Shown here one piece after another: positions 1 through 32,000 of a stretch of DNA of 32,000 bases (its first letter is position 1; each line of letters opens with the position of its first letter). Source of the DNA: an uncultured Actinomycetota bacterium (lineage in GTDB: Bacteria; Actinomycetota; Acidimicrobiia; Acidimicrobiales; Palsa-688). The DNA is taken from assembly GCA_963783945.1 (NCBI GenBank), contig CAWAPS010000005.1, positions 444,500 through 476,499 of the forward strand. The letters are read 5' to 3'. The notes under the pieces were generated by a model. It saw only the letters and a list, made by a program, of their open reading frames with translations, was not told the origin of the DNA and ran no database searches. A program made the position numbers and the translations under genes.

Positions 1-141
1 CGCGAGGTCACTGCCGGTTTGAAGCGGCGAGAAACCCTGTGCTTGCGCCCGGTCAGAGACGACTGGCAGATCGGTCGCTACCATTTCGGCCCCCCCTGCT
101 CACAGTGCCGCGGCCGCCAACAGATCCGGGAAGGGGCGGCG

Positions 142-408
142 ATGAGCGTCTGGGGCCGGGTGTGGCACTCTGGCCGATGGATGGGCTGGGTCCAGGAAGC
201 CAACGAGGTGGCCGATCTGATTCGCCCCATGCTCCATGAGGGGGACGTGGCGACCATCCATCGCGACCCCGATGACAGGTACGCCAATGTGCAATACACG
301 CTGGGTTGGGCTGCGCCACGCAAGATGGAAGGGCCGGAGATGTCGGAGCGGACGCCCCCGAGACCGCCTACCGCCATCATCCCCATCGATCCCGAGAAGC
401 GGTCGTAA
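142..408 (+). CDS. hypothetical protein (88 aa)
   Basis: In-frame ATG at 142 inside ORF 19..408. GC3 is high across the frame and the peptide looks protein-like (MSVWGRVWHSGRWMGWVQEANEVADLIRPMLHEGD...). The overlapping antisense ORF 78..632 looks like a shadow frame here. Confidence 0.4.
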   Translation: MSVWGRVWHSGRWMGWVQEANEVADLIRPMLHEGDVATIHRDPDDRYANVQYTLGWAAPRKMEGPEMSERTPPRPPTAIIPIDPEKRS

Positions 409-661
409 TGGGTGAACGAGGATTCTTCGTCGGAGATCTTCTCATCGAGGCTGTCCTTGTAGCGCCGGACGGTGGCTTCAAGGCGCTCCAAGTTGGCGTC
501 CCCAGTGCTTCGCTCCTGGCTCAGGCGTTTCTGGCCGACGTCGACCGCGAGGAGGGGTGTTGTTCGTCGGCCGGGCGCCCGAAGAAGGCCAATGTGTTCC
601 GCACCGAGTGTCCGGCCTCCACGAAGGGACAACGGGTGCCGTACGGCCGGTGAGTGCCAAG

Positions 662-1687
662 TCAGGTCTTGGGGAGTGCCCGCGGCCGTGGCGGTTGCAG
701 GTTGGCTTGGGCGAATGTCACGAGTTGGCCCGCGTCCTCATCCCAGAGCTTGAACTTGACGGCACGAAGACCGCCTTGGACCGAGACTGTCGGGACGCCA
801 GCGAAGATCGCGTTGGCGTCGTGGGCGCACTGCAAGTTGTAGTTCGGGATCCGAGGGTTGAAGTGGTGGACATGATGCAGACCGATGTTGCCGGTGAAGA
901 ACTGCAGCAGCTTCGGGAGCTTCAGATACGAACTGCCACGCAGCGCGGCCTCGGCATAGCTCCACTCACCCTGGCGCCGCCAGTAGACGTTCTCAAACTG
1001 GTGCTGGACGTAGAACAGCCAGATGCCGACCGACCCTGCCAACAGCCCCGCTGGCACCCACACGATCAGGAAATCCTCCCAGCCGATCAGCCAGCACAGC
1101 GCTCCGACGATAACCACCAACGCCGCGTTGGTCCACAGCACGCTGTTGCGCAGCCGCGGTTGTGTGCCGCGGGCCACGAGCCGCGGTTCGATGATCATCG
1201 CGAACACGGGCCCGAGCCCGAACATCACTACCGGATGACGAAACAACCGGTACGCAAGCCGACCGCGCCACGAACGAGCCTGATATTCGGCGACCGTCAA
1301 CGTCTCGACGTCCCCCACGCCGCGGCGATCGAGATCCCCTGAGGTCGCGTGGTGCCCGAGGTGCTCGGGGCGCCATGGCCGAAAAGGCGTGAGCACGAGC
1401 AGCCCGAGGACCGTGCCAACCCAGGTGTTCGCTCGCTTGGACGGAAGCAGCGAACCGTGCACGCAGTCGTGAAACATGACGAACACCCGGACCAGGAACC
1501 CGGCGGTCGGGATCACGAGCGCAACCACAGGCAAAGGGGAGACTCGCAGCATCAGGTACATCGCCACGCTGAGCGCCAGATACGTCCCAGCGGAGGTGAC
1601 TATGTCGAGCAATCCGCGTCCAATGCGAGGCTGGGTGTAAACGGACAACGCCTCACGCGACGACGAACGGTTCGACATGAGCGTCAT
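662..1687 (-). CDS. membrane fatty acid desaturase (di-iron, three His boxes)
   Basis: 341-aa ORF with His boxes HDCVHGS, HLGHH and HHVHH in canonical order, plus multiple hydrophobic spans. Confidence 0.85.
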   Translation of the reverse strand: MTLMSNRSSSREALSVYTQPRIGRGLLDIVTSAGTYLALSVAMYLMLRVSPLPVVALVIPTAGFLVRVFVMFHDCVHGSLLPSKRANTWVGTVLGLLVLTPFRPWRPEHLGHHATSGDLDRRGVGDVETLTVAEYQARSWRGRLAYRLFRHPVVMFGLGPVFAMIIEPRLVARGTQPRLRNSVLWTNAALVVIVGALCWLIGWEDFLIVWVPAGLLAGSVGIWLFYVQHQFENVYWRRQGEWSYAEAALRGSSYLKLPKLLQFFTGNIGLHHVHHFNPRIPNYNLQCAHDANAIFAGVPTVSVQGGLRAVKFKLWDEDAGQLVTFAQANLQPPRPRALPKT

Positions 1688-2122
1688 GGCAGGCTCCGAT
1701 ACAGACGGTCAACGATGCGGATGCCGTAGCGCCCCTGAATGGCGCACGGCGCGAGACTTGTCCGCGGGCGGGGGCCGGGCCCGTCGGGTGCTTAGTGCGT
1801 GTCGAGGGGCCTTGAAGCCTCACGGCAGATGCTAATTTCAAAGCATATCGGCCGGGGCATGAGCTCGCATCGCCAGGACAACGGTGCACGTCAGGTGAAC
1901 GAGGGCCTCGCCCTGCACGAGGCGCTGAGCCTGTCTGTCGGCAACGGGCAACCTGTCCTGGGCAACGAGTAGCAGGACCAAGCGCGCTCGGTGCAGCTCC
2001 GCGTTCGTACGCTCGAGCTCTCCAGTCCCGGCCTCGTTCGCCGATGCCACCCCATGACACCTATTACTCGTGTCGGGTGAAACACCACGACGCGGTTCAC
2101 GAGCGCGTGGGTCTGATGAACC

Positions 2123-2581
2123 TCACGGCGTCCGGGTCATGTTTCGGATGATCGTCTCGAGCGATCGATTCAGGACACGGACTTCGTCCTGCGTGAGACC
2201 CCGCAGCAGACGCTCTTCCAATTCCTGAACGCCGTCGTCGACCGATCGCCATTTTTTCTTGCCCGCACGCGTCAGGTGAGCGTTGAGGATTCGCGCATTT
2301 GACGGATTCTGCTGACGCTCCACCAACCCGGAGGCTTCGAGTTGCTTGAGGACCTCGTTCAATGACTGGGGCGTCACGAACGCCTTGCGGGCCAGCTCGG
2401 CGTTCGGCAACCCGGGCGTCTCGGCTAGGAACGCAAGCACGACGTAGTGGGGGATCCCGAGTCCATGTTCGGAGACGATCTCCTCCAAGGAGAGATGGAT
2501 GACCGATTGAGCGCGCTTGACCAGGTAACCCGACATCTCCTCGGCTCTGGTCACTCGCTTTCCCGTCTTTCTCATGGGCAT
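2123..2581 (-). CDS. MarR family transcriptional regulator
   Basis: 152-aa ORF with winged-HTH MarR-like sequence (LAFLAETPGLPNAELARKAFVTPQSLNEVLKQLEASGLVERQQNPSNARILNAHLTRAGKK). Divergent from the VOC gene. Confidence 0.85.
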   Translation of the reverse strand: MPMRKTGKRVTRAEEMSGYLVKRAQSVIHLSLEEIVSEHGLGIPHYVVLAFLAETPGLPNAELARKAFVTPQSLNEVLKQLEASGLVERQQNPSNARILNAHLTRAGKKKWRSVDDGVQELEERLLRGLTQDEVRVLNRSLETIIRNMTRTP

Positions 2582-2590
2582 CCTTGCACT

Positions 2591-2630
2591 TATCAGGCTA
2601 CCTGATATAGTTGTCAGGCAGCCTGATAAC
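2591..2630. promoter_or_regulatory. two adjacent palindromic operator-like sites in the MarR/VOC divergent intergenic region
   Basis: TATCAGGCTACCTGATA (2591-2607) and TGTCAGGCAGCCTGATA (2612-2628). Both are near-perfect inverted repeats built on the half-site TATCAGG. They lie between the MarR start (2581) and the VOC start (2646). Confidence 0.5.
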
Positions 2631-2645
2631 TATAGAGGAGCGCCA

Positions 2646-3002
2646 GTGAGAGTCATCGGACCCGACTTCATCGCACTGCAGGTCAGCGACCTGGAGGTGT
2701 CTGCTGCGTTCTATTCGCAGCAGCTCGGCCTTGAGCGGGCAGTCCAAAGCCCACCAGGAGCGGTAGTGTTTGCCACCACTCCTGTGCCCTTTGCCGTTCG
2801 TGAGCCCGCCATTGACTTGCAGGCGGTTGGTCGTCTCGGCTGGGGAGTCGCACTCTGGCTCAAGGCCGATGACCCGCAGGCCCTGCACGATCGACTTGTT
2901 CATGCCGGGGTTCGAATCGTGACCGAGCCCTTCGATGGTCCATTTGGGCGGACTTTCGTGTTCGCCGACCCCGATGGATACGCCGTTACCATCCATTCCT
3001 GA
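2646..3002 (+). CDS. VOC/glyoxalase-bleomycin resistance family protein
   Basis: GTG at 2646 preceded by AGAGGAG. The sequence is VOC-like (FIALQVSDLEVSAAFYSQQLGL ... FVFADPDGYAVTIH). The ATG at 2574 in the ORF track would overlap the MarR start, so I reject it. Confidence 0.8.
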   Translation: MRVIGPDFIALQVSDLEVSAAFYSQQLGLERAVQSPPGAVVFATTPVPFAVREPAIDLQAVGRLGWGVALWLKADDPQALHDRLVHAGVRIVTEPFDGPFGRTFVFADPDGYAVTIHS

Positions 3003-3030
3003 GCGACAAGGAGCAAGCCTCCTCACCTAC

Positions 3031-3192
3031 TCACCCGCCGGTCCGGTCGACCCCACCGGCGACCACCTCGAGTGGGAAGTCATCGGTACCTTCGGGTACC
3101 ACGACGACGGCCGGCTGGCCGAGGAGTGGGTGCAGACCGACTACCGCAGCTTCTTGACCAGGCTCGGCGTGACCACGACGGAGTCCGTATGA
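3031..3192 (+). pseudogene. 3' fragment of a SnoaL-like/ester-cyclase family gene
   Basis: Only a C-terminal-like stretch is present (PTGDHLEWEVIGTFGYHDDGRLAEEWVQTDYRSFLTRLGV). There is no plausible start or N-terminal half, and it begins right after the VOC stop. Confidence 0.35.
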
Positions 3193-3344
3193 CCCGGAAG
3201 GCATACGCCGTTCCATAAGAGCCCAGTGAGTGGCGCCCGACCCTGCGGGCTTCGACAGCCAGGCGACAAAGGCCAAGGTTATCCTTGGGTTACGGCAAAC
3301 ACCCCCTTCATCTGATGCCAGCTAACGACGGAGAGTACGACGCC

Positions 3345-4298
3345 ATGACAGAAAATTCACCGCCACCGCGGCAGGCTCTCGGTATCGGACTTGAGGAGTT
3401 CGAGTATCCGTATCCTGTTGGATTCTTCCCGGTGACGAACGACTTGCAGACGCTCACGATGGCCTACATGGACGTGCCACCGAGGGCAGAGCCCAATGGC
3501 ACGACGGTCGTCTTGATGCACGGCAAGGCCTTCGGCGGCTACTACTTCGTCAACGTGATCGAGGCGCTGACGACCGCCGGCTACCGCGTCGTCGCCCCCG
3601 ATCAGATCGGTTGGGGCAAGTCGTCGAAGCCAGACATTCACTACAGCTTCCAGCTGTTCGCCGCTAATACCGCAGCGCTCCTCGACCACCTTGGCGTCGG
3701 GCCGGTCTCGGTGCTGGGTCATTCCACTGGCGGGATGACCGCCACACGGTTCACCCTGATGAACCCCGACCGGGTGACCCACCTCGTTCTCGAGGATCCG
3801 CTCGGCCTGGTCGATTACCGGACCGGGATCCCTCCCCAATCCGAGGAGACCCTCTACGAGCACGAGGTCCACTGGACCGACCCCGACGTGATCCGTGGTT
3901 ACGTCGCCGGATACTTCGTGCATCCGGATCCCAAGGTATGGGATCCACTCGCCGAGGTCTTGGTGCGCGTGACGCTCAGCCCGGACTACCCACGATGGGC
4001 GCGGGCGGCGGCGCTCACGTTCCAGATGATCTACCAGCAACCCGTTCGGTATGAGTACCACCTCATCAAGCCCCCGACGTTGCTGATCGTCGGAGAGGAG
4101 GATCACGTGGTCCCGCTCGGTCAATATGCAAGGCCGGAGGACGCGGCCCGGCTGGGCGACTTCGTAGATCTCTCCGCTACGGCCGCTAACGACATACCTC
4201 GGGCCACCCGGGTAGTGGTACCTGACTGCGGGCACATCCCCCACCTCGAGGTGCCCCAGCAGTTCTTAGCCGCCTTCCTTCCCTTCCTGGCGAGCTGA
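3345..4298 (+). CDS. alpha/beta hydrolase
   Basis: Oxyanion-region HGKAFGG, nucleophile elbow GHSTGG and a C-terminal GHIPHLE motif. The ATG at 3345 has GGAGAG upstream. The ORF-track start at 3285 is a TTG. Confidence 0.8.
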   Translation: MTENSPPPRQALGIGLEEFEYPYPVGFFPVTNDLQTLTMAYMDVPPRAEPNGTTVVLMHGKAFGGYYFVNVIEALTTAGYRVVAPDQIGWGKSSKPDIHYSFQLFAANTAALLDHLGVGPVSVLGHSTGGMTATRFTLMNPDRVTHLVLEDPLGLVDYRTGIPPQSEETLYEHEVHWTDPDVIRGYVAGYFVHPDPKVWDPLAEVLVRVTLSPDYPRWARAAALTFQMIYQQPVRYEYHLIKPPTLLIVGEEDHVVPLGQYARPEDAARLGDFVDLSATAANDIPRATRVVVPDCGHIPHLEVPQQFLAAFLPFLAS

Positions 4299-4403
4299 CT
4301 TCGCCCTGTTTCGCTGTCAGCGTTTTCAATGCTCCTGAGCGTCTGACGGCGCCAACCTGTGCGTTCCACCGTGACCGACCCGTACACGAAAGGACAGAGA
4401 TAC

Positions 4404-4928
4404 ATGTTCACATATCCCGAGGCGGCCACAGGTAGCCAGGGCCCTGGGGAGATCGGTCCGCCTCCCTATTATCACCGCTCGGACTGCAACATCTGCCGGC
4501 AGCAAGACGGGCTGAAAACGGGGTCGAAGCTCCTGGACGCACCCCGCCCGAGTGGCTACATCGTCGAAGATGAGCACTACCTGGTCGAGCACGCCCCGCT
4601 GAAGTCAGCCGGCGCAGGAACGGTCATCGTCCAGGCTCGGCGTCATGTGCTGGATTTCGGTGAAATGACCCTGGCTGAAACTGGCGATTTCGGTTCTCTA
4701 CTCCATCGGCTCGTTCCGGCAGTCAAGGCGGCCACGGGAGTCGAGCGCGTCTACTACCTGGCGTTGATGGAGCGAGTGGCGCACTTCCATCTCTGGCTCG
4801 TTCCGAAAAAGGACGAGGGAGACCTTCGAGGAGTCGAGTACCTGGCGCAGCAGCCCCCTTTGACGGCCTCGCTCAGCGACGCAGAGGCGATGTCGCAGAA
4901 GATCAAGGCTGAGTACGAACGGTCTTGA
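4404..4928 (+). CDS. HIT-like domain protein (triad reads HFHLW)
   Basis: N-terminal C-x-x-C (CNICRQQDG) and C-terminal VAHFHLWLVPKK resemble the HIT fold motifs. ATG at 4404 is preceded by AAGGA. Confidence 0.55.
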   Translation: MFTYPEAATGSQGPGEIGPPPYYHRSDCNICRQQDGLKTGSKLLDAPRPSGYIVEDEHYLVEHAPLKSAGAGTVIVQARRHVLDFGEMTLAETGDFGSLLHRLVPAVKAATGVERVYYLALMERVAHFHLWLVPKKDEGDLRGVEYLAQQPPLTASLSDAEAMSQKIKAEYERS

Positions 4929-5068
4929 GGACGGCCATGGGATATCGGCTCCGCGCCCGAGACCGTTCCGGACGCCCTTGCCTCCTCAGTCGTCGCCGGC
5001 GGTCATCTAGGCTGCTGACCGGAAGACCTACGGCTGAACGACAAGCGGCCGGATCATAGGAGGTCAGC

Positions 5069-5507
5069 ATGACCCAGACGCTTTACACCGCGCAGGCAAC
5101 GGTCACTGGTGGACGCGACCGTGGTCACGGGGTAACGGGCGACGGGGCGCTGGACGTGCAGCTCCGAACGCCCAAAGAGATGGGAGGTGACGGAGGTGGT
5201 ACCAATCCCGAGCAGCTGTTCGCGGTCGGATATGCAGCCTGTTTCGAGGGGGCCTTGGGTGTCGTGGCGCGGCGTCGAGCGCGTCGAGCTCGGTGAGGTG
5301 TCCATCGATTCGCAGGTGAGCCTGATCACGACCGACACGCGGGGCTTCAACGTCGCAGTCGAGTTGAACGTTATCCTCCCAGGGATCGACGACCGGGCGC
5401 GGGCTGCGGAAATCGTCGCCGCTGCCCATCAGGTATGCCCGTACTCGAACGCGACACGCGGCAACGTGGAGGTCACCCTCACGGCCAACGGCGGACCCGT
5501 CAGCTGA
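5069..5507 (+). pseudogene. ohr: organic hydroperoxide resistance protein Ohr/OsmC family, split by a +1 frame change
   Basis: The N-terminal half lies in ORF 5069..5296 ([19 protein letters not shown], first catalytic Cys). The C-terminal half lies in ORF 5187..5507 (HQVCPYSNATRGN, second Cys). The frames switch around 5265-5295. AGGAGG precedes the ATG at 5069. Confidence 0.75.
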
Positions 5508-5885
5508 CCCCACCCCGCGCTCGACGGCGCACGCTTCCGTCCTGCCCGCCCGACCGCTAACACCCGTCTCCTAACGACGTCGGCCGCGACGGTCCAGGGT
5601 CGGCCTAGCCACCAGCTAGGTTGCGAGACGCTCGAGAACCGCCCGATCCGGCCGGTCGCTCCCGTGAGGGCACCGGAGGCAATCGCGTGCATGTCACCAA
5701 GACGTCACCGTCGTCTCTGGAGGGCGCACGGTGTCAATGATGTGTTCTTTGCTTCGTCGTTGGTGTCCGGCCCGGCATTCGCAGGCACGCCCCTGATCGC
5801 GGGCAGGGTGACATTTACGCGCCTGACATGCCGGTCCCCACGCCTTGACGGTTCCTCTCGGGAGGTGCGGCCATGCCCTTGATCG

Positions 5886-6989
5886 TCACCCGCCAGTGTG
5901 CGGTGGCGCCGCGGGTAGTTGCACGGTGACGCAGAGCCCGCCAGCGGCCCGGGGCGTTAGGGTGAGGGTTCCGTCGTGTGCTTCGGCGATGCTCTTGACG
6001 ATGGCCAGGCCGAGGCCGACACCTGCGTGATCAGCGCGTATGCGCTTGGAGCCGCGCTGGAACGGCTCGACGAGGGTGGCGACCAGCTGTGGGGTGAGCT
6101 TCTCGCCGGTGTTCTCGACCGTGAGCACCACGCTCTTGGACTGCACACCGGTGGTGACCCAGACCGTGCCCTGCTCGGGCAGGTTGTGGACGATGGCGTT
6201 GTGTCCGAGGTTCGTCGTCATCTGCAGCAGGAGCGGGTGTGAGCCGATGGCGGGGGTGATGTCGCCGGAGGTCTTGATGGTGATGCCGCGTTTTTCTGCC
6301 AGGGGGAGGAGCGTCTCGGTGGCTTGTTCGGCTATGAGGGACAGGTCGACGTGTTCTGGGGTGAAGGAGCGCTGGTCGGCGCGGCTGAGCAGGAGCAGTG
6401 TTTCGGTGAGGTCGATCGCTCGGGTGTTGACGGCGTGGAGGCGGTCGACCAGTTCGTCGTGGCTGCGGTTTTGATCGTTGCGGGCCACGTCGAGAAGGGT
6501 TTGCGTGATCGCCAAGGGGGTGCGCAGCTCGTGGGAGGCGTTGGCTGCGAATCTCTGCTGTTCGGCGCTGTGGGTTTCGAGCCGGGCGAGCATGGTGTCG
6601 AAGGCGTCGGCGAGTTCTCGGAACTCGTCGCGGCGGCCCGGTAGCCGGATGCGGTGGGAGAGCCTTCCGGCGGCGGCGATGCGGGTGGCGTCCGTGATGC
6701 GGGTCAGGGGGGCGAGCATGCGTCCGGCGAGAATCCATCCTCCCACGAGACCGAACACCAGCAGGAACGCCAGCACGATGGCCGCGACCGAGCCGAAGCC
6801 GTGCAGGGGGTCGGAGTCGTCCACTACGAACCACAACGAGGGATGCATGTGGGAGAGCGCACCGTCGGGTATGTAGCGCAGAACGACCACCCAAACGGCC
6901 GCGAGCATCAAGACACCAGCGAGCATGAGGAAGCCGGCGTAGCTGAGAGTAAGTTTGAGGCGAACACTCAAACCAGGGGCTCTATCCAC
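5886..6989 (-). CDS. vanS: VanS-type sensor histidine kinase
   Basis: GTG at 6989 overlaps the vanR stop (GTGGATAG). Two TM segments flank a ~28-aa loop. HAMP region, H-box FAANASHELRTPL, N-box HNAIVHN and G-box GVGLGLAIV are present. The 538-aa ORF-track model is an upstream shadow extension. Confidence 0.85.
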   Translation of the reverse strand: MDRAPGLSVRLKLTLSYAGFLMLAGVLMLAAVWVVVLRYIPDGALSHMHPSLWFVVDDSDPLHGFGSVAAIVLAFLLVFGLVGGWILAGRMLAPLTRITDATRIAAAGRLSHRIRLPGRRDEFRELADAFDTMLARLETHSAEQQRFAANASHELRTPLAITQTLLDVARNDQNRSHDELVDRLHAVNTRAIDLTETLLLLSRADQRSFTPEHVDLSLIAEQATETLLPLAEKRGITIKTSGDITPAIGSHPLLLQMTTNLGHNAIVHNLPEQGTVWVTTGVQSKSVVLTVENTGEKLTPQLVATLVEPFQRGSKRIRADHAGVGLGLAIVKSIAEAHDGTLTLTPRAAGGLCVTVQLPAAPPHTGG

Positions 6990-7683
6990 GGTCTCCTCCC
7001 TTATGCACGGTGTCAGGCTGAGTGTCGATGCGGTAGCCGACGCCGGCCACGGTGGCGATAATCCACGGTTCGCCGAGCCGTTTGCGCAGGGCCGAGACCG
7101 TGATGCGCACGGCGTTGGTGAACGGGTCTGCGTTCTTATCCCACGCCCGTTCGAGTAGCTCTTCCGCGCTGACGACACCGCCTTCGGCCGCGACGAGAAC
7201 TTCGAGCACGGCAAACTGCTTGCGGGTGAGGGCGACGTAGCGGCCGCCGCGGTAGACCTCGCGCCGGAACGGATCCAGACGCAGGCTTGCGATCTCTCGC
7301 ACGGGTGGCCTGTTGTGGGCCCGCCTGCGGTCGAGCGCTCTGAGCCGGAGGACGAGCTCTTGGAGCTCGAAGGGCTTGGTGAGGTAGTCGTCGGCCCCGA
7401 GTTCGAACCCGGAGGCCTTGTCGTCGAGCCGGTCGGCAGCGGTGAGCATGAGGATCGGCATGCCGCTGCCGGAGGCGACGATGCGTTTGGCGATCTCATC
7501 ACCGCTGGGTCCGGGGATGTCGCGGTCGAGGACGGCGATATCGTAGGCGTTGATGCTCAGCAGTTCGAGAGCGGTGTCGCCGTCACCGGCGATGTCGGCG
7601 GCGATGGCTTCCAGGCGGAGCCCATCGCGGATGGCTTCTGCCATGTAGGGCTCGTCCTCGACGATCAACACACGCACGCTCAC
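6982..7683 (-). CDS. vanR: VanR-type OmpR-family response regulator
   Basis: The receiver domain begins VRVLIVEDEPYMAEAIRDGL and carries the LDRDIPG aspartate pocket. The C-terminal winged helix ends GVGYRID. GTG starts are available at 7683 and 7677. The ATG at 7728 would add a non-homologous extension over the promoter block. Confidence 0.85.
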   Translation of the reverse strand: MSVRVLIVEDEPYMAEAIRDGLRLEAIAADIAGDGDTALELLSINAYDIAVLDRDIPGPSGDEIAKRIVASGSGMPILMLTAADRLDDKASGFELGADDYLTKPFELQELVLRLRALDRRRAHNRPPVREIASLRLDPFRREVYRGGRYVALTRKQFAVLEVLVAAEGGVVSAEELLERAWDKNADPFTNAVRITVSALRKRLGEPWIIATVAGVGYRIDTQPDTVHKGGDRG

Positions 7684-7692
7684 GCCATCGTA

Positions 7693-7773
7693 CGAGCCGG
7701 GGCATATCGTCGGCGTATCGAAAACCACATACGTGCTGGCAACCCCACGGTGGCTTGAATTTTGGGGCGTGAC
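7693..7773 (+). promoter_or_regulatory. copy 1 of a duplicated ~81-bp van promoter-like block (putative VanR boxes)
   Basis: About 66 of 82 hand-aligned positions are identical to 9529-9609. It contains CATATCG (7703), CGTATCG (7714) and CATACGT (7728), the first two 11 bp apart, followed by TTGAAT. Confidence 0.55.
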
Positions 7774-7821
7774 GTACCGCGGACCAGTACAGGTAGCAGC
7801 CGTAGGTGATGGACGATCCTC

Positions 7822-7986
7822 ATGGCTGTGTCAGTGGTCATCGCCGCTATCGTCGGGGCCGTCGGTGACCGGTGGTTGGCGGCCCTGTCGTCCTTGGCCG
7901 AGTCGCCCATCCGCATTCTTCACGGGGACCACCCCTTTGGCCTGGTGTGGCTGCCTGTGGCGTCCCTGACGGAGTATGCCCCCTGA
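7822..7986 (+). CDS. small hypothetical protein, 54 aa (below the ORF-track cutoff)
   Basis: ATG at 7822 with an in-frame TGA stop at 7807-7809 just upstream and a TGA stop at 7984-7986. Translation is MAVSVVIAAIVGAVGDRWLAALSSLAESPIRILHGDHPFGLVWLPVASLTEYAP. About 44 of 54 codons end in G/C by hand count. It lies about 50 bp downstream of promoter copy 1. Confidence 0.4.
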   Translation: MAVSVVIAAIVGAVGDRWLAALSSLAESPIRILHGDHPFGLVWLPVASLTEYAP

Positions 7987-8141
7987 GCCGCTCAGCGGCC
8001 GCTCTCGCGTCGCGCCCCGAATACGGCAGCCTTGACCGCGCCACGAACCAGGTGCGGTGTCGACGCCGACTGCCTGCTAAAGGAGTACCTCCATCCTGAG
8101 CGGCGGACGGCTCGGCGACCACCCGGCGGCGGAGGGGGCGG

Positions 8142-8469
8142 ATGGCTGTCCCGGTCCTGTATGTCGCCCTCGCCCTGCTCGTACTGTTCGTCGGAGCGTC
8201 CGTGTATGGAGGGGCCACCACGTGGGGGCAGCTGGTGTGCGTGGCACGTGGCCGGCCCGGCGCCGACGCCCGAGACGGCAGCCGAGTCGCTGCGGCGGGC
8301 CGGGGCGGTGCGGGGGATGACCCTCGACATCAACCCGGAATGGGTTACGTTCAACTTCTGCATCCGCCCCGACCCCGCCAACCCCACATCGATCACCGGG
8401 GGCCAAGCTGCATTCACGGACGCAGCGCTCGTCCGACCGGTATCTCACACCTACCGAGGAGTCCCGTGA
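8142..8469 (+). pseudogene. small membrane-anchored protein gene with an apparent +1 frame switch, or two very small ORFs
   Basis: GGAGGGGG lies 3 nt before the ATG at 8142, giving a clean TM helix (MAVPVLYVALALLVLFVGASVYGG). After about 8240 the protein-like, high-GC3 frame is the +1 frame (APTPETAAESLRRAGAVRGMTLDINPEWVTFNFCIRPDPANPTSITGGQAAFTDAALVRP, stop 8467-8469). Confidence 0.4.
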
Positions 8470-8503
8470 CTTCTTCTCCGTGTCCACCATCTGACCGTCC
8501 CGT

Positions 8504-9391
8504 ATGCCGGCCGTCACGCGGGCCGGGCTCATAGACCGGCCGGCGGCCAAACGGACGCTGCGGGGCGGTCCGGCCGGGGCCCGGCGGGTGCTGGTCCTGC
8601 TGGCAGTCATCGTGGCCGGGGCGGTGGCCGGCGGTGTGGCCCTCATCCAGGCCGCCTGGCACACGCCCACCACGCCGGCCGGCTGCCGGGTCCCGGCGCT
8701 CTCCGGTTCGGGTACCTTCAAACTGTCGACGGACCAAGCCCAGAATGCCACGATCATCGCCGCGGTGGCCTTCAAACTGGGCTTGCCCGACCACGCCGTC
8801 ACCGTCGGCCTGGCCACCGCCCTTCGGGAATCGCGCCTGGAGAACCTGACCTACGGGGACCTGGACTCGCTCGGGCTGTTCCAGCAGCGCCCGTCGCAGG
8901 GCTGGGGCACCCCGGCGCAGATCCTGGATCCGGTGTACGCCGCCACAGCCTTCTACCAGCACCTGGAGCGGGTGCCCGGCTGGGAGACCATGGCCGTCAC
9001 CGACGCCGCCCAGTCCGTCCAGCACAGCGCCACCCCGCTGGCCTACGCCCCCTACGAGACCGAGGCCCGAGCCGTGGCGGCGGCCCTGACCGGTGAGACG
9101 CCGGCCGCCTTCGACTGCCGGCTGGACGGTTTCTCCGGCGCCGCCCCAGCGGTGTCGGCCCTGCCCGCCGCCGCCGTCCGGGAGAGGGGCTCGACCCTGC
9201 TCGGGGCGCCGGTGAGCAGCCAGAAGGTGGGCTGGGCGCTGGCGTCGTGGGCGGTGGGCCACGCCTGGCGCTACCACGTGCAGGCGGTCACCTTCGGGAA
9301 CTGGCGGTGGACCGCGACCTCGGGCCGCTGGGTGAACACCCCGAGTGCGGTGGCCGCCTCGCCGGCCGTCCAAGTGGACTACGGGAGCTGA
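8504..9391 (+). CDS. conserved actinobacterial membrane-anchored protein of unknown function, with SLT-like motifs
   Basis: 295 aa with an N-terminal TM (VLVLLAVIVAGAVAGGVALI). The motif block is TALRESRLENLTYGDLDSLGLFQQRPSQGWGT ... AAQSVQHSATPLAYAPYE. The E-S ... GLFQQ pattern resembles lytic transglycosylase motifs. The start is uncertain (8504 ATG or an internal GTG). Confidence 0.7.
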   Translation: MPAVTRAGLIDRPAAKRTLRGGPAGARRVLVLLAVIVAGAVAGGVALIQAAWHTPTTPAGCRVPALSGSGTFKLSTDQAQNATIIAAVAFKLGLPDHAVTVGLATALRESRLENLTYGDLDSLGLFQQRPSQGWGTPAQILDPVYAATAFYQHLERVPGWETMAVTDAAQSVQHSATPLAYAPYETEARAVAAALTGETPAAFDCRLDGFSGAAPAVSALPAAAVRERGSTLLGAPVSSQKVGWALASWAVGHAWRYHVQAVTFGNWRWTATSGRWVNTPSAVAASPAVQVDYGS

Positions 9392-9528
9392 CCGGCCGGC
9401 GCCGATCTCCCCCGGGGGCGACCAGCCCGCGGCCACCTCGAACAGGATCTCCCTCCTGGTCGGCGTGGCTGTGCAGGCGGCTGCCGGGGACTAGGCCGCG
9501 AACCGGCCCGCAGATCAGCAGCCTGTCG

Positions 9529-9609
9529 AGCCGGGAACATATCGTCGGCATATCCAAAACCGCATACGTAGTGGCAACATCAGGTTGTCTTGACTTGGAG
9601 GCGTGACCT
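9529..9609 (+). promoter_or_regulatory. copy 2 of the duplicated van promoter-like block, upstream of vanH
   Basis: CATATCG (9540), CATATCC (9551) and CATACGT (9565), then TTGACT (9592). It has the same order and spacing as copy 1 and lies 116 nt upstream of the vanH ATG. Confidence 0.6.
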
Positions 9610-9725
9610 TCAGCCAACCAGCACCAACAGCAGCCTGCTGTGCCCGATCACTGGCGCCCTCGTCTTCATTGGCCGCATCCGACCACCATGGCGCACTTGG
9701 CGAGGCAGTCAGCGCCCCCCCGCGA

Positions 9726-10688
9726 ATGGGAGTCACCATCTATGGATGCGGGCAGGACGAGGCCGCCCTGTTCCGAGAGCTGGCGCCTCGCTTTGGCGTC
9801 GTGCCGACTGTCACCGACGCAGGGGTGTCTGCGGCCAATCTTGAGATCGCATCTGGAAATCGATGTATCAGCGTCGGACACAAGCACCGAATCACGAGCT
9901 CCATCCTCGTTGCGCTTCGCCAAGCCGGCGTGAGGTACATCTCGACGAGAAGCGTTGGGTACAACCACATCGACGTCGAGTGCGCGGAGAGCGTGGGGAT
10001 CTCCGTCGAGAACGTCTCCTATTCGCCCGACAGCGTCGCTGATTACACGCTGATGCTGATGCTCATGGCGGTGCGACATGCCAAGTCCACCGTCAGCCGT
10101 GCTCAGGCCCATGACTACCGATTGAACGACGTGCGTGGCAGAGAACTCCGCGATATGACCGTCGGCGTCGTCGGAACAGGACGCATCGGTGCAGCCGTCG
10201 TGGACCGACTGCGGGGCTTCGGCTGTCGCGTACTCGCCAATGACCGCTTTCCCAAGACCTCTGCCGAGTACGTGCCTCTCGATGAGCTGCTACAGCAGAG
10301 CGACATCGTCACGCTCCATACACCACTCAACGCGGACACCCACCATCTTCTGAATCGGCAACGGATCGAGCAGATGCGGCACGGCGCCTTCATCATCAAT
10401 ACCGGACGCGGTTCACTTCTCGATACAGACGCCCTTCTTGTCGGGCTGGAAGGCCGTCAACTCGGCGGGGCGGCGTTGGACGTCGTCGAAGGAGAGGAAG
10501 GCGTCTTCTACTCCGACCACAGACGGCAAACCATCGAAAGTCAACTGTTCCTGCGCCTGCAACGGTTGCCGAACGTGCTCATCACGCCGCACACCGCCTA
10601 CTACACAGATCACGCGCTGCACGACATCGTGGAATTGACGCTCATCAACTGCCTACGGGTTGAAAGACGAGCGGCATGGGTCGCTTGA
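9726..10688 (+). CDS. vanH: D-lactate dehydrogenase / D-specific 2-hydroxyacid dehydrogenase VanH
   Basis: Begins MGVTIYGCGQDEAALFRELAPRFGV. Contains YSPDSVADYTLMLMLMAVR, the NAD motif VGVVGTGRIGAAV, INTGRG and PNVLITPHTAYYT. It appears colinear with enterococcal VanH from memory. The 3' end overlaps the vanA start. Confidence 0.9.
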   Translation: MGVTIYGCGQDEAALFRELAPRFGVVPTVTDAGVSAANLEIASGNRCISVGHKHRITSSILVALRQAGVRYISTRSVGYNHIDVECAESVGISVENVSYSPDSVADYTLMLMLMAVRHAKSTVSRAQAHDYRLNDVRGRELRDMTVGVVGTGRIGAAVVDRLRGFGCRVLANDRFPKTSAEYVPLDELLQQSDIVTLHTPLNADTHHLLNRQRIEQMRHGAFIINTGRGSLLDTDALLVGLEGRQLGGAALDVVEGEEGVFYSDHRRQTIESQLFLRLQRLPNVLITPHTAYYTDHALHDIVELTLINCLRVERRAAWVA

Positions 10689-11710
10689 AGATCGCGATCC
10701 TCTTCGGAGGGACTTCCGAAGAGCATCCCATCTCCGTCAAATCTACGCAGGAGGTCGCAAGGCACCTCGACCTCGACAAGTACGAGCCGTTCTACATCGG
10801 GATCACGAGAGGTGGTGCCTGGCAGTTGTGTGACGGCCCAGACGCAGATTGGGAAACCCGCCGTTGCCCCCCGGCGATGTTGTCACCGGACAGAAGTGTG
10901 CACGGATTGCTCGTCCGCGAGCAAGGACAGTACAGAACGATCCCCCTGGACGTGGTGTTTCCCGTCCTGCACGGCAAACTTGGTGAGGATGGCGCAATGC
11001 AGGGCTTGTTGGAGCTCACCGGCATCCCCTACGTAGGCTGCGACGTCCAAAGCTCTGCGCTGTGCATGGACAAATCCCTTGCGTATGTCGTCGCGGGCAA
11101 CGTGGGGATTGCTACGCCGAGGTTCTGGACCGTCGCCGCGAACGGGCATGGTGATCCCGGTCGGCTGACATATCCCGTCTTCGTCAAGCCCGCTCGCTCC
11201 GGTTCATCGTTCGGGGTCAGCAAAGTGTGGCGAATGGAAGAACTCCCGAGCGCCGTGCAAGCCGCAAGGCAATACGACACAAAGGTGTTGATCGAAGAGG
11301 CGGTCGTCGGTAGCGAGGTGGGATGCGCGATCTCCGGGAACGAAGCGGAACTGATAGCGGGCGAGCCAGATCGAATTGTTCTGTCCCATGGGTTCTTCAG
11401 AATCCATCAGGAAGATCAGCCGGAAAACGGTTCCGAGAACGCCACATTTGTCGTGCCGGCCGACATCTCGGCAGAAGTGCGTCAGCTCATTCAGGAGACA
11501 GCAACAACCATCTATCGCGCCTTGGGATGCAGGGGACTGGCTCGAGTGGACCTGTTCCTGAAGGAAGACGGCGAGCTAGTACTCAACGAGGTCAACACGT
11601 TGCCGGGTCTGACCTCGTACAGTCGCTATCCGAGAATGATGGCAGCCGCCGGACTGTCGCTTGCCGAAGTGATCGACCGGATCGTGTCGTTGGCATTGAG
11701 CGGAAAGTGA
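10676..11710 (+). CDS. vanA: D-alanine--(R)-lactate ligase, VanA/VanB type
   Basis: MGRLKIAILFGGTSEEHPISVKS, KPARSGSSFGV, EVGCAI and the VanA-diagnostic FRIHQE...ENGSENA segment, followed by EVNTLPGLTSYSRYPRMMAAAG. Confidence 0.92.
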   Translation: MGRLKIAILFGGTSEEHPISVKSTQEVARHLDLDKYEPFYIGITRGGAWQLCDGPDADWETRRCPPAMLSPDRSVHGLLVREQGQYRTIPLDVVFPVLHGKLGEDGAMQGLLELTGIPYVGCDVQSSALCMDKSLAYVVAGNVGIATPRFWTVAANGHGDPGRLTYPVFVKPARSGSSFGVSKVWRMEELPSAVQAARQYDTKVLIEEAVVGSEVGCAISGNEAELIAGEPDRIVLSHGFFRIHQEDQPENGSENATFVVPADISAEVRQLIQETATTIYRALGCRGLARVDLFLKEDGELVLNEVNTLPGLTSYSRYPRMMAAAGLSLAEVIDRIVSLALSGK

Positions 11711-11712
11711 CG

Positions 11713-12321
11713 ATGCACGACGACTTTGTCTTTGTCGATGAGGTGATACCCGGCACACGTTGGGACGCGAAGTACGCCACCTGGGACAACTTCACCGGCA
11801 AGCCGGTGGATGGGTATCTAGCAAACCGCATCGTCGGCTCGCGAGCGTTGTGTGCCGCCCTGGAAGTGGTGCGAGACCGCGCCACGTCCCTTGGCTTCGG
11901 CTTGCTGATTTGGGATGGGTACCGCCCGCAGCCCGCCGTAGACTGCTTTCTTCGCTGGTCGGAACAGCCCGAGGATGGCCAGACGAAGCCACGGCACTAT
12001 CCGAACATCGACAGATCCGAGATGTTCGAGAAGGGATATGTGGCCGCCAAGTCAGGTCACAGTCGGGGCAGTTCCGTCGACTTGACGCTCTACCAGTTGG
12101 CAACCGGTGAACTTGCTCCGATGGGCAGTCGCCATGACCTAATGGATCCAGTCTCACACCATGGTGCTGAGGGAATCACGCAGTGCGAAGCGAGAAACCG
12201 ACAAGTCCTCTGCTCGATGATGGAGGCCAGCGGCTTTCATCGATACGACTGTGAGTGGTGGCATTATACCCTCAGCGAGGAACCGTATCCGGACACCTAT
12301 TTCGATTTCCCCATCGTCTAG
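11713..12321 (+). CDS. vanX: D-Ala-D-Ala dipeptidase VanX
   Basis: ATG 2 nt after the vanA stop. Contains RWDAKYATWDNFTGKPVDGY, WDGYRP, the zinc-site SGHSRGSSVDLTL, EWWHY and YFDFP. Confidence 0.9.
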   Translation: MHDDFVFVDEVIPGTRWDAKYATWDNFTGKPVDGYLANRIVGSRALCAALEVVRDRATSLGFGLLIWDGYRPQPAVDCFLRWSEQPEDGQTKPRHYPNIDRSEMFEKGYVAAKSGHSRGSSVDLTLYQLATGELAPMGSRHDLMDPVSHHGAEGITQCEARNRQVLCSMMEASGFHRYDCEWWHYTLSEEPYPDTYFDFPIV

Positions 12322-12483
12322 TTAAGTTAGTTCAGTTCGCCAAGGAATGGGAGACGGGGTGGGACGTCAGAAGACCATGATCAACGGGGTGTCCGCCGTC
12401 CTCCCCGCCATCACCCCACAATCCGCTGATCCCGGTTCCCCCGGCTTGTTGCGCTCGGTGACGTCTTCTCCCGGTTCTTGTAG

Positions 12484-13053
12484 TTCGCAGCTGCCCTAGC
12501 TGCGGCCCGGCTGATCATCGACGCGCAGGACTCCCCAGTCGTGCTTGTCGGCCACTCCTACGGCGGCGCCGTCATCAGCGAGGCAGGAACCGACCAGAAG
12601 GTGGCGGCCCTGGTCTACATCTGCGCGTTCGCGCCGGACAGGGACGAGTCGGTCAACACGCTTATCGCCGGTTTCCCGGCCGACGGGCCGCAGCCGCCGA
12701 TCCTGCCGCCCCGGGACGGCTTCCTGTTCCTGGACCGGAACAAATTCCACGCATCCTTCGCCGCCGACGTACCTGCCGACTTGGCCGCGTTCATGGCCGA
12801 CTCGCAGGTCCCATGGGGCCTGGAGGCCCTCGGCGGCCCGGTCACCGACCCCGCGTGGCGGACGAAGCCGAGCTGGTACATGGTCACGGCCGACGACCGA
12901 ATGATCCCTCCGACGGCCCAACGCACCATGTCCCAGCGGGCTGGGTCGACCGTGGTGGAGGTGGCGGCCAGTCACTCCGTTTACGTATCGCAACCGGCCG
13001 CCGTGGCGGACCTCATCAAGCAGGCCGCGTCCGCGGTCGCCGCGCAGCAGTAG
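12484..13053 (+). pseudogene. alpha/beta hydrolase lacking its 5' portion
   Basis: The frame opens only after a TAG at 12481-12483. The sequence starts mid-domain (LAAARLIIDAQDSPVVLVGHSYGG, the nucleophile elbow). The oxyanion-loop region expected about 60-70 aa upstream is absent, and no start codon or RBS precedes it. Confidence 0.65.
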
Positions 13054-13238
13054 TCGCGGAACCTGACCTTCCTGTTTCCGGGGCAGGGGCGGCGGCCAAG
13101 CCATCCAGTTCAGCCGTCGGGTCGTGGGCCGTCGGCCTGGCTCGTACGAGCCGGCTTCGCGCCGCGCAACCCGGAGTGGGACTGCGGTCGGCGTGGGCTG
13201 GATGCCACCGACCCGCAAGTTGGCAAGCTCAGCGGCTT

Positions 13239-13544
13239 ATGGACCGACTGAGGGGATGCACGCGCCGCCTCGACGAGGTGCACGTCTTCGAGCGCTTTGA
13301 TGAACGCGTCGGCGCAGCTGAGTTCGGGACCTACTTCATCGGTTACGCTCGCAACCTCGAGGTGATTGAGAAGATGATAAAGAACATGTTCATCAGCAAA
13401 TGGCCCGGCAATTACGACCGGATCCTCGACTGCTCGATGCCGCTCACCGGCAACCTGTTCTTCGTTCCCACCGCCGATTTCCCTCGACGACCAACCCCAA
13501 TCGCGGCTATCGCAGCCGGCGTCGATCGCATCAGGAGGAGCTAG
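13239..13544 (+). pseudogene. C-terminal fragment of a DyP-type peroxidase
   Basis: EFGTYFIGYARNLEVIEKMIKNMFISKWPGNYDRILDCSMPLTGNLFFVPTADF matches the conserved C-terminal block of B-type DyPs. About 200 upstream residues are missing. Confidence 0.5.
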
Positions 13545-13600
13545 ACGAGTGAACTCCACCGTCGCTCCATCCGATCGCAGCACCGCCACCACGAGAGGAC

Positions 13601-13837
13601 ATGTACATGCCAGCACCGCAGACCAGCTTCGACGCCGACATCAAGCCTCTGTTCCGGGAAAAGGACCGCGATTCCATGCGCAGGGCGTTTGATCTGTGGT
13701 CCTACGCCGACGTCCAGACCCACGCTGCCGCCATCGCCGAACGCTTAAAGAACGGCTCCATGCCGTGCGACGGTGCGTGGCCTCCAGAACGGGTCGAGTT
13801 GTTCGAGCGCTGGGTCGAGCAAGGCAAGCCGGAGTAG
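13601..13837 (+). CDS. small conserved hypothetical protein (78 aa)
   Basis: GAGAGGA lies upstream of the ATG. The sequence is globular-looking (DIKPLFREKDRDSMRRAFDLWSYADVQTHAAAIAERLKNGSMPCDGAWPPERVELFERWV). Confidence 0.55.
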   Translation: MYMPAPQTSFDADIKPLFREKDRDSMRRAFDLWSYADVQTHAAAIAERLKNGSMPCDGAWPPERVELFERWVEQGKPE

Positions 13838-14243
13838 GTGAACCGCGCGTGACTGGAACGGGGCCGAGAGCCGGGCGCACTCGCAGCCATAGCCCAGTGC
13901 TAGGCCCGCGGAGGGGCAGATGCTGAGCATTACGGCCTTCGGGGGCCACCGGGCGGGGCACATGATGAACCACGATCGGGCCAACGAGGCACTCAGACCG
14001 TACATAGGGTCTGTTACGTGGACCGGGCAGGGCCCTTGCGAGCCGTCGATGGTGATTGTCCCCTAAGGACGTTCTCGCTGGCGGGTCGGCGGGTCCTCAA
14101 CGTGGCGCTCCGGGCGACGCCACCGAGCCGGCGACTGATGCGTCACCTCAGCAGCTGGGGGCACATCGGCGACTAACTCTCGCCCAAACTGTGATGTCTC
14201 AGTGTTTATGATAAATAATTGTAGTTAACTGTGGTATCAGCTG

Positions 14244-14558
14244 TCAAGTGGTCCTGCTCGTCGGGCTGGATTGAGCCTTGTTTTCGACGAGTACGTCCAG
14301 GACCTCACCGATGCTTCGTTCCCGGCCAACGGCTTCTCGCAGGGGCAGGTGGGTTTGGATCTGGTAGCGGTTGCGACGCCCGTCGGTGTCTTTGTCTTTG
14401 AGCACATAGCCCGCCGTGGTCAGGTCGGTCACGATCGCGTAGGCGCTGCGCTCGGTGATGCCCACCGAGGCGGCTATGTCGCGCAGACGCACCCCGGGGT
14501 CATGAGCGATGCAGACCAGAACTCGGGCATGGTTGGTGAGAAAGGTCCACTCTGACAT
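14244..14558 (-). CDS. winged helix-turn-helix transcriptional regulator (MarR/ArsR-like, 104 aa)
   Basis: LTNHARVLVCIAHDPGVRLRDIAASVGITERSAYAIVTDLTTAGYVLKDKDTDGRRNRYQI. The gene is flanked on both sides by AT-rich DNA. Confidence 0.75.
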   Translation of the reverse strand: MSEWTFLTNHARVLVCIAHDPGVRLRDIAASVGITERSAYAIVTDLTTAGYVLKDKDTDGRRNRYQIQTHLPLREAVGRERSIGEVLDVLVENKAQSSPTSRTT

Positions 14559-14568
14559 TGTTCTTGAG

Positions 14569-14617
14569 CCTAGCTGAATAATTCTAGAAATGGGTTACTA
14601 GTATCGGAGAACTAGAG
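14569..14617. promoter_or_regulatory. array of four CTAG-centred palindromic motifs upstream of the wHTH gene
   Basis: CCTAGC (14569-14574), TTCTAGAA (14582-14589), TACTAGTA (14596-14603) and AACTAGAG (14610-14617), with centres about 14 bp apart. Confidence 0.35.
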
Positions 14618-14951
14618 TATGGTTAGTTGCGACGTTCGAGGCACGGCGGTCGCAGACCGCTAGCTGTTCGAGGGTCAACGAAAGGATCCGACCATGTTGA
14701 TGCGATTCGAACCGTTCCGTATCGTGTGGCCGACCGAGGCCACGGCCAGTTCGGCCGTCGAGGCCACCGTCCTCGGCTGAACATCCGCTTCTCGCCTCGG
14801 CGACGCGACCACTTAGGAGCTCGCATCGTCGGTAGGTGAGCGGCGGGCAGGCGAATAAGGAGGGGTAGCCCGGCCCCTCCACTGCGCTCGCCTGGTTTTG
14901 CGGCCGCGGTGGCAGAAAAGACCTAACCACTTGAGGCGAAGGAGAACATAA

Positions 14952-15332
14952 ATGGCCGAAGATCAGGAACAACACCAGGCGAAATGGAGTGTCGCCGAAT
15001 GGCACGGCAGGATGCTCGTTGATTCCGACGGCGAGAAGATCGGCAAGCTGCAAGACGTCTATGTCGATGTAGAGAACGACGAGCCCCAATTCGCGACGGT
15101 CAAGGAGGGTTTTTTTGGCCGCCATTTGACCTTCGTGCCGTTGAGGGGGATTCAGATCGGTCCCGACGACCTGCAAGTCAAAGCGACCAAGGAGCAGGTC
15201 CGGTCCGCGCCCGACATCGAGATGCACGGCGACGAACTCTCCCAGGCCGACGAGTCGGCCCTATATCACCACTTCCAACAGAACTACACACCGCCAGAAA
15301 CCGATAGCGGCCGGCGCTTGGCCCGCCGCTGA
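14952..15332 (+). CDS. PRC-barrel domain protein
   Basis: AAGGAGAA lies before the ATG. GRMLVDSDGEKIGKLQDVYVDVENDEPQFATVKEGFFGRHLTFVPL is typical of actinobacterial PRC-barrel stress proteins. Confidence 0.8.
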   Translation: MAEDQEQHQAKWSVAEWHGRMLVDSDGEKIGKLQDVYVDVENDEPQFATVKEGFFGRHLTFVPLRGIQIGPDDLQVKATKEQVRSAPDIEMHGDELSQADESALYHHFQQNYTPPETDSGRRLARR

Positions 15333-15402
15333 AACATCGCCGAGGTTATCGATGAGCGGGTATCCCGGCCCGCCTGTTCCCAGTCGAGAAAAGGACTGAC
15401 CC

Positions 15403-15933
15403 ATGAACACCCAATTATCAGCATCGGCCGGTGTGGCGCTCGGCGCCTCCGAGATGGACCCCCTCGCAGAGATAGACGATCTCATGCAGAAACGGCGCGA
15501 CGATCAGCAGAGTTCAGCCAGCCAGGGCGCTCGACTCACTGCTGACCGTTTGGAGTTCTCTGCTCAGTTCGCCAGGGTCTGCCAAGAGCAGGTTCGCCCC
15601 GCCATGGACGGGATCCTCGAGCGCCTCCGAAGTAACGGAGGCGGGGGGATCATCGAGGAACACCCCGCGGATTTCCGGTATCAGAACCACCGCCTTGTCA
15701 TGTGGATGTCGCTCGAGGGCGAGATCGTCGGCGCGCCCCGCCAGGACCGCCACCCCTATCTCCAACTCGACGCCGATGTGGCCAAGCGCGACGTGGCGGT
15801 GTCGGAAGGCGACATGTGGCACGGTCACGGTGGGAACAGCAGCGGGAAGATCGGCGAATGGCAGCTCTCTGAGATCACCACCACCCGAGTTACCGAGGAG
15901 ATCCTGGCTATCCTCCGCCGAGCCGTCCAGTAG
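15403..15933 (+). CDS. hypothetical protein (176 aa)
   Basis: AAAGGA lies before the ATG. GC3 is high. No domain recognised. Confidence 0.6.
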   Translation: MNTQLSASAGVALGASEMDPLAEIDDLMQKRRDDQQSSASQGARLTADRLEFSAQFARVCQEQVRPAMDGILERLRSNGGGGIIEEHPADFRYQNHRLVMWMSLEGEIVGAPRQDRHPYLQLDADVAKRDVAVSEGDMWHGHGGNSSGKIGEWQLSEITTTRVTEEILAILRRAVQ

Positions 15934-16021
15934 GTCCTTCCCGCTGTCACCACTTTGAAGACGGGAGGCGGACGTGACCGGCCACGGGCCGTGAGAGACG
16001 CTGATTTGCCCACCCCGTCCC

Positions 16022-16777
16022 CTACGGCGTGGGCGGCCGGAGTGAGCCGGTTTGTGGGCTCTGACCCGTGTCGACGAGGGCTTGGGCCACGTCGCGGATT
16101 CTGGTGTTGAGGTGTTGGGACGCTCGGCGCAGGATCTCGTAGGCCTGGTCGGCGGTGATGTGTTCGCGCTCCATCAGGATCCCTTGGGCCTGGCCGATCA
16201 TCTCCCGGGTGGCCAGCGCCCCCTGGATGGTGTCGCGCATCTCGTCTTCGTGAGCCTCGGCCGCGGTGAGGGCCAGGCCGGCCATGGCCGCGAGGATCAC
16301 GCCCTTGGCCCGGTCCAAAGCGCCGAAAGCGCGGGGATAGTGGGCGTAGAGAATGAGGGCGGCGCCCCGACTGGCGTCGTCGGATAGGCGCAACGCCAGG
16401 GCGCTGCGCACCCCCGCCTTGGCTGCGTCGGGCCCGAAGGACACCCAGCGGGGATCGTCGGCCAGGTCCTCGGCGTAGACCGTTCCGCCTTGATTGATGG
16501 CGTCGAGGCCGGGGCCCTCCCCGGCCTGGTGCTGGACCACGTCGACTCCGGCCGCCACCGAGTCGGTCCCCACCGGGGTGGCAGCGCTGTTGGTGTCGAT
16601 GACGAAGATGCTGGCAAAGTCACAGCCGTCGATGGTCTCCACCGCCAGGTCCACCACCGCTCGCAAGGTGTCAGCGGGGTTGCCGGCCGAGAACAGGGCC
16701 TGGGCCGTCTCCGAGAAGCTGGCCGTGAGCTCCGAACTGCGGTCGTCCGCGCTGGTGGGATGCTCGCCAGTAGTCAT
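16022..16777 (-). CDS. GAF-ANTAR domain RNA-binding regulator
   Basis: Internal ATG at 16777 preceded by GAGGA. GAF-like core, then ANTAR helices (ALATREMIGQAQGILMEREHITADQAYEILRRASQHLNTRIRDVAQALV). Confidence 0.85.
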   Translation of the reverse strand: MTTGEHPTSADDRSSELTASFSETAQALFSAGNPADTLRAVVDLAVETIDGCDFASIFVIDTNSAATPVGTDSVAAGVDVVQHQAGEGPGLDAINQGGTVYAEDLADDPRWVSFGPDAAKAGVRSALALRLSDDASRGAALILYAHYPRAFGALDRAKGVILAAMAGLALTAAEAHEDEMRDTIQGALATREMIGQAQGILMEREHITADQAYEILRRASQHLNTRIRDVAQALVDTGQSPQTGSLRPPTP

Positions 16778-17280
16778 AGGTCCTCGATCCGCGGATGTCT
16801 GGGATCGAACTCTATCGAGGGTCAGCGAATCGTCAACCGCCCGAGCCGGCACACCTCAACGGCGACATCACCGCCACGGCCACCCAAACCTGAGAAACGA
16901 AGCCGGACAAGCGATCTGCAGGGCTGACACCAGTTGACCGCCCAGACGGACCATGCCGATCGACGGCCCGGGCGTGACCGTCCGGTCGGGGCTTTGGCTC
17001 CGAACGTGCGCTCATGAAACTGTCGTCGGCGACACATCCAAACTGTCTCGAAAGGCCCGCTCACAGACCGGAGTGTTATGGCAGCCCCTCTTCGAAGCGC
17101 GTTCGTGACTCGTGTTAGACAGTCTTGAGGGGGATGCGGGTGCGGGCATTGCTGGCCGGGTGTAGTGTGTTTCCGGCACGGTGAATCCCGGTCGTGTTGG
17201 GTCAGCTTCGGCTGGCCCGGGAGCGATGCTCCGGACCCTGGTAGCGCGTGATTGGCAGCGCCTAATGCCAGGAGAGTCCT

Positions 17281-17646
17281 ATGTCCGGAGTCAAGTTCTC
17301 GCCCGGGAGTGCTTCGCGTCGAGGCCCGACGGTGTTCTCTAGGTGCGACGCTGATCACGGTGTCGTGTGGGTTCGAGGCGCTCAGGACGTATCCACCGTG
17401 GGGGCGCTGTGCATGACCGTGGCTCGAGCTATCGCCTTTGACGATGCCGACCTGGTCATCGATTTAAGCGAGGTGACCTTCATGGATGCGGCGACCGTCG
17501 CGGTGATGATCCGGGCCGAAGCGTTCCTCCGAGACCGCTCGCGGTACTTGACCCTTCGGTCGCTCTCGATCCACGCCCGGAGGCTCCTGGGCACGGGTGG
17601 TTTGGCGGAGCTGGTCGATTCACGGCCTGCAACTGCAACGAGGTGA
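17281..17646 (+). CDS. STAS domain protein (anti-sigma factor antagonist-like)
   Basis: AGGAGA lies before the ATG. The layout is SpoIIAA-like (DLVIDLSEVTFMDAATVAVMIRAEAFLRDRSRYLTLRSLSIHARRLL). Confidence 0.75.
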   Translation: MSGVKFSPGSASRRGPTVFSRCDADHGVVWVRGAQDVSTVGALCMTVARAIAFDDADLVIDLSEVTFMDAATVAVMIRAEAFLRDRSRYLTLRSLSIHARRLLGTGGLAELVDSRPATATR

Positions 17647-17761
17647 TCAGAACCGCGGGGGCGCTCGCTAGCTTGGTGGAGGTGCCCACGGCCGGAGGGG
17701 CCGACCACGTGGCCAGCGGCCCTCGCCGCAGCCGTGCCGCGGTGGGAACCGGGCCGGCCGC

Positions 17762-18136
17762 GTGACTTCCCCGAGGGGCGGGGCCCCGGCCGACGCTCAC
17801 CACCCGGCAGAAGAACACACCACGAGCGGCCGAGGAGGCCTGGACCTGTCGGCATCTCAGATCGGTACCGTCACCGCCGGATCTCGCCCCTCGACGGCTC
17901 ACGACTCGGCGGTGCTGGCGACGATCGCGGCCGCCTATGACCTGGGCGCCAAGTCAGGGTCGGTCAGTCTTCGCTCCCATGACCTTCTACGCCAGCTGCA
18001 CCGCAGCGCCAGCGTGCTGCGGGAAGCGACCGCACGCGTCGAGAAGGAGGTGCGAACCCACCCCGATGCCGGCCCCGCCCGTAACGCGCTCGCGCTGCTC
18101 GACGAGGTCCGCCAGATCGGAATCTTTTACGATTGA
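17762..18136 (+). CDS. hypothetical protein (start uncertain)
   Basis: The C-terminal ~80 codons have high GC3 and helical-looking sequence (LLRQLHRSASVLREATARVEKEVRTHPDAGPARNALALLDEVRQIG). The N-terminal part is low-complexity. Confidence 0.45.
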   Translation: MTSPRGGAPADAHHPAEEHTTSGRGGLDLSASQIGTVTAGSRPSTAHDSAVLATIAAAYDLGAKSGSVSLRSHDLLRQLHRSASVLREATARVEKEVRTHPDAGPARNALALLDEVRQIGIFYD

Positions 18137-18281
18137 AGGCATGTAAACCCAGAGCTAGATATTCATCTATCGGCGGCGTGATGTCGGGTGATCATCGTCC
18201 GGGGATTCGGGATTTGCCGTCGGCTGATCGAGCAGGTGGGCAGCCAGAAGGCCAACGACGCGGTGGACGTGGCTCTCCAAG

Positions 18282-19166
18282 TCATCGATAGGCGGTCACC
18301 CGTCCATTGTTGCTGTGGGGGGTCGGAATGGTGTGTCGGGCGAGGAGCCAGTCGAGGGCGTTGTTGACGGCCGGGAGGGCCTTCTGGTCGAAGGCGTGGC
18401 CCATGCCGGGTACCAGATCGAGGCGACGGTGTGGGGAGTTGCAGGCTTGGTAGATGGCCTGGGCATCGGTCGTCGGGATGTAGCGGTCCTGGTCGCCGTG
18501 GACTATGGCGACGGGAACCACGATGCAACGGACCAGCTCGGCGGGGAATGGGGGGGCATCCCAGGTCGGGGCTATTCGAATGTGGAGGTGATGTTTGGCG
18601 ATTTGACGGCCGAGACGGGTGCGGGCGAGCCCGATCACCAGGGCGCCGGGGGCCGAGCGGGGGGTTCGCCAGGTTGCCGGGGCGCTGATACTGACCACAC
18701 CCGTCAACTCGTTGTCGCCTGAGGCGGCATAACGCAAGGCCGCGACAGCACCCATGGATGCCCCCACCAACACCACATTGAGCCCGGTCCGCTTGGCCCT
18801 GGCCACGGCCGCGGCGATGTCGTAGGACTCGAGGTCGCCGAGCGCGCATTGGCCTTCGGAGCGTCCATGGCCTCGAGAGTCGTAGGACACCACATCGAAT
18901 CCGGCGCCCCGGAGGGCCTCGGCTTGGCGCACGACCGCCACGTTGTCGCATGATCCGGCGAAGCCGTGCGCCAGTACGACTACGGCGCGTGCTGTTTCTG
19001 CCGACCAATACCGCCAGTGCAGCTTGACGCCGTCTGCGGTTATGAGCGCCTTGCTCGAATCTCGATCTGGCCCCGTGCCGGGCCACGCTGGGGTGAGCCT
19101 GCGGTGGCCGGCCTGGTGCCAGCGGTCGTTCCCAACGTCATGCCCTCGCTCACTGCCGGCTATCAC
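18282..19166 (-). CDS. alpha/beta hydrolase
   Basis: GTG at 19166 lies 5 nt after GGAGG. Contains HGFAGS, the nucleophile GASMG, and the HGDQDRYIP and GMGHAF motifs. Confidence 0.8.
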   Translation of the reverse strand: MIAGSERGHDVGNDRWHQAGHRRLTPAWPGTGPDRDSSKALITADGVKLHWRYWSAETARAVVVLAHGFAGSCDNVAVVRQAEALRGAGFDVVSYDSRGHGRSEGQCALGDLESYDIAAAVARAKRTGLNVVLVGASMGAVAALRYAASGDNELTGVVSISAPATWRTPRSAPGALVIGLARTRLGRQIAKHHLHIRIAPTWDAPPFPAELVRCIVVPVAIVHGDQDRYIPTTDAQAIYQACNSPHRRLDLVPGMGHAFDQKALPAVNNALDWLLARHTIPTPHSNNGRVTAYR

Positions 19167-19685
19167 TTTGACCTCCAAGCATTCGTCGGCGAATCGTGCC
19201 TGGGGAAAAAGGGGCCGGTTGAACTCCGCCGGGGTCCGGGGCGGCACGAAACAACTGTTACCACTATCGCAAATCGAATGGTCCCCCGCAACCGCAGACA
19301 GCGTTCAAACCGTCGCTGTCAGCGTATATGTAGTGAGCAGTGTCCTACGGCCGGGATGGGTCGGGACCGGAACCCAAGATGGAGGCGCCTCGGGCCTCCT
19401 TGTCAGACCGACCTGAGGAACTGGCGTTCCCGGCGTAAGGGTCTCCTCTTCTTAACCGATTCGAGTAGATCGCACGTAGTTGAGCCTGGTCAGGGTCGAA
19501 GCCTGGCCCGCGGATCACCGCCGGCACCCGCCGCCCGGGTAGTCGGACCGTCACAGAAAGTGGACCCGTCGAGTGATGGTGTGACTACTGCGGTACTCTC
19601 GGGTGGTTCGACGGGAGCGGCCCCGCTCCCGGCGTTGCTCCGGTCCCTGGTGACGCACCAAGAGCGATTTCACCAGGAGGGAGCG

Positions 19686-20696
19686 ATGCCGCTACCCACC
19701 ACGACCGGGTTGGCCAACGACTACGGTCTACTAGCCGGTCGAATCGGCGACGCGACTTTGCTGCGCCGCCGGCCCGCCTACTACGTCACCAAGATGGCGC
19801 TTACCATCGTCGCCTTCGTCGGGGGCTGGGTGGCGCTGTTCGCGGTGGGTGATTCCTGGGCTTCTCTGGGCATCGCCGCACTTCTTGCTTTCCTGTCGAC
19901 CCAAGTGGTGTTCTTCGGCCACGACGCCGGCCATCAGCAAATATTCACATCCTGCCAGGCCAACCGCAGGGTCGGGCTCGTAGTCGCGAACGTGCTGTCC
20001 GGACTGAGCTTTGGATGGTGGGTGCCCAAGCACAACGCCCATCACGCTCACCCGAACGTCATCGGCCGAGACCCTGACATCGGCGACGGAACCGTGGCCC
20101 TAGCCTTCAGCACTGAGACCGTACGCAACCGCCACGGCGCCAGCCGGGTTATGGCTCGCTACCAGGCGTGGCTGTTCTTTCCCCTTCTCCTGCTCGAAGG
20201 GGTCGGACTGCACATCTCGGGCGTTCACGATCTGCTCCGGCGACGGGATCGTTCCGCCGCCGTCGAGGGAATGCTGCTCGGCCTCCACTCCGTGCTGTAC
20301 GTCACCGCCGTAATCTGGGTGCTGTCACCGCTTCGGGCCCTGGCTTTCGTGGCCGTCCAGCAGGGACTCTTCGGCCTGTACCTCGGGTGCACGTTCGCGC
20401 CCAACCACAAGGGCATGCCAGTCTTAGTCGACGACTCGGACCTGGGATTCGTCCGCCGCCAGATCATCACCAGCCGGAACGTAACTGGTGGCCCCCTGAT
20501 CGCCTTCCTGTTCGGCGGGCTCAACTATCAGATCGAACATCACCTCTTCCCCGCCATGCCTCGCCCCAACCTGCCAAAAGCGCGAGCTATCATCCAGATG
20601 TTCTGCGCTGATCACGACATCACCTATCACGAATCCAGCGTCTTCGGCTCCTACCGCCAGGCGCTCGGCTATCTCAACATGGTGGGGGCGGGCTAG
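19686..20696 (+). CDS. membrane fatty acid desaturase (second, different subfamily)
   Basis: ATG at 19686 after AGGAGGGA. His boxes HDAGHQQ, HNAHHAHPN and QIEHHLFP. The 240 upstream codons of ORF 18966..20696 overlap the divergent hydrolase gene and look non-coding. Confidence 0.85.
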   Translation: MPLPTTTGLANDYGLLAGRIGDATLLRRRPAYYVTKMALTIVAFVGGWVALFAVGDSWASLGIAALLAFLSTQVVFFGHDAGHQQIFTSCQANRRVGLVVANVLSGLSFGWWVPKHNAHHAHPNVIGRDPDIGDGTVALAFSTETVRNRHGASRVMARYQAWLFFPLLLLEGVGLHISGVHDLLRRRDRSAAVEGMLLGLHSVLYVTAVIWVLSPLRALAFVAVQQGLFGLYLGCTFAPNHKGMPVLVDDSDLGFVRRQIITSRNVTGGPLIAFLFGGLNYQIEHHLFPAMPRPNLPKARAIIQMFCADHDITYHESSVFGSYRQALGYLNMVGAG

Positions 20697-20822
20697 AGCC
20701 GCTCGAGAACAGCCTCCGAACAAGCGGACCAGATCCTCCGTCCTGATGGCTGACGCGGCACCTCGCAACATGACGGTCGTGGATCTCGTAGGCATTGGTG
20801 ACGCGGCACATTGGACGAATCG

Positions 20823-21563
20823 TCAGGGCCGGGCCGTCGGGGTGGTAGGGGCCCATGCGGCGGGATCGAGGGTGCCGTCGATCGAGGCTTGGGCGACATC
20901 GGTAAGACGCAGATTGTGGTTCCGGGCGTAACGCCGTAAACGGGAGAACGCTTCGGCCAAGTCGACGCCGGCCCGTTCAGCCATCACGCCTTTCGCTTGC
21001 TCGATCACGACACGGCTCTCCAGGGCGCGGGTGAGCTGTTCGTTGACGCGTTGGGTTTCGAGCACGGCCCGGTGCTGAACGATGCCTATGGTAGCCAGGT
21101 CGGCGAACGCTTGGGCCACGACCACGTCGGCGTCGTCCATGGGGGCCTCCTCGACCGCGAACAGGTTCAGGGCGCCGATGGTTGCGTGCCGCAGCCGCAG
21201 CGGCAGCGCGAAGACCGAGCCGAAGCCGGCCTCTAAAGCAGCCGCCGAGAACCGGGGCCAGCGGCCGGTACCGGCGCGCAGGTTCTCATGTTCGATGCGC
21301 TGGCCGGTATGGAAGGCGTCCAGGCAGGGGCCTTCGTCGGCCTGCAGCTCGAACAGTTCCAGGATCCGCATGGCCTCGTTGGATGAGGCCATCAACCGCA
21401 ACTCACCGTCGGGGGAGGCCAGCATCACTCCGGCTGCGGACACGCCGAGCAGCTTCACACAGCGGTCTGCCAGGCCGGTGAGTAGCTCCACCACGTCGAA
21501 GTCTTCCACCAGGGTGTCGGCTAGCTCGACGAGCATCTGCACGACGGAGGACTCTCGGGTCAT
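20823..21563 (-). CDS. GAF-ANTAR domain RNA-binding regulator
   Basis: AAGGAGGG lies before the ATG. GAF core (EGPCLDAFHTGQ), then ANTAR (ALESRVVIEQAKGVMAERAGVDLAEAFSRLRRYARNHNLRLTDVAQ). Confidence 0.85.
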   Translation of the reverse strand: MTRESSVVQMLVELADTLVEDFDVVELLTGLADRCVKLLGVSAAGVMLASPDGELRLMASSNEAMRILELFELQADEGPCLDAFHTGQRIEHENLRAGTGRWPRFSAAALEAGFGSVFALPLRLRHATIGALNLFAVEEAPMDDADVVVAQAFADLATIGIVQHRAVLETQRVNEQLTRALESRVVIEQAKGVMAERAGVDLAEAFSRLRRYARNHNLRLTDVAQASIDGTLDPAAWAPTTPTARP

Positions 21564-21686
21564 CTCATCCTGCCCTCCTTAGCCTTGGGCGATTCGCCGA
21601 GGTCGCCGGGCCCCGGCGCGAAGCTGTATCTCGCTCAACCATGCTACGCCGTGCCCCGACTTGTCGCAGGCGGGGGACGGGCCTGT

Positions 21687-22382
21687 TCATGAGAACCGCA
21701 GCGTGCGGTCCACGACCTCTTGGGCCACGTCGTGGAGCAGGCGATCGTGGCTGAACGCGTACGCTCGTAGATGGATGAGTGCTTCGCCGACACTCACCCC
21801 TAGCTGGACGGCCACCATGCCGGCGGCGTTGTGCACCACGAAGCGGAAGTCGGCGCCGAACTCCAATTCCCTGGCCAACCCGCCCGGGGGTGCCGCGGCT
21901 TGGACGTCGAGCACCCAACGGGCGGCGACGTCGGCCATTACCAACGCGTCGGCGTGCTGGCCGTCGCTCAAGGGTCCGGGCCGGTCCCGATACAAGTTCA
22001 AGGCGCCGAGGCGGACAGTGCCCACCCGCAGCGGGAACCCGAAGACGGCCCGCGCTCCCGCCTCTACCGCCGGTGGCGTGAAGGCCAACCAGCGAGGGCT
22101 GGCAGGGTCAGCCAGGTCGGGCTCGAGCACCACGTCGTTGTACCGGTAAGCGTCCACGCACGGACCCTCACCCAGGGTGAACTGCAACTCCTCGATCAGG
22201 TTGCTCACCTGGTTTGTCGAGCACAACGATCCCCGGGGTATCTCGCCCGACATCAACATGACCCCTGTGCCCGTGATACCGATGACATGTGCGCCCACCT
22301 CGCACAGCCGAGCCGCCGCCGGCCGGCCGTCGTCACCCGCGGACAGTTCATCCAAGATACGCCGCAGCCGCTCACCCGCCAT
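21687..22382 (-). CDS. GAF-ANTAR domain RNA-binding regulator
   Basis: GAF core (GEGPCVDAYRYND, FGFPLRVGTVRLGALNLY), then an ANTAR-like C-terminus (VVHNAAGMVAVQLGVSVGEALIHLRAYAFSHDRLLHDVAQEVV). Confidence 0.8.
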   Translation of the reverse strand: MAGERLRRILDELSAGDDGRPAAARLCEVGAHVIGITGTGVMLMSGEIPRGSLCSTNQVSNLIEELQFTLGEGPCVDAYRYNDVVLEPDLADPASPRWLAFTPPAVEAGARAVFGFPLRVGTVRLGALNLYRDRPGPLSDGQHADALVMADVAARWVLDVQAAAPPGGLARELEFGADFRFVVHNAAGMVAVQLGVSVGEALIHLRAYAFSHDRLLHDVAQEVVDRTLRFS

Positions 22383-22789
22383 TCGATGACCTCAATCCCA
22401 GCGGTGAAGGCCGGTGCCAAGCACCGTCCTGATCGCCCACCGGCTCCCTCCTTGACTCGAGCAGGGGACCGTGCCAGCAGGGACTGGACCAGATGTGTAC
22501 CCAGGGCCAAAAAACACCGGCCCTCGCCCACGACACTACTCACGCAATGACCTTCGCGGCCAACACCCCGTCACCAACCCACGAAAACAGACCCCGTGGC
22601 CGCGCCGGACCAGGCAACACATCGAAAAGCCGATCTGTCTCGCCATTCCCCCCAGCGAGCCGCGGAGATAGCCGCCTCGTAGGGGCGGGGCAGCGGGCTG
22701 ACCTCGTGGTTTCCTCGTCCAGGGTCCGTCGGCGAACCGACTCTCACAGGTCGAAGATGCGATATCGCGTCGTCGGGCGTCGGGGGCGA

Positions 22790-22937
22790 CGAAGCGGCTG
22801 GAGGGGGCCGAGAAGCGGGCGAGTTGTACGGCCGTGAGGTCGGCGCTTTCGACTTCGAAGGCCGCGGTGGCTTGCCCGACCAGTATTTGGCCGGCGGCTG
22901 TGATGCGACCGATCGAGGTCAGTCGAGCATCCATTCG
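22790..22937 (-). pseudogene. possible MarR-family C-terminal remnant
   Basis: Within ORF 22536..22970, DARLTSIGRITAAGQILVGQATAAFEVESADLTAVQLARF resembles the wing and dimerisation helix of MarR proteins. No N-terminal half is present. This is a weak call. Confidence 0.25.
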
Positions 22938-22960
22938 ACCGGGTGCTCGCCATCGGGCTG

Positions 22961-23548
22961 TTAGGTGCACGCCGAGCCGGTCTGGAGGCTGCGGTGCAGG
23001 TGCCGGCCGATCGGTTCGTCAACTGCGCTGATCCGGTCGATGGCTGTGGTGAGGGCTTTGGTGGCGGCAACTCGGGCACGTTCACGTCTGGAGCCGACGG
23101 CGCGCTCCCTTCCCCCAAGGCCGGTCGCGGCCATGAGTTCCTCAACCAGCGCATTCCGCTCTGCTTCCAGCGCTTCTCGGCGGGCGGGGTCGGACCAGGC
23201 GTCGGCCTCGGTGATGTCGGCGTCGAGCTCCTTGAGTCGACTCCGGTAGGACTCGAGGGCTGCCGGGTCGAGGACCGAACCGAGTCCGGGCTGCTCGACG
23301 GTGCCTGCGCCAGCTGTGACCAGGTCGATAGCCGCCACAGGTAGGCCGGGTCGGCGCAGCAACTCTCGCAGGTACGAGTAGCCCTTGAGCGCCTTCACCG
23401 GTACGGACTGGGATTCCGTTCCGACCAGCCAGAATCCGTAGCCGGTGGGGCTGAGCCGCAGAGTGGTCGATGGGGCGGGGCCCGGCGGTTGCCAACGGGA
23501 GAGCCGGTCCCGCCACCAGGAGGCGCCGAGCCTGGTGTAGGTGGCCAA
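22961..23548 (-). CDS. conserved hypothetical protein (family ending ...ERARVxxTKAxxxAIxRI...HL...TG..C)
   Basis: High GC3. The pattern KALKGYSYLRELLRRPGLPVAAIDLV ... YRSRLKELDADITEAD ... GLGGRERAVGSRRERARVAATKALTTAIDRI is one I recognise as recurrent in actinobacteria. The start (TTG at 23548) is uncertain. Confidence 0.5.
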   Translation of the reverse strand: MATYTRLGASWWRDRLSRWQPPGPAPSTTLRLSPTGYGFWLVGTESQSVPVKALKGYSYLRELLRRPGLPVAAIDLVTAGAGTVEQPGLGSVLDPAALESYRSRLKELDADITEADAWSDPARREALEAERNALVEELMAATGLGGRERAVGSRRERARVAATKALTTAIDRISAVDEPIGRHLHRSLQTGSACT

Positions 23549-23579
23549 GGCCGACTCTCGGCGGATGGCGGCCGTTGAT

Positions 23580-23789
23580 CCGCTCGACTCGCACCTGTCC
23601 GGCGCAGGGATGGCCGCTTACCCGCACGGCCATGGCCTCCTCGGCGGTCGCCGTCTGCAGCCGCCACTGAGGCAAGGACAAGTCCACGAACAGGTCCGGG
23701 GCGAAAAGTCCGTCGGGAGCGGTGCCGGTTTCGAGGAATTCGATGATCCCGGCGACCGCCACGTTGGTGTGGAGCGGGGCCGTGGTCAT
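23580..23789 (-). pseudogene. truncated NTF2/SnoaL-like gene
   Basis: MTTAPLHTNVAVAGIIEFLETGTAPDGLFAPDLFVDLSLPQWRLQTATAEEAMAVRVSGHPCAGQVRVERI, then the frame degenerates into Arg/Pro-rich sequence. The expected C-terminal half is absent. Confidence 0.35.
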
Positions 23790-23799
23790 TGCTGCCCCC

Positions 23800-24163
23800 C
23801 GCTTCGGCCAGGTTGCGCCGGACGACGGCCACGGTCTCGTCGAGGTCCTCAGAGGGGCTGAACTCCACGACCGACGTGCCCGCCGTGATCAGGGGGAGAT
23901 GCCCAGGCGCCGCGTAGTAAGCGTCGCCGGCCACGTAAGTCTCCTCCCGATCGGTCCACCGGAAAGTGATCTGACCTTCGGTGACCACGACCCAGTGCTC
24001 ACACTGGCACCGATCGTAGGGCGGCCGACGAAGAACGGGGCAGGGTCGGCATCCTGTTTAAAGGTTTCGAACGCCACCGTATAGCCTGCAAGAGGGGCGT
24101 ATCGAGCTGAATCATTTCGAGATGTACGGCTACCGGTGTGCTCATCTTGCTGGCACTGCGCAT
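23800..24163 (-). pseudogene. cupin-domain gene interrupted by two frame changes
   Basis: AGGAGG lies before the ATG at 24163 (MRSASKMSTPVAVHLEMI). The second segment is in another frame (ARYAPLAGYTVAFETFKQDADPAPFFVGRP), with the switch near 24105-24125. The third segment is in a third frame (YDRCQCEHWVVVTEGQITFRWTDREETYVAGDAYYAAPGHLPLITAGTSVVEFSP), with the switch near 24015-24030. Confidence 0.55.
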
Positions 24164-24484
24164 GGGGTCCTCCTGAGCGGATGTACACCGGACACCCCAA
24201 AGGCGTAACTGCCGAGGGAACAGCGCAACCACCGAAGTTACGAACTGGCCTGCCCCCTTAAGGCGGAGTCCCGTACGAGGCGCTGGCGGGACCGGGACCC
24301 CGTGCCTGCGCGGGGCCCTTCCTCGGCCGATACTGCGCTTGGTGACCCGCTTCCGGTTCGAGGCCGCGATTAGCCCGTGTTCGGGCCACCCGGGCGTCCC
24401 GTGCCACGTGGCGCTCCACGCCACTAGGGGGGCTCGGGCCGAGTTGTCCCGTGCTCGTGATGCTCTAATAGATTTCTGCCCTGT

Positions 24485-24970
24485 ATGCCCACGCCTTCTG
24501 AGTACGCCACGGAGCTTGAGCGAGCGAACGAGGATGCCATGGCATTCGCACGATCGTGCTCACCGGAGGAGTGGGTGGCGGTCGTACAGGGTGAGGGCTG
24601 GCCCGTCTGTGTGGTTGTTCACCACCTCGCCGAAGGTTATGACCTCGTCTCGCGATGGATCGATTGCGCCCTCGCGGGTCATCCAATCGAGGACACCGAA
24701 GCGGCGATCGACGCCGCGAACCTTCGACACGCTCAGGAATTTGCCGGTGCGAGGATGGTAGAGACTGTCGAGTTGGTTCGGACAAAAGGCGCCGCCGCCG
24801 TAGCGAAGATCGGTCGGCTTGGCGAGTCCGATCTCGGGAAGACAGCAGCATTTGGTCCGGCAGGCGGTCAACACTTCAGCGTCGAGCAGTTCTGCATTGC
24901 GGCTGCGGGGCACGTGCGCAGCCACCTCGCCCGGGCACGGACTGCCGTCGGGCAGAACGCCGAGTCCTGA
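24485..24970 (+). CDS. DinB/mycothiol-dependent maleylpyruvate isomerase-like family protein
   Basis: 161 aa with DinB-like helices and conserved His positions (VVHHLAEGYDLVSRWI ... AAGHVRSHL). Confidence 0.7.
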   Translation: MPTPSEYATELERANEDAMAFARSCSPEEWVAVVQGEGWPVCVVVHHLAEGYDLVSRWIDCALAGHPIEDTEAAIDAANLRHAQEFAGARMVETVELVRTKGAAAVAKIGRLGESDLGKTAAFGPAGGQHFSVEQFCIAAAGHVRSHLARARTAVGQNAES

Positions 24971-25105
24971 CCCTTCGGGACCGGGCTCGCCCTCCCCTTG
25001 GAGCGGGTCTCAGTCGGCTCCGTTCACGACGTCGAAGTGGAGCAGAACAACACACACCAGCGCGGGATGGAAGAATGGTGCGAGGAGTCGCCGCCGAGCA
25101 GGGGG

Positions 25106-25519
25106 ATGTCGAGGATGTCGGACGAGGTGGTCTTCGAGACGGTGGCCCCAGTGATCCCGGTCTTAGACCTGGCCGAGGCCTTAGAGCGGTATCGCACCCT
25201 CGGTTTCGAGGTCAGGGCCTACGGTCACGGTACCGGATACGGATACGCCGATCGAGGCGGAGTGTCAATGCATCTCAGCGAGTGGGATGAGCACGATCCC
25301 AAGCGGACCGGGTCAGTCGTGTACATCTACGTGTCGGACGCCGACGCTGTCCGGGCGGAGTGGACGGCGTGTGGAGTCGAGGGACGCTTCGGCGAGGTCA
25401 GGGAGACAGAGTACGGGATGAGGGAGTTTGGCTACGTCGACCCGGACGGGACGCTTCACCGTGTCGGCTCGCGAGTCGACAAGCCATCGCGTGTTCCCGA
25501 TGTCCCGCCGCCGTCGTGA
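25106..25519 (+). CDS. VOC/glyoxalase-bleomycin resistance family protein
   Basis: VIPVLDLAEALERYRTLGFEV ... MHLSEW ... YGMREFGYVDPDGTLHRVGS. The start is chosen at an internal ATG (25106 or 25115). Confidence 0.75.
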   Translation: MSRMSDEVVFETVAPVIPVLDLAEALERYRTLGFEVRAYGHGTGYGYADRGGVSMHLSEWDEHDPKRTGSVVYIYVSDADAVRAEWTACGVEGRFGEVRETEYGMREFGYVDPDGTLHRVGSRVDKPSRVPDVPPPS

Positions 25520-25905
25520 CGGAAGAGATGTGAGATCGCCGAATCCGGCGCCGTGGACGGGATCAGTCTGCAGGCAACCGGGAGCGAGGGATGGCAAACC
25601 CAGCTATGCGCTGGCCCACTCGTTGTGCTCTTCGTCATCTCCCAGGAGTCGGCGCTTGAAGTTGTTGGGCGAAGTGGCATCGCCGTCCGCCGTTGAGCGT
25701 TAGCAGGAGGTCGGCGCCGGAAGCGGACCAGCCCCCCACCAGTCCGTTCTTCGGGCCAGCGGTCTTGCCTATCGACCGCCGGCGCCAAGGCAGTGTTGAG
25801 ACCAAGCTGACGCCCTGGCCGTTGACAATCCGTCGATGAGCGTCTGCCAGGTTTTTCCGGCCCGACATCATGGTCCGGGATCCCTCCGGGGTCGTCGTCG
25901 TCGAG

Positions 25906-25929
25906 TATATATGTGGTTGCACATATATA
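25906..25929. promoter_or_regulatory. perfect 10-bp inverted repeat, putative ArsR operator
   Basis: TATATATGTG-gttg-CACATATATA lies 23 bp upstream of the ArsR ATG. AGTATAT and CATATACT half-site-like sequences flank it. Confidence 0.5.
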
Positions 25930-25951
25930 TGTAAAGGCATATACTGGGGGC

Positions 25952-26299
25952 ATGCCCGCCGCACCCGACGTCCTCGAGGTGATCGCCGAACCGACGCGGC
26001 GACGGATCCTTGACGCGGTCCGCGAGCGCGAGCGCTCGGTGAGCGACCTTGTCCAGCAGGTCGGCATGCATCAGCCCGGTGTGTCTCGTCACCTCAAGGT
26101 GTTGCGCGACGCCGGGCTGGTGGAGGTCCGACGCGATGCCCAGCGGCGGATGTATCGACTGCGTGCGGAACCGCTGATGGAGCTCGACGCCTGGCTGGAG
26201 CCGTATCGAGCGGAGTGGGCCGGGCGACTTGATTCGCTCGAAAGACACCTGCGACGCACCGCCAAACCGATCCCCCCTAGTTCAAAGGAACACTCATGA
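25952..26299 (+). CDS. ArsR/SmtB family transcriptional regulator
   Basis: LEVIAEPTRRRILDAVRERERSVSDLVQQVGMHQPGVSRHLKVLRDAGLVEVRRDAQRRMYRL. Its stop overlaps the next start (ATGA). Confidence 0.85.
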   Translation: MPAAPDVLEVIAEPTRRRILDAVRERERSVSDLVQQVGMHQPGVSRHLKVLRDAGLVEVRRDAQRRMYRLRAEPLMELDAWLEPYRAEWAGRLDSLERHLRRTAKPIPPSSKEHS

Positions 26300-26832
26300 G
26301 CGACCGCACCACCTCCCCTTCCGACGGCACGCTGGAGCGCACCGCCGATGGCGGAGTCATCCGATTCGAACGTCATCTCGACTATCCGATCCGCGAGATC
26401 TGGGACGCCATCACGAGCCCGGCGCGATTGGCGGACTGGTGGCTGCCCTTCGACGCGGACATCAGCGTGGACCTCCGTGAAGGCGGCCAGATGGTGTTCG
26501 CTGCCACTGGTGATGAGCCGATGACAATCACGTCCACGATCCTCCGGGTCGAGCCGCCGATGCTCCTCGAACACACCCACGCCGATCCCGGTTCGTACAT
26601 GCGTTGGGAGCTCGAACCGGTCGACACCGGGTGCGTTCTGCGGCTGAGCCACTTCGTCACCGACACCGCCGCCGCGATCGACAACTGCTACATCGTCGGA
26701 CTGCACGCCTCGCTTGCCCGGCTCGGACCGAGCCTCGCCGGTCGCCCCATCGCCTGGGACTGGGGTGGTTTCGCCGACGCTCAAGCGCACTACTCCGGCA
26801 TTGGTCTCGCGCCCCCGGTGATTGCTCCGTGA
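26296..26832 (+). CDS. SRPBCC (Aha1/START-like) domain protein
   Basis: FERHLDYPIREIWDAITSPARLADWW is typical of ArsR-linked SRPBCC proteins. AAGGA lies before the ATG. Confidence 0.8.
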   Translation: MSDRTTSPSDGTLERTADGGVIRFERHLDYPIREIWDAITSPARLADWWLPFDADISVDLREGGQMVFAATGDEPMTITSTILRVEPPMLLEHTHADPGSYMRWELEPVDTGCVLRLSHFVTDTAAAIDNCYIVGLHASLARLGPSLAGRPIAWDWGGFADAQAHYSGIGLAPPVIAP

Positions 26833-26992
26833 CGTCATCGCCCGCCACCAACCGCCGGGTGGTTCGGATCCGATGACGGATCCGAGATGGCTGCAGCCTG
26901 GAGTTGTGTCGTGAAGTGAGAGCGCACACGCCACCGCTACGGGAGCAGGTCGATCGCAAAGTTCGCAGCCCACACCGAGGAAGGATTAACGA

Positions 26993-27637
26993 ATGTCCCA
27001 GCTGCTCCGAGTCCAATGCTTCAACGTGTCGCGGGATGGGTTCGGTGCCGGTGAAGGTCAGAGCCTCGAACACCCCTTCGGGCATGCCAGCCCCGCCGAT
27101 CTGTTCTCGTGGGCCGGCGCCACCGCGAGCTGGGTCAACCGAGCGGACCCCGGCGGCGCCCGCGGGCTCGACGACTACTTCACCCGCGACATGACGCGCA
27201 ACATCGGCGCCGAGATCATGGGGCGGAACAAGTTCGGACCCCAACGCGGACCGTGGAAGAGCCTCGACTGGAAGGGATGGTGGGGCGACACTCCGCCCTT
27301 CCACACCCCGGTGTTTGTACTCACCCACCACGAGCGCCCCTCTTTCGCGCTCGCCGACACGACGTTCCACTTCATCGACGCCACACCCGCCGAGGCCTTG
27401 GAGCAAGCGCAGGAAGCTGCTGGCGGCATGGACGTGCGCTTGGGTGGCGGCGTAGCAACCATCCGCGAATTCCTCGAAGCCGACCTCGTTGACACGATGC
27501 ACGTCGCTGTCGCGCCAACCGATCTCGGTCGAGGCGAACGCCTTTGGACTTCCCACAGCGAACTGCTCAATCGCTTCCACCGGGACTCTGTGCCCAGCCC
27601 CAGCGGAGTGACCCATCTGCTGTTCTGGCGGCGGTGA
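26993..27637 (+). CDS. dihydrofolate reductase-like (RibD C-terminal domain) family protein
   Basis: GAAGGA lies before the ATG. Contains FNVSRDGFGAG ... IMGRNKF ... VFVLTHH ... RLGGGVATIREFLEADLVDTMHVAVAP. Confidence 0.8.
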   Translation: MSQLLRVQCFNVSRDGFGAGEGQSLEHPFGHASPADLFSWAGATASWVNRADPGGARGLDDYFTRDMTRNIGAEIMGRNKFGPQRGPWKSLDWKGWWGDTPPFHTPVFVLTHHERPSFALADTTFHFIDATPAEALEQAQEAAGGMDVRLGGGVATIREFLEADLVDTMHVAVAPTDLGRGERLWTSHSELLNRFHRDSVPSPSGVTHLLFWRR

Positions 27638-27805
27638 CCACCACGGACCATGACAGCAAATCGATTTCTGCCAGATCGGGCCCCGTGTCCCAGAACGGCG
27701 GCTTCGCCGGGGTCGGGAAGCGGTTGGAGATCGCGGCGCCTGGAGTCGGATCGGGATCCGGCGCCGTCGTGGTGGCACTCACCTGCCCTCTCAGGAAGGC
27801 GCTAG

Positions 27806-28672
27806 CTACAGGAAGCCGATCCTCGACAGCGGCCACACCAGGATGAACGCCCGCCCGATGAACAGGCTCCCCGGGACCGGGCCGAAGACCCTCGAATCGC
27901 TGGAGTCGGTGCGATTGTCGCCAAGCATGATGTACTCCCCGGGTGGAATGCGGCAGGAACCGGGGGGCGAGGGCAGGCACCCAGGGATGCTGGAGGGGAA
28001 GACGGTGACCCCCTGGTCGACCTTTGGGAGCCAGGGTTGCGGCAGATAACGGCCGTCGACGTAGACTTGGCCGTGGCGGGCGGAGATCGTCTCGCCGGGA
28101 AGGCCGATGACCCGCTTCACCAGGTCGGTGATATCCGGCGTGGTGTCGTCCGCGGGCTTCTTGAAGACCACGATGTCGCCTCGGTGGACGCTGTGGAAGT
28201 GGTAGCTCAGCTTGTTCACGAGGAGCCGGTCGTGGGTCTTGAGCGTCGGTTCCATGGACCCGGACGGGATGCTGAACGGCTGCACCACGAAGGCCCTGAT
28301 GAGGATGGCGGCGACCACTGCCACCGCGACGATGGCAGCCCATTCGACGATGACTCGGGTCGCCGAATGCGACTTCAGACTCGGCGGCTCACCGGGGTCC
28401 CCTGCAGGGTCCTCCTCATCGGTCGGGTCAGCGGGAACTGGCAGGGACACCACGCCAGACGATACCGACCCGGCCCGCGGGCCCGGTATCGGGCCAGGAT
28501 CCGCGCCGCGACCCGGGGTGCCAGTTCTGGACAGTTCCTGTTGTCTGTCGGATCTGGCGGTCAGGCGACACTGGCAGGCGGCTCGACTGGGGCGGGGAAG
28601 GCTCGGGTCTGGTTTGCTTCGGACTCGTTGGTCAGCGTGGCGGATTGACCGTCGGCTACCAGGTGACGCCAA
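27806..28672 (-). CDS. lepB: signal peptidase I (S26 family)
   Basis: The catalytic boxes SGSMEPTL, RGDIVVF, KRVIGLPGE and GDNRTDSSDSR follow a TM segment. The start is uncertain: 28672 would overlap the upstream gene by ~110 nt, and GTG GTG at 28453/28450 is an alternative. Confidence 0.85.
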   Translation of the reverse strand: MASPGSRRSIRHADQRVRSKPDPSLPRPSRAACQCRLTARSDRQQELSRTGTPGRGADPGPIPGPRAGSVSSGVVSLPVPADPTDEEDPAGDPGEPPSLKSHSATRVIVEWAAIVAVAVVAAILIRAFVVQPFSIPSGSMEPTLKTHDRLLVNKLSYHFHSVHRGDIVVFKKPADDTTPDITDLVKRVIGLPGETISARHGQVYVDGRYLPQPWLPKVDQGVTVFPSSIPGCLPSPPGSCRIPPGEYIMLGDNRTDSSDSRVFGPVPGSLFIGRAFILVWPLSRIGFL

Positions 28673-28980
28673 CTGGTTTGCCAGTCTGGAAGTTCGGGAC
28701 TGGGCTGTTCCCAGTCGACGAATGTCGCCTCGTCGCAGAGATGATCCAGGAGTCCTTCAGTGCTGAGATGGGGCTCAGCGTTGACGTAGGCTTGCATCTG
28801 GTTCCGCTGTCGCCAGGCGGTGACGCTCCACCACGCCTCGTGGGCTTCAGCGAGGGCGTCGGCTCCCAGGTTGCCTTCGGATTTCATTGCCTGTTCGAGC
28901 ACAGCGGCGGCATGGGTGAAGAACTCGTCGAGGAGGGAGGAATCCCTGAGCCGCAGGCGGGTCACGACGATGATTGGCAT
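28561..28980 (-). CDS. hypothetical protein, possibly ABM/ferredoxin-like fold
   Basis: ATG at 28980 after AAGGA (MPIIVVTRLRLRDSSLLDEFFTHAAAVLEQAMKSEGNLG ... WWSVTAWRQRNQMQAYV). The family assignment is tentative. Confidence 0.55.
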   Translation of the reverse strand: MPIIVVTRLRLRDSSLLDEFFTHAAAVLEQAMKSEGNLGADALAEAHEAWWSVTAWRQRNQMQAYVNAEPHLSTEGLLDHLCDEATFVDWEQPSPELPDWQTSWRHLVADGQSATLTNESEANQTRAFPAPVEPPASVA

Positions 28981-29305
28981 GCGTGTCCTTCTACTGGTGA
29001 GTTCACGGCTCCTAACGCATCGCGTCTGAGGGCGCTGGCCGCGGTGATGAGTGGGAATGATGGGTGAACCTGGGTATGGAGATAGGGCCGACCCCGATCT
29101 CCATCGATGGACTGAGGATCCCTCAACATTCACGCCGAGGCGGCCTTGAATTAGGCAGCGGTGGCGTCGGAGGTGTGGTCCGGCGTACAGAGAACTTCTA
29201 ACGCTGAGCGGCACGACTTGTTGCCAGTTGCGGTGGCTGTGCGGTTAAAAGGGTGATCATCGCGGGCGGGGCGTAGCCATGCAAGCCCATCTGGGACTAG
29301 GGGGC

Positions 29306-30289
29306 TCAGGCGTCGGGCGGGCTGGTCGATTGGACCCACGCTTGGCGCAGGGAGGCCGGTATCCGACCTCGATTGGGGATGTCCAGGCCGTGGCGTCGAG
29401 CCCAGTCTCGGATCTCGGCCGGGGAGGGATCGCTCTGGCGTTGTGGGACGGACCTCAAGTTCGGCTCATGGCCGATTCGCTCTATTGCTGCGGGTTCGGT
29501 GGAGACCCAGGCATGGGCGGCGGCCAGGTAGCGGTAGGTCCATTCCTCCGCCAGGCTCCGGGTGTCGCAGAACACGATGGGAATGTTGGGCCAGCGGACC
29601 TGGCATTCGGCGATCCCATCGGCGACTAGGGAGGGTCGGACCCGGTCTTGCTTGTAGATCTGCGAGTAGCGGTCCTCGACCACGACGGCGGCGCGGGGCA
29701 GGGCGGCCAGTTCGCCGAGGGCGTAGCGGAGCCGGCCGCTGGTGAGGCTGGCGATCAGGTCGGGCACGGACTTCCGTTCCACCGCGGCGACGAGCACTCC
29801 GTCGAGGATGATCCCGTAGTCGCCGCAGGGCAGGCTTCGGGTGGTCGTGCGCACCTGCTGGCCGGCGAAGTGGTAAGCGTAACGTTCGTGGGCGTCGACG
29901 ACGATCTCGAGCTCTGTGATGCCGGCGGCCCGGGCGGTGGGCAGGTTGACCTGAGGGCGGGCCTGTTTACGGGTGCGGGGGGACTGCCAGAACACCGCGT
30001 TCCGACCCCGGGCGGTGGTGAAGACCAGCTGCGAGCGGTTCTCTCTGGCTCGGGCGGCGACGATGTCAATGGCCGCCCCCCGACGGGCGCAGGAGCGCAG
30101 CGGCACCCGTTCCACGATGTCCGGATCACGTGGCCACTCTTCGGCCGGGACCGGGTAGCAGTAGAGGGCTTTGGTACGGGGCCAGGTTCCGGCAGTGCGC
30201 AAGACGATCCCTTCGCCCAGCGGCACCCGGAGCAGATAGGCGAGGGTGGAGTCCGGATGGGGGTTGGTGGCGATGATTAGTTCTTGCAC
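29306..30289 (-). CDS. ERCC4/XPF-type nuclease domain fused to an Lsr2-type C-terminal DNA-binding domain
   Basis: EIVVDAHERYAY ... LPCGDYGIILDGVLVAAVERKSVPDLIASLTSGRLRYALGELAALPRAAVVVED matches the GDY...ERK ERCC4 signature. The C-terminus PSPAEIRDWARRHGLDIPNRGRIPASLRQAW matches the Lsr2 RGR-hook domain (compare [26 protein letters not shown]). The N-terminal ~130 aa are unassigned. GTG start with no Shine-Dalgarno. Confidence 0.8.
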   Translation of the reverse strand: MQELIIATNPHPDSTLAYLLRVPLGEGIVLRTAGTWPRTKALYCYPVPAEEWPRDPDIVERVPLRSCARRGAAIDIVAARARENRSQLVFTTARGRNAVFWQSPRTRKQARPQVNLPTARAAGITELEIVVDAHERYAYHFAGQQVRTTTRSLPCGDYGIILDGVLVAAVERKSVPDLIASLTSGRLRYALGELAALPRAAVVVEDRYSQIYKQDRVRPSLVADGIAECQVRWPNIPIVFCDTRSLAEEWTYRYLAAAHAWVSTEPAAIERIGHEPNLRSVPQRQSDPSPAEIRDWARRHGLDIPNRGRIPASLRQAWVQSTSPPDA

Positions 30290-30331
30290 GGGCGGAGGGC
30301 GATCTGGTCAGCCAAGGGGCTCGACCAACCA

Positions 30332-30364
30332 TAGTTGAGAGGCCGAGTTGATCAACTTGTTGAC
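30332..30364. promoter_or_regulatory. AGTTGA half-site cluster including a perfect 12-bp palindrome, upstream of the ERCC4-Lsr2 gene
   Basis: AGTTGA (30332-30337), AGTTGATCAACT (30345-30356) and TGTTGAC (30358-30364), lying 43-75 bp upstream of the GTG at 30289. Confidence 0.3.
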
Positions 30365-30677
30365 CGCCGTAGTTCGCACCACACTCCGGGGGCGCCGGTG
30401 CCCTGAAACTGGGTGGGGTTGGCGCGGCAGCCGCCTCGATGACCTGCCTAGAGACTTCACGAAAATGTCCAGCAAACGATCTTGGACGAGACTGGGAGTA
30501 GAACCCCGTCGACTAAGGGTCCATCTGCACCCCTCTGGACCGGAGCCAGACCTACCTGCCGGCGGCCGGGGCGCGGTCGGCGTCAAGGATGGCAGACCGG
30601 CGCATTGACCAAGACGCGGCGAGCGCTGGTGTGTTATCGCAACTACTTGACGCGAAGTGGTCAGGCCGGGCGCGGCT

Positions 30678-30792
30678 GGGCGGGGGAGGGGGAGGGCGGT
30701 GCGGCGCAGGGGGGGTGCTGTGCGGGGGGCCGGCAGGGGGTGCGGCGCAGGACGGGCCGGCAGCGGGTGCGGCGCAGGACAGGCCGGCGCCG
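30678..30792 (+). repeat. G-quadruplex-type G-tract run followed by an imperfect tandem repeat
   Basis: GGGCGGGGGAGGGGGAGGG (30678-30696). GGTGCGGCGCAGG recurs at 30698, 30739 and 30766, and the last two units are 27 bp apart and nearly identical. Confidence 0.6.
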
Positions 30793-31297
30793 GACGGGAC
30801 TCCGGAGGGACGCGCTGTCACAGGGCGGAGCTCGGCGAGCGGCGACGTTGACCAGCACCGGTCCTATCTCATCGATCCGGCTCGACACCCGGTGGGAGTG
30901 GCGGACGTCGGGGGCAACCCCGGCATGCGGGCGACACAACCGCCCAGGGCGCTTCAAATGATGGTCCCGCCCAGACCGGACACGCCAGGGGGGTAGCGCG
31001 TCGTATAGCGGTCTGGGCGGGTATGACTACGCCAAGCGCACGCCGCACACCTGAGTAGTCACAACGAGCGTAGCGCAGGATCTTCGCAGAGGTAACGATT
31101 CGAGTTCGACCGGCTGGCCGGCTCATCCACCGCCAGCGACGGGCCGGCGCCGACGTCGCTCAGGTGACCCAGGTTCGACCGACCGAGAACACATCGAAAC
31201 ATTCTCTAGTCGAACTGACAGTCGATTTTCGCCTCCCCGATCCAGGACAGCCCCGTTCAGGGTCTGCCGCGGCGACAGCGGCCTTGCCGACTCCAGT

Positions 31298-31375
31298 CAC
31301 CCCCCTCACCCACCCCGACCCCCTCACCCACCTTCACCCACCTTCACCCACCTTCACCCGACCCCGACCCCCGCC
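31298..31375 (+). repeat. C-rich decamer tandem repeat
   Basis: CCCTCACCCA, then CCTTCACCCA twice, then CCTTCACCCG (31321-31360). Related CCTCACCCACCCCGACC-type units flank it. Confidence 0.6.
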
Positions 31376-31853
31376 CCGCGACCCACCCGGATCGGCGCCT
31401 CGCCCCCTGCCGGTTACCGTCAGGTTGTTGCCCGGGATTTCAGATCTGATTACTGCCGCCGGAGCGGTCCGTCCCCACTGCCCGGCCGACGGTCAGATCT
31501 CGTCGACGATTGTGTGTCATTCGGATCGTAGGCTTCTCCGAGCCAGTCGGGTCGGAGATCTGAAGGGTGAGGCACACATCGCATTCGCCATAACGGGAGG
31601 TATACCGACCGGTCAGTACCGGCAATGAAAAACGGTGGTGCACGGTACCCGCCTCACACACCCGGCAAACCTCGGTCGGCCGCGTGCTCGCCACGCCCCG
31701 CGACAATACCGACGCAAGGGCGGCTGGCCGGCCCTGCTCGGCTACGGGCTGCCCGCACGGGTAGCCAATGCCGAGCCAGAAACCGCTACCGGATAATCCA
31801 GGCGGCCGGAGACATTGGTCGAGCGAACCCGACGACCCGACAACTCACCGGGT

Positions 31854-32000
31854 CTACTCCCTGGTCGACCGATGGCGGGAAGGTCCGAGATGCAGGCATC
31901 GGTCGATGGCCTCGTCTGTCCTCAGCTTGATGCCTGCTTCCCAGGCGCGGGCGAAGATGGCCGGCTCCAGCCTGGCCCGGAGGGCGTCGAGCTCGGCGGC
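31854..32000 (-). CDS. 3' end of a gene running off the window, resembling the C-terminus of large TPR/LuxR- or SARP-type regulators
   Basis: Open frame from the window edge to a TAG at 31854-31856 with high GC3 (AAELDALRARLEPAIFARAWEAGIKLRTDEAIDRCL). It is not in the ORF track because no start lies in the window. Confidence 0.45.
   Translation of the reverse strand, partial: AAELDALRARLEPAIFARAWEAGIKLRTDEAIDRCLHLGPSRHRSTRE

Follow-up and report, generated by a model that had tools for sequence, protein, structure and literature searches.

The 32,000-nt stretch of DNA analyzed here (the window) carries a vancomycin-type resistance cluster of an uncultured soil actinobacterium in which a gene for a predicted membrane-anchored muramidase-like enzyme of the GH184 family lies between vanR and vanH. 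By its gene content the cluster is a genuine, canonical one (vanRS and vanHAX), and we judge it probable, by a narrow measure, that the embedded enzyme is switched by VanR and serves in wall remodelling. The features of the region are collected in Table 1.

Table 1 Features of the van cluster and of the vanR-vanH spacer in the window
Feature	Coordinates	Strand	Description
vanS	5886..6989	-	Sensor histidine kinase, 367 aa; two TM segments followed by HAMP, HisKA and HATPase_c (Pfam)
vanR	6982..7683	-	OmpR-family response regulator, 233 aa; Response_reg and Trans_reg_C
van promoter cassette, copy 1	7691..7801	+	VanR-box direct repeats and a rightward core similar to the vanH promoter
54-codon orphan ORF	7822..7986	+	Within the lineage-specific 340-nt stretch 7802-8141; gene status unsupported
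NAGPA-like phosphodiester-glycosidase remnant ("small TM gene", ORF 8142-8534)	8142..8490	+	tblastn with the L171 protein
GH184-family muramidase-like gene	8504..9391	+	295 aa; TM anchor, catalytic domain, C-terminal domain
GC-rich stem-loop region	9345..9440	+	Spans the stop of the GH184 gene; MFE -55.2 kcal/mol, z = -2.56 versus shuffles
van promoter cassette, copy 2	9527..9635	+	VanR box 9538-9568, upstream of vanH
vanH	9726..10688	+	D-lactate dehydrogenase, 320 aa; 2-Hacid_dh and 2-Hacid_dh_C domains
D-Ala-D-Lac ligase gene (VanA-Sc-like)	10676..11710	+	344 aa; NF000206 equivalog match; FRIHQE motif
vanX	11713..12321	+	D-Ala-D-Ala dipeptidase, 202 aa; NF033115 match

The identities of the core genes are directly supported by family models and motifs. 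The ligase passed the cut-off of the D-Ala-D-Lac equivalog model NF000206 (606.8 bits against 550) and scored far weaker with the Ddl models (340 bits or less), which agrees with its first-pass annotation as a D-Ala-D-Lac enzyme and not a housekeeping Ddl. VanX likewise passed the cut-off of its model NF033115 (390.5 bits against 320), so that the original assignment of the region to glycopeptide resistance stands, and the two motifs then named as diagnostic are both present in the translations, FRIHQE in the ligase and SGHSRG in VanX as part of SGHSRGSSVD, accompanied there by CEWWH. VanH narrowly missed the cut-off of the vanH_gen model (528.9 bits against 540) when an N-extended ORF was scored; the vanH start listed in Table 1 agrees with the public gene call. 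VanR shares 85-95% identity with the products of vanHAX-adjacent vanR genes from dozens of actinobacterial loci. The couplings noticed at first sight were also found: on the minus strand vanS and vanR share 8 nt, the GTG start of vanS lying at 6989 and the vanR stop at 6982-6984, and on the plus strand the vanH and ligase ORFs overlap by 13 nt, the ligase stop being separated from vanX by a gap of 2 nt. A survey from 2021 that covered 216 genomes recorded Acidimicrobiales without van-like genes; vanHAX is now placed among relatives of this order, to which the closest named relatives of the bacterium belong.

The spacer between vanR and vanH measures 2,042 nt and not about 1.9 kb, as had been estimated. 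A domain search detected in it no match to FemAB/vanK, EEP/vanJ, VanY, murF or murG, and its content differs from the orf2 and murG of vanO, in line with the first-pass annotation, which saw no described accessory gene here. The same annotation proposed an accessory operon of three genes. All three ORFs are indeed open frames, but only for the last one (8504-9391) does the evidence support a gene, the first being an orphan and the second a gene remnant. The 54-codon orphan had itself as the sole match among 1.84 billion (1.84e9) representatives and showed no similarity in any of the fetched loci; its GC3 is 0.82, and the 340-nt stretch 7802-8141 around it is missing from the close relatives L003, L004 and L169. 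Since neither a homolog nor conservation was found, it is left unsupported as a small gene.

The "small TM gene" is an internally deleted and frameshifted pseudogene remnant of a NAGPA-like gene. An N-terminal TM piece in frame 3 is fused to the C-terminal ~85 codons, which lie in frames 1 and 2, and about 265 codons are gone. When the intact protein of locus L171 (419 aa; 31.3 bits with PF09992, above the cut-off of 25) was used in tblastn, its residues 333-391 corresponded to 8230-8406 with 63% identity and residues 379-418 to 8369-8488, in another frame, with 52% identity; the TM piece matched it in 11 of 19 positions (E 1e-4). On a near-identical contig the public gene call uses a different frame at 8142-8534. 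A conserved RNA leader or riboswitch was considered for 8300-8503, where the sequence seemed conserved with indels other than multiples of three and a possible long-range stem. An Rfam search of this segment upstream of the 295-aa gene matched no family, third-position changes point to former coding constraint, and the idea was dropped because the segment corresponds to the decayed 3' end of the NAGPA-like gene, of which L171 has an intact version. A mobile-element insertion was likewise considered for 7753-8290, for which neither terminal repeats nor further copies were found; the NAGPA remnant accounts for this interval in part, 7802-8141 excepted.

The 295-aa protein, previously described as being of unknown function, is a GH184-type muramidase-like enzyme. 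It consists of an N-terminal TM anchor (residues 27-52), a catalytic domain (~59-195) and a conserved C-terminal domain of ~100 residues (~196-295), the last of which gave no match. In hmmsearch against PDB its profile detected the structures 8b2h (E 2.7e-17) and 8b2e (E 3.7e-17). An AlphaFold2 model (pLDDT 88) was superimposed by Foldseek on 8b2e with TM 0.81 and rmsd 1.1 Å, and on the second fungal GH184 structure with TM 0.79 and rmsd 1.9 Å. Residues E109, D119 and S122, invariant in 48 homologs, align to Glu41, Asp66 and Ser69 of KsGH184, the catalytic residue map being taken from PMC10394673. From the sequence profile and the predicted fold, together with the conservation of the catalytic Glu/Asp/Ser, we assign the protein to the GH184 family as a membrane-anchored enzyme with predicted muramidase-like activity. 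Its status as a gene is borne out by a GC3 of 0.93, by homologs numbering more than 6,000 and by dN/dS of 0.25-0.39; it is both intact and under purifying selection. The catalytic domain occurs also in actinophage tape-measure proteins and in plasmid-encoded NlpC/P60 wall hydrolases.

The GH184 gene follows one of two copies of a van promoter cassette. The copies are 76% identical over 110 nt and 81% over 59 nt, and the VanR-box motif occurs twice in the 32 kb, against 0.04 occurrences expected. In copy 1 the box comprises the direct repeats CATATCGTCGGCGTATCGAAAACCACATACG (7703-7733) and is 19 nt away from the start of vanR, a distance of 15-20 nt being kept in 46/46 loci of that spacing class; in copy 2 it lies 188 nt 5' of the vanH ATG. 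The element recurs across actinobacterial van loci, preceding vanH in 46 of the 63 loci, and compact clusters such as L027 hold a single cassette between vanR and vanH. In other loci the first gene past the vanR-side cassette encodes VanY, VanK or a VanJ-like protein. Judged from the promoter cassette and from its own position, the GH184 gene may belong to the van regulon and might depend on VanR for its transcription; a complete copy of the cassette points towards it. However, cassette 1 ends about 700 nt ahead of the gene, orphan sequence and pseudogene filling the interval, and in L003 and L169 the cassette on the vanR side has a degraded rightward core. Scans of 7600-9800 found neither a T-tract terminator nor a sigma-70 promoter; the GC-rich hairpin at the end of the gene may be a terminator or a processing site. 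One paper reports failure to determine the VanR binding motif, and the conserved cassette offers a concrete candidate for the VanR operator of actinomycetes.

The hairpin, followed by a separate vanH promoter, also suits a different explanation, in which the GH184 protein is a housekeeping wall enzyme with its own signals that was rearranged or inserted between vanRS and vanHAX and plays no glycopeptide role. The GC3 of its gene (0.93) is unlike that of vanSR (0.82) and vanHAX (0.71), nearly all of the family members are without van neighbours, and L171 holds a NAGPA-GH184 pair, GH184 second, with van genes absent. No GH184 gene was found within 10 kb in any of 80 van loci of other species, and no van genes in any of 80 more distant GH184 loci, the latter meaning that the enzyme is not generally required for van function. 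Every van-linked copy, however, falls in one GH184 subclade of seven members, within which vanR or vanS adjoins the GH184 gene in six lineages, in two gene orders and with differing flanks; homologs are van-linked in other genomes (L003, L004, L007, L169 and L172), a linkage that the first-pass annotation had proposed to look for. In L007 and L172 the order is vanR-vanS-GH184-cassette-vanH on a single strand, and L003 holds vanSR and GH184 together with a vanH cassette and what is left of a vanX. The 9-kb contig of L006, a locus that nests within the linked subclade, is free of van genes. Since the flanking genes vary among the linked loci, the van-GH184 unit appears to travel together. Van genes on both flanks of GH184 would be hard to obtain by chance, and the gene fills the vanY/vanK/vanJ slot past an intact cassette, so that we regard a mere passenger as somewhat unlikely.

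In L004 and L169 vanR adjoins the GH184 gene and vanHAX is absent. This persistence of the gene after vanHAX loss fits a housekeeping role and is counted against VanR-switched wall remodelling. The same vanR-GH184 pairs would be expected if VanRS mainly ran the wall hydrolase in a native envelope-stress module, to which vanHAX with VanR promoters was joined later and possibly repeatedly. Such an origin would also suit the GH184 genes of the window and L007, which share one subclade while their vanHAX genes come from different sublineages (sisters in 0/100 bootstraps), and the GC3 of the window vanHAX, which is under the host level. However, the bootstrap result comes from neighbour-joining trees with few markers and is weak evidence, VanR is as close to the VanR of ordinary van clusters as stated above, and L003 retains, beside its vanH cassette, a vanX fragment 92% identical to vanX of the window, from which it follows that at least some of the loci lacking vanHAX are decay products. 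We therefore consider the stress-module origin very unlikely.

Under the favoured reading, a canonical van cluster with a VanR-switched GH184 enzyme, the drug would be sensed by VanS and VanR would become phosphorylated and bind the direct-repeat box within the promoter cassette, a conserved element of ~100 nt. The peptidoglycan precursors would then be reprogrammed by VanH, the D-Ala-D-Lac ligase and VanX. The vanR-vanH interval would represent a piece of a two-gene cell-wall operon, of which the first, NAGPA-like gene has decayed and the second is intact. VanR would activate the GH184 gene jointly with vanHAX, and its product, membrane-anchored and presumably facing outwards, would cut glycan strands, so that wall material is remodelled or cleared during the changeover to D-Lac. 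That the muramidase, anchored in the membrane and induced by VanR, takes a functional part in how this lineage responds to glycopeptides is a further step, which we regard as unlikely. If true, the enzyme could remove un-crosslinked D-Ala-D-Ala glycan strands with bound drug while the cell switches to D-Lac, or restore wall cleavage where peptidoglycan-coating glycopeptides block autolysins, and wall hydrolases would join the van accessory resistance genes as a new class. The accessory genes of van clusters (vanY, vanK, vanJ, vanZ, vanW, murG, orf2) reveal the further adjustments that are needed to survive glycopeptides; control of the GH184 gene by VanR would tie precursor reprogramming to active wall cleavage and would place bacterial GH184 enzymes in a physiological context that can be tested.

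Among known systems the cluster resembles vanRSJKHAX of Streptomyces coelicolor, which comprises four VanR-dependent transcription units (PMC4790382), in its vanSR and vanHAX, which diverge and have accessory genes lying in between, and in its VanA-Sc-like ligase, 78-80% identical to proteins so annotated; the cassette type is common to the window and the Streptomyces loci L016 and L020. Unlike that cluster it lacks vanJ (EEP) and vanK (FemAB) and holds instead the GH184-like gene, the decayed NAGPA-like gene and the orphan ORF. With the Rhodococcus equi vanO operon (Gudeta 2014, known here through PMC8698665 and PMC12278488) it shares the possession of extra ORFs and the best NCBIfam models for vanS and vanR, VanS-O and VanR-O, but all three vanO models scored under their cut-offs (VanO 594.5 against 750 bits, VanR-O 466.7 against 505, VanS-O 504.5 against 720). 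In vanO-type loci of Rhodococcus and Williamsia (L017) orf2 and murG come after vanX and show no similarity to the GH184 gene, whose identification as an orf2 homolog was accordingly rejected; in the window vanX is followed by gene fragments (a hydrolase and a Dyp peroxidase), with no orf2 or murG. OsmC is split in the window and intact in L001, so that indel errors in the assembly are conceivable. By alleles and by post-vanX genes alike the cluster thus does not appear to be a vanO operon. The catalytic domain of the GH184-like protein resembles those of the fungal KsGH184 and TtGH184 (PDB 8b2e and 8b2h; PMC10394673) in sequence, predicted fold and catalytic residues, whereas the protein is bacterial, membrane-anchored, devoid of the SH3-like wall-binding domain and extended by its C-terminal domain; bacterial members are mentioned as existing in that study, outside its assays. 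The actinophage tape-measure and plasmid NlpC/P60 relatives are 48-56% identical over the catalytic domain but carry it within large tail proteins or two-domain conjugation-type proteins, in contrast to the stand-alone, membrane-anchored protein of a resistance cluster described here. The surveys and papers searched listed no peptidoglycan glycan-strand hydrolase as a van accessory gene, and the pairing of a van cluster with an embedded gene for a membrane-anchored wall-cutting enzyme, in which a resistance role may be suspected, appears to be new to the literature.

The van gene set and junctions of the first-pass annotation, with vanSR and vanHAX each translationally coupled, are seen in the ORF listing and by exact junction mapping: the vanS start and the vanR stop overlap by 8 nt, the end of vanH and the start of the ligase gene have 13 nt in common, and 2 nt separate the ligase stop from the vanX start. 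All expected domains are present in the van proteins (Pfam). The ligase scored 606.8 bits against the NCBIfam D-Ala-D-Lac equivalog (cut-off 550) and shares 78-80% identity with proteins annotated as VanA-Sc; grouping with housekeeping Ddl was not found, and its proposed D-Ala-D-Lac type stands. VanX reached 390.5 bits against its own equivalog (cut-off 320), and the top models for VanR and VanS were VanR-O and VanS-O, yet with scores below the cut-offs. The window holds a real van cluster.

Features of the van region
Feature	Position	Strand	Remark
vanS	5886-6989	-	GTG start; ORF listing and exact junction mapping
vanR	6982-7683	-	TAG stop; ORF listing and exact junction mapping
Cassette, copy 1	7691-7801	rightward	vanR side
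54-codon ORF	7822-7986		
"Small TM gene"	8142-8534		
Muramidase-like gene	8504-9391	+	295 aa
Cassette, copy 2	9527-9635	rightward	vanH side
vanH	9726-10688	+	ORF listing and exact junction mapping
Ligase gene	10676-11710	+	ORF listing and exact junction mapping
vanX	11713-12321	+	ORF listing and exact junction mapping

The 295-aa protein encoded between vanR and vanH, previously described as of unknown function, has no match in Pfam or NCBIfam and more than 6,000 homologs, few of them organism-named and these from Acidimicrobiales MAGs. A profile built from 48 homologs matched the fungal GH184 muramidases 8b2h and 8b2e (E about 3e-17), and the AlphaFold2 model (pLDDT 88) superimposed on 8b2e with a TM score of 0.81 and an rmsd of 1.1 Å. 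In GH184 the catalytic residue is Glu41, with Asp66 and Ser69 close by; bacterial members are stated to exist, none being studied there (PMC10394673). The equivalents in the alignment, E109, D119 and S122, are invariant across the family, and together with profile and predicted fold they mark the protein as GH184-type muramidase-like. Basic residues come before the N-terminal helix of the model (residues 27-52), from which an outward-facing enzyme domain is predicted. No match was obtained for the C-terminal domain (~196-295). Segments of actinophage tape-measure proteins and of plasmid NlpC/P60 proteins share 48-56% identity with the catalytic domain, a resemblance that fits a putative wall-cleaving role. 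Such domains lie inside the tape-measure proteins of several hundred phages of Mycobacterium, Streptomyces and Gordonia, and about 400 actinomycete plasmids encode NlpC/P60 proteins that have one as their N-terminal part.

The two smaller ORFs fared differently. The 54-codon ORF matched only itself among 1.84 billion representatives, which leaves it unsupported as an accessory gene, and window ~7753-8290 is absent from the close relatives L003, L004 and L169 (L-numbers denote genomic loci compared with the window). The stretch 8230-8488 matches, in two frames, the last 85 residues of a 419-aa NAGPA-family (phosphodiester glycosidase) protein whose gene is intact in L171 and immediately precedes the GH184 gene there, and the TM-like start at 8142 matches the N-terminal TM segment of the same protein. 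By these two matches, the supposed small TM protein gene is instead a frameshifted, internally deleted NAGPA-family remnant. A first reading of the remnant stretch as a conserved RNA leader was dropped, the NAGPA-family C-terminus matching there. In L003 (7521-8723) the remnant has lost its stop and is in frame with the muramidase gene, so that a fused protein of 400 aa is predicted. The family is found close to van genes a second time in L069, an Actinomycetes MAG: a NAGPA-like gene (5565-6800, minus strand), whose product has 36% identity to the protein left as a remnant in the window, lies about 2.4 kb from vanH. Window 7802-8141 comprises 340 nt confined to the strain group of the window, with coding-like GC periodicity and no homolog detected at nucleotide or protein level.

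Other observations concern the surroundings. The OsmC-like gene at 5069-5507 is split over two frames, whereas the near-identical contig L001 has it as one ORF of 145 aa; the split reflects a recent frameshift or else an indel error in the assembly, and the latter would caution against over-reading frameshifts in the window. Directly after vanX (12541-13544) lie an alpha/beta-hydrolase gene truncated at its 5′ end (matching positions 70-216 of a 217-position profile) and a Dyp-type peroxidase C-terminal fragment (109-165 of 166), which suggest an insertion or deletion scar at the cluster edge. The signal peptidase encoded in the window has Acidimicrobiales MAGs as its sole named relatives (60-63% identity), which makes a placement of the window in that order probable. 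Three GAF-ANTAR regulator genes and one ERCC4 nuclease-Lsr2 DNA-binding domain fusion are found at 16022-16852, 20823-21563, 21687-22382 and 29306-30289.

The linkage survey covered 80 van loci of species-representative genomes, not one of which had a GH184 gene within 10 kb, and 80 GH184 loci from metagenomes (38-65% identity), all lacking van genes. Linkage is frequent inside one 7-member GH184 subclade, which bears out the expectation that homologs are van-linked in other genomes. L001 and L002 share the arrangement of the window; L003 carries vanSR, GH184, a vanH cassette and a vanX fragment; vanR adjoins GH184 in L004 and L169; L007 and L172 have the order vanR-vanS-GH184-cassette-vanHAX on one strand; no van genes were found at L006. 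The subclade loci differ in flanking genes, a neighbour-joining tree does not place the window's VanHAX as sister to that of L007, and GC3 is 0.82 for vanSR, 0.93 for GH184, 0.71 for vanHAX and about 0.80 for host genes. A single capture followed by losses and repeated capture are both possible.

A promoter cassette of ~100 nt with three direct repeats (CATATCG-N4-[CG][AG]TATCG-...-CATACG) is conserved over actinobacterial van loci (comparison including L009-L088). In 46 of 46 loci the distance between its box and the vanR start is 15-20 nt, with the box directed away from that gene, and the cassette precedes vanH in 46 of 63. The window has exactly two copies, and compact clusters such as L027 have only one between vanR and vanH. 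Because one paper reports that the VanR motif was not determinable experimentally, the cassette offers a concrete candidate VanR operator. As VanY, VanK or VanJ-like genes directly follow the vanR-side cassette elsewhere, the muramidase gene, judged by its placement, fills the position where accessory genes are usual, and is followed by a GC-rich hairpin. Position and conserved linkage make its control by VanR and a role in resistance plausible.

Literature searches found no paper tying vanHAX to a muramidase. The 2021 actinobacterial survey lists vanY, vanJ, vanK, vanZ, murF, murG, GNAT and orf2 as van companions and found 216 Acidimicrobiales genomes to lack van genes. The proposed three-gene accessory module is reduced, by loss of the orphan ORF and the remnant, to one well-supported new candidate, the GH184-type muramidase-like gene. 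The layout is similar to that of vanRSJKHAX of S. coelicolor (PMC4790382), whose vanJ and vanK are absent from the window cluster, and is unlike the gene arrangement of vanO.

Follow-up and report, generated by a model that had tools for sequence, protein, structure and literature searches.

The 32,000-nt stretch of DNA that was analyzed (the window), from an uncultured Actinomycetota bacterium, contains a van locus in which the minus-strand genes vanS and vanR diverge from a vanY remnant, which is followed on the plus strand by a gene for a 295-aa hypothetical protein and by vanH, vanA and vanX (Table 1). Two similar blocks of DNA in the same orientation, designated cassette copy 1 and copy 2, are found directly upstream of van genes: copy 1 abuts vanR and copy 2 runs into the vanH frame. 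Residues 1–41 of VanH form an N-terminal extension, to which the NCBIfam models VanH-AOV and VanH-Ac1 align. The overlapping vanA and vanX frames are predicted to be co-transcribed with vanH. Encoded beside the cassette is a cognate VanR of the Streptomyces coelicolor type, which is approximately 92% identical to S. coelicolor VanR (PDB 7LZ9) and has an identical recognition helix.

Table 1. Features of the van locus, in window coordinates.
Feature	Position	Strand	Remarks
vanS, sensor kinase gene	5886..6989	-	Pfam HAMP, HisKA, HATPase_c; best NCBIfam VanS-O, below cutoff
vanR, response regulator gene	6982..7677	-	start GTG 7677-7675 (MRVLIVEDEP); Pfam Response_reg, Trans_reg_C
TACGAT, proposed -10 (TAnnnT) of leaderless vanRS promoter	7687..7692	-	conserved in 59 loci
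Cassette copy 1	7693..7801	+	candidate bidirectional vanR / vanY-remnant control region; local alignment, HMM
Site A, copy 1 (CATATCG-TCGG-CGTATCG)	7703..7720	.	heptamers at 7703, 7714; proposed high-affinity VanR~P dimer site
Copy 1 CATACGT (7728-7734) and GGCAAC (7738-7743)	7728..7743	+	
Copy 1 TTGAAT, hexamer at -10 position	7755..7760	+	homology to S. coelicolor vanH/vanK promoters
Copy 1 start codon GTG 7769 and first CA-rich codons (VTYRGPVQVAA)	7769..7801	+	
vanY pseudogene remnant	7780..7986	+	N-terminal membrane anchor and pre-catalytic segment retained
295-aa hypothetical protein gene	8504..9391	+	between cassettes; GC3 0.92
Cassette copy 2	9527..9635	+	predicted vanHAX promoter and 5' coding end; local alignment, HMM
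Site A, copy 2 (CATATCG-TCGG-CATATCC)	9538..9555	+	heptamers at 9538, 9549
Copy 2 CATACGT (9563-9569) and GGCAAC (9573-9578)	9563..9578	+	
Copy 2 TTGACT, hexamer at -10 position	9590..9595	+	7 nt before GTG 9603
vanH, 361 aa from GTG 9603	9603..10688	+	frame open; enzyme core from ~9726 (MGVTIYGC)
vanA	10676..11710	+	Pfam, NCBIfam matches; ORFs overlap
vanX	11707..12321	+	Pfam, NCBIfam matches; ORFs overlap

The first-pass annotation of this DNA had described an 81-bp block, with about 66 of 82 positions identical between the copies by hand. Global alignment of the same intervals gave 64 of 81, so the estimate was close if slightly high, and the blocks contain a gap-free repeat (7703–7761 and 9538–9596) with 81% identity over 59 nt. 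The length did not hold: when both intergenic regions are aligned locally in full, the match extends over approximately 109 bp, of which 84 positions are identical, and begins at 9527 rather than 9529 in copy 2. The alignment score of 87 is well separated from that of 1000 dinucleotide-preserving shuffles (17.3 ± 2.2, maximum 27; z = 31). The surrounding DNA is indeed unrelated, as gapped global alignment outside the blocks shows the background level of 59–60% identity, and beyond +33 a gapped alignment of the downstream DNA is not significant (score 42.75, shuffle maximum 42.5). The spacing of the three heptamers, 11 and 14 bp, is identical in the two copies, as first reported. A core-motif search, suggested for the whole genome, was run on the 32-kb window, where the 32-nt core occurs twice at ≤3 mismatches (0 expected). 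A profile HMM of 101 homologous cassettes matches the window only at 7700–7773 (E = 1e-18) and 9535–9608 (E = 7e-18), and neither the HMM nor the 18-mer nor the core pattern revealed further copies or lone operators in the window.

The earlier placement of copy 1 ahead of an accessory operon is not supported. Its plus arm heads a frameshifted and truncated vanY remnant that is out of frame with GTG 7769, has an in-frame TGA at 7807 and lacks the catalytic domain; GTG 7769 itself opens merely a 66-codon frame. Residues 8–58 of the VanY of locus L008 align to 7780–7932 with 45% identity (tblastn, E = 1e-7), in agreement with the protein alignment, and the intact VanY homologue matches Pfam VanY. 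In a sister locus the plus arm of copy 1 is deleted, with the heptamers and the vanR −10 retained. The plus arm of copy 1 may thus formerly have driven a vanY carboxypeptidase gene that has since decayed in this lineage. The 295-aa protein has no Pfam or NCBIfam match and belongs to a widespread family (6288 homologues, mostly in Acidimicrobiales-type metagenome bins) that is not linked to van genes; no homologue was present in 80 vanRS loci. Its gene is probably outside the van regulon, and with vanY decayed any transcription into it would be read-through.

The cassette was found in 77 of the 80 vanRS loci, in hosts that include Streptomyces, Solirubrobacterales, Gaiellales, Acidimicrobiia, Chloroflexota, Dormibacterota and a myxobacterium, and its distance from vanR and its orientation are nearly always constant. 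Most of these vanRS loci control only a DD-carboxypeptidase and are without vanHAX within 10 kb. All loci that carry vanHAX have a cassette upstream of vanH in the position and orientation of copy 2, and of the 11 other vanHAX loci that were scored, 10 have vanH in the frame set by the cassette start. The earlier suggestion that the blocks act as promoter/operator modules for the van regulon is supported.

Conservation among the 101 cassettes is highest in the two heptamers spaced 11 bp apart, here called site A (T2, T4, C5, G6, T13, A14, T15, and C16 at ≥95%), which makes them, in line with the first annotation, the best candidate for the VanR site. The columns of the third heptamer and GGCAAC (T27, A28, C29, G30, G35, A38, A39, and C40) are conserved at 95–100%, and T52 and T57 of the hexamer at the −10 position at 96% and 100%, respectively. 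Columns +32 to +66, which are outside those used for selecting the cassette instances, are 75–100% conserved. The onset of conservation is abrupt at the first heptamer in cassettes that do not adjoin vanR. Between the first heptamer and the hexamer the plus arm aligns without gaps, and an ATG or GTG is present at the conserved position (+64/+65) in 96 of the 101 cassettes, in 86 of them with the start at exactly +64. Relative to this start codon (+1), site A comprises two CATATCG heptamers head to tail at approximately −64 to −47, followed by CATACGT (−39 to −33), GGCAAC (−29 to −24), and TTGA(C/A)T (−12 to −7). The ATG/GTG, 6–8 nt past the hexamer, starts the downstream gene with around nine CA-rich, poorly structured codons whose conservation is at the nucleotide level. 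In both copies, and in the 101-cassette consensus, one heptamer starts 11 bp after the other, as in tandem operators of the OmpR/PhoB type, and on both arms the distance and phase to the core promoter are fixed. The CATATG core is nearly palindromic, so that the orientation of the half-sites is ambiguous.

On the minus strand at copy 1, TACGAT is present where the first-pass annotation had located it, but the vanR start proposed there (GTG 7683) is replaced by GTG 7677 on alignment of 59 loci, which leaves 9 nt between the hexamer and the start codon. The consensus of this arm in the 59 loci is CGATAYG-CCGA-CGATATG, 10 nt, TAGCAT, 6–9 nt, ATG, with TAnnnT exactly 10 nt from the proximal heptamer in the aligned loci, and site A persists upstream of vanR in loci without a plus arm. 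In S. coelicolor, vanH, vanK and vanR are given as documented leaderless genes in a published compilation (Zheng et al., 2011, Table 1, citing Hong et al., 2004; PMC3160421), and TACGAT aligns with the vanR promoter TAATCT of that organism. Taken together, the geometry in 59 loci and the leaderless S. coelicolor vanR of that table make the divergent leaderless vanRS promoter, which had been raised as a possibility, well supported by comparison.

For the plus strand, no convincing −10 hexamer had been recognized. The conserved CTTGA(A/C)T, however, is placed as a −10 element would be if transcription began at the start codon, as mapped for vanH and vanK of S. coelicolor, whose promoters have the homologous TTGAAT and TTGACT. 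TTGA(C/A)T is without the usual A at −11, and a generic sigma-70/consensus promoter and terminator scan of 7500–9800 returned nothing. Whereas the consensus has 6 nt between hexamer and start codon, copy 2 has 7 nt and copy 1 has 8 nt, the latter being unique among the 101 cassettes; transcription may start 1–2 nt upstream of the GTG, and the plus promoter of copy 1 may be impaired. GGCAAC falls in the nominal promoter spacer, and we propose that, together with CATACGT, it forms a weaker proximal VanR site and/or a contact for RNA polymerase. Alternatively, GGCAAC and TTGACT could be the promoter of an alternative sigma factor or the target of a second regulator, with VanR acting through site A only or indirectly. 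This would account for the 88–100% conservation of GGCAAC in spite of its location in the spacer, for a hexamer that is not TAnnnT and for the lack of a detectable sigma-70-like promoter, but we consider it improbable. An ordinary TAnnnT is present on the vanR arm, and the cassette accompanies vanRS in several phyla, where no linked sigma factor gene was noticed. On our own reading the spacing suits neither ECF-type (16–17 nt) nor sigma-54-type promoters, and GGCAAC was rejected for this mismatch both as a −24/−12 and as a −35 element; to our knowledge, no sigma-54 is known in Actinobacteria. The same order of elements on both arms (7-4-7, 10 nt, hexamer, 6 nt, start) favors a second, degenerate VanR site.

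The blocks had been taken as promoters only, but their segment 'GGCGTGAC' includes the start codon: GTG 7769 and GTG 9603 match the conserved ATG/GTG, and the window copies stay similar through approximately 11 codons past it. In 80 of 99 cassettes the frame set by the cassette start stays open over 150 codons or more, compared to 8 and 31 of 99 for the other two frames. The S. coelicolor 23-mers match the corresponding cassette positions of locus L045 with 1–2 mismatches, and L045 and the window copies fall into one alignment and one HMM family (E ~1e-18), which links the blocks by homology to mapped promoters. As the S. coelicolor equivalents are tabulated as leaderless, GTG 9603 is read as a combined transcription start and start codon; for the present organism we infer the start sites, as well as the role of the early codons. 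Codons 5–9 have A at the third position in 51–70%, vs. 7% in gene bodies, and the folding energy is −4.3 kcal/mol for the first 36 nt, vs. −10.3 kcal/mol deeper in the gene (p = 5e-17).

It could be argued that the N-terminal peptide (MTYSEPARTAARRTRS-like) is what is selected, for instance as a targeting or turnover tag, and that the DNA similarity past the start codon is secondary. At least 10 unrelated protein families carry the peptide in frame, and its arginine-rich stretch would fit the cytoplasmic face of the membrane anchors found in VanY, VanJ and the S11 peptidases. Nevertheless, this is quite unlikely, as the peptide is found on cytoplasmic (VanH, VanK, MurF) and membrane proteins alike, conservation at third codon positions equals that at the first and second, with rare A-ending codons being used, and 6 of 10 residues are different between the window copies (VTYRGPVQVAA vs. 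VTFSQPAPTAA) with the CA-rich composition retained.

The repeat had also been taken for a local duplication, and the blocks could be a neutral relic of recent copying or gene conversion without a regulatory role. Consistent with such an origin, a stretch of nine bases before the heptamers (CGAGCCGGG) does not differ between the two copies but is weakly conserved in other copies that are not adjacent to vanR, and copy 2 has a 10-nt CAGCAGCCTG at either end. The latter was rejected as an insertion footprint, as the CAGCAGCCTG flank repeat is not general and one clear chance case matches it among 104 cassettes. At 71% identity, the two window copies are no closer mutually than to the copies in 80 other genomes, each ranking approximately 60th of 100 among the neighbors of the other. 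Overall, pairs within a locus are 73.5% identical and pairs between loci 76.4%; the similarity is therefore kept up by selection and does not stem from recent copying. In addition, conservation is position-specific, spacing is rigid across phyla and the flanks are unrelated. We therefore regard the cassette as an ancient conserved module, and a duplication relic, already disfavored, as highly improbable. Equally hard to credit is a block conserved as structured RNA (5' leader, attenuator, riboswitch or small RNA): the nucleotide-level conservation extends some 27 nt beyond the start codon and the consensus GCTGCC...GGCGGC could pair around TTGACT, but there is no relevant Rfam match at E ≤ 1, both window copies fold no better than shuffles (z −0.3 to +1.8), the 5' ends are unusually unstructured, and the S. 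coelicolor transcripts, as far as documented in the cited table, begin at the start codon, which would leave most of the block untranscribed.

Given how the sequence is conserved, the constant geometry, the continuity of the reading frames and the homology with the mapped van promoters of S. coelicolor, each block is thus very probably a copy of an actinobacterial-type, VanR-dependent, leaderless van promoter cassette. The DNA sequence recognized by S. coelicolor VanR has been stated as not known (PMC8329863), gel shifts with VnlR of Amycolatopsis balhimycina failed (PMC5036315), and we found no experimentally defined actinobacterial VanR site in the literature searched. The repeated module offers a strong candidate for this site. 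In the model that we propose, VanS would sense the glycopeptide, leading to phosphorylation of VanR, and a dimer of phosphorylated VanR (VanR~P) would bind site A. A second dimer would probably be recruited to the weaker proximal site overlapping the −35 region, and the bound VanR~P would compensate for the poor core promoter elements so that transcription fires, with the ATG/GTG doubling as transcription start and start codon. Copy 2 would in this way drive vanH-vanA-vanX, with VanH translated from GTG 9603. Copy 1 would be bidirectional, with site A common to both divergent promoters; on the minus strand, site A at 10 bp upstream of TACGAT would act in a PhoB-like class II arrangement, resulting in positive autoregulation of leaderless vanRS.

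A broader reading, to which we give about an even chance, is that operator, promoter, start codon and approximately nine codons form a portable unit, that genes join the VanR regulon only by in-frame fusion to it, that the early codons serve a nucleic-acid function (leaderless translation or promoter escape), and that the tandem CATATCG is the actinobacterial VanR site. With a leaderless mRNA, promoter and start codon are inseparable, so that on this reading entry into the regulon would require such a fusion. This would explain why at least 10 unrelated families, in several phyla, share their initial CA-rich codons; families headed by the cassette include VanY, S11 carboxypeptidase, VanH, VanJ, VanK, MurF, a PhyH-like oxygenase, Cys-rich lipoproteins and a STAND NTPase.

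Clinical vancomycin resistance is considered to have its reservoir in the VanRS-controlled van clusters of soil actinobacteria. The window and the approximately 100 homologous cassettes provide a precise candidate operator, (G)CATATCG-N4-(G)CATATCG with a proximal CATACGT..GGCAAC, and a promoter geometry that is fixed on either arm. With this motif, VanR regulons can be predicted directly from genomes and metagenomes; it could also guide the design of glycopeptide biosensors and the modeling of VanR on DNA. The common leaderless start and early codons suggest a general route by which leaderless-promoter regulons may acquire genes.

With operators of the PhoB/OmpR family, site A shares a pair of 7-bp direct repeats separated by 4 bp, and hence the 11-bp period, as would be expected for a dimer bound head to tail. 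As in the pho box, the 18-bp site of the vanR arm ends 10 bp before the −10, in place of a −35 element. In contrast to PhoB, the repeat sequence is different, the transcripts would be leaderless, and the strong site of the plus arm is located farther upstream (−64 to −47) in the opposite orientation to transcription, with a second degenerate site next to it.

The enterococcal VanR operators at PR, PH and PYG have the 12-bp consensus (T/C)CGTANGAAA(T/A)T, and their binding by VanR is enhanced by phosphorylation (PMC4405338). This consensus is absent from both blocks at ≤2 mismatches, and the rest of the window has 4 matches where 7.5 would be expected by chance; the enterococcal proteins are <20% identical to S. 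coelicolor VanR (PMC8329863). The arrangement is nonetheless similar, with the operator at regulatory as well as resistance promoters, direct repeats upstream of a weak −35 and more sites at the resistance promoter than at the regulatory one. Enterococcal mRNAs, unlike those predicted from the cassette, have leaders.

The closest resemblance is to S. coelicolor, where the promoters vanRp, vanJp, vanKp and vanHp are described, in papers that cite the original work, as dependent on VanR and vancomycin and as leaderless (Hong et al., 2004, via PMC3160421 and PMC6001138). In both systems, vanS-vanR is divergent from an accessory gene and vanHAX has its own promoter, the −10/start segment GCCTTGA(A/C)T..GGC ATG is homologous, and so is the vanR −10 (TAATCT in S. 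coelicolor, TACGAT here). The present locus differs in its host, which has approximately 65% GC and is probably Acidimicrobiia-like, in the absence of vanJ and vanK, in having a decayed vanY as the divergent gene, in its GTG starts and in a gap between hexamer and start that is 1–2 nt longer.

The two similarly oriented blocks were recovered independently: a repeat search paired 7703-7761 with 9538-9596 (81% identity, ungapped), and 64 of 81 positions are identical over the intervals proposed in the first-pass annotation. Local alignment of both complete intergenic regions scored 87, against 17.3 ± 2.2 for 1000 dinucleotide-preserving shuffles (z=31), which places the identity well above shuffled controls. 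It covers 7693-7801 (copy 1, adjoining vanR) and 9527-9635 (copy 2, ahead of vanH), with 84 of 109 positions identical. The repeat and the heptamer positions, including the 11-bp and 14-bp spacings, were therefore correctly described, but the block is longer, at ~109 bp instead of ~81 bp, and the first position of copy 2 is 9527, not 9529. Within the window the 32-nt core has just these two sites, even at three mismatches.

Relatives were collected as close matches to the window VanR, one genome per species, giving 80 loci (VanR 85-96% identical) from Streptomyces, Solirubrobacterales, Gaiellales, Acidimicrobiia, Chloroflexota, Dormibacterota and one myxobacterium. With up to 7 mismatches allowed, 77 of the 80 contain the core, which nearly always points away from vanR and keeps the spacing to vanR seen in the window. 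vanHAX lies within 10 kb in only 12 loci. All of these have an additional copy that is oriented like vanH and sits ~90-115 bp ahead of its conserved portion; still other copies stand in front of further genes, among them murF and vanK-like and vanY-like genes. The consensus reads CATATCG TCGG CATATCG AAAACCG CATACGT GCT GGCAAC ACCACGCTGCC TTGACT GGCGGC ATG ACC TAC AGC GAA CCA GCA CGA ACA, a cassette running from the heptamers into coding sequence. Columns +32 to +66, unused in selection, are 75-100% conserved (ungapped stack, 101 instances), and in the 28 copies not adjoining vanR conservation has a sharp onset at the first heptamer and declines around +90. In the 68 loci without vanHAX within 10 kb, the gene divergent from vanR is usually vanY or encodes an S11 DD-carboxypeptidase, less often vanJ; such a minimal vanRS-carboxypeptidase module across several phyla suggests frequent horizontal transfer.

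A recent duplication was rejected as the source of the window copies. Their identity across the cassette is 71%, and among the nearest neighbours of either copy the other comes only about 60th of 100; same-locus pairs are no closer on average (73.5% identity) than different-locus pairs (76.4%), so the similarity reflects constraint on an old module. Nothing favours a mobile element or insertion footprint: of 104 cassettes, only one other has a flank repeat as long as the 10-nt CAGCAGCCTG on both sides of copy 2 (9516-9525 and 9628-9637), and none has a longer one, but such repeats are not above chance around other cassettes and this one is probably fortuitous.

Of 101 cassettes, 96 have an ATG or GTG at +64 or +65, counted from the first heptamer, and in 81 translation from this codon yields an ORF of 150 residues or more. 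As a control, the three frames were compared over 99 cases: the cassette-start frame stays open for 150 codons or more in 80, the other two in 8 and 31. The genes headed in this way encode VanY M15 carboxypeptidases (34), S11 DD-carboxypeptidases (13), VanH (10), VanJ (8), Cys-rich lipoproteins (6), VanK (FemAB; 5), and MurF, a PhyH-like protein and a STAND NTPase (one each). L013, L033, L041, L066 and L070 each have, divergent from vanR, a cassette-headed gene for a Cys-rich secreted or lipoprotein-like protein (180-210 aa, no Pfam match); these proteins would be uncharacterised members of VanR regulons. Table 1 of Zheng et al. (2011, PMC3160421), citing Hong et al. (2004), lists S. coelicolor vanH, vanK and vanR as documented leaderless genes; their 23-mers in that paper (GAGGCGCCTTGAATAGAGGCATG, CCGCCGCCTTGACTGGGGGCATG and CGACTCGTAATCTCGACACCATG, respectively) match the corresponding cassette positions of one of our loci (L045) with 2, 1 and 1 mismatches. 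By homology, TTGAAT (7755-7760) and TTGACT (9590-9595) would occupy the -10 position, and GTG 7769 and GTG 9603 would be joint starts of transcription and translation. The same homology assigns the -10 position to the conserved CTTGA(A/C)T, where no convincing plus-strand -10 had been seen, and places GGCGTGAC, previously read as part of a promoter-like block, in the start codon region.

Starting at 9603, VanH has 361 aa and a 41-residue N-terminal extension, to which the NCBI models VanH-AOV and VanH-Ac1 align; vanH is in frame with the cassette start in 10 of 11 other vanHAX loci scored. The extension (9603-9725; ..SSSLAASDHHGALGEAVSAPP..) resembles the VanY pre-domain segment (..SSSSTASS..HRGALGEAESAVP..) minus the membrane helix, which hints that the vanH cassette may derive from a vanY 5' end; a DNA alignment matching this likeness was not significant.

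At copy 1, the GTG 7769 frame spans only 66 codons, and no other cassette of the 101 shares the 8-nt hexamer-to-start gap seen here. In another frame, 7780-7932 matches the VanY N-terminal membrane anchor and pre-domain segment (45% identity, E=1e-7). The in-frame TGA at 7807, closure of this frame at 7986 and lack of a following catalytic domain mark 7780-7986 as a vanY pseudogene. The downstream 295-aa protein has no Pfam or NCBIfam match; its 6288 homologues come mostly from Acidimicrobiales-type bins, and none is encoded in the 80 vanRS loci, so the description of copy 1 as preceding an accessory operon is not supported. Transcription from copy 1 into this gene would be read-through at most; no terminator-like site was detected between them. 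A sister locus, L081 (5700-7200; ENA ERZ25039546 contig_70385), encodes a homologue (84% identical), and its gene order is that of the window (vanS, vanR, the homologue, then vanHAX, with vanH and vanA called as fragments). Upstream of the 295-aa gene, 8310-8470 is conserved with L081; a small ORF (MTLDINPEW start) is possible there, and the frames diverge afterwards.

Towards vanR, the consensus of 59 loci is CGATAYG-CCGA-CGATATG, 10 nt, TAGCAT, 6-9 nt, ATG CGT GTG CTG ATC, and the window has CGATACG-CCGA-CGATATG (7720-7703), CCCCGGCTCG, TACGAT (7692-7687), 9 nt and GTG 7677 (MRVLIVEDEP). This agrees with the divergent leaderless vanRS promoter proposed at TACGAT, but not with a vanR start at GTG 7683, which is just 3 nt from TACGAT; GTG 7677 fits the 59 loci. 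Six loci (L010, L062, L064, L071, L073, L078) have no detectable plus arm, the side reading away from vanR, and keep both heptamers and TAnnnT at the same spacing. L081 likewise keeps the heptamers and vanR -10, with ~480-570 bp deleted after copy 1 core position +30. The heptamers are kept where the plus arm is lost and so consistently accompany the vanR promoter, sitting relative to its -10 as the pho box of PhoB does.

The plus-arm consensus, GCATACG-TGCT-GGCAACA (+24 to +41), 10 nt, hexamer, 6 nt, ATG, has the same 7-4-7 / 10 / 6 / 6-7 layout as the vanR arm. It may contain a second VanR site close to the promoter, weaker than the strong one upstream and occupied through cooperativity with it. 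Conservation of GGCAAC (7738-7743, 9573-9578) is 88-100% across all cassettes, although the element lies in the nominal -35/-10 spacer, and a proximal VanR site does not account for this near-invariance. A dedicated sigma factor acting via GGCAAC and TTGACT is an unlikely alternative, as the spacing, to our knowledge, fits no known sigma factor. A structured RNA is opposed by unremarkable folding and the lack of a relevant Rfam match.

Codons 5-9 (GAA CCA GCA CGA ACA) have third-position A in 51-70% of cassettes, compared with 7% in the corresponding gene bodies, and third positions of the early codons are conserved as much as first and second. Predicted mRNAs have a folding energy of -4.3 kcal/mol over their first 36 nt, versus -10.3 kcal/mol for windows deeper in the gene (Wilcoxon p=5e-17). 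Together this points to a nucleic-acid constraint, for example an unstructured CA-rich 5' end of a leaderless mRNA; a functional peptide is less likely. Martin-Farmer and Janssen reportedly observed in 1999 that CA-rich sequence after the start codon enhances translation.

Genes of the window mentioned in the text
Feature	Position	Strand
Fatty-acid desaturase	662-1687	
vanS	5886-6989	minus
vanR	6982-7677	minus
Hypothetical gene, 295 aa	8504-9391	plus
vanH	9603 or 9726 to 10688	
vanA	10676-11710	
vanX	11707-12321	
Alpha/beta-hydrolase ORF	12541-13053	
GAF-ANTAR regulator	16022-16852	minus
Fatty-acid desaturase	18966-20696	
GAF-ANTAR regulator	20823-21563	minus
GAF-ANTAR regulator	21687-22382	minus
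ERCC4 nuclease + Lsr2 DNA-binding domains, one protein	29306-30289	minus

The window has a GC content of ~65%. Composition is patchy across 8001-12321 (vanHAX ~60% GC; 295-aa gene region 69-71%, GC3 0.92), which suggests parts of different origin. Directly 3' of vanX, the alpha/beta-hydrolase ORF matches its Pfam model over the C-terminal part only (profile positions 70-216) and may be truncated. The three GAF-ANTAR paralogues lie within 6 kb.

The window VanR is ~92% identical to S. coelicolor VanR (PDB 7LZ9/7LZA), with an identical recognition helix. For the VanR homologue VnlR, gel shifts failed and the motif stayed undetermined (Kilian et al., 2016, PMC5036315); we found no later determination of an actinobacterial VanR motif in the literature, and the enterococcal 12-bp consensus is absent from both blocks. 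The operator of actinobacterial VanR is given as unknown in the literature (PMC8329863 for the S. coelicolor protein), and the cassette offers a well-supported candidate for it. Notably, the cassette also takes in the start codon plus ~9 codons, and across phyla many unrelated genes begin with it. VanR-dependent leaderless van promoters themselves are already known, first mapped in S. coelicolor, and the main idea of the first-pass annotation holds in that the window cassette is another example; binding, induction and start sites are predicted for the window organism from sequence and homology. The proposed second site in the plus arm would resemble the enterococcal van system, where the resistance promoter has more VanR sites than the regulatory promoter (PMC4405338).

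Follow-up and report, generated by a model that had tools for sequence, protein, structure and literature searches.

What does a nuclease of the XPF/ERCC4 type do when it stands as a single gene in an uncultured actinobacterium, fused to a DNA-binding domain like that of Lsr2? Nucleases of the XPF/Mus81 type are well known as repair enzymes of archaea and eukaryotes, and the gene analysed here belongs to a large, strongly conserved bacterial branch in which both accessory modules are swapped: a predicted phosphoesterase-like barrel for the helicase-like domain and an Lsr2 hook for HhH2. It lies in a 32,000-nucleotide stretch of DNA from an Actinomycetota bacterium, called the window below. Its product has three modules, an intact catalytic set and an RGR hook, is under strong purifying selection, and comes from a family found in a mobile context. 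We propose, with a probability of about 0.5, that it is an active XPF/Hef/Mus81-like structure-specific endonuclease, spread by mobile DNA, that probably processes branched intermediates of recombination or repair.

An intact ERCC4 nuclease in a new architecture

The open reading frame is complete and intact, encoding 327 amino acids between a GTG start and a TGA stop. A public protein (P0001) is 100% identical to the product, and homologs share 73–100% identity with it among the 120 matches listed. The architecture is new and consists of a modelled LigD-phosphoesterase-like barrel, a basic linker, an ERCC4 nuclease, a flexible linker and an Lsr2-type DNA-binding domain, laid out as follows.

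29306..30289, minus strand: coding sequence of the three-domain nuclease (ORF list; identical public protein; dN/dS)
29978..30289, minus strand: N-terminal domain, residues 1–104, predicted eight-strand beta-barrel of LigD 3'-phosphoesterase-like fold (AF2; Foldseek)
29912..29977, minus strand: basic linker, residues 105–126, PRTRKQARPxVxLPTARAAG (pLDDT <50 in both models; sequence conservation)
29474..29911, minus strand: ERCC4/XPF-type nuclease domain, residues 127–272, including D132, E135 and the C-terminal helix EEWTYRYLAAA (PF02732; Foldseek; pLDDT 83–93)
29759..29824, minus strand: catalytic signature GDY(x12)ERKxxxD, residues 156–177 (alignment with Hef 1j22; homolog conservation)
29432..29473, minus strand: variable low-confidence linker, residues 273–286 (poor conservation, varying length; pLDDT ~45–57)
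29324..29431, minus strand: Lsr2-type C-terminal DNA-binding domain, residues 287–322 (PF23359; PDB 2kng, 6qkp; pLDDT 85–89)
29363-29371, minus strand: RGR hook, residues 307–309 (homolog alignment)

A first-pass annotation made from the sequence alone had read the protein as an intact XPF/ERCC4-type nuclease with an Lsr2-type tail, and every motif that it named is present in the translation: VVDAHE at residues 130–135, GDY at 156–158, ERK at 171–173 (followed by D177), VVVED at 202–206 and RGRIP at 307–311. Profile searches support both homologies above the Pfam cut-offs. The ERCC4 family (PF02732) matched residues 131–253 with E=1.8e-18 and 67.3 bits against a cut-off of 24, covering profile positions 1–139 of 140. 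Among PDB sequences, the nuclease part matched the Hef nuclease domain of Pyrococcus (1j22, E=7e-4), whose GDY...ERKS..DL motif aligns residue for residue with the window signature. When the predicted model was compared with solved structures by Foldseek, Hef 1j22 was recovered at 29% identity, TM 0.76 and rmsd 2.9 Å (TM 0.76–0.78 for 1j22/1j24), together with Aeropyrum XPF, human XPF and MUS81, all with probability 1.00.

Selection strongly constrains the catalytic residues. In 39 close homologs D132, E135, G156-D157-Y158, E171-R172-K173, D177 and E205 do not vary, and in 13 members reaching down to 42% identity each is either invariant or conserved to at least 90%. A strict regular expression found GDY...ERKxxxD together with a C-terminal RGR or RGK hook in 66 of 80 family members. 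This invariance or near-invariance argues for an active enzyme.

The Lsr2-type tail

The C-terminal domain was also well supported. Residues 287–317 matched Pfam Lsr2_DNA-bd (PF23359) at E=4e-10, with 39.3 bits where the cut-off is 26.9. Among PDB sequences, the tail matched 2kng and 6qkp (E=8e-4), both DNA-binding domains of Lsr2. R307 and G308 are invariant in the 39 close homologs and R309 is at least 90% conserved, so the claim of an Lsr2-type domain with an RGR hook stands. Divergent subfamilies (P0175 and P0253) keep the N-terminal domain and ERCC4 without the Lsr2 tail, indicating that the conserved core is the nuclease and not the hook. Visual inspection suggested a GIY-YIG-like motif in the additional C-terminus of another variant (P0248), for which no PDB support was found.

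These data bear on an anti-silencing role, one of three that the annotation had offered. A competitor of host Lsr2 that works independently of the nuclease could displace or mimic Lsr2 on the incoming element through its tail, with ERCC4 serving only as a dimerisation scaffold. The protein does carry just the DNA-binding half of Lsr2, lacking the oligomerisation domain, and it travels on plasmids and transposons; Lsr2-like proteins are known from phages and plasmids, both from PHROG matches and from earlier work (PMC8612146). A scaffold of this kind is hard to square with catalytic residues that are all invariant or nearly so down to 42% identity, or with subfamilies that keep the barrel and ERCC4 and dispense with the tail. 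Given the constraint on the catalytic residues, anti-silencing by an inactive nuclease is very improbable.

Some family members are named "histone-like nucleoid-structuring protein Lsr2" by PGAP, which is misleading. For annotation, the point is that members now called Lsr2 are not Lsr2.

A predicted LigD-like barrel at the N-terminus

The annotation had recognised nothing in the first ~130 residues. By sequence this is correct, as the first ~126 residues have no match in Pfam or among PDB sequences, even with a profile; the predicted fold offers a candidate match. AF2 on an alignment of 112 sequences modelled residues 1–104 with pLDDT >90, and Foldseek of this model against the PDB gave a single outlier, 3p43, with probability 1.00 and TM 0.62/0.63 over 123 alignment columns of a 124-residue chain. 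No other PDB fold came close, and a further comparison gave a weaker echo of the LigD-phosphoesterase-like fold. The domain thus models as a LigD-phosphoesterase-like barrel, on the basis of one predicted model and one PDB match at TM 0.62. Residues invariant in the domain are N9, L16, P23, W36, P37, W52, P53, R70, G71, R85, S86, Q87, G95, R96, W101 and Q102.

The possible link to LigD is at the level of predicted fold only, since profile–profile comparison was not significant (hhalign against two LigD_N alignments, probability <1%, E 0.08–0.4). Pfam LigD_N (PF13298) matched 0 of 34 N-terminal domains at E<=10. All three profile comparisons placed the domain in the same collinear register over strands 1–3, and in this register, the only one obtained, the His-His-Asp metal ligands of LigD fall on N9, A17 (Pro in most members) and L19. 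Neither the His-His-Asp metal site of catalysis nor the phosphate site (Arg/His/Tyr) is present, and the family has no conserved histidine. With the metal ligands replaced in this way, phosphoesterase chemistry of the LigD type is not expected.

Two other matches to this region were set aside. Residues 65–146 resembled 2n6e/4goq among PDB sequences (E=0.023), a match that was lost with the family profile and is taken as chance. Matches of the N-terminus to p97 N-domains in the low-confidence full-length model were disregarded because pLDDT is <50 in that part of the model. The basic linker that follows the barrel (residues 105–126) is predicted to be disordered yet is strongly conserved in sequence, with P112 invariant and T106, A110, P117 and R120 at least 90% conserved.

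A large family under purifying selection

ERCC4 nucleases had been presumed uncommon in bacteria, and the gene might have been a rare one-off. Instead, the family comprises at least 4,965 protein clusters and occurs in at least 540 species-representative genomes, nearly all from Actinomycetota; the species census yielded at least 599 candidate stretches, of which 540 were confirmed. Identity is 63–87% across classes of Actinomycetota, all three domains are present in 74 of the 80 nearest species copies, and dN/dS of 0.13–0.29 within the family demonstrates purifying selection. JGI and NCBI already label members "ERCC4 domain/Lsr2". In the literature library searched, nothing relevant turned up on ERCC4 with Lsr2 or on ERCC4 with mycobacteria or plasmids; the enzyme family is apparently still unstudied.

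Plasmids and recombinase-driven units

To place the gene in its genomic context, we compared 80 loci, across which no neighbour gene is conserved. The gene is carried by 23 plasmids of Mycobacterium, Mycolicibacterium, Rhodococcus, Pseudonocardia and Streptomyces, a single plasmid having it in as many as 3 places. Some of the Mycobacterium plasmids are of clinical relevance, among them those of M. chimaera and M. avium and the pMUM plasmids of the M. ulcerans group; Mycolicibacterium peregrinum DSM 43271 is a further natural carrier. A recombinase gene is found no more than 1.5 kb away in 14 of the 80 loci, in each case upstream and in the same orientation; with the seeds used, no adjacent recombinase was detected in the other 66.

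Three discrete types of unit could be delimited, each with sharp common boundaries 50–110 bp past the nuclease stop codon. Type A (~4.2 kb) holds two tyrosine recombinases and the nuclease gene, with the inverted repeat GTTATACGGGTGATC. Its right-end motif lies 46–50 nt past the stop codon in L001, L002, L003 and L013, and an inverted copy of that motif marks the left end of the unit in L001–L003. Type B (~5.05 kb; L031, L036 and L060, in L031 at 525–5567) has four genes, which overlap or lie 6–7 nt apart. Two encode tyrosine recombinases of the Phage_integrase family, one ordinary (434 aa) and one large (723 aa); the others encode a 140-aa DUF6262 protein and the nuclease. Its 24-nt inverted repeats are 96% complementary and stand exactly at the homology boundaries. 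Type C (1.74 kb; L055:7318–9056) pairs a resolvase-type serine recombinase with the nuclease, the resolvase stop overlapping the nuclease start (TGATG); one MAG has two copies of the unit that are 99% identical. On a 21-kb M. chimaera plasmid the nuclease gene is preceded, in the same direction, by a fourth, unrelated resolvase. An AAGATC motif that seemed shared by the three element ends showed no overall enrichment (17/79 against a background of 14%) and was rejected. From sequence comparison we infer that these units are mobile, and the gene is a widespread passenger of actinobacterial plasmids and, by the same comparison, of small putative transposons.

Such units raise the question of whether the nuclease is itself part of the mobility machinery, as a dedicated helper of recombinase-driven transposition or retention. 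It could resolve the single-strand-exchange (Holliday-like) intermediate of Tn554/SE-type elements, cut the second strand as TnsA does for Tn7, or cut emptied donor sites so that repair restores the element, as TnpB does for IS605/IS607. The arrangement of the genes fits this: the nuclease is downstream, co-directional and terminal in 14/14 recombinase-linked loci representing at least four recombinase lineages, ends 50–110 bp from the element end, shares a start/stop overlap with its recombinase in type C and closes a tightly spaced four-gene operon in type B. ERCC4 enzymes cut junctions and flaps. Transposition of the Tn554 type has also been reported to be strand-biased and poorly understood (PMC10214605). 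Set against this, the copies in the 66 loci lacking a detected adjacent recombinase are nonetheless intact and under purifying selection, a gap of 345–377 nt precedes the nuclease gene in type A, a single mechanism would have to serve serine as well as tyrosine recombinases, and the protein has no sequence-specific module able to recognise an empty site. We regard a dedicated helper as improbable.

Equally improbable, in our view, is the broader proposal that small transposons with serine or tyrosine recombinases contain the protein as a component so far overlooked, in which it partners the site-specific recombinases and reads DNA structure without a guide. Such a partner would resolve the junction intermediates of the recombinases, or it would cut target sites that have been emptied or that form hairpins, after which repair would restore the element. 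The Lsr2 hook would place the nuclease at the ends of the element, which are richer in AT, and the DNA end would be read by the phosphoesterase-like barrel; the role would be comparable to that of TnsA in Tn7 or TnpB in IS605/IS607. If the protein does work with recombinases, it would be a new protein class in the transposition machinery, and Tn554-like elements would extend to a new phylum.

A lone passenger gene at the far end of a transposon also fits defence or another host-benefit cargo. The hook could direct the nuclease to AT-rich DNA, which in a host of 65–70% GC is mostly horizontally acquired, and replicating or transcribed foreign DNA would be cut at unwound AT-rich tracts; the element would thereby protect its host or exclude competitors, as a single-gene defence against foreign DNA or as cargo in conflicts between elements. 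Consistent with this are the joining of a nuclease to a reader of AT-rich minor grooves, the patchy, horizontally spread and plasmid-borne distribution, and the position of the nuclease as sole passenger of minimal transposons. The mobility module of type B is moreover laid out like those of Tn554 and the Gamma-Mobile-Trio elements, the latter with cargo described as rich in defence and offence tools (bioRxiv 10.1101/2023.03.28.534373; PMC10214605). The gene neighbourhoods speak against it. The association with prophages or defence islands that the annotation had suggested looking for did not appear: the phage collection held no copies of the family, only two distant haloarchaeal-virus ERCC4 matches, and 2–3 of 144 immediate neighbours matched PADLOC, through generic kinase or helicase models. 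The protein itself matched PADLOC 2.0 solely through its Lsr2-like tail, in an MTase_II model (E=1.9e-4). No partner for self-protection, for instance a methylase or an immunity gene, is conserved, and AT-rich tracts of the host itself would be exposed to cutting. For a defence gene, conservation along the full length is unusually strong, and free cargo would not be expected to be packed as tightly with recombinase genes as it is in types B and C. A defence role is possible and, in our judgement, rather doubtful.

Origin of the window copy

The window copy has no recombinase beside it, and its flanks were compared with those of the units.

30290..30376, minus strand: conserved 5' flank (presumed promoter and leader), common to type A units (blastn against L003)
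30377..31405, no strand: gene-poor context outside the gene, bearing G-rich and C-rich tandem repeats (comparison with L081–83; tandem repeats)
29239..29305, minus strand: conserved 3' flank, common to loci with the gene in a ~4.2-kb two-recombinase unit (blastn; flank alignment)
29244..29258, no strand: relic of the type A right-end inverted repeat (motif comparison)

Homology 3' of the gene extends by blastn to 29239 (L003), 29238 (L012) and 29272 (L081). Within it, 47 nt past the stop codon, the right-end relic reads GATCACCCTTTTAAC on the gene strand, with two mismatches to GTTAYACGGGTGATC. On the 5' side, homology to L003 ends at 30376 and no recombinase gene follows; tblastn of the window with all recombinase types found no recombinase remnant, and a search of the window for the left-end inverted repeat found none. 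The gene was said to stand alone, and this was borne out, with no operon partner in the window. The adjoining repeat-rich, gene-poor stretch is likewise real and lies upstream: 30336–31405 holds no family-matched ORF, the ORFs there have no Pfam match, and tandem-repeat clusters occur at 30678–30788 and 31297–31384. The closest relatives (L081–83) do not have this stretch and carry a methyltransferase gene at the corresponding place. The contig look-up was made via P0002, 92% identical to the window protein. Rfam gave no match in the window, and no promoter-like or terminator-like consensus sites were found around the gene.

Between the window copy and its nearest relative, L081, both without a recombinase, dN/dS is 0.17. 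The window copy is probably a stranded chromosomal derivative of a two-tyrosine-recombinase unit that has lost its recombinases and left end, the gene still being kept intact by selection.

Proposed function

Returning to the branch-processing endonuclease, we can outline how it might work from knowledge of the XPF family and of Lsr2. Two ERCC4 domains would pair into a dimer, with a divalent metal held through D132, E135, D157, E171, K173 and D177. The dimer would nick one strand of a duplex beside a single-strand/duplex junction, as in a 3' flap, a fork, or a nicked or intact four-way junction. The Lsr2 hook, in place of (HhH)2, would anchor the enzyme in the minor groove of the duplex arm with a preference for AT-rich tracts, and the degenerate barrel and basic linker, in place of the helicase-like N-terminus, would read the DNA end or single-stranded arm without removing a phosphoester. 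Dimerisation, AT-preference and choice of substrate are all suggested by analogy. Most likely, the protein would act as a self-contained module that trims or resolves branched recombination, replication or repair intermediates of the replicon that carries it, and these may often be intermediates made by the site-specific recombinases with which it travels.

Several points bear on this proposal. First, the recurrent context of plasmids and recombinase-driven units favours recombination, among the roles that the annotation had left open, or a passenger-gene role; defence received no contextual support. Second, the 66 of 80 loci without an adjacent recombinase, together with solo copies under purifying selection, make it unlikely that a role tied strictly to transposition is the whole story. 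Third, the partners include both serine and tyrosine recombinases, which differ in chemistry, and this counts against our best explanation; serine recombinases make no Holliday junction. Lastly, if the protein is a flap or junction nuclease, it would be a candidate for as yet unassigned branch-processing steps in actinobacterial recombination, end-joining or plasmid maintenance.

Comparison with known systems

The closest parallels are Hef and archaeal XPF (1j22–1j25; 2bgw/2bhn), with which the window protein shares the ERCC4 fold, the GDXnERKX3D metal site, the N-terminal acidic pair and the general plan, in which a small DNA-binding domain follows the nuclease at the C-terminus. That domain is (HhH)2 in Hef and XPF and an Lsr2-type hook here; no HhH family matched the window protein in Pfam at E<=1. 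Their helicase or helicase-like N-terminus and PCNA motif are absent, the predicted phosphoesterase-like barrel and basic linker standing instead. Hef and XPF are core archaeal and eukaryotic repair genes, whereas the present family is bacterial (Actinomycetota) and borne by mobile elements, and the window protein scores far below the NCBIfam equivalog cut-offs for Hef (33.5 bits against 610) and archaeal Xpf (11.3 against 300). In XPF-ERCC1 and MUS81-EME1 the nuclease domain is recognisably of the same fold (Foldseek probability 1.00, predicted model), and the expected substrates, branched DNA such as 3' flaps, forks and nicked junctions, would be common to both. Both function only as heterodimers, with HhH2 domains and one subunit that is catalytically dead. 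The present family has a single gene with no conserved partner gene, so a homodimer is presumed.

With Lsr2 (2kng, 6qkp) the protein shares the two-helix C-terminal domain with its RGR minor-groove hook, and in the alignment with M. tuberculosis Lsr2 19 of 32 residues are identical. Pfam gave no match to the N-terminal dimerisation/oligomerisation domain of Lsr2 in the window protein, whose residues 1–272 are barrel and ERCC4; lacking it, the protein cannot be a nucleoid-bridging silencer. The LigD 3'-phosphoesterase (3p43, 3n9b, 3p4h; LigD_N) has a barrel on which the predicted eight-strand barrel superposes over the whole 3p43 chain, and differs in its His-His-Asp ligands where, in the register obtained, the window protein has N9, A17 and L19. 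To our knowledge, such phosphoesterase domains otherwise occur within LigD or on their own, and none is fused to an endonuclease. NucS/EndoMS, found in actinobacteria and archaea, also combines an N-terminal beta-barrel DNA-binding domain with a C-terminal restriction-endonuclease-like domain, and is a chromosomal mismatch-repair gene with a clamp-binding motif. The likeness is an analogy of design only, as its nuclease is RecB-like and not ERCC4, its barrel is different and no homology was detected.

Among mobile elements, type B has the same layout as Tn554 (TnpA/B/C), SEs and GMT (GmtY/Z/X), for which an ordinary and a large tyrosine recombinase with a small third protein, bounded by inverted repeats, have been described (PMC10214605; bioRxiv 10.1101/2023.03.28.534373). 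The third protein of type B is a DUF6262 member with a sub-threshold match to the GmtX-like model of NCBIfam (E=0.0097). In PMC10214605, Tn554-related elements come only from Staphylococcus and Enterococcus, whereas the hosts of type B are Actinomycetota, and the sole further gene of type B, packed into the operon, is the nuclease.

Domain architecture and fold of the nuclease

The first-pass annotation placed an XPF/ERCC4-type nuclease fused to an Lsr2-type DNA-binding domain at 29306-30289, and the open reading frame was recovered on the minus strand with exactly these limits. Two above-threshold Pfam matches were obtained for its product, in agreement with both domain assignments.

Nuclease gene and Pfam domains of its product
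29306-30289 (-): nuclease ORF, GTG start, 327 aa
residues 131-253: ERCC4 domain (E=1.8e-18, 67 bits, cut-off 24)
residues 287-317: Lsr2_DNA-bd domain (E=4e-10, 39 bits, cut-off 26.9)

The catalytic motifs and RGRIP hook that had been recognized by eye lie at residues 130-135, 156-158, 171-173 (plus D177), 202-206 and 307-311. Across 39 aligned homologs of 72-92% identity, D132, E135, G156, D157, Y158, E171, R172, K173, D177, E205, R307 and G308 were invariant, and the catalytic residues remained invariant or ≥90% conserved in 13 members with identity down to 42%. A PDB sequence search matched the nuclease domain of Pyrococcus Hef, with GDY, ERKS and DLI in register residue for residue, as well as three Lsr2 DNA-binding domains. 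Full-length structure prediction gave pLDDT values of 83-93 in the nuclease and 85-89 in the tail, and Foldseek paired the modelled nuclease with Hef (29% identity, TM 0.76, rmsd 2.9 Å), Aeropyrum XPF, human XPF and MUS81. Since similarity to the NCBIfam models of Hef, Rad1 and archaeal XPF was below threshold only, the protein carries an ERCC4 domain but is not an ortholog of any of the three.

The N-terminal 126 residues, which the first-pass annotation could match to nothing, likewise had no Pfam or PDB sequence match here, even with the family profile, though a predicted fold was found. A weak single-sequence similarity to 2n6e and 4goq was gone once the family profile was used. Modelled alone from a 112-sequence alignment, the N-domain (pLDDT 86; >90 for residues 1-104) formed eight beta strands and had one outstanding PDB structural match, the archaeal 3p43 of the LigD 3'-phosphoesterase (PE) superfamily (probability 1.00, TM 0.62/0.63, 123 alignment columns, 124-residue chain). 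The remaining PDB matches reached a TM of only ~0.2-0.3, and in a viral structure set an 827-residue protein matched with probability 0.99 and TM 0.50. At the level of predicted fold, the N-domain is a phosphoesterase-like barrel.

Three profile-profile comparisons with a PE reference set (the sequences of 3n9b, 5dmp, 3p43 and 3p4h plus 120 stand-alone PE proteins) gave no significant match (probability <1%, E 0.08-0.4); all three, none significant, aligned the first strands in one collinear register (FVVARNPDxDSxLPYLLRLP vs FVVQKHhAshLHYDFRLEMDG). Judged by sequence, the N-domain is not a LigD_N family member. LigD-type chemistry is not expected of it: the shared alignment, although non-significant, puts N9, A17 (Pro in most members) and L19 opposite the metal-binding His, His and Asp of PE, and the family lacks any conserved histidine. 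Many polar residues are invariant (N9, S14, R70, R85, S86, Q87, R96, Q102) and residues 105-126 form a basic linker that is disordered yet conserved, which points to a conserved binding function of the N-terminal part, with nucleic acid the most plausible ligand. When the N-domain by itself was searched against 1.84 billion cluster representatives, 703 proteins were found. Among the best 150, sorted with our own domain HMMs, and the 80 of these scanned against Pfam, the N-domain was found essentially only ahead of an ERCC4 domain; many of the 150 were truncated or frameshifted versions of the nuclease family, and the few other Pfam families seen in the 80 each occurred in one or two members.

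Distribution and variation of the family

The view that ERCC4 nucleases are uncommon in bacteria proved untrue for Actinomycetota: with each species represented by a single genome, at least 540 species had a relative, and a protein search found at least 4,965 related clusters, of which the best 120 were 73-100% identical and nearly all carried both Pfam domains. Among the best 80 species, copies 81-87% identical came from Acidimicrobiia MAGs, the window's own group, and copies 63-72% identical from Mycobacterium, Mycolicibacterium, Pseudonocardiaceae, Frankiaceae, Nakamurella, Nocardioidaceae, Streptosporangiaceae and others; all three domains were intact in 74. Between different classes of the phylum identity was 65-70%, which is very high for a patchily distributed gene. 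Family members had dN/dS values of 0.13-0.29. Near-identical members also occurred in MAGs carrying the labels Dormibacteria, Burkholderiales, Nitrospiraceae and Candidatus Lustribacter (loci L019, L064; proteins P0025, P0289), the result either of gene transfer beyond Actinomycetota or of contamination during binning.

Divergent members differed in the tail. Proteins P0175 and P0253 (281-283 aa) have no Lsr2 tail, the tail of P0186 is Lsr2-like but lacks the RGR hook, and P0248 (450 aa) has a different C-terminus with ~170 extra residues, in which a putative GIY...YVGK-like motif was seen by eye and for which a PDB sequence search gave no match. Because these subfamilies all keep the N-domain and ERCC4 domain, the conserved core is N-domain plus nuclease, the Lsr2 hook being the commonest of several tails. 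That the protein acts independently of its nuclease, as a competitor of Lsr2, we consider highly improbable.

Broken copies were also seen. The copy at L013:8001-8983 is broken after ~64 codons, and a large share of the family's 50%-identity cluster representatives (P0121-P0270) is truncated or frame-switched inside the ERCC4 domain, some on contigs >100 kb; either pseudogene formation or misassembly of GC-rich long-read MAGs could explain this. At L067:9447-9580, a second, 134-bp piece of the gene's 5' end lies ~470 bp downstream of an intact copy.

Recombinase-linked units

A recombinase gene lay within 1.5 kb of the nuclease in 14 of the 80 best loci, always upstream and on the same strand. 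Pairwise DNA comparison revealed three discrete units whose homology limits coincide between genomes with unlike flanks; the nuclease is the last gene in each, and the unit ends 50-110 bp past its stop codon.

Units carrying the nuclease gene
Type A: L001:4818-9050, L002:4858-9047, L003:4800-9050; ~4.2 kb; three Acidimicrobiaceae MAGs
Type B: L031:525-5567, L036:43-5067, L060:503-5514; ~5.05 kb; Mycobacterium MAGs
Type C: L055:7318-9056, L066:7318-9056 (same MAG), also L042, L050, L052; 1.74 kb, two genes

Type A consists of two tandem tyrosine recombinases (346 aa; 492-626 aa) and then the nuclease gene, ends in the inverted repeat GTTATACGGGTGATC / GATCACCCGTGTAAC, and has a different chromosomal context in each of its three loci. 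In type B, an ordinary (434 aa) and a large (723 aa) tyrosine recombinase and a 140-aa DUF6262 protein precede the nuclease, the four genes overlapping or lying 6-7 nt apart; the ends are 24-nt inverted repeats (96% complementary) adjoined by extra TTATGCCGAC-like repeats. The partner in type C is a resolvase-type serine recombinase (Pfam Resolvase and HTH_7) whose stop overlaps the nuclease start (TGATG). Its copies L055 and L066 are 99% identical and occupy separate sites of a single MAG, where their flanks are unrelated; a terminal inverted repeat was not found. L042 has a 52-bp inverted copy of the type C right end 5.2 kb upstream. A fourth recombinase, a resolvase only 39% identical, is upstream of and co-directional with the nuclease gene on a 21-kb mycobacterial plasmid. 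Such packing would suit an enzyme devoted to transposition as part of its machinery, a role we regard as quite unlikely given the purifying selection on copies that have no recombinase.

The copy in the window is among those without a recombinase. It shares 67 bp past the stop and 87 bp ahead of the start with type A units, and the type A end repeat is present with two mismatches at 29244-29258, 47 nt after the nuclease stop (46-48 nt in L001-L003); no recombinase remnant and no left-end type A repeat were found in the 32-kb window. Because the type A flanks and end repeat are kept and the recombinases and left end are absent, it is best interpreted as a type A unit copy that is old and stranded but has been kept intact. 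In its closest relatives (L081-83; protein 92% identical; dN/dS 0.17 against L081) the gene has the equivalent chromosomal place, and upstream of it are the gene of a large regulator with Trans_reg_C, BTAD and TPR domains and a 294-aa methyltransferase gene, most of which has no counterpart in the window. The repeat-rich, gene-poor stretch described earlier beside the gene was confirmed; L081-83 lack it and carry the methyltransferase gene in the equivalent position.

Features flanking the nuclease gene in the window
30336-31405: ORF-poor stretch, ~1.07 kb, upstream of the nuclease gene (~70 bp in L081-83)
30678-30788: G-rich tandem repeats, periods 6-27
31297-31384: C-rich 10-nt repeats
28561-29214 (-): small ABM-domain protein
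27806-28672 (-): signal peptidase I (Peptidase_S26, E=6e-49)
26993-27637 (+): RibD_C-domain reductase

Downstream of the nuclease the window and L081-83 differ, and none of the three downstream neighbours, all ordinary genes, is conserved beside the gene in other loci. Elsewhere in the window, three paralogous ORFs of 231-276 aa (16022-16852, 20823-21563 and 21687-22382, all minus) fall into one cluster together with ORFs from L005 and L028.

Genomic neighbours and plasmid carriage

Clustering of all ORFs within 8 kb on each side in the 80 best species loci revealed no conserved neighbour; the top cluster occurred in 9 of the 80, at scattered positions. By Pfam, the 144 immediate neighbours were a mixed set in which Phage_integrase was the commonest family (6); next came ordinary enzyme families (3 each) and DUF6262 (3), then Resolvase (2) and Mutator transposase (2). 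Only 2-3 of these neighbours gave PADLOC hits, all to generic models of kinases or helicases, and the nuclease protein matched no defence model except via its Lsr2-like tail; the phage collection searched contained no copies of the family. The gene is carried by 23 records in the plasmid collection, surrounded by IS elements, integrases and toxin genes.

Plasmid carriers
21-kb M. intracellulare/chimaera plasmid; M. avium p2-JPH1
M. ulcerans group, including pMUM002 of M. liflandii
M. chubuense pMYCCH.01, gene at three places
Rhodococcus, Pseudonocardia and Streptomyces plasmids

On NZ_CP109056.1, NZ_CP118322.1, NZ_CP118316.1 and NZ_CP118327.1, members are auto-named 'histone-like nucleoid-structuring protein Lsr2', although they are the nuclease followed only by the Lsr2 DNA-binding tail. 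That the gene is defence or conflict cargo we hold to be rather unlikely in view of the missing defence context.

Proposed function and relation to known systems

Domain identities and mobile context were observed directly; beyond them, we favour, with a probability of about 0.5, a portable enzyme for the processing of branched DNA arising from recombination, replication or repair. Whole-protein constraint with purifying selection on recombinase-less copies, plasmid carriage with no defence context, and recurrent linkage, in part as packed operons, to recombinases of at least four lineages all argue for it. By analogy with the XPF family, the enzyme would be a homodimeric, metal-dependent endonuclease nicking duplex DNA beside a single-strand/duplex junction. 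As known for Lsr2, the tail would anchor it in the minor groove, preferring AT-rich tracts, and the barrel and basic linker may plausibly read a DNA end or single-stranded arm.

Canonical XPF-family enzymes consist of an accessory N-terminus, an ERCC4 nuclease and a small C-terminal minor-groove or backbone binder, a plan that the nuclease protein repeats with both accessory parts replaced. The bare domain combination is not new, since it already stands in database labels (some members bear the JGI label 'ERCC4 domain/Lsr2'); no paper on the family was found in the literature searched. Apparently new are the predicted phosphoesterase-like N-domain, the Lsr2 hook in place of HhH2, and the nuclease as sole extra gene of three minimal recombinase element kinds, including Tn554-like units in Actinomycetota. 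PMC10214605 reports Tn554-related elements solely from Staphylococcus and Enterococcus. Type B, a Tn554-like or GMT-like unit, has its genes arranged as in published accounts of Tn554 (TnpA/B/C), strand-biased circularizing elements and Gamma-Mobile-Trio (GMT) islands (PMC10214605; bioRxiv 10.1101/2023.03.28.534373).
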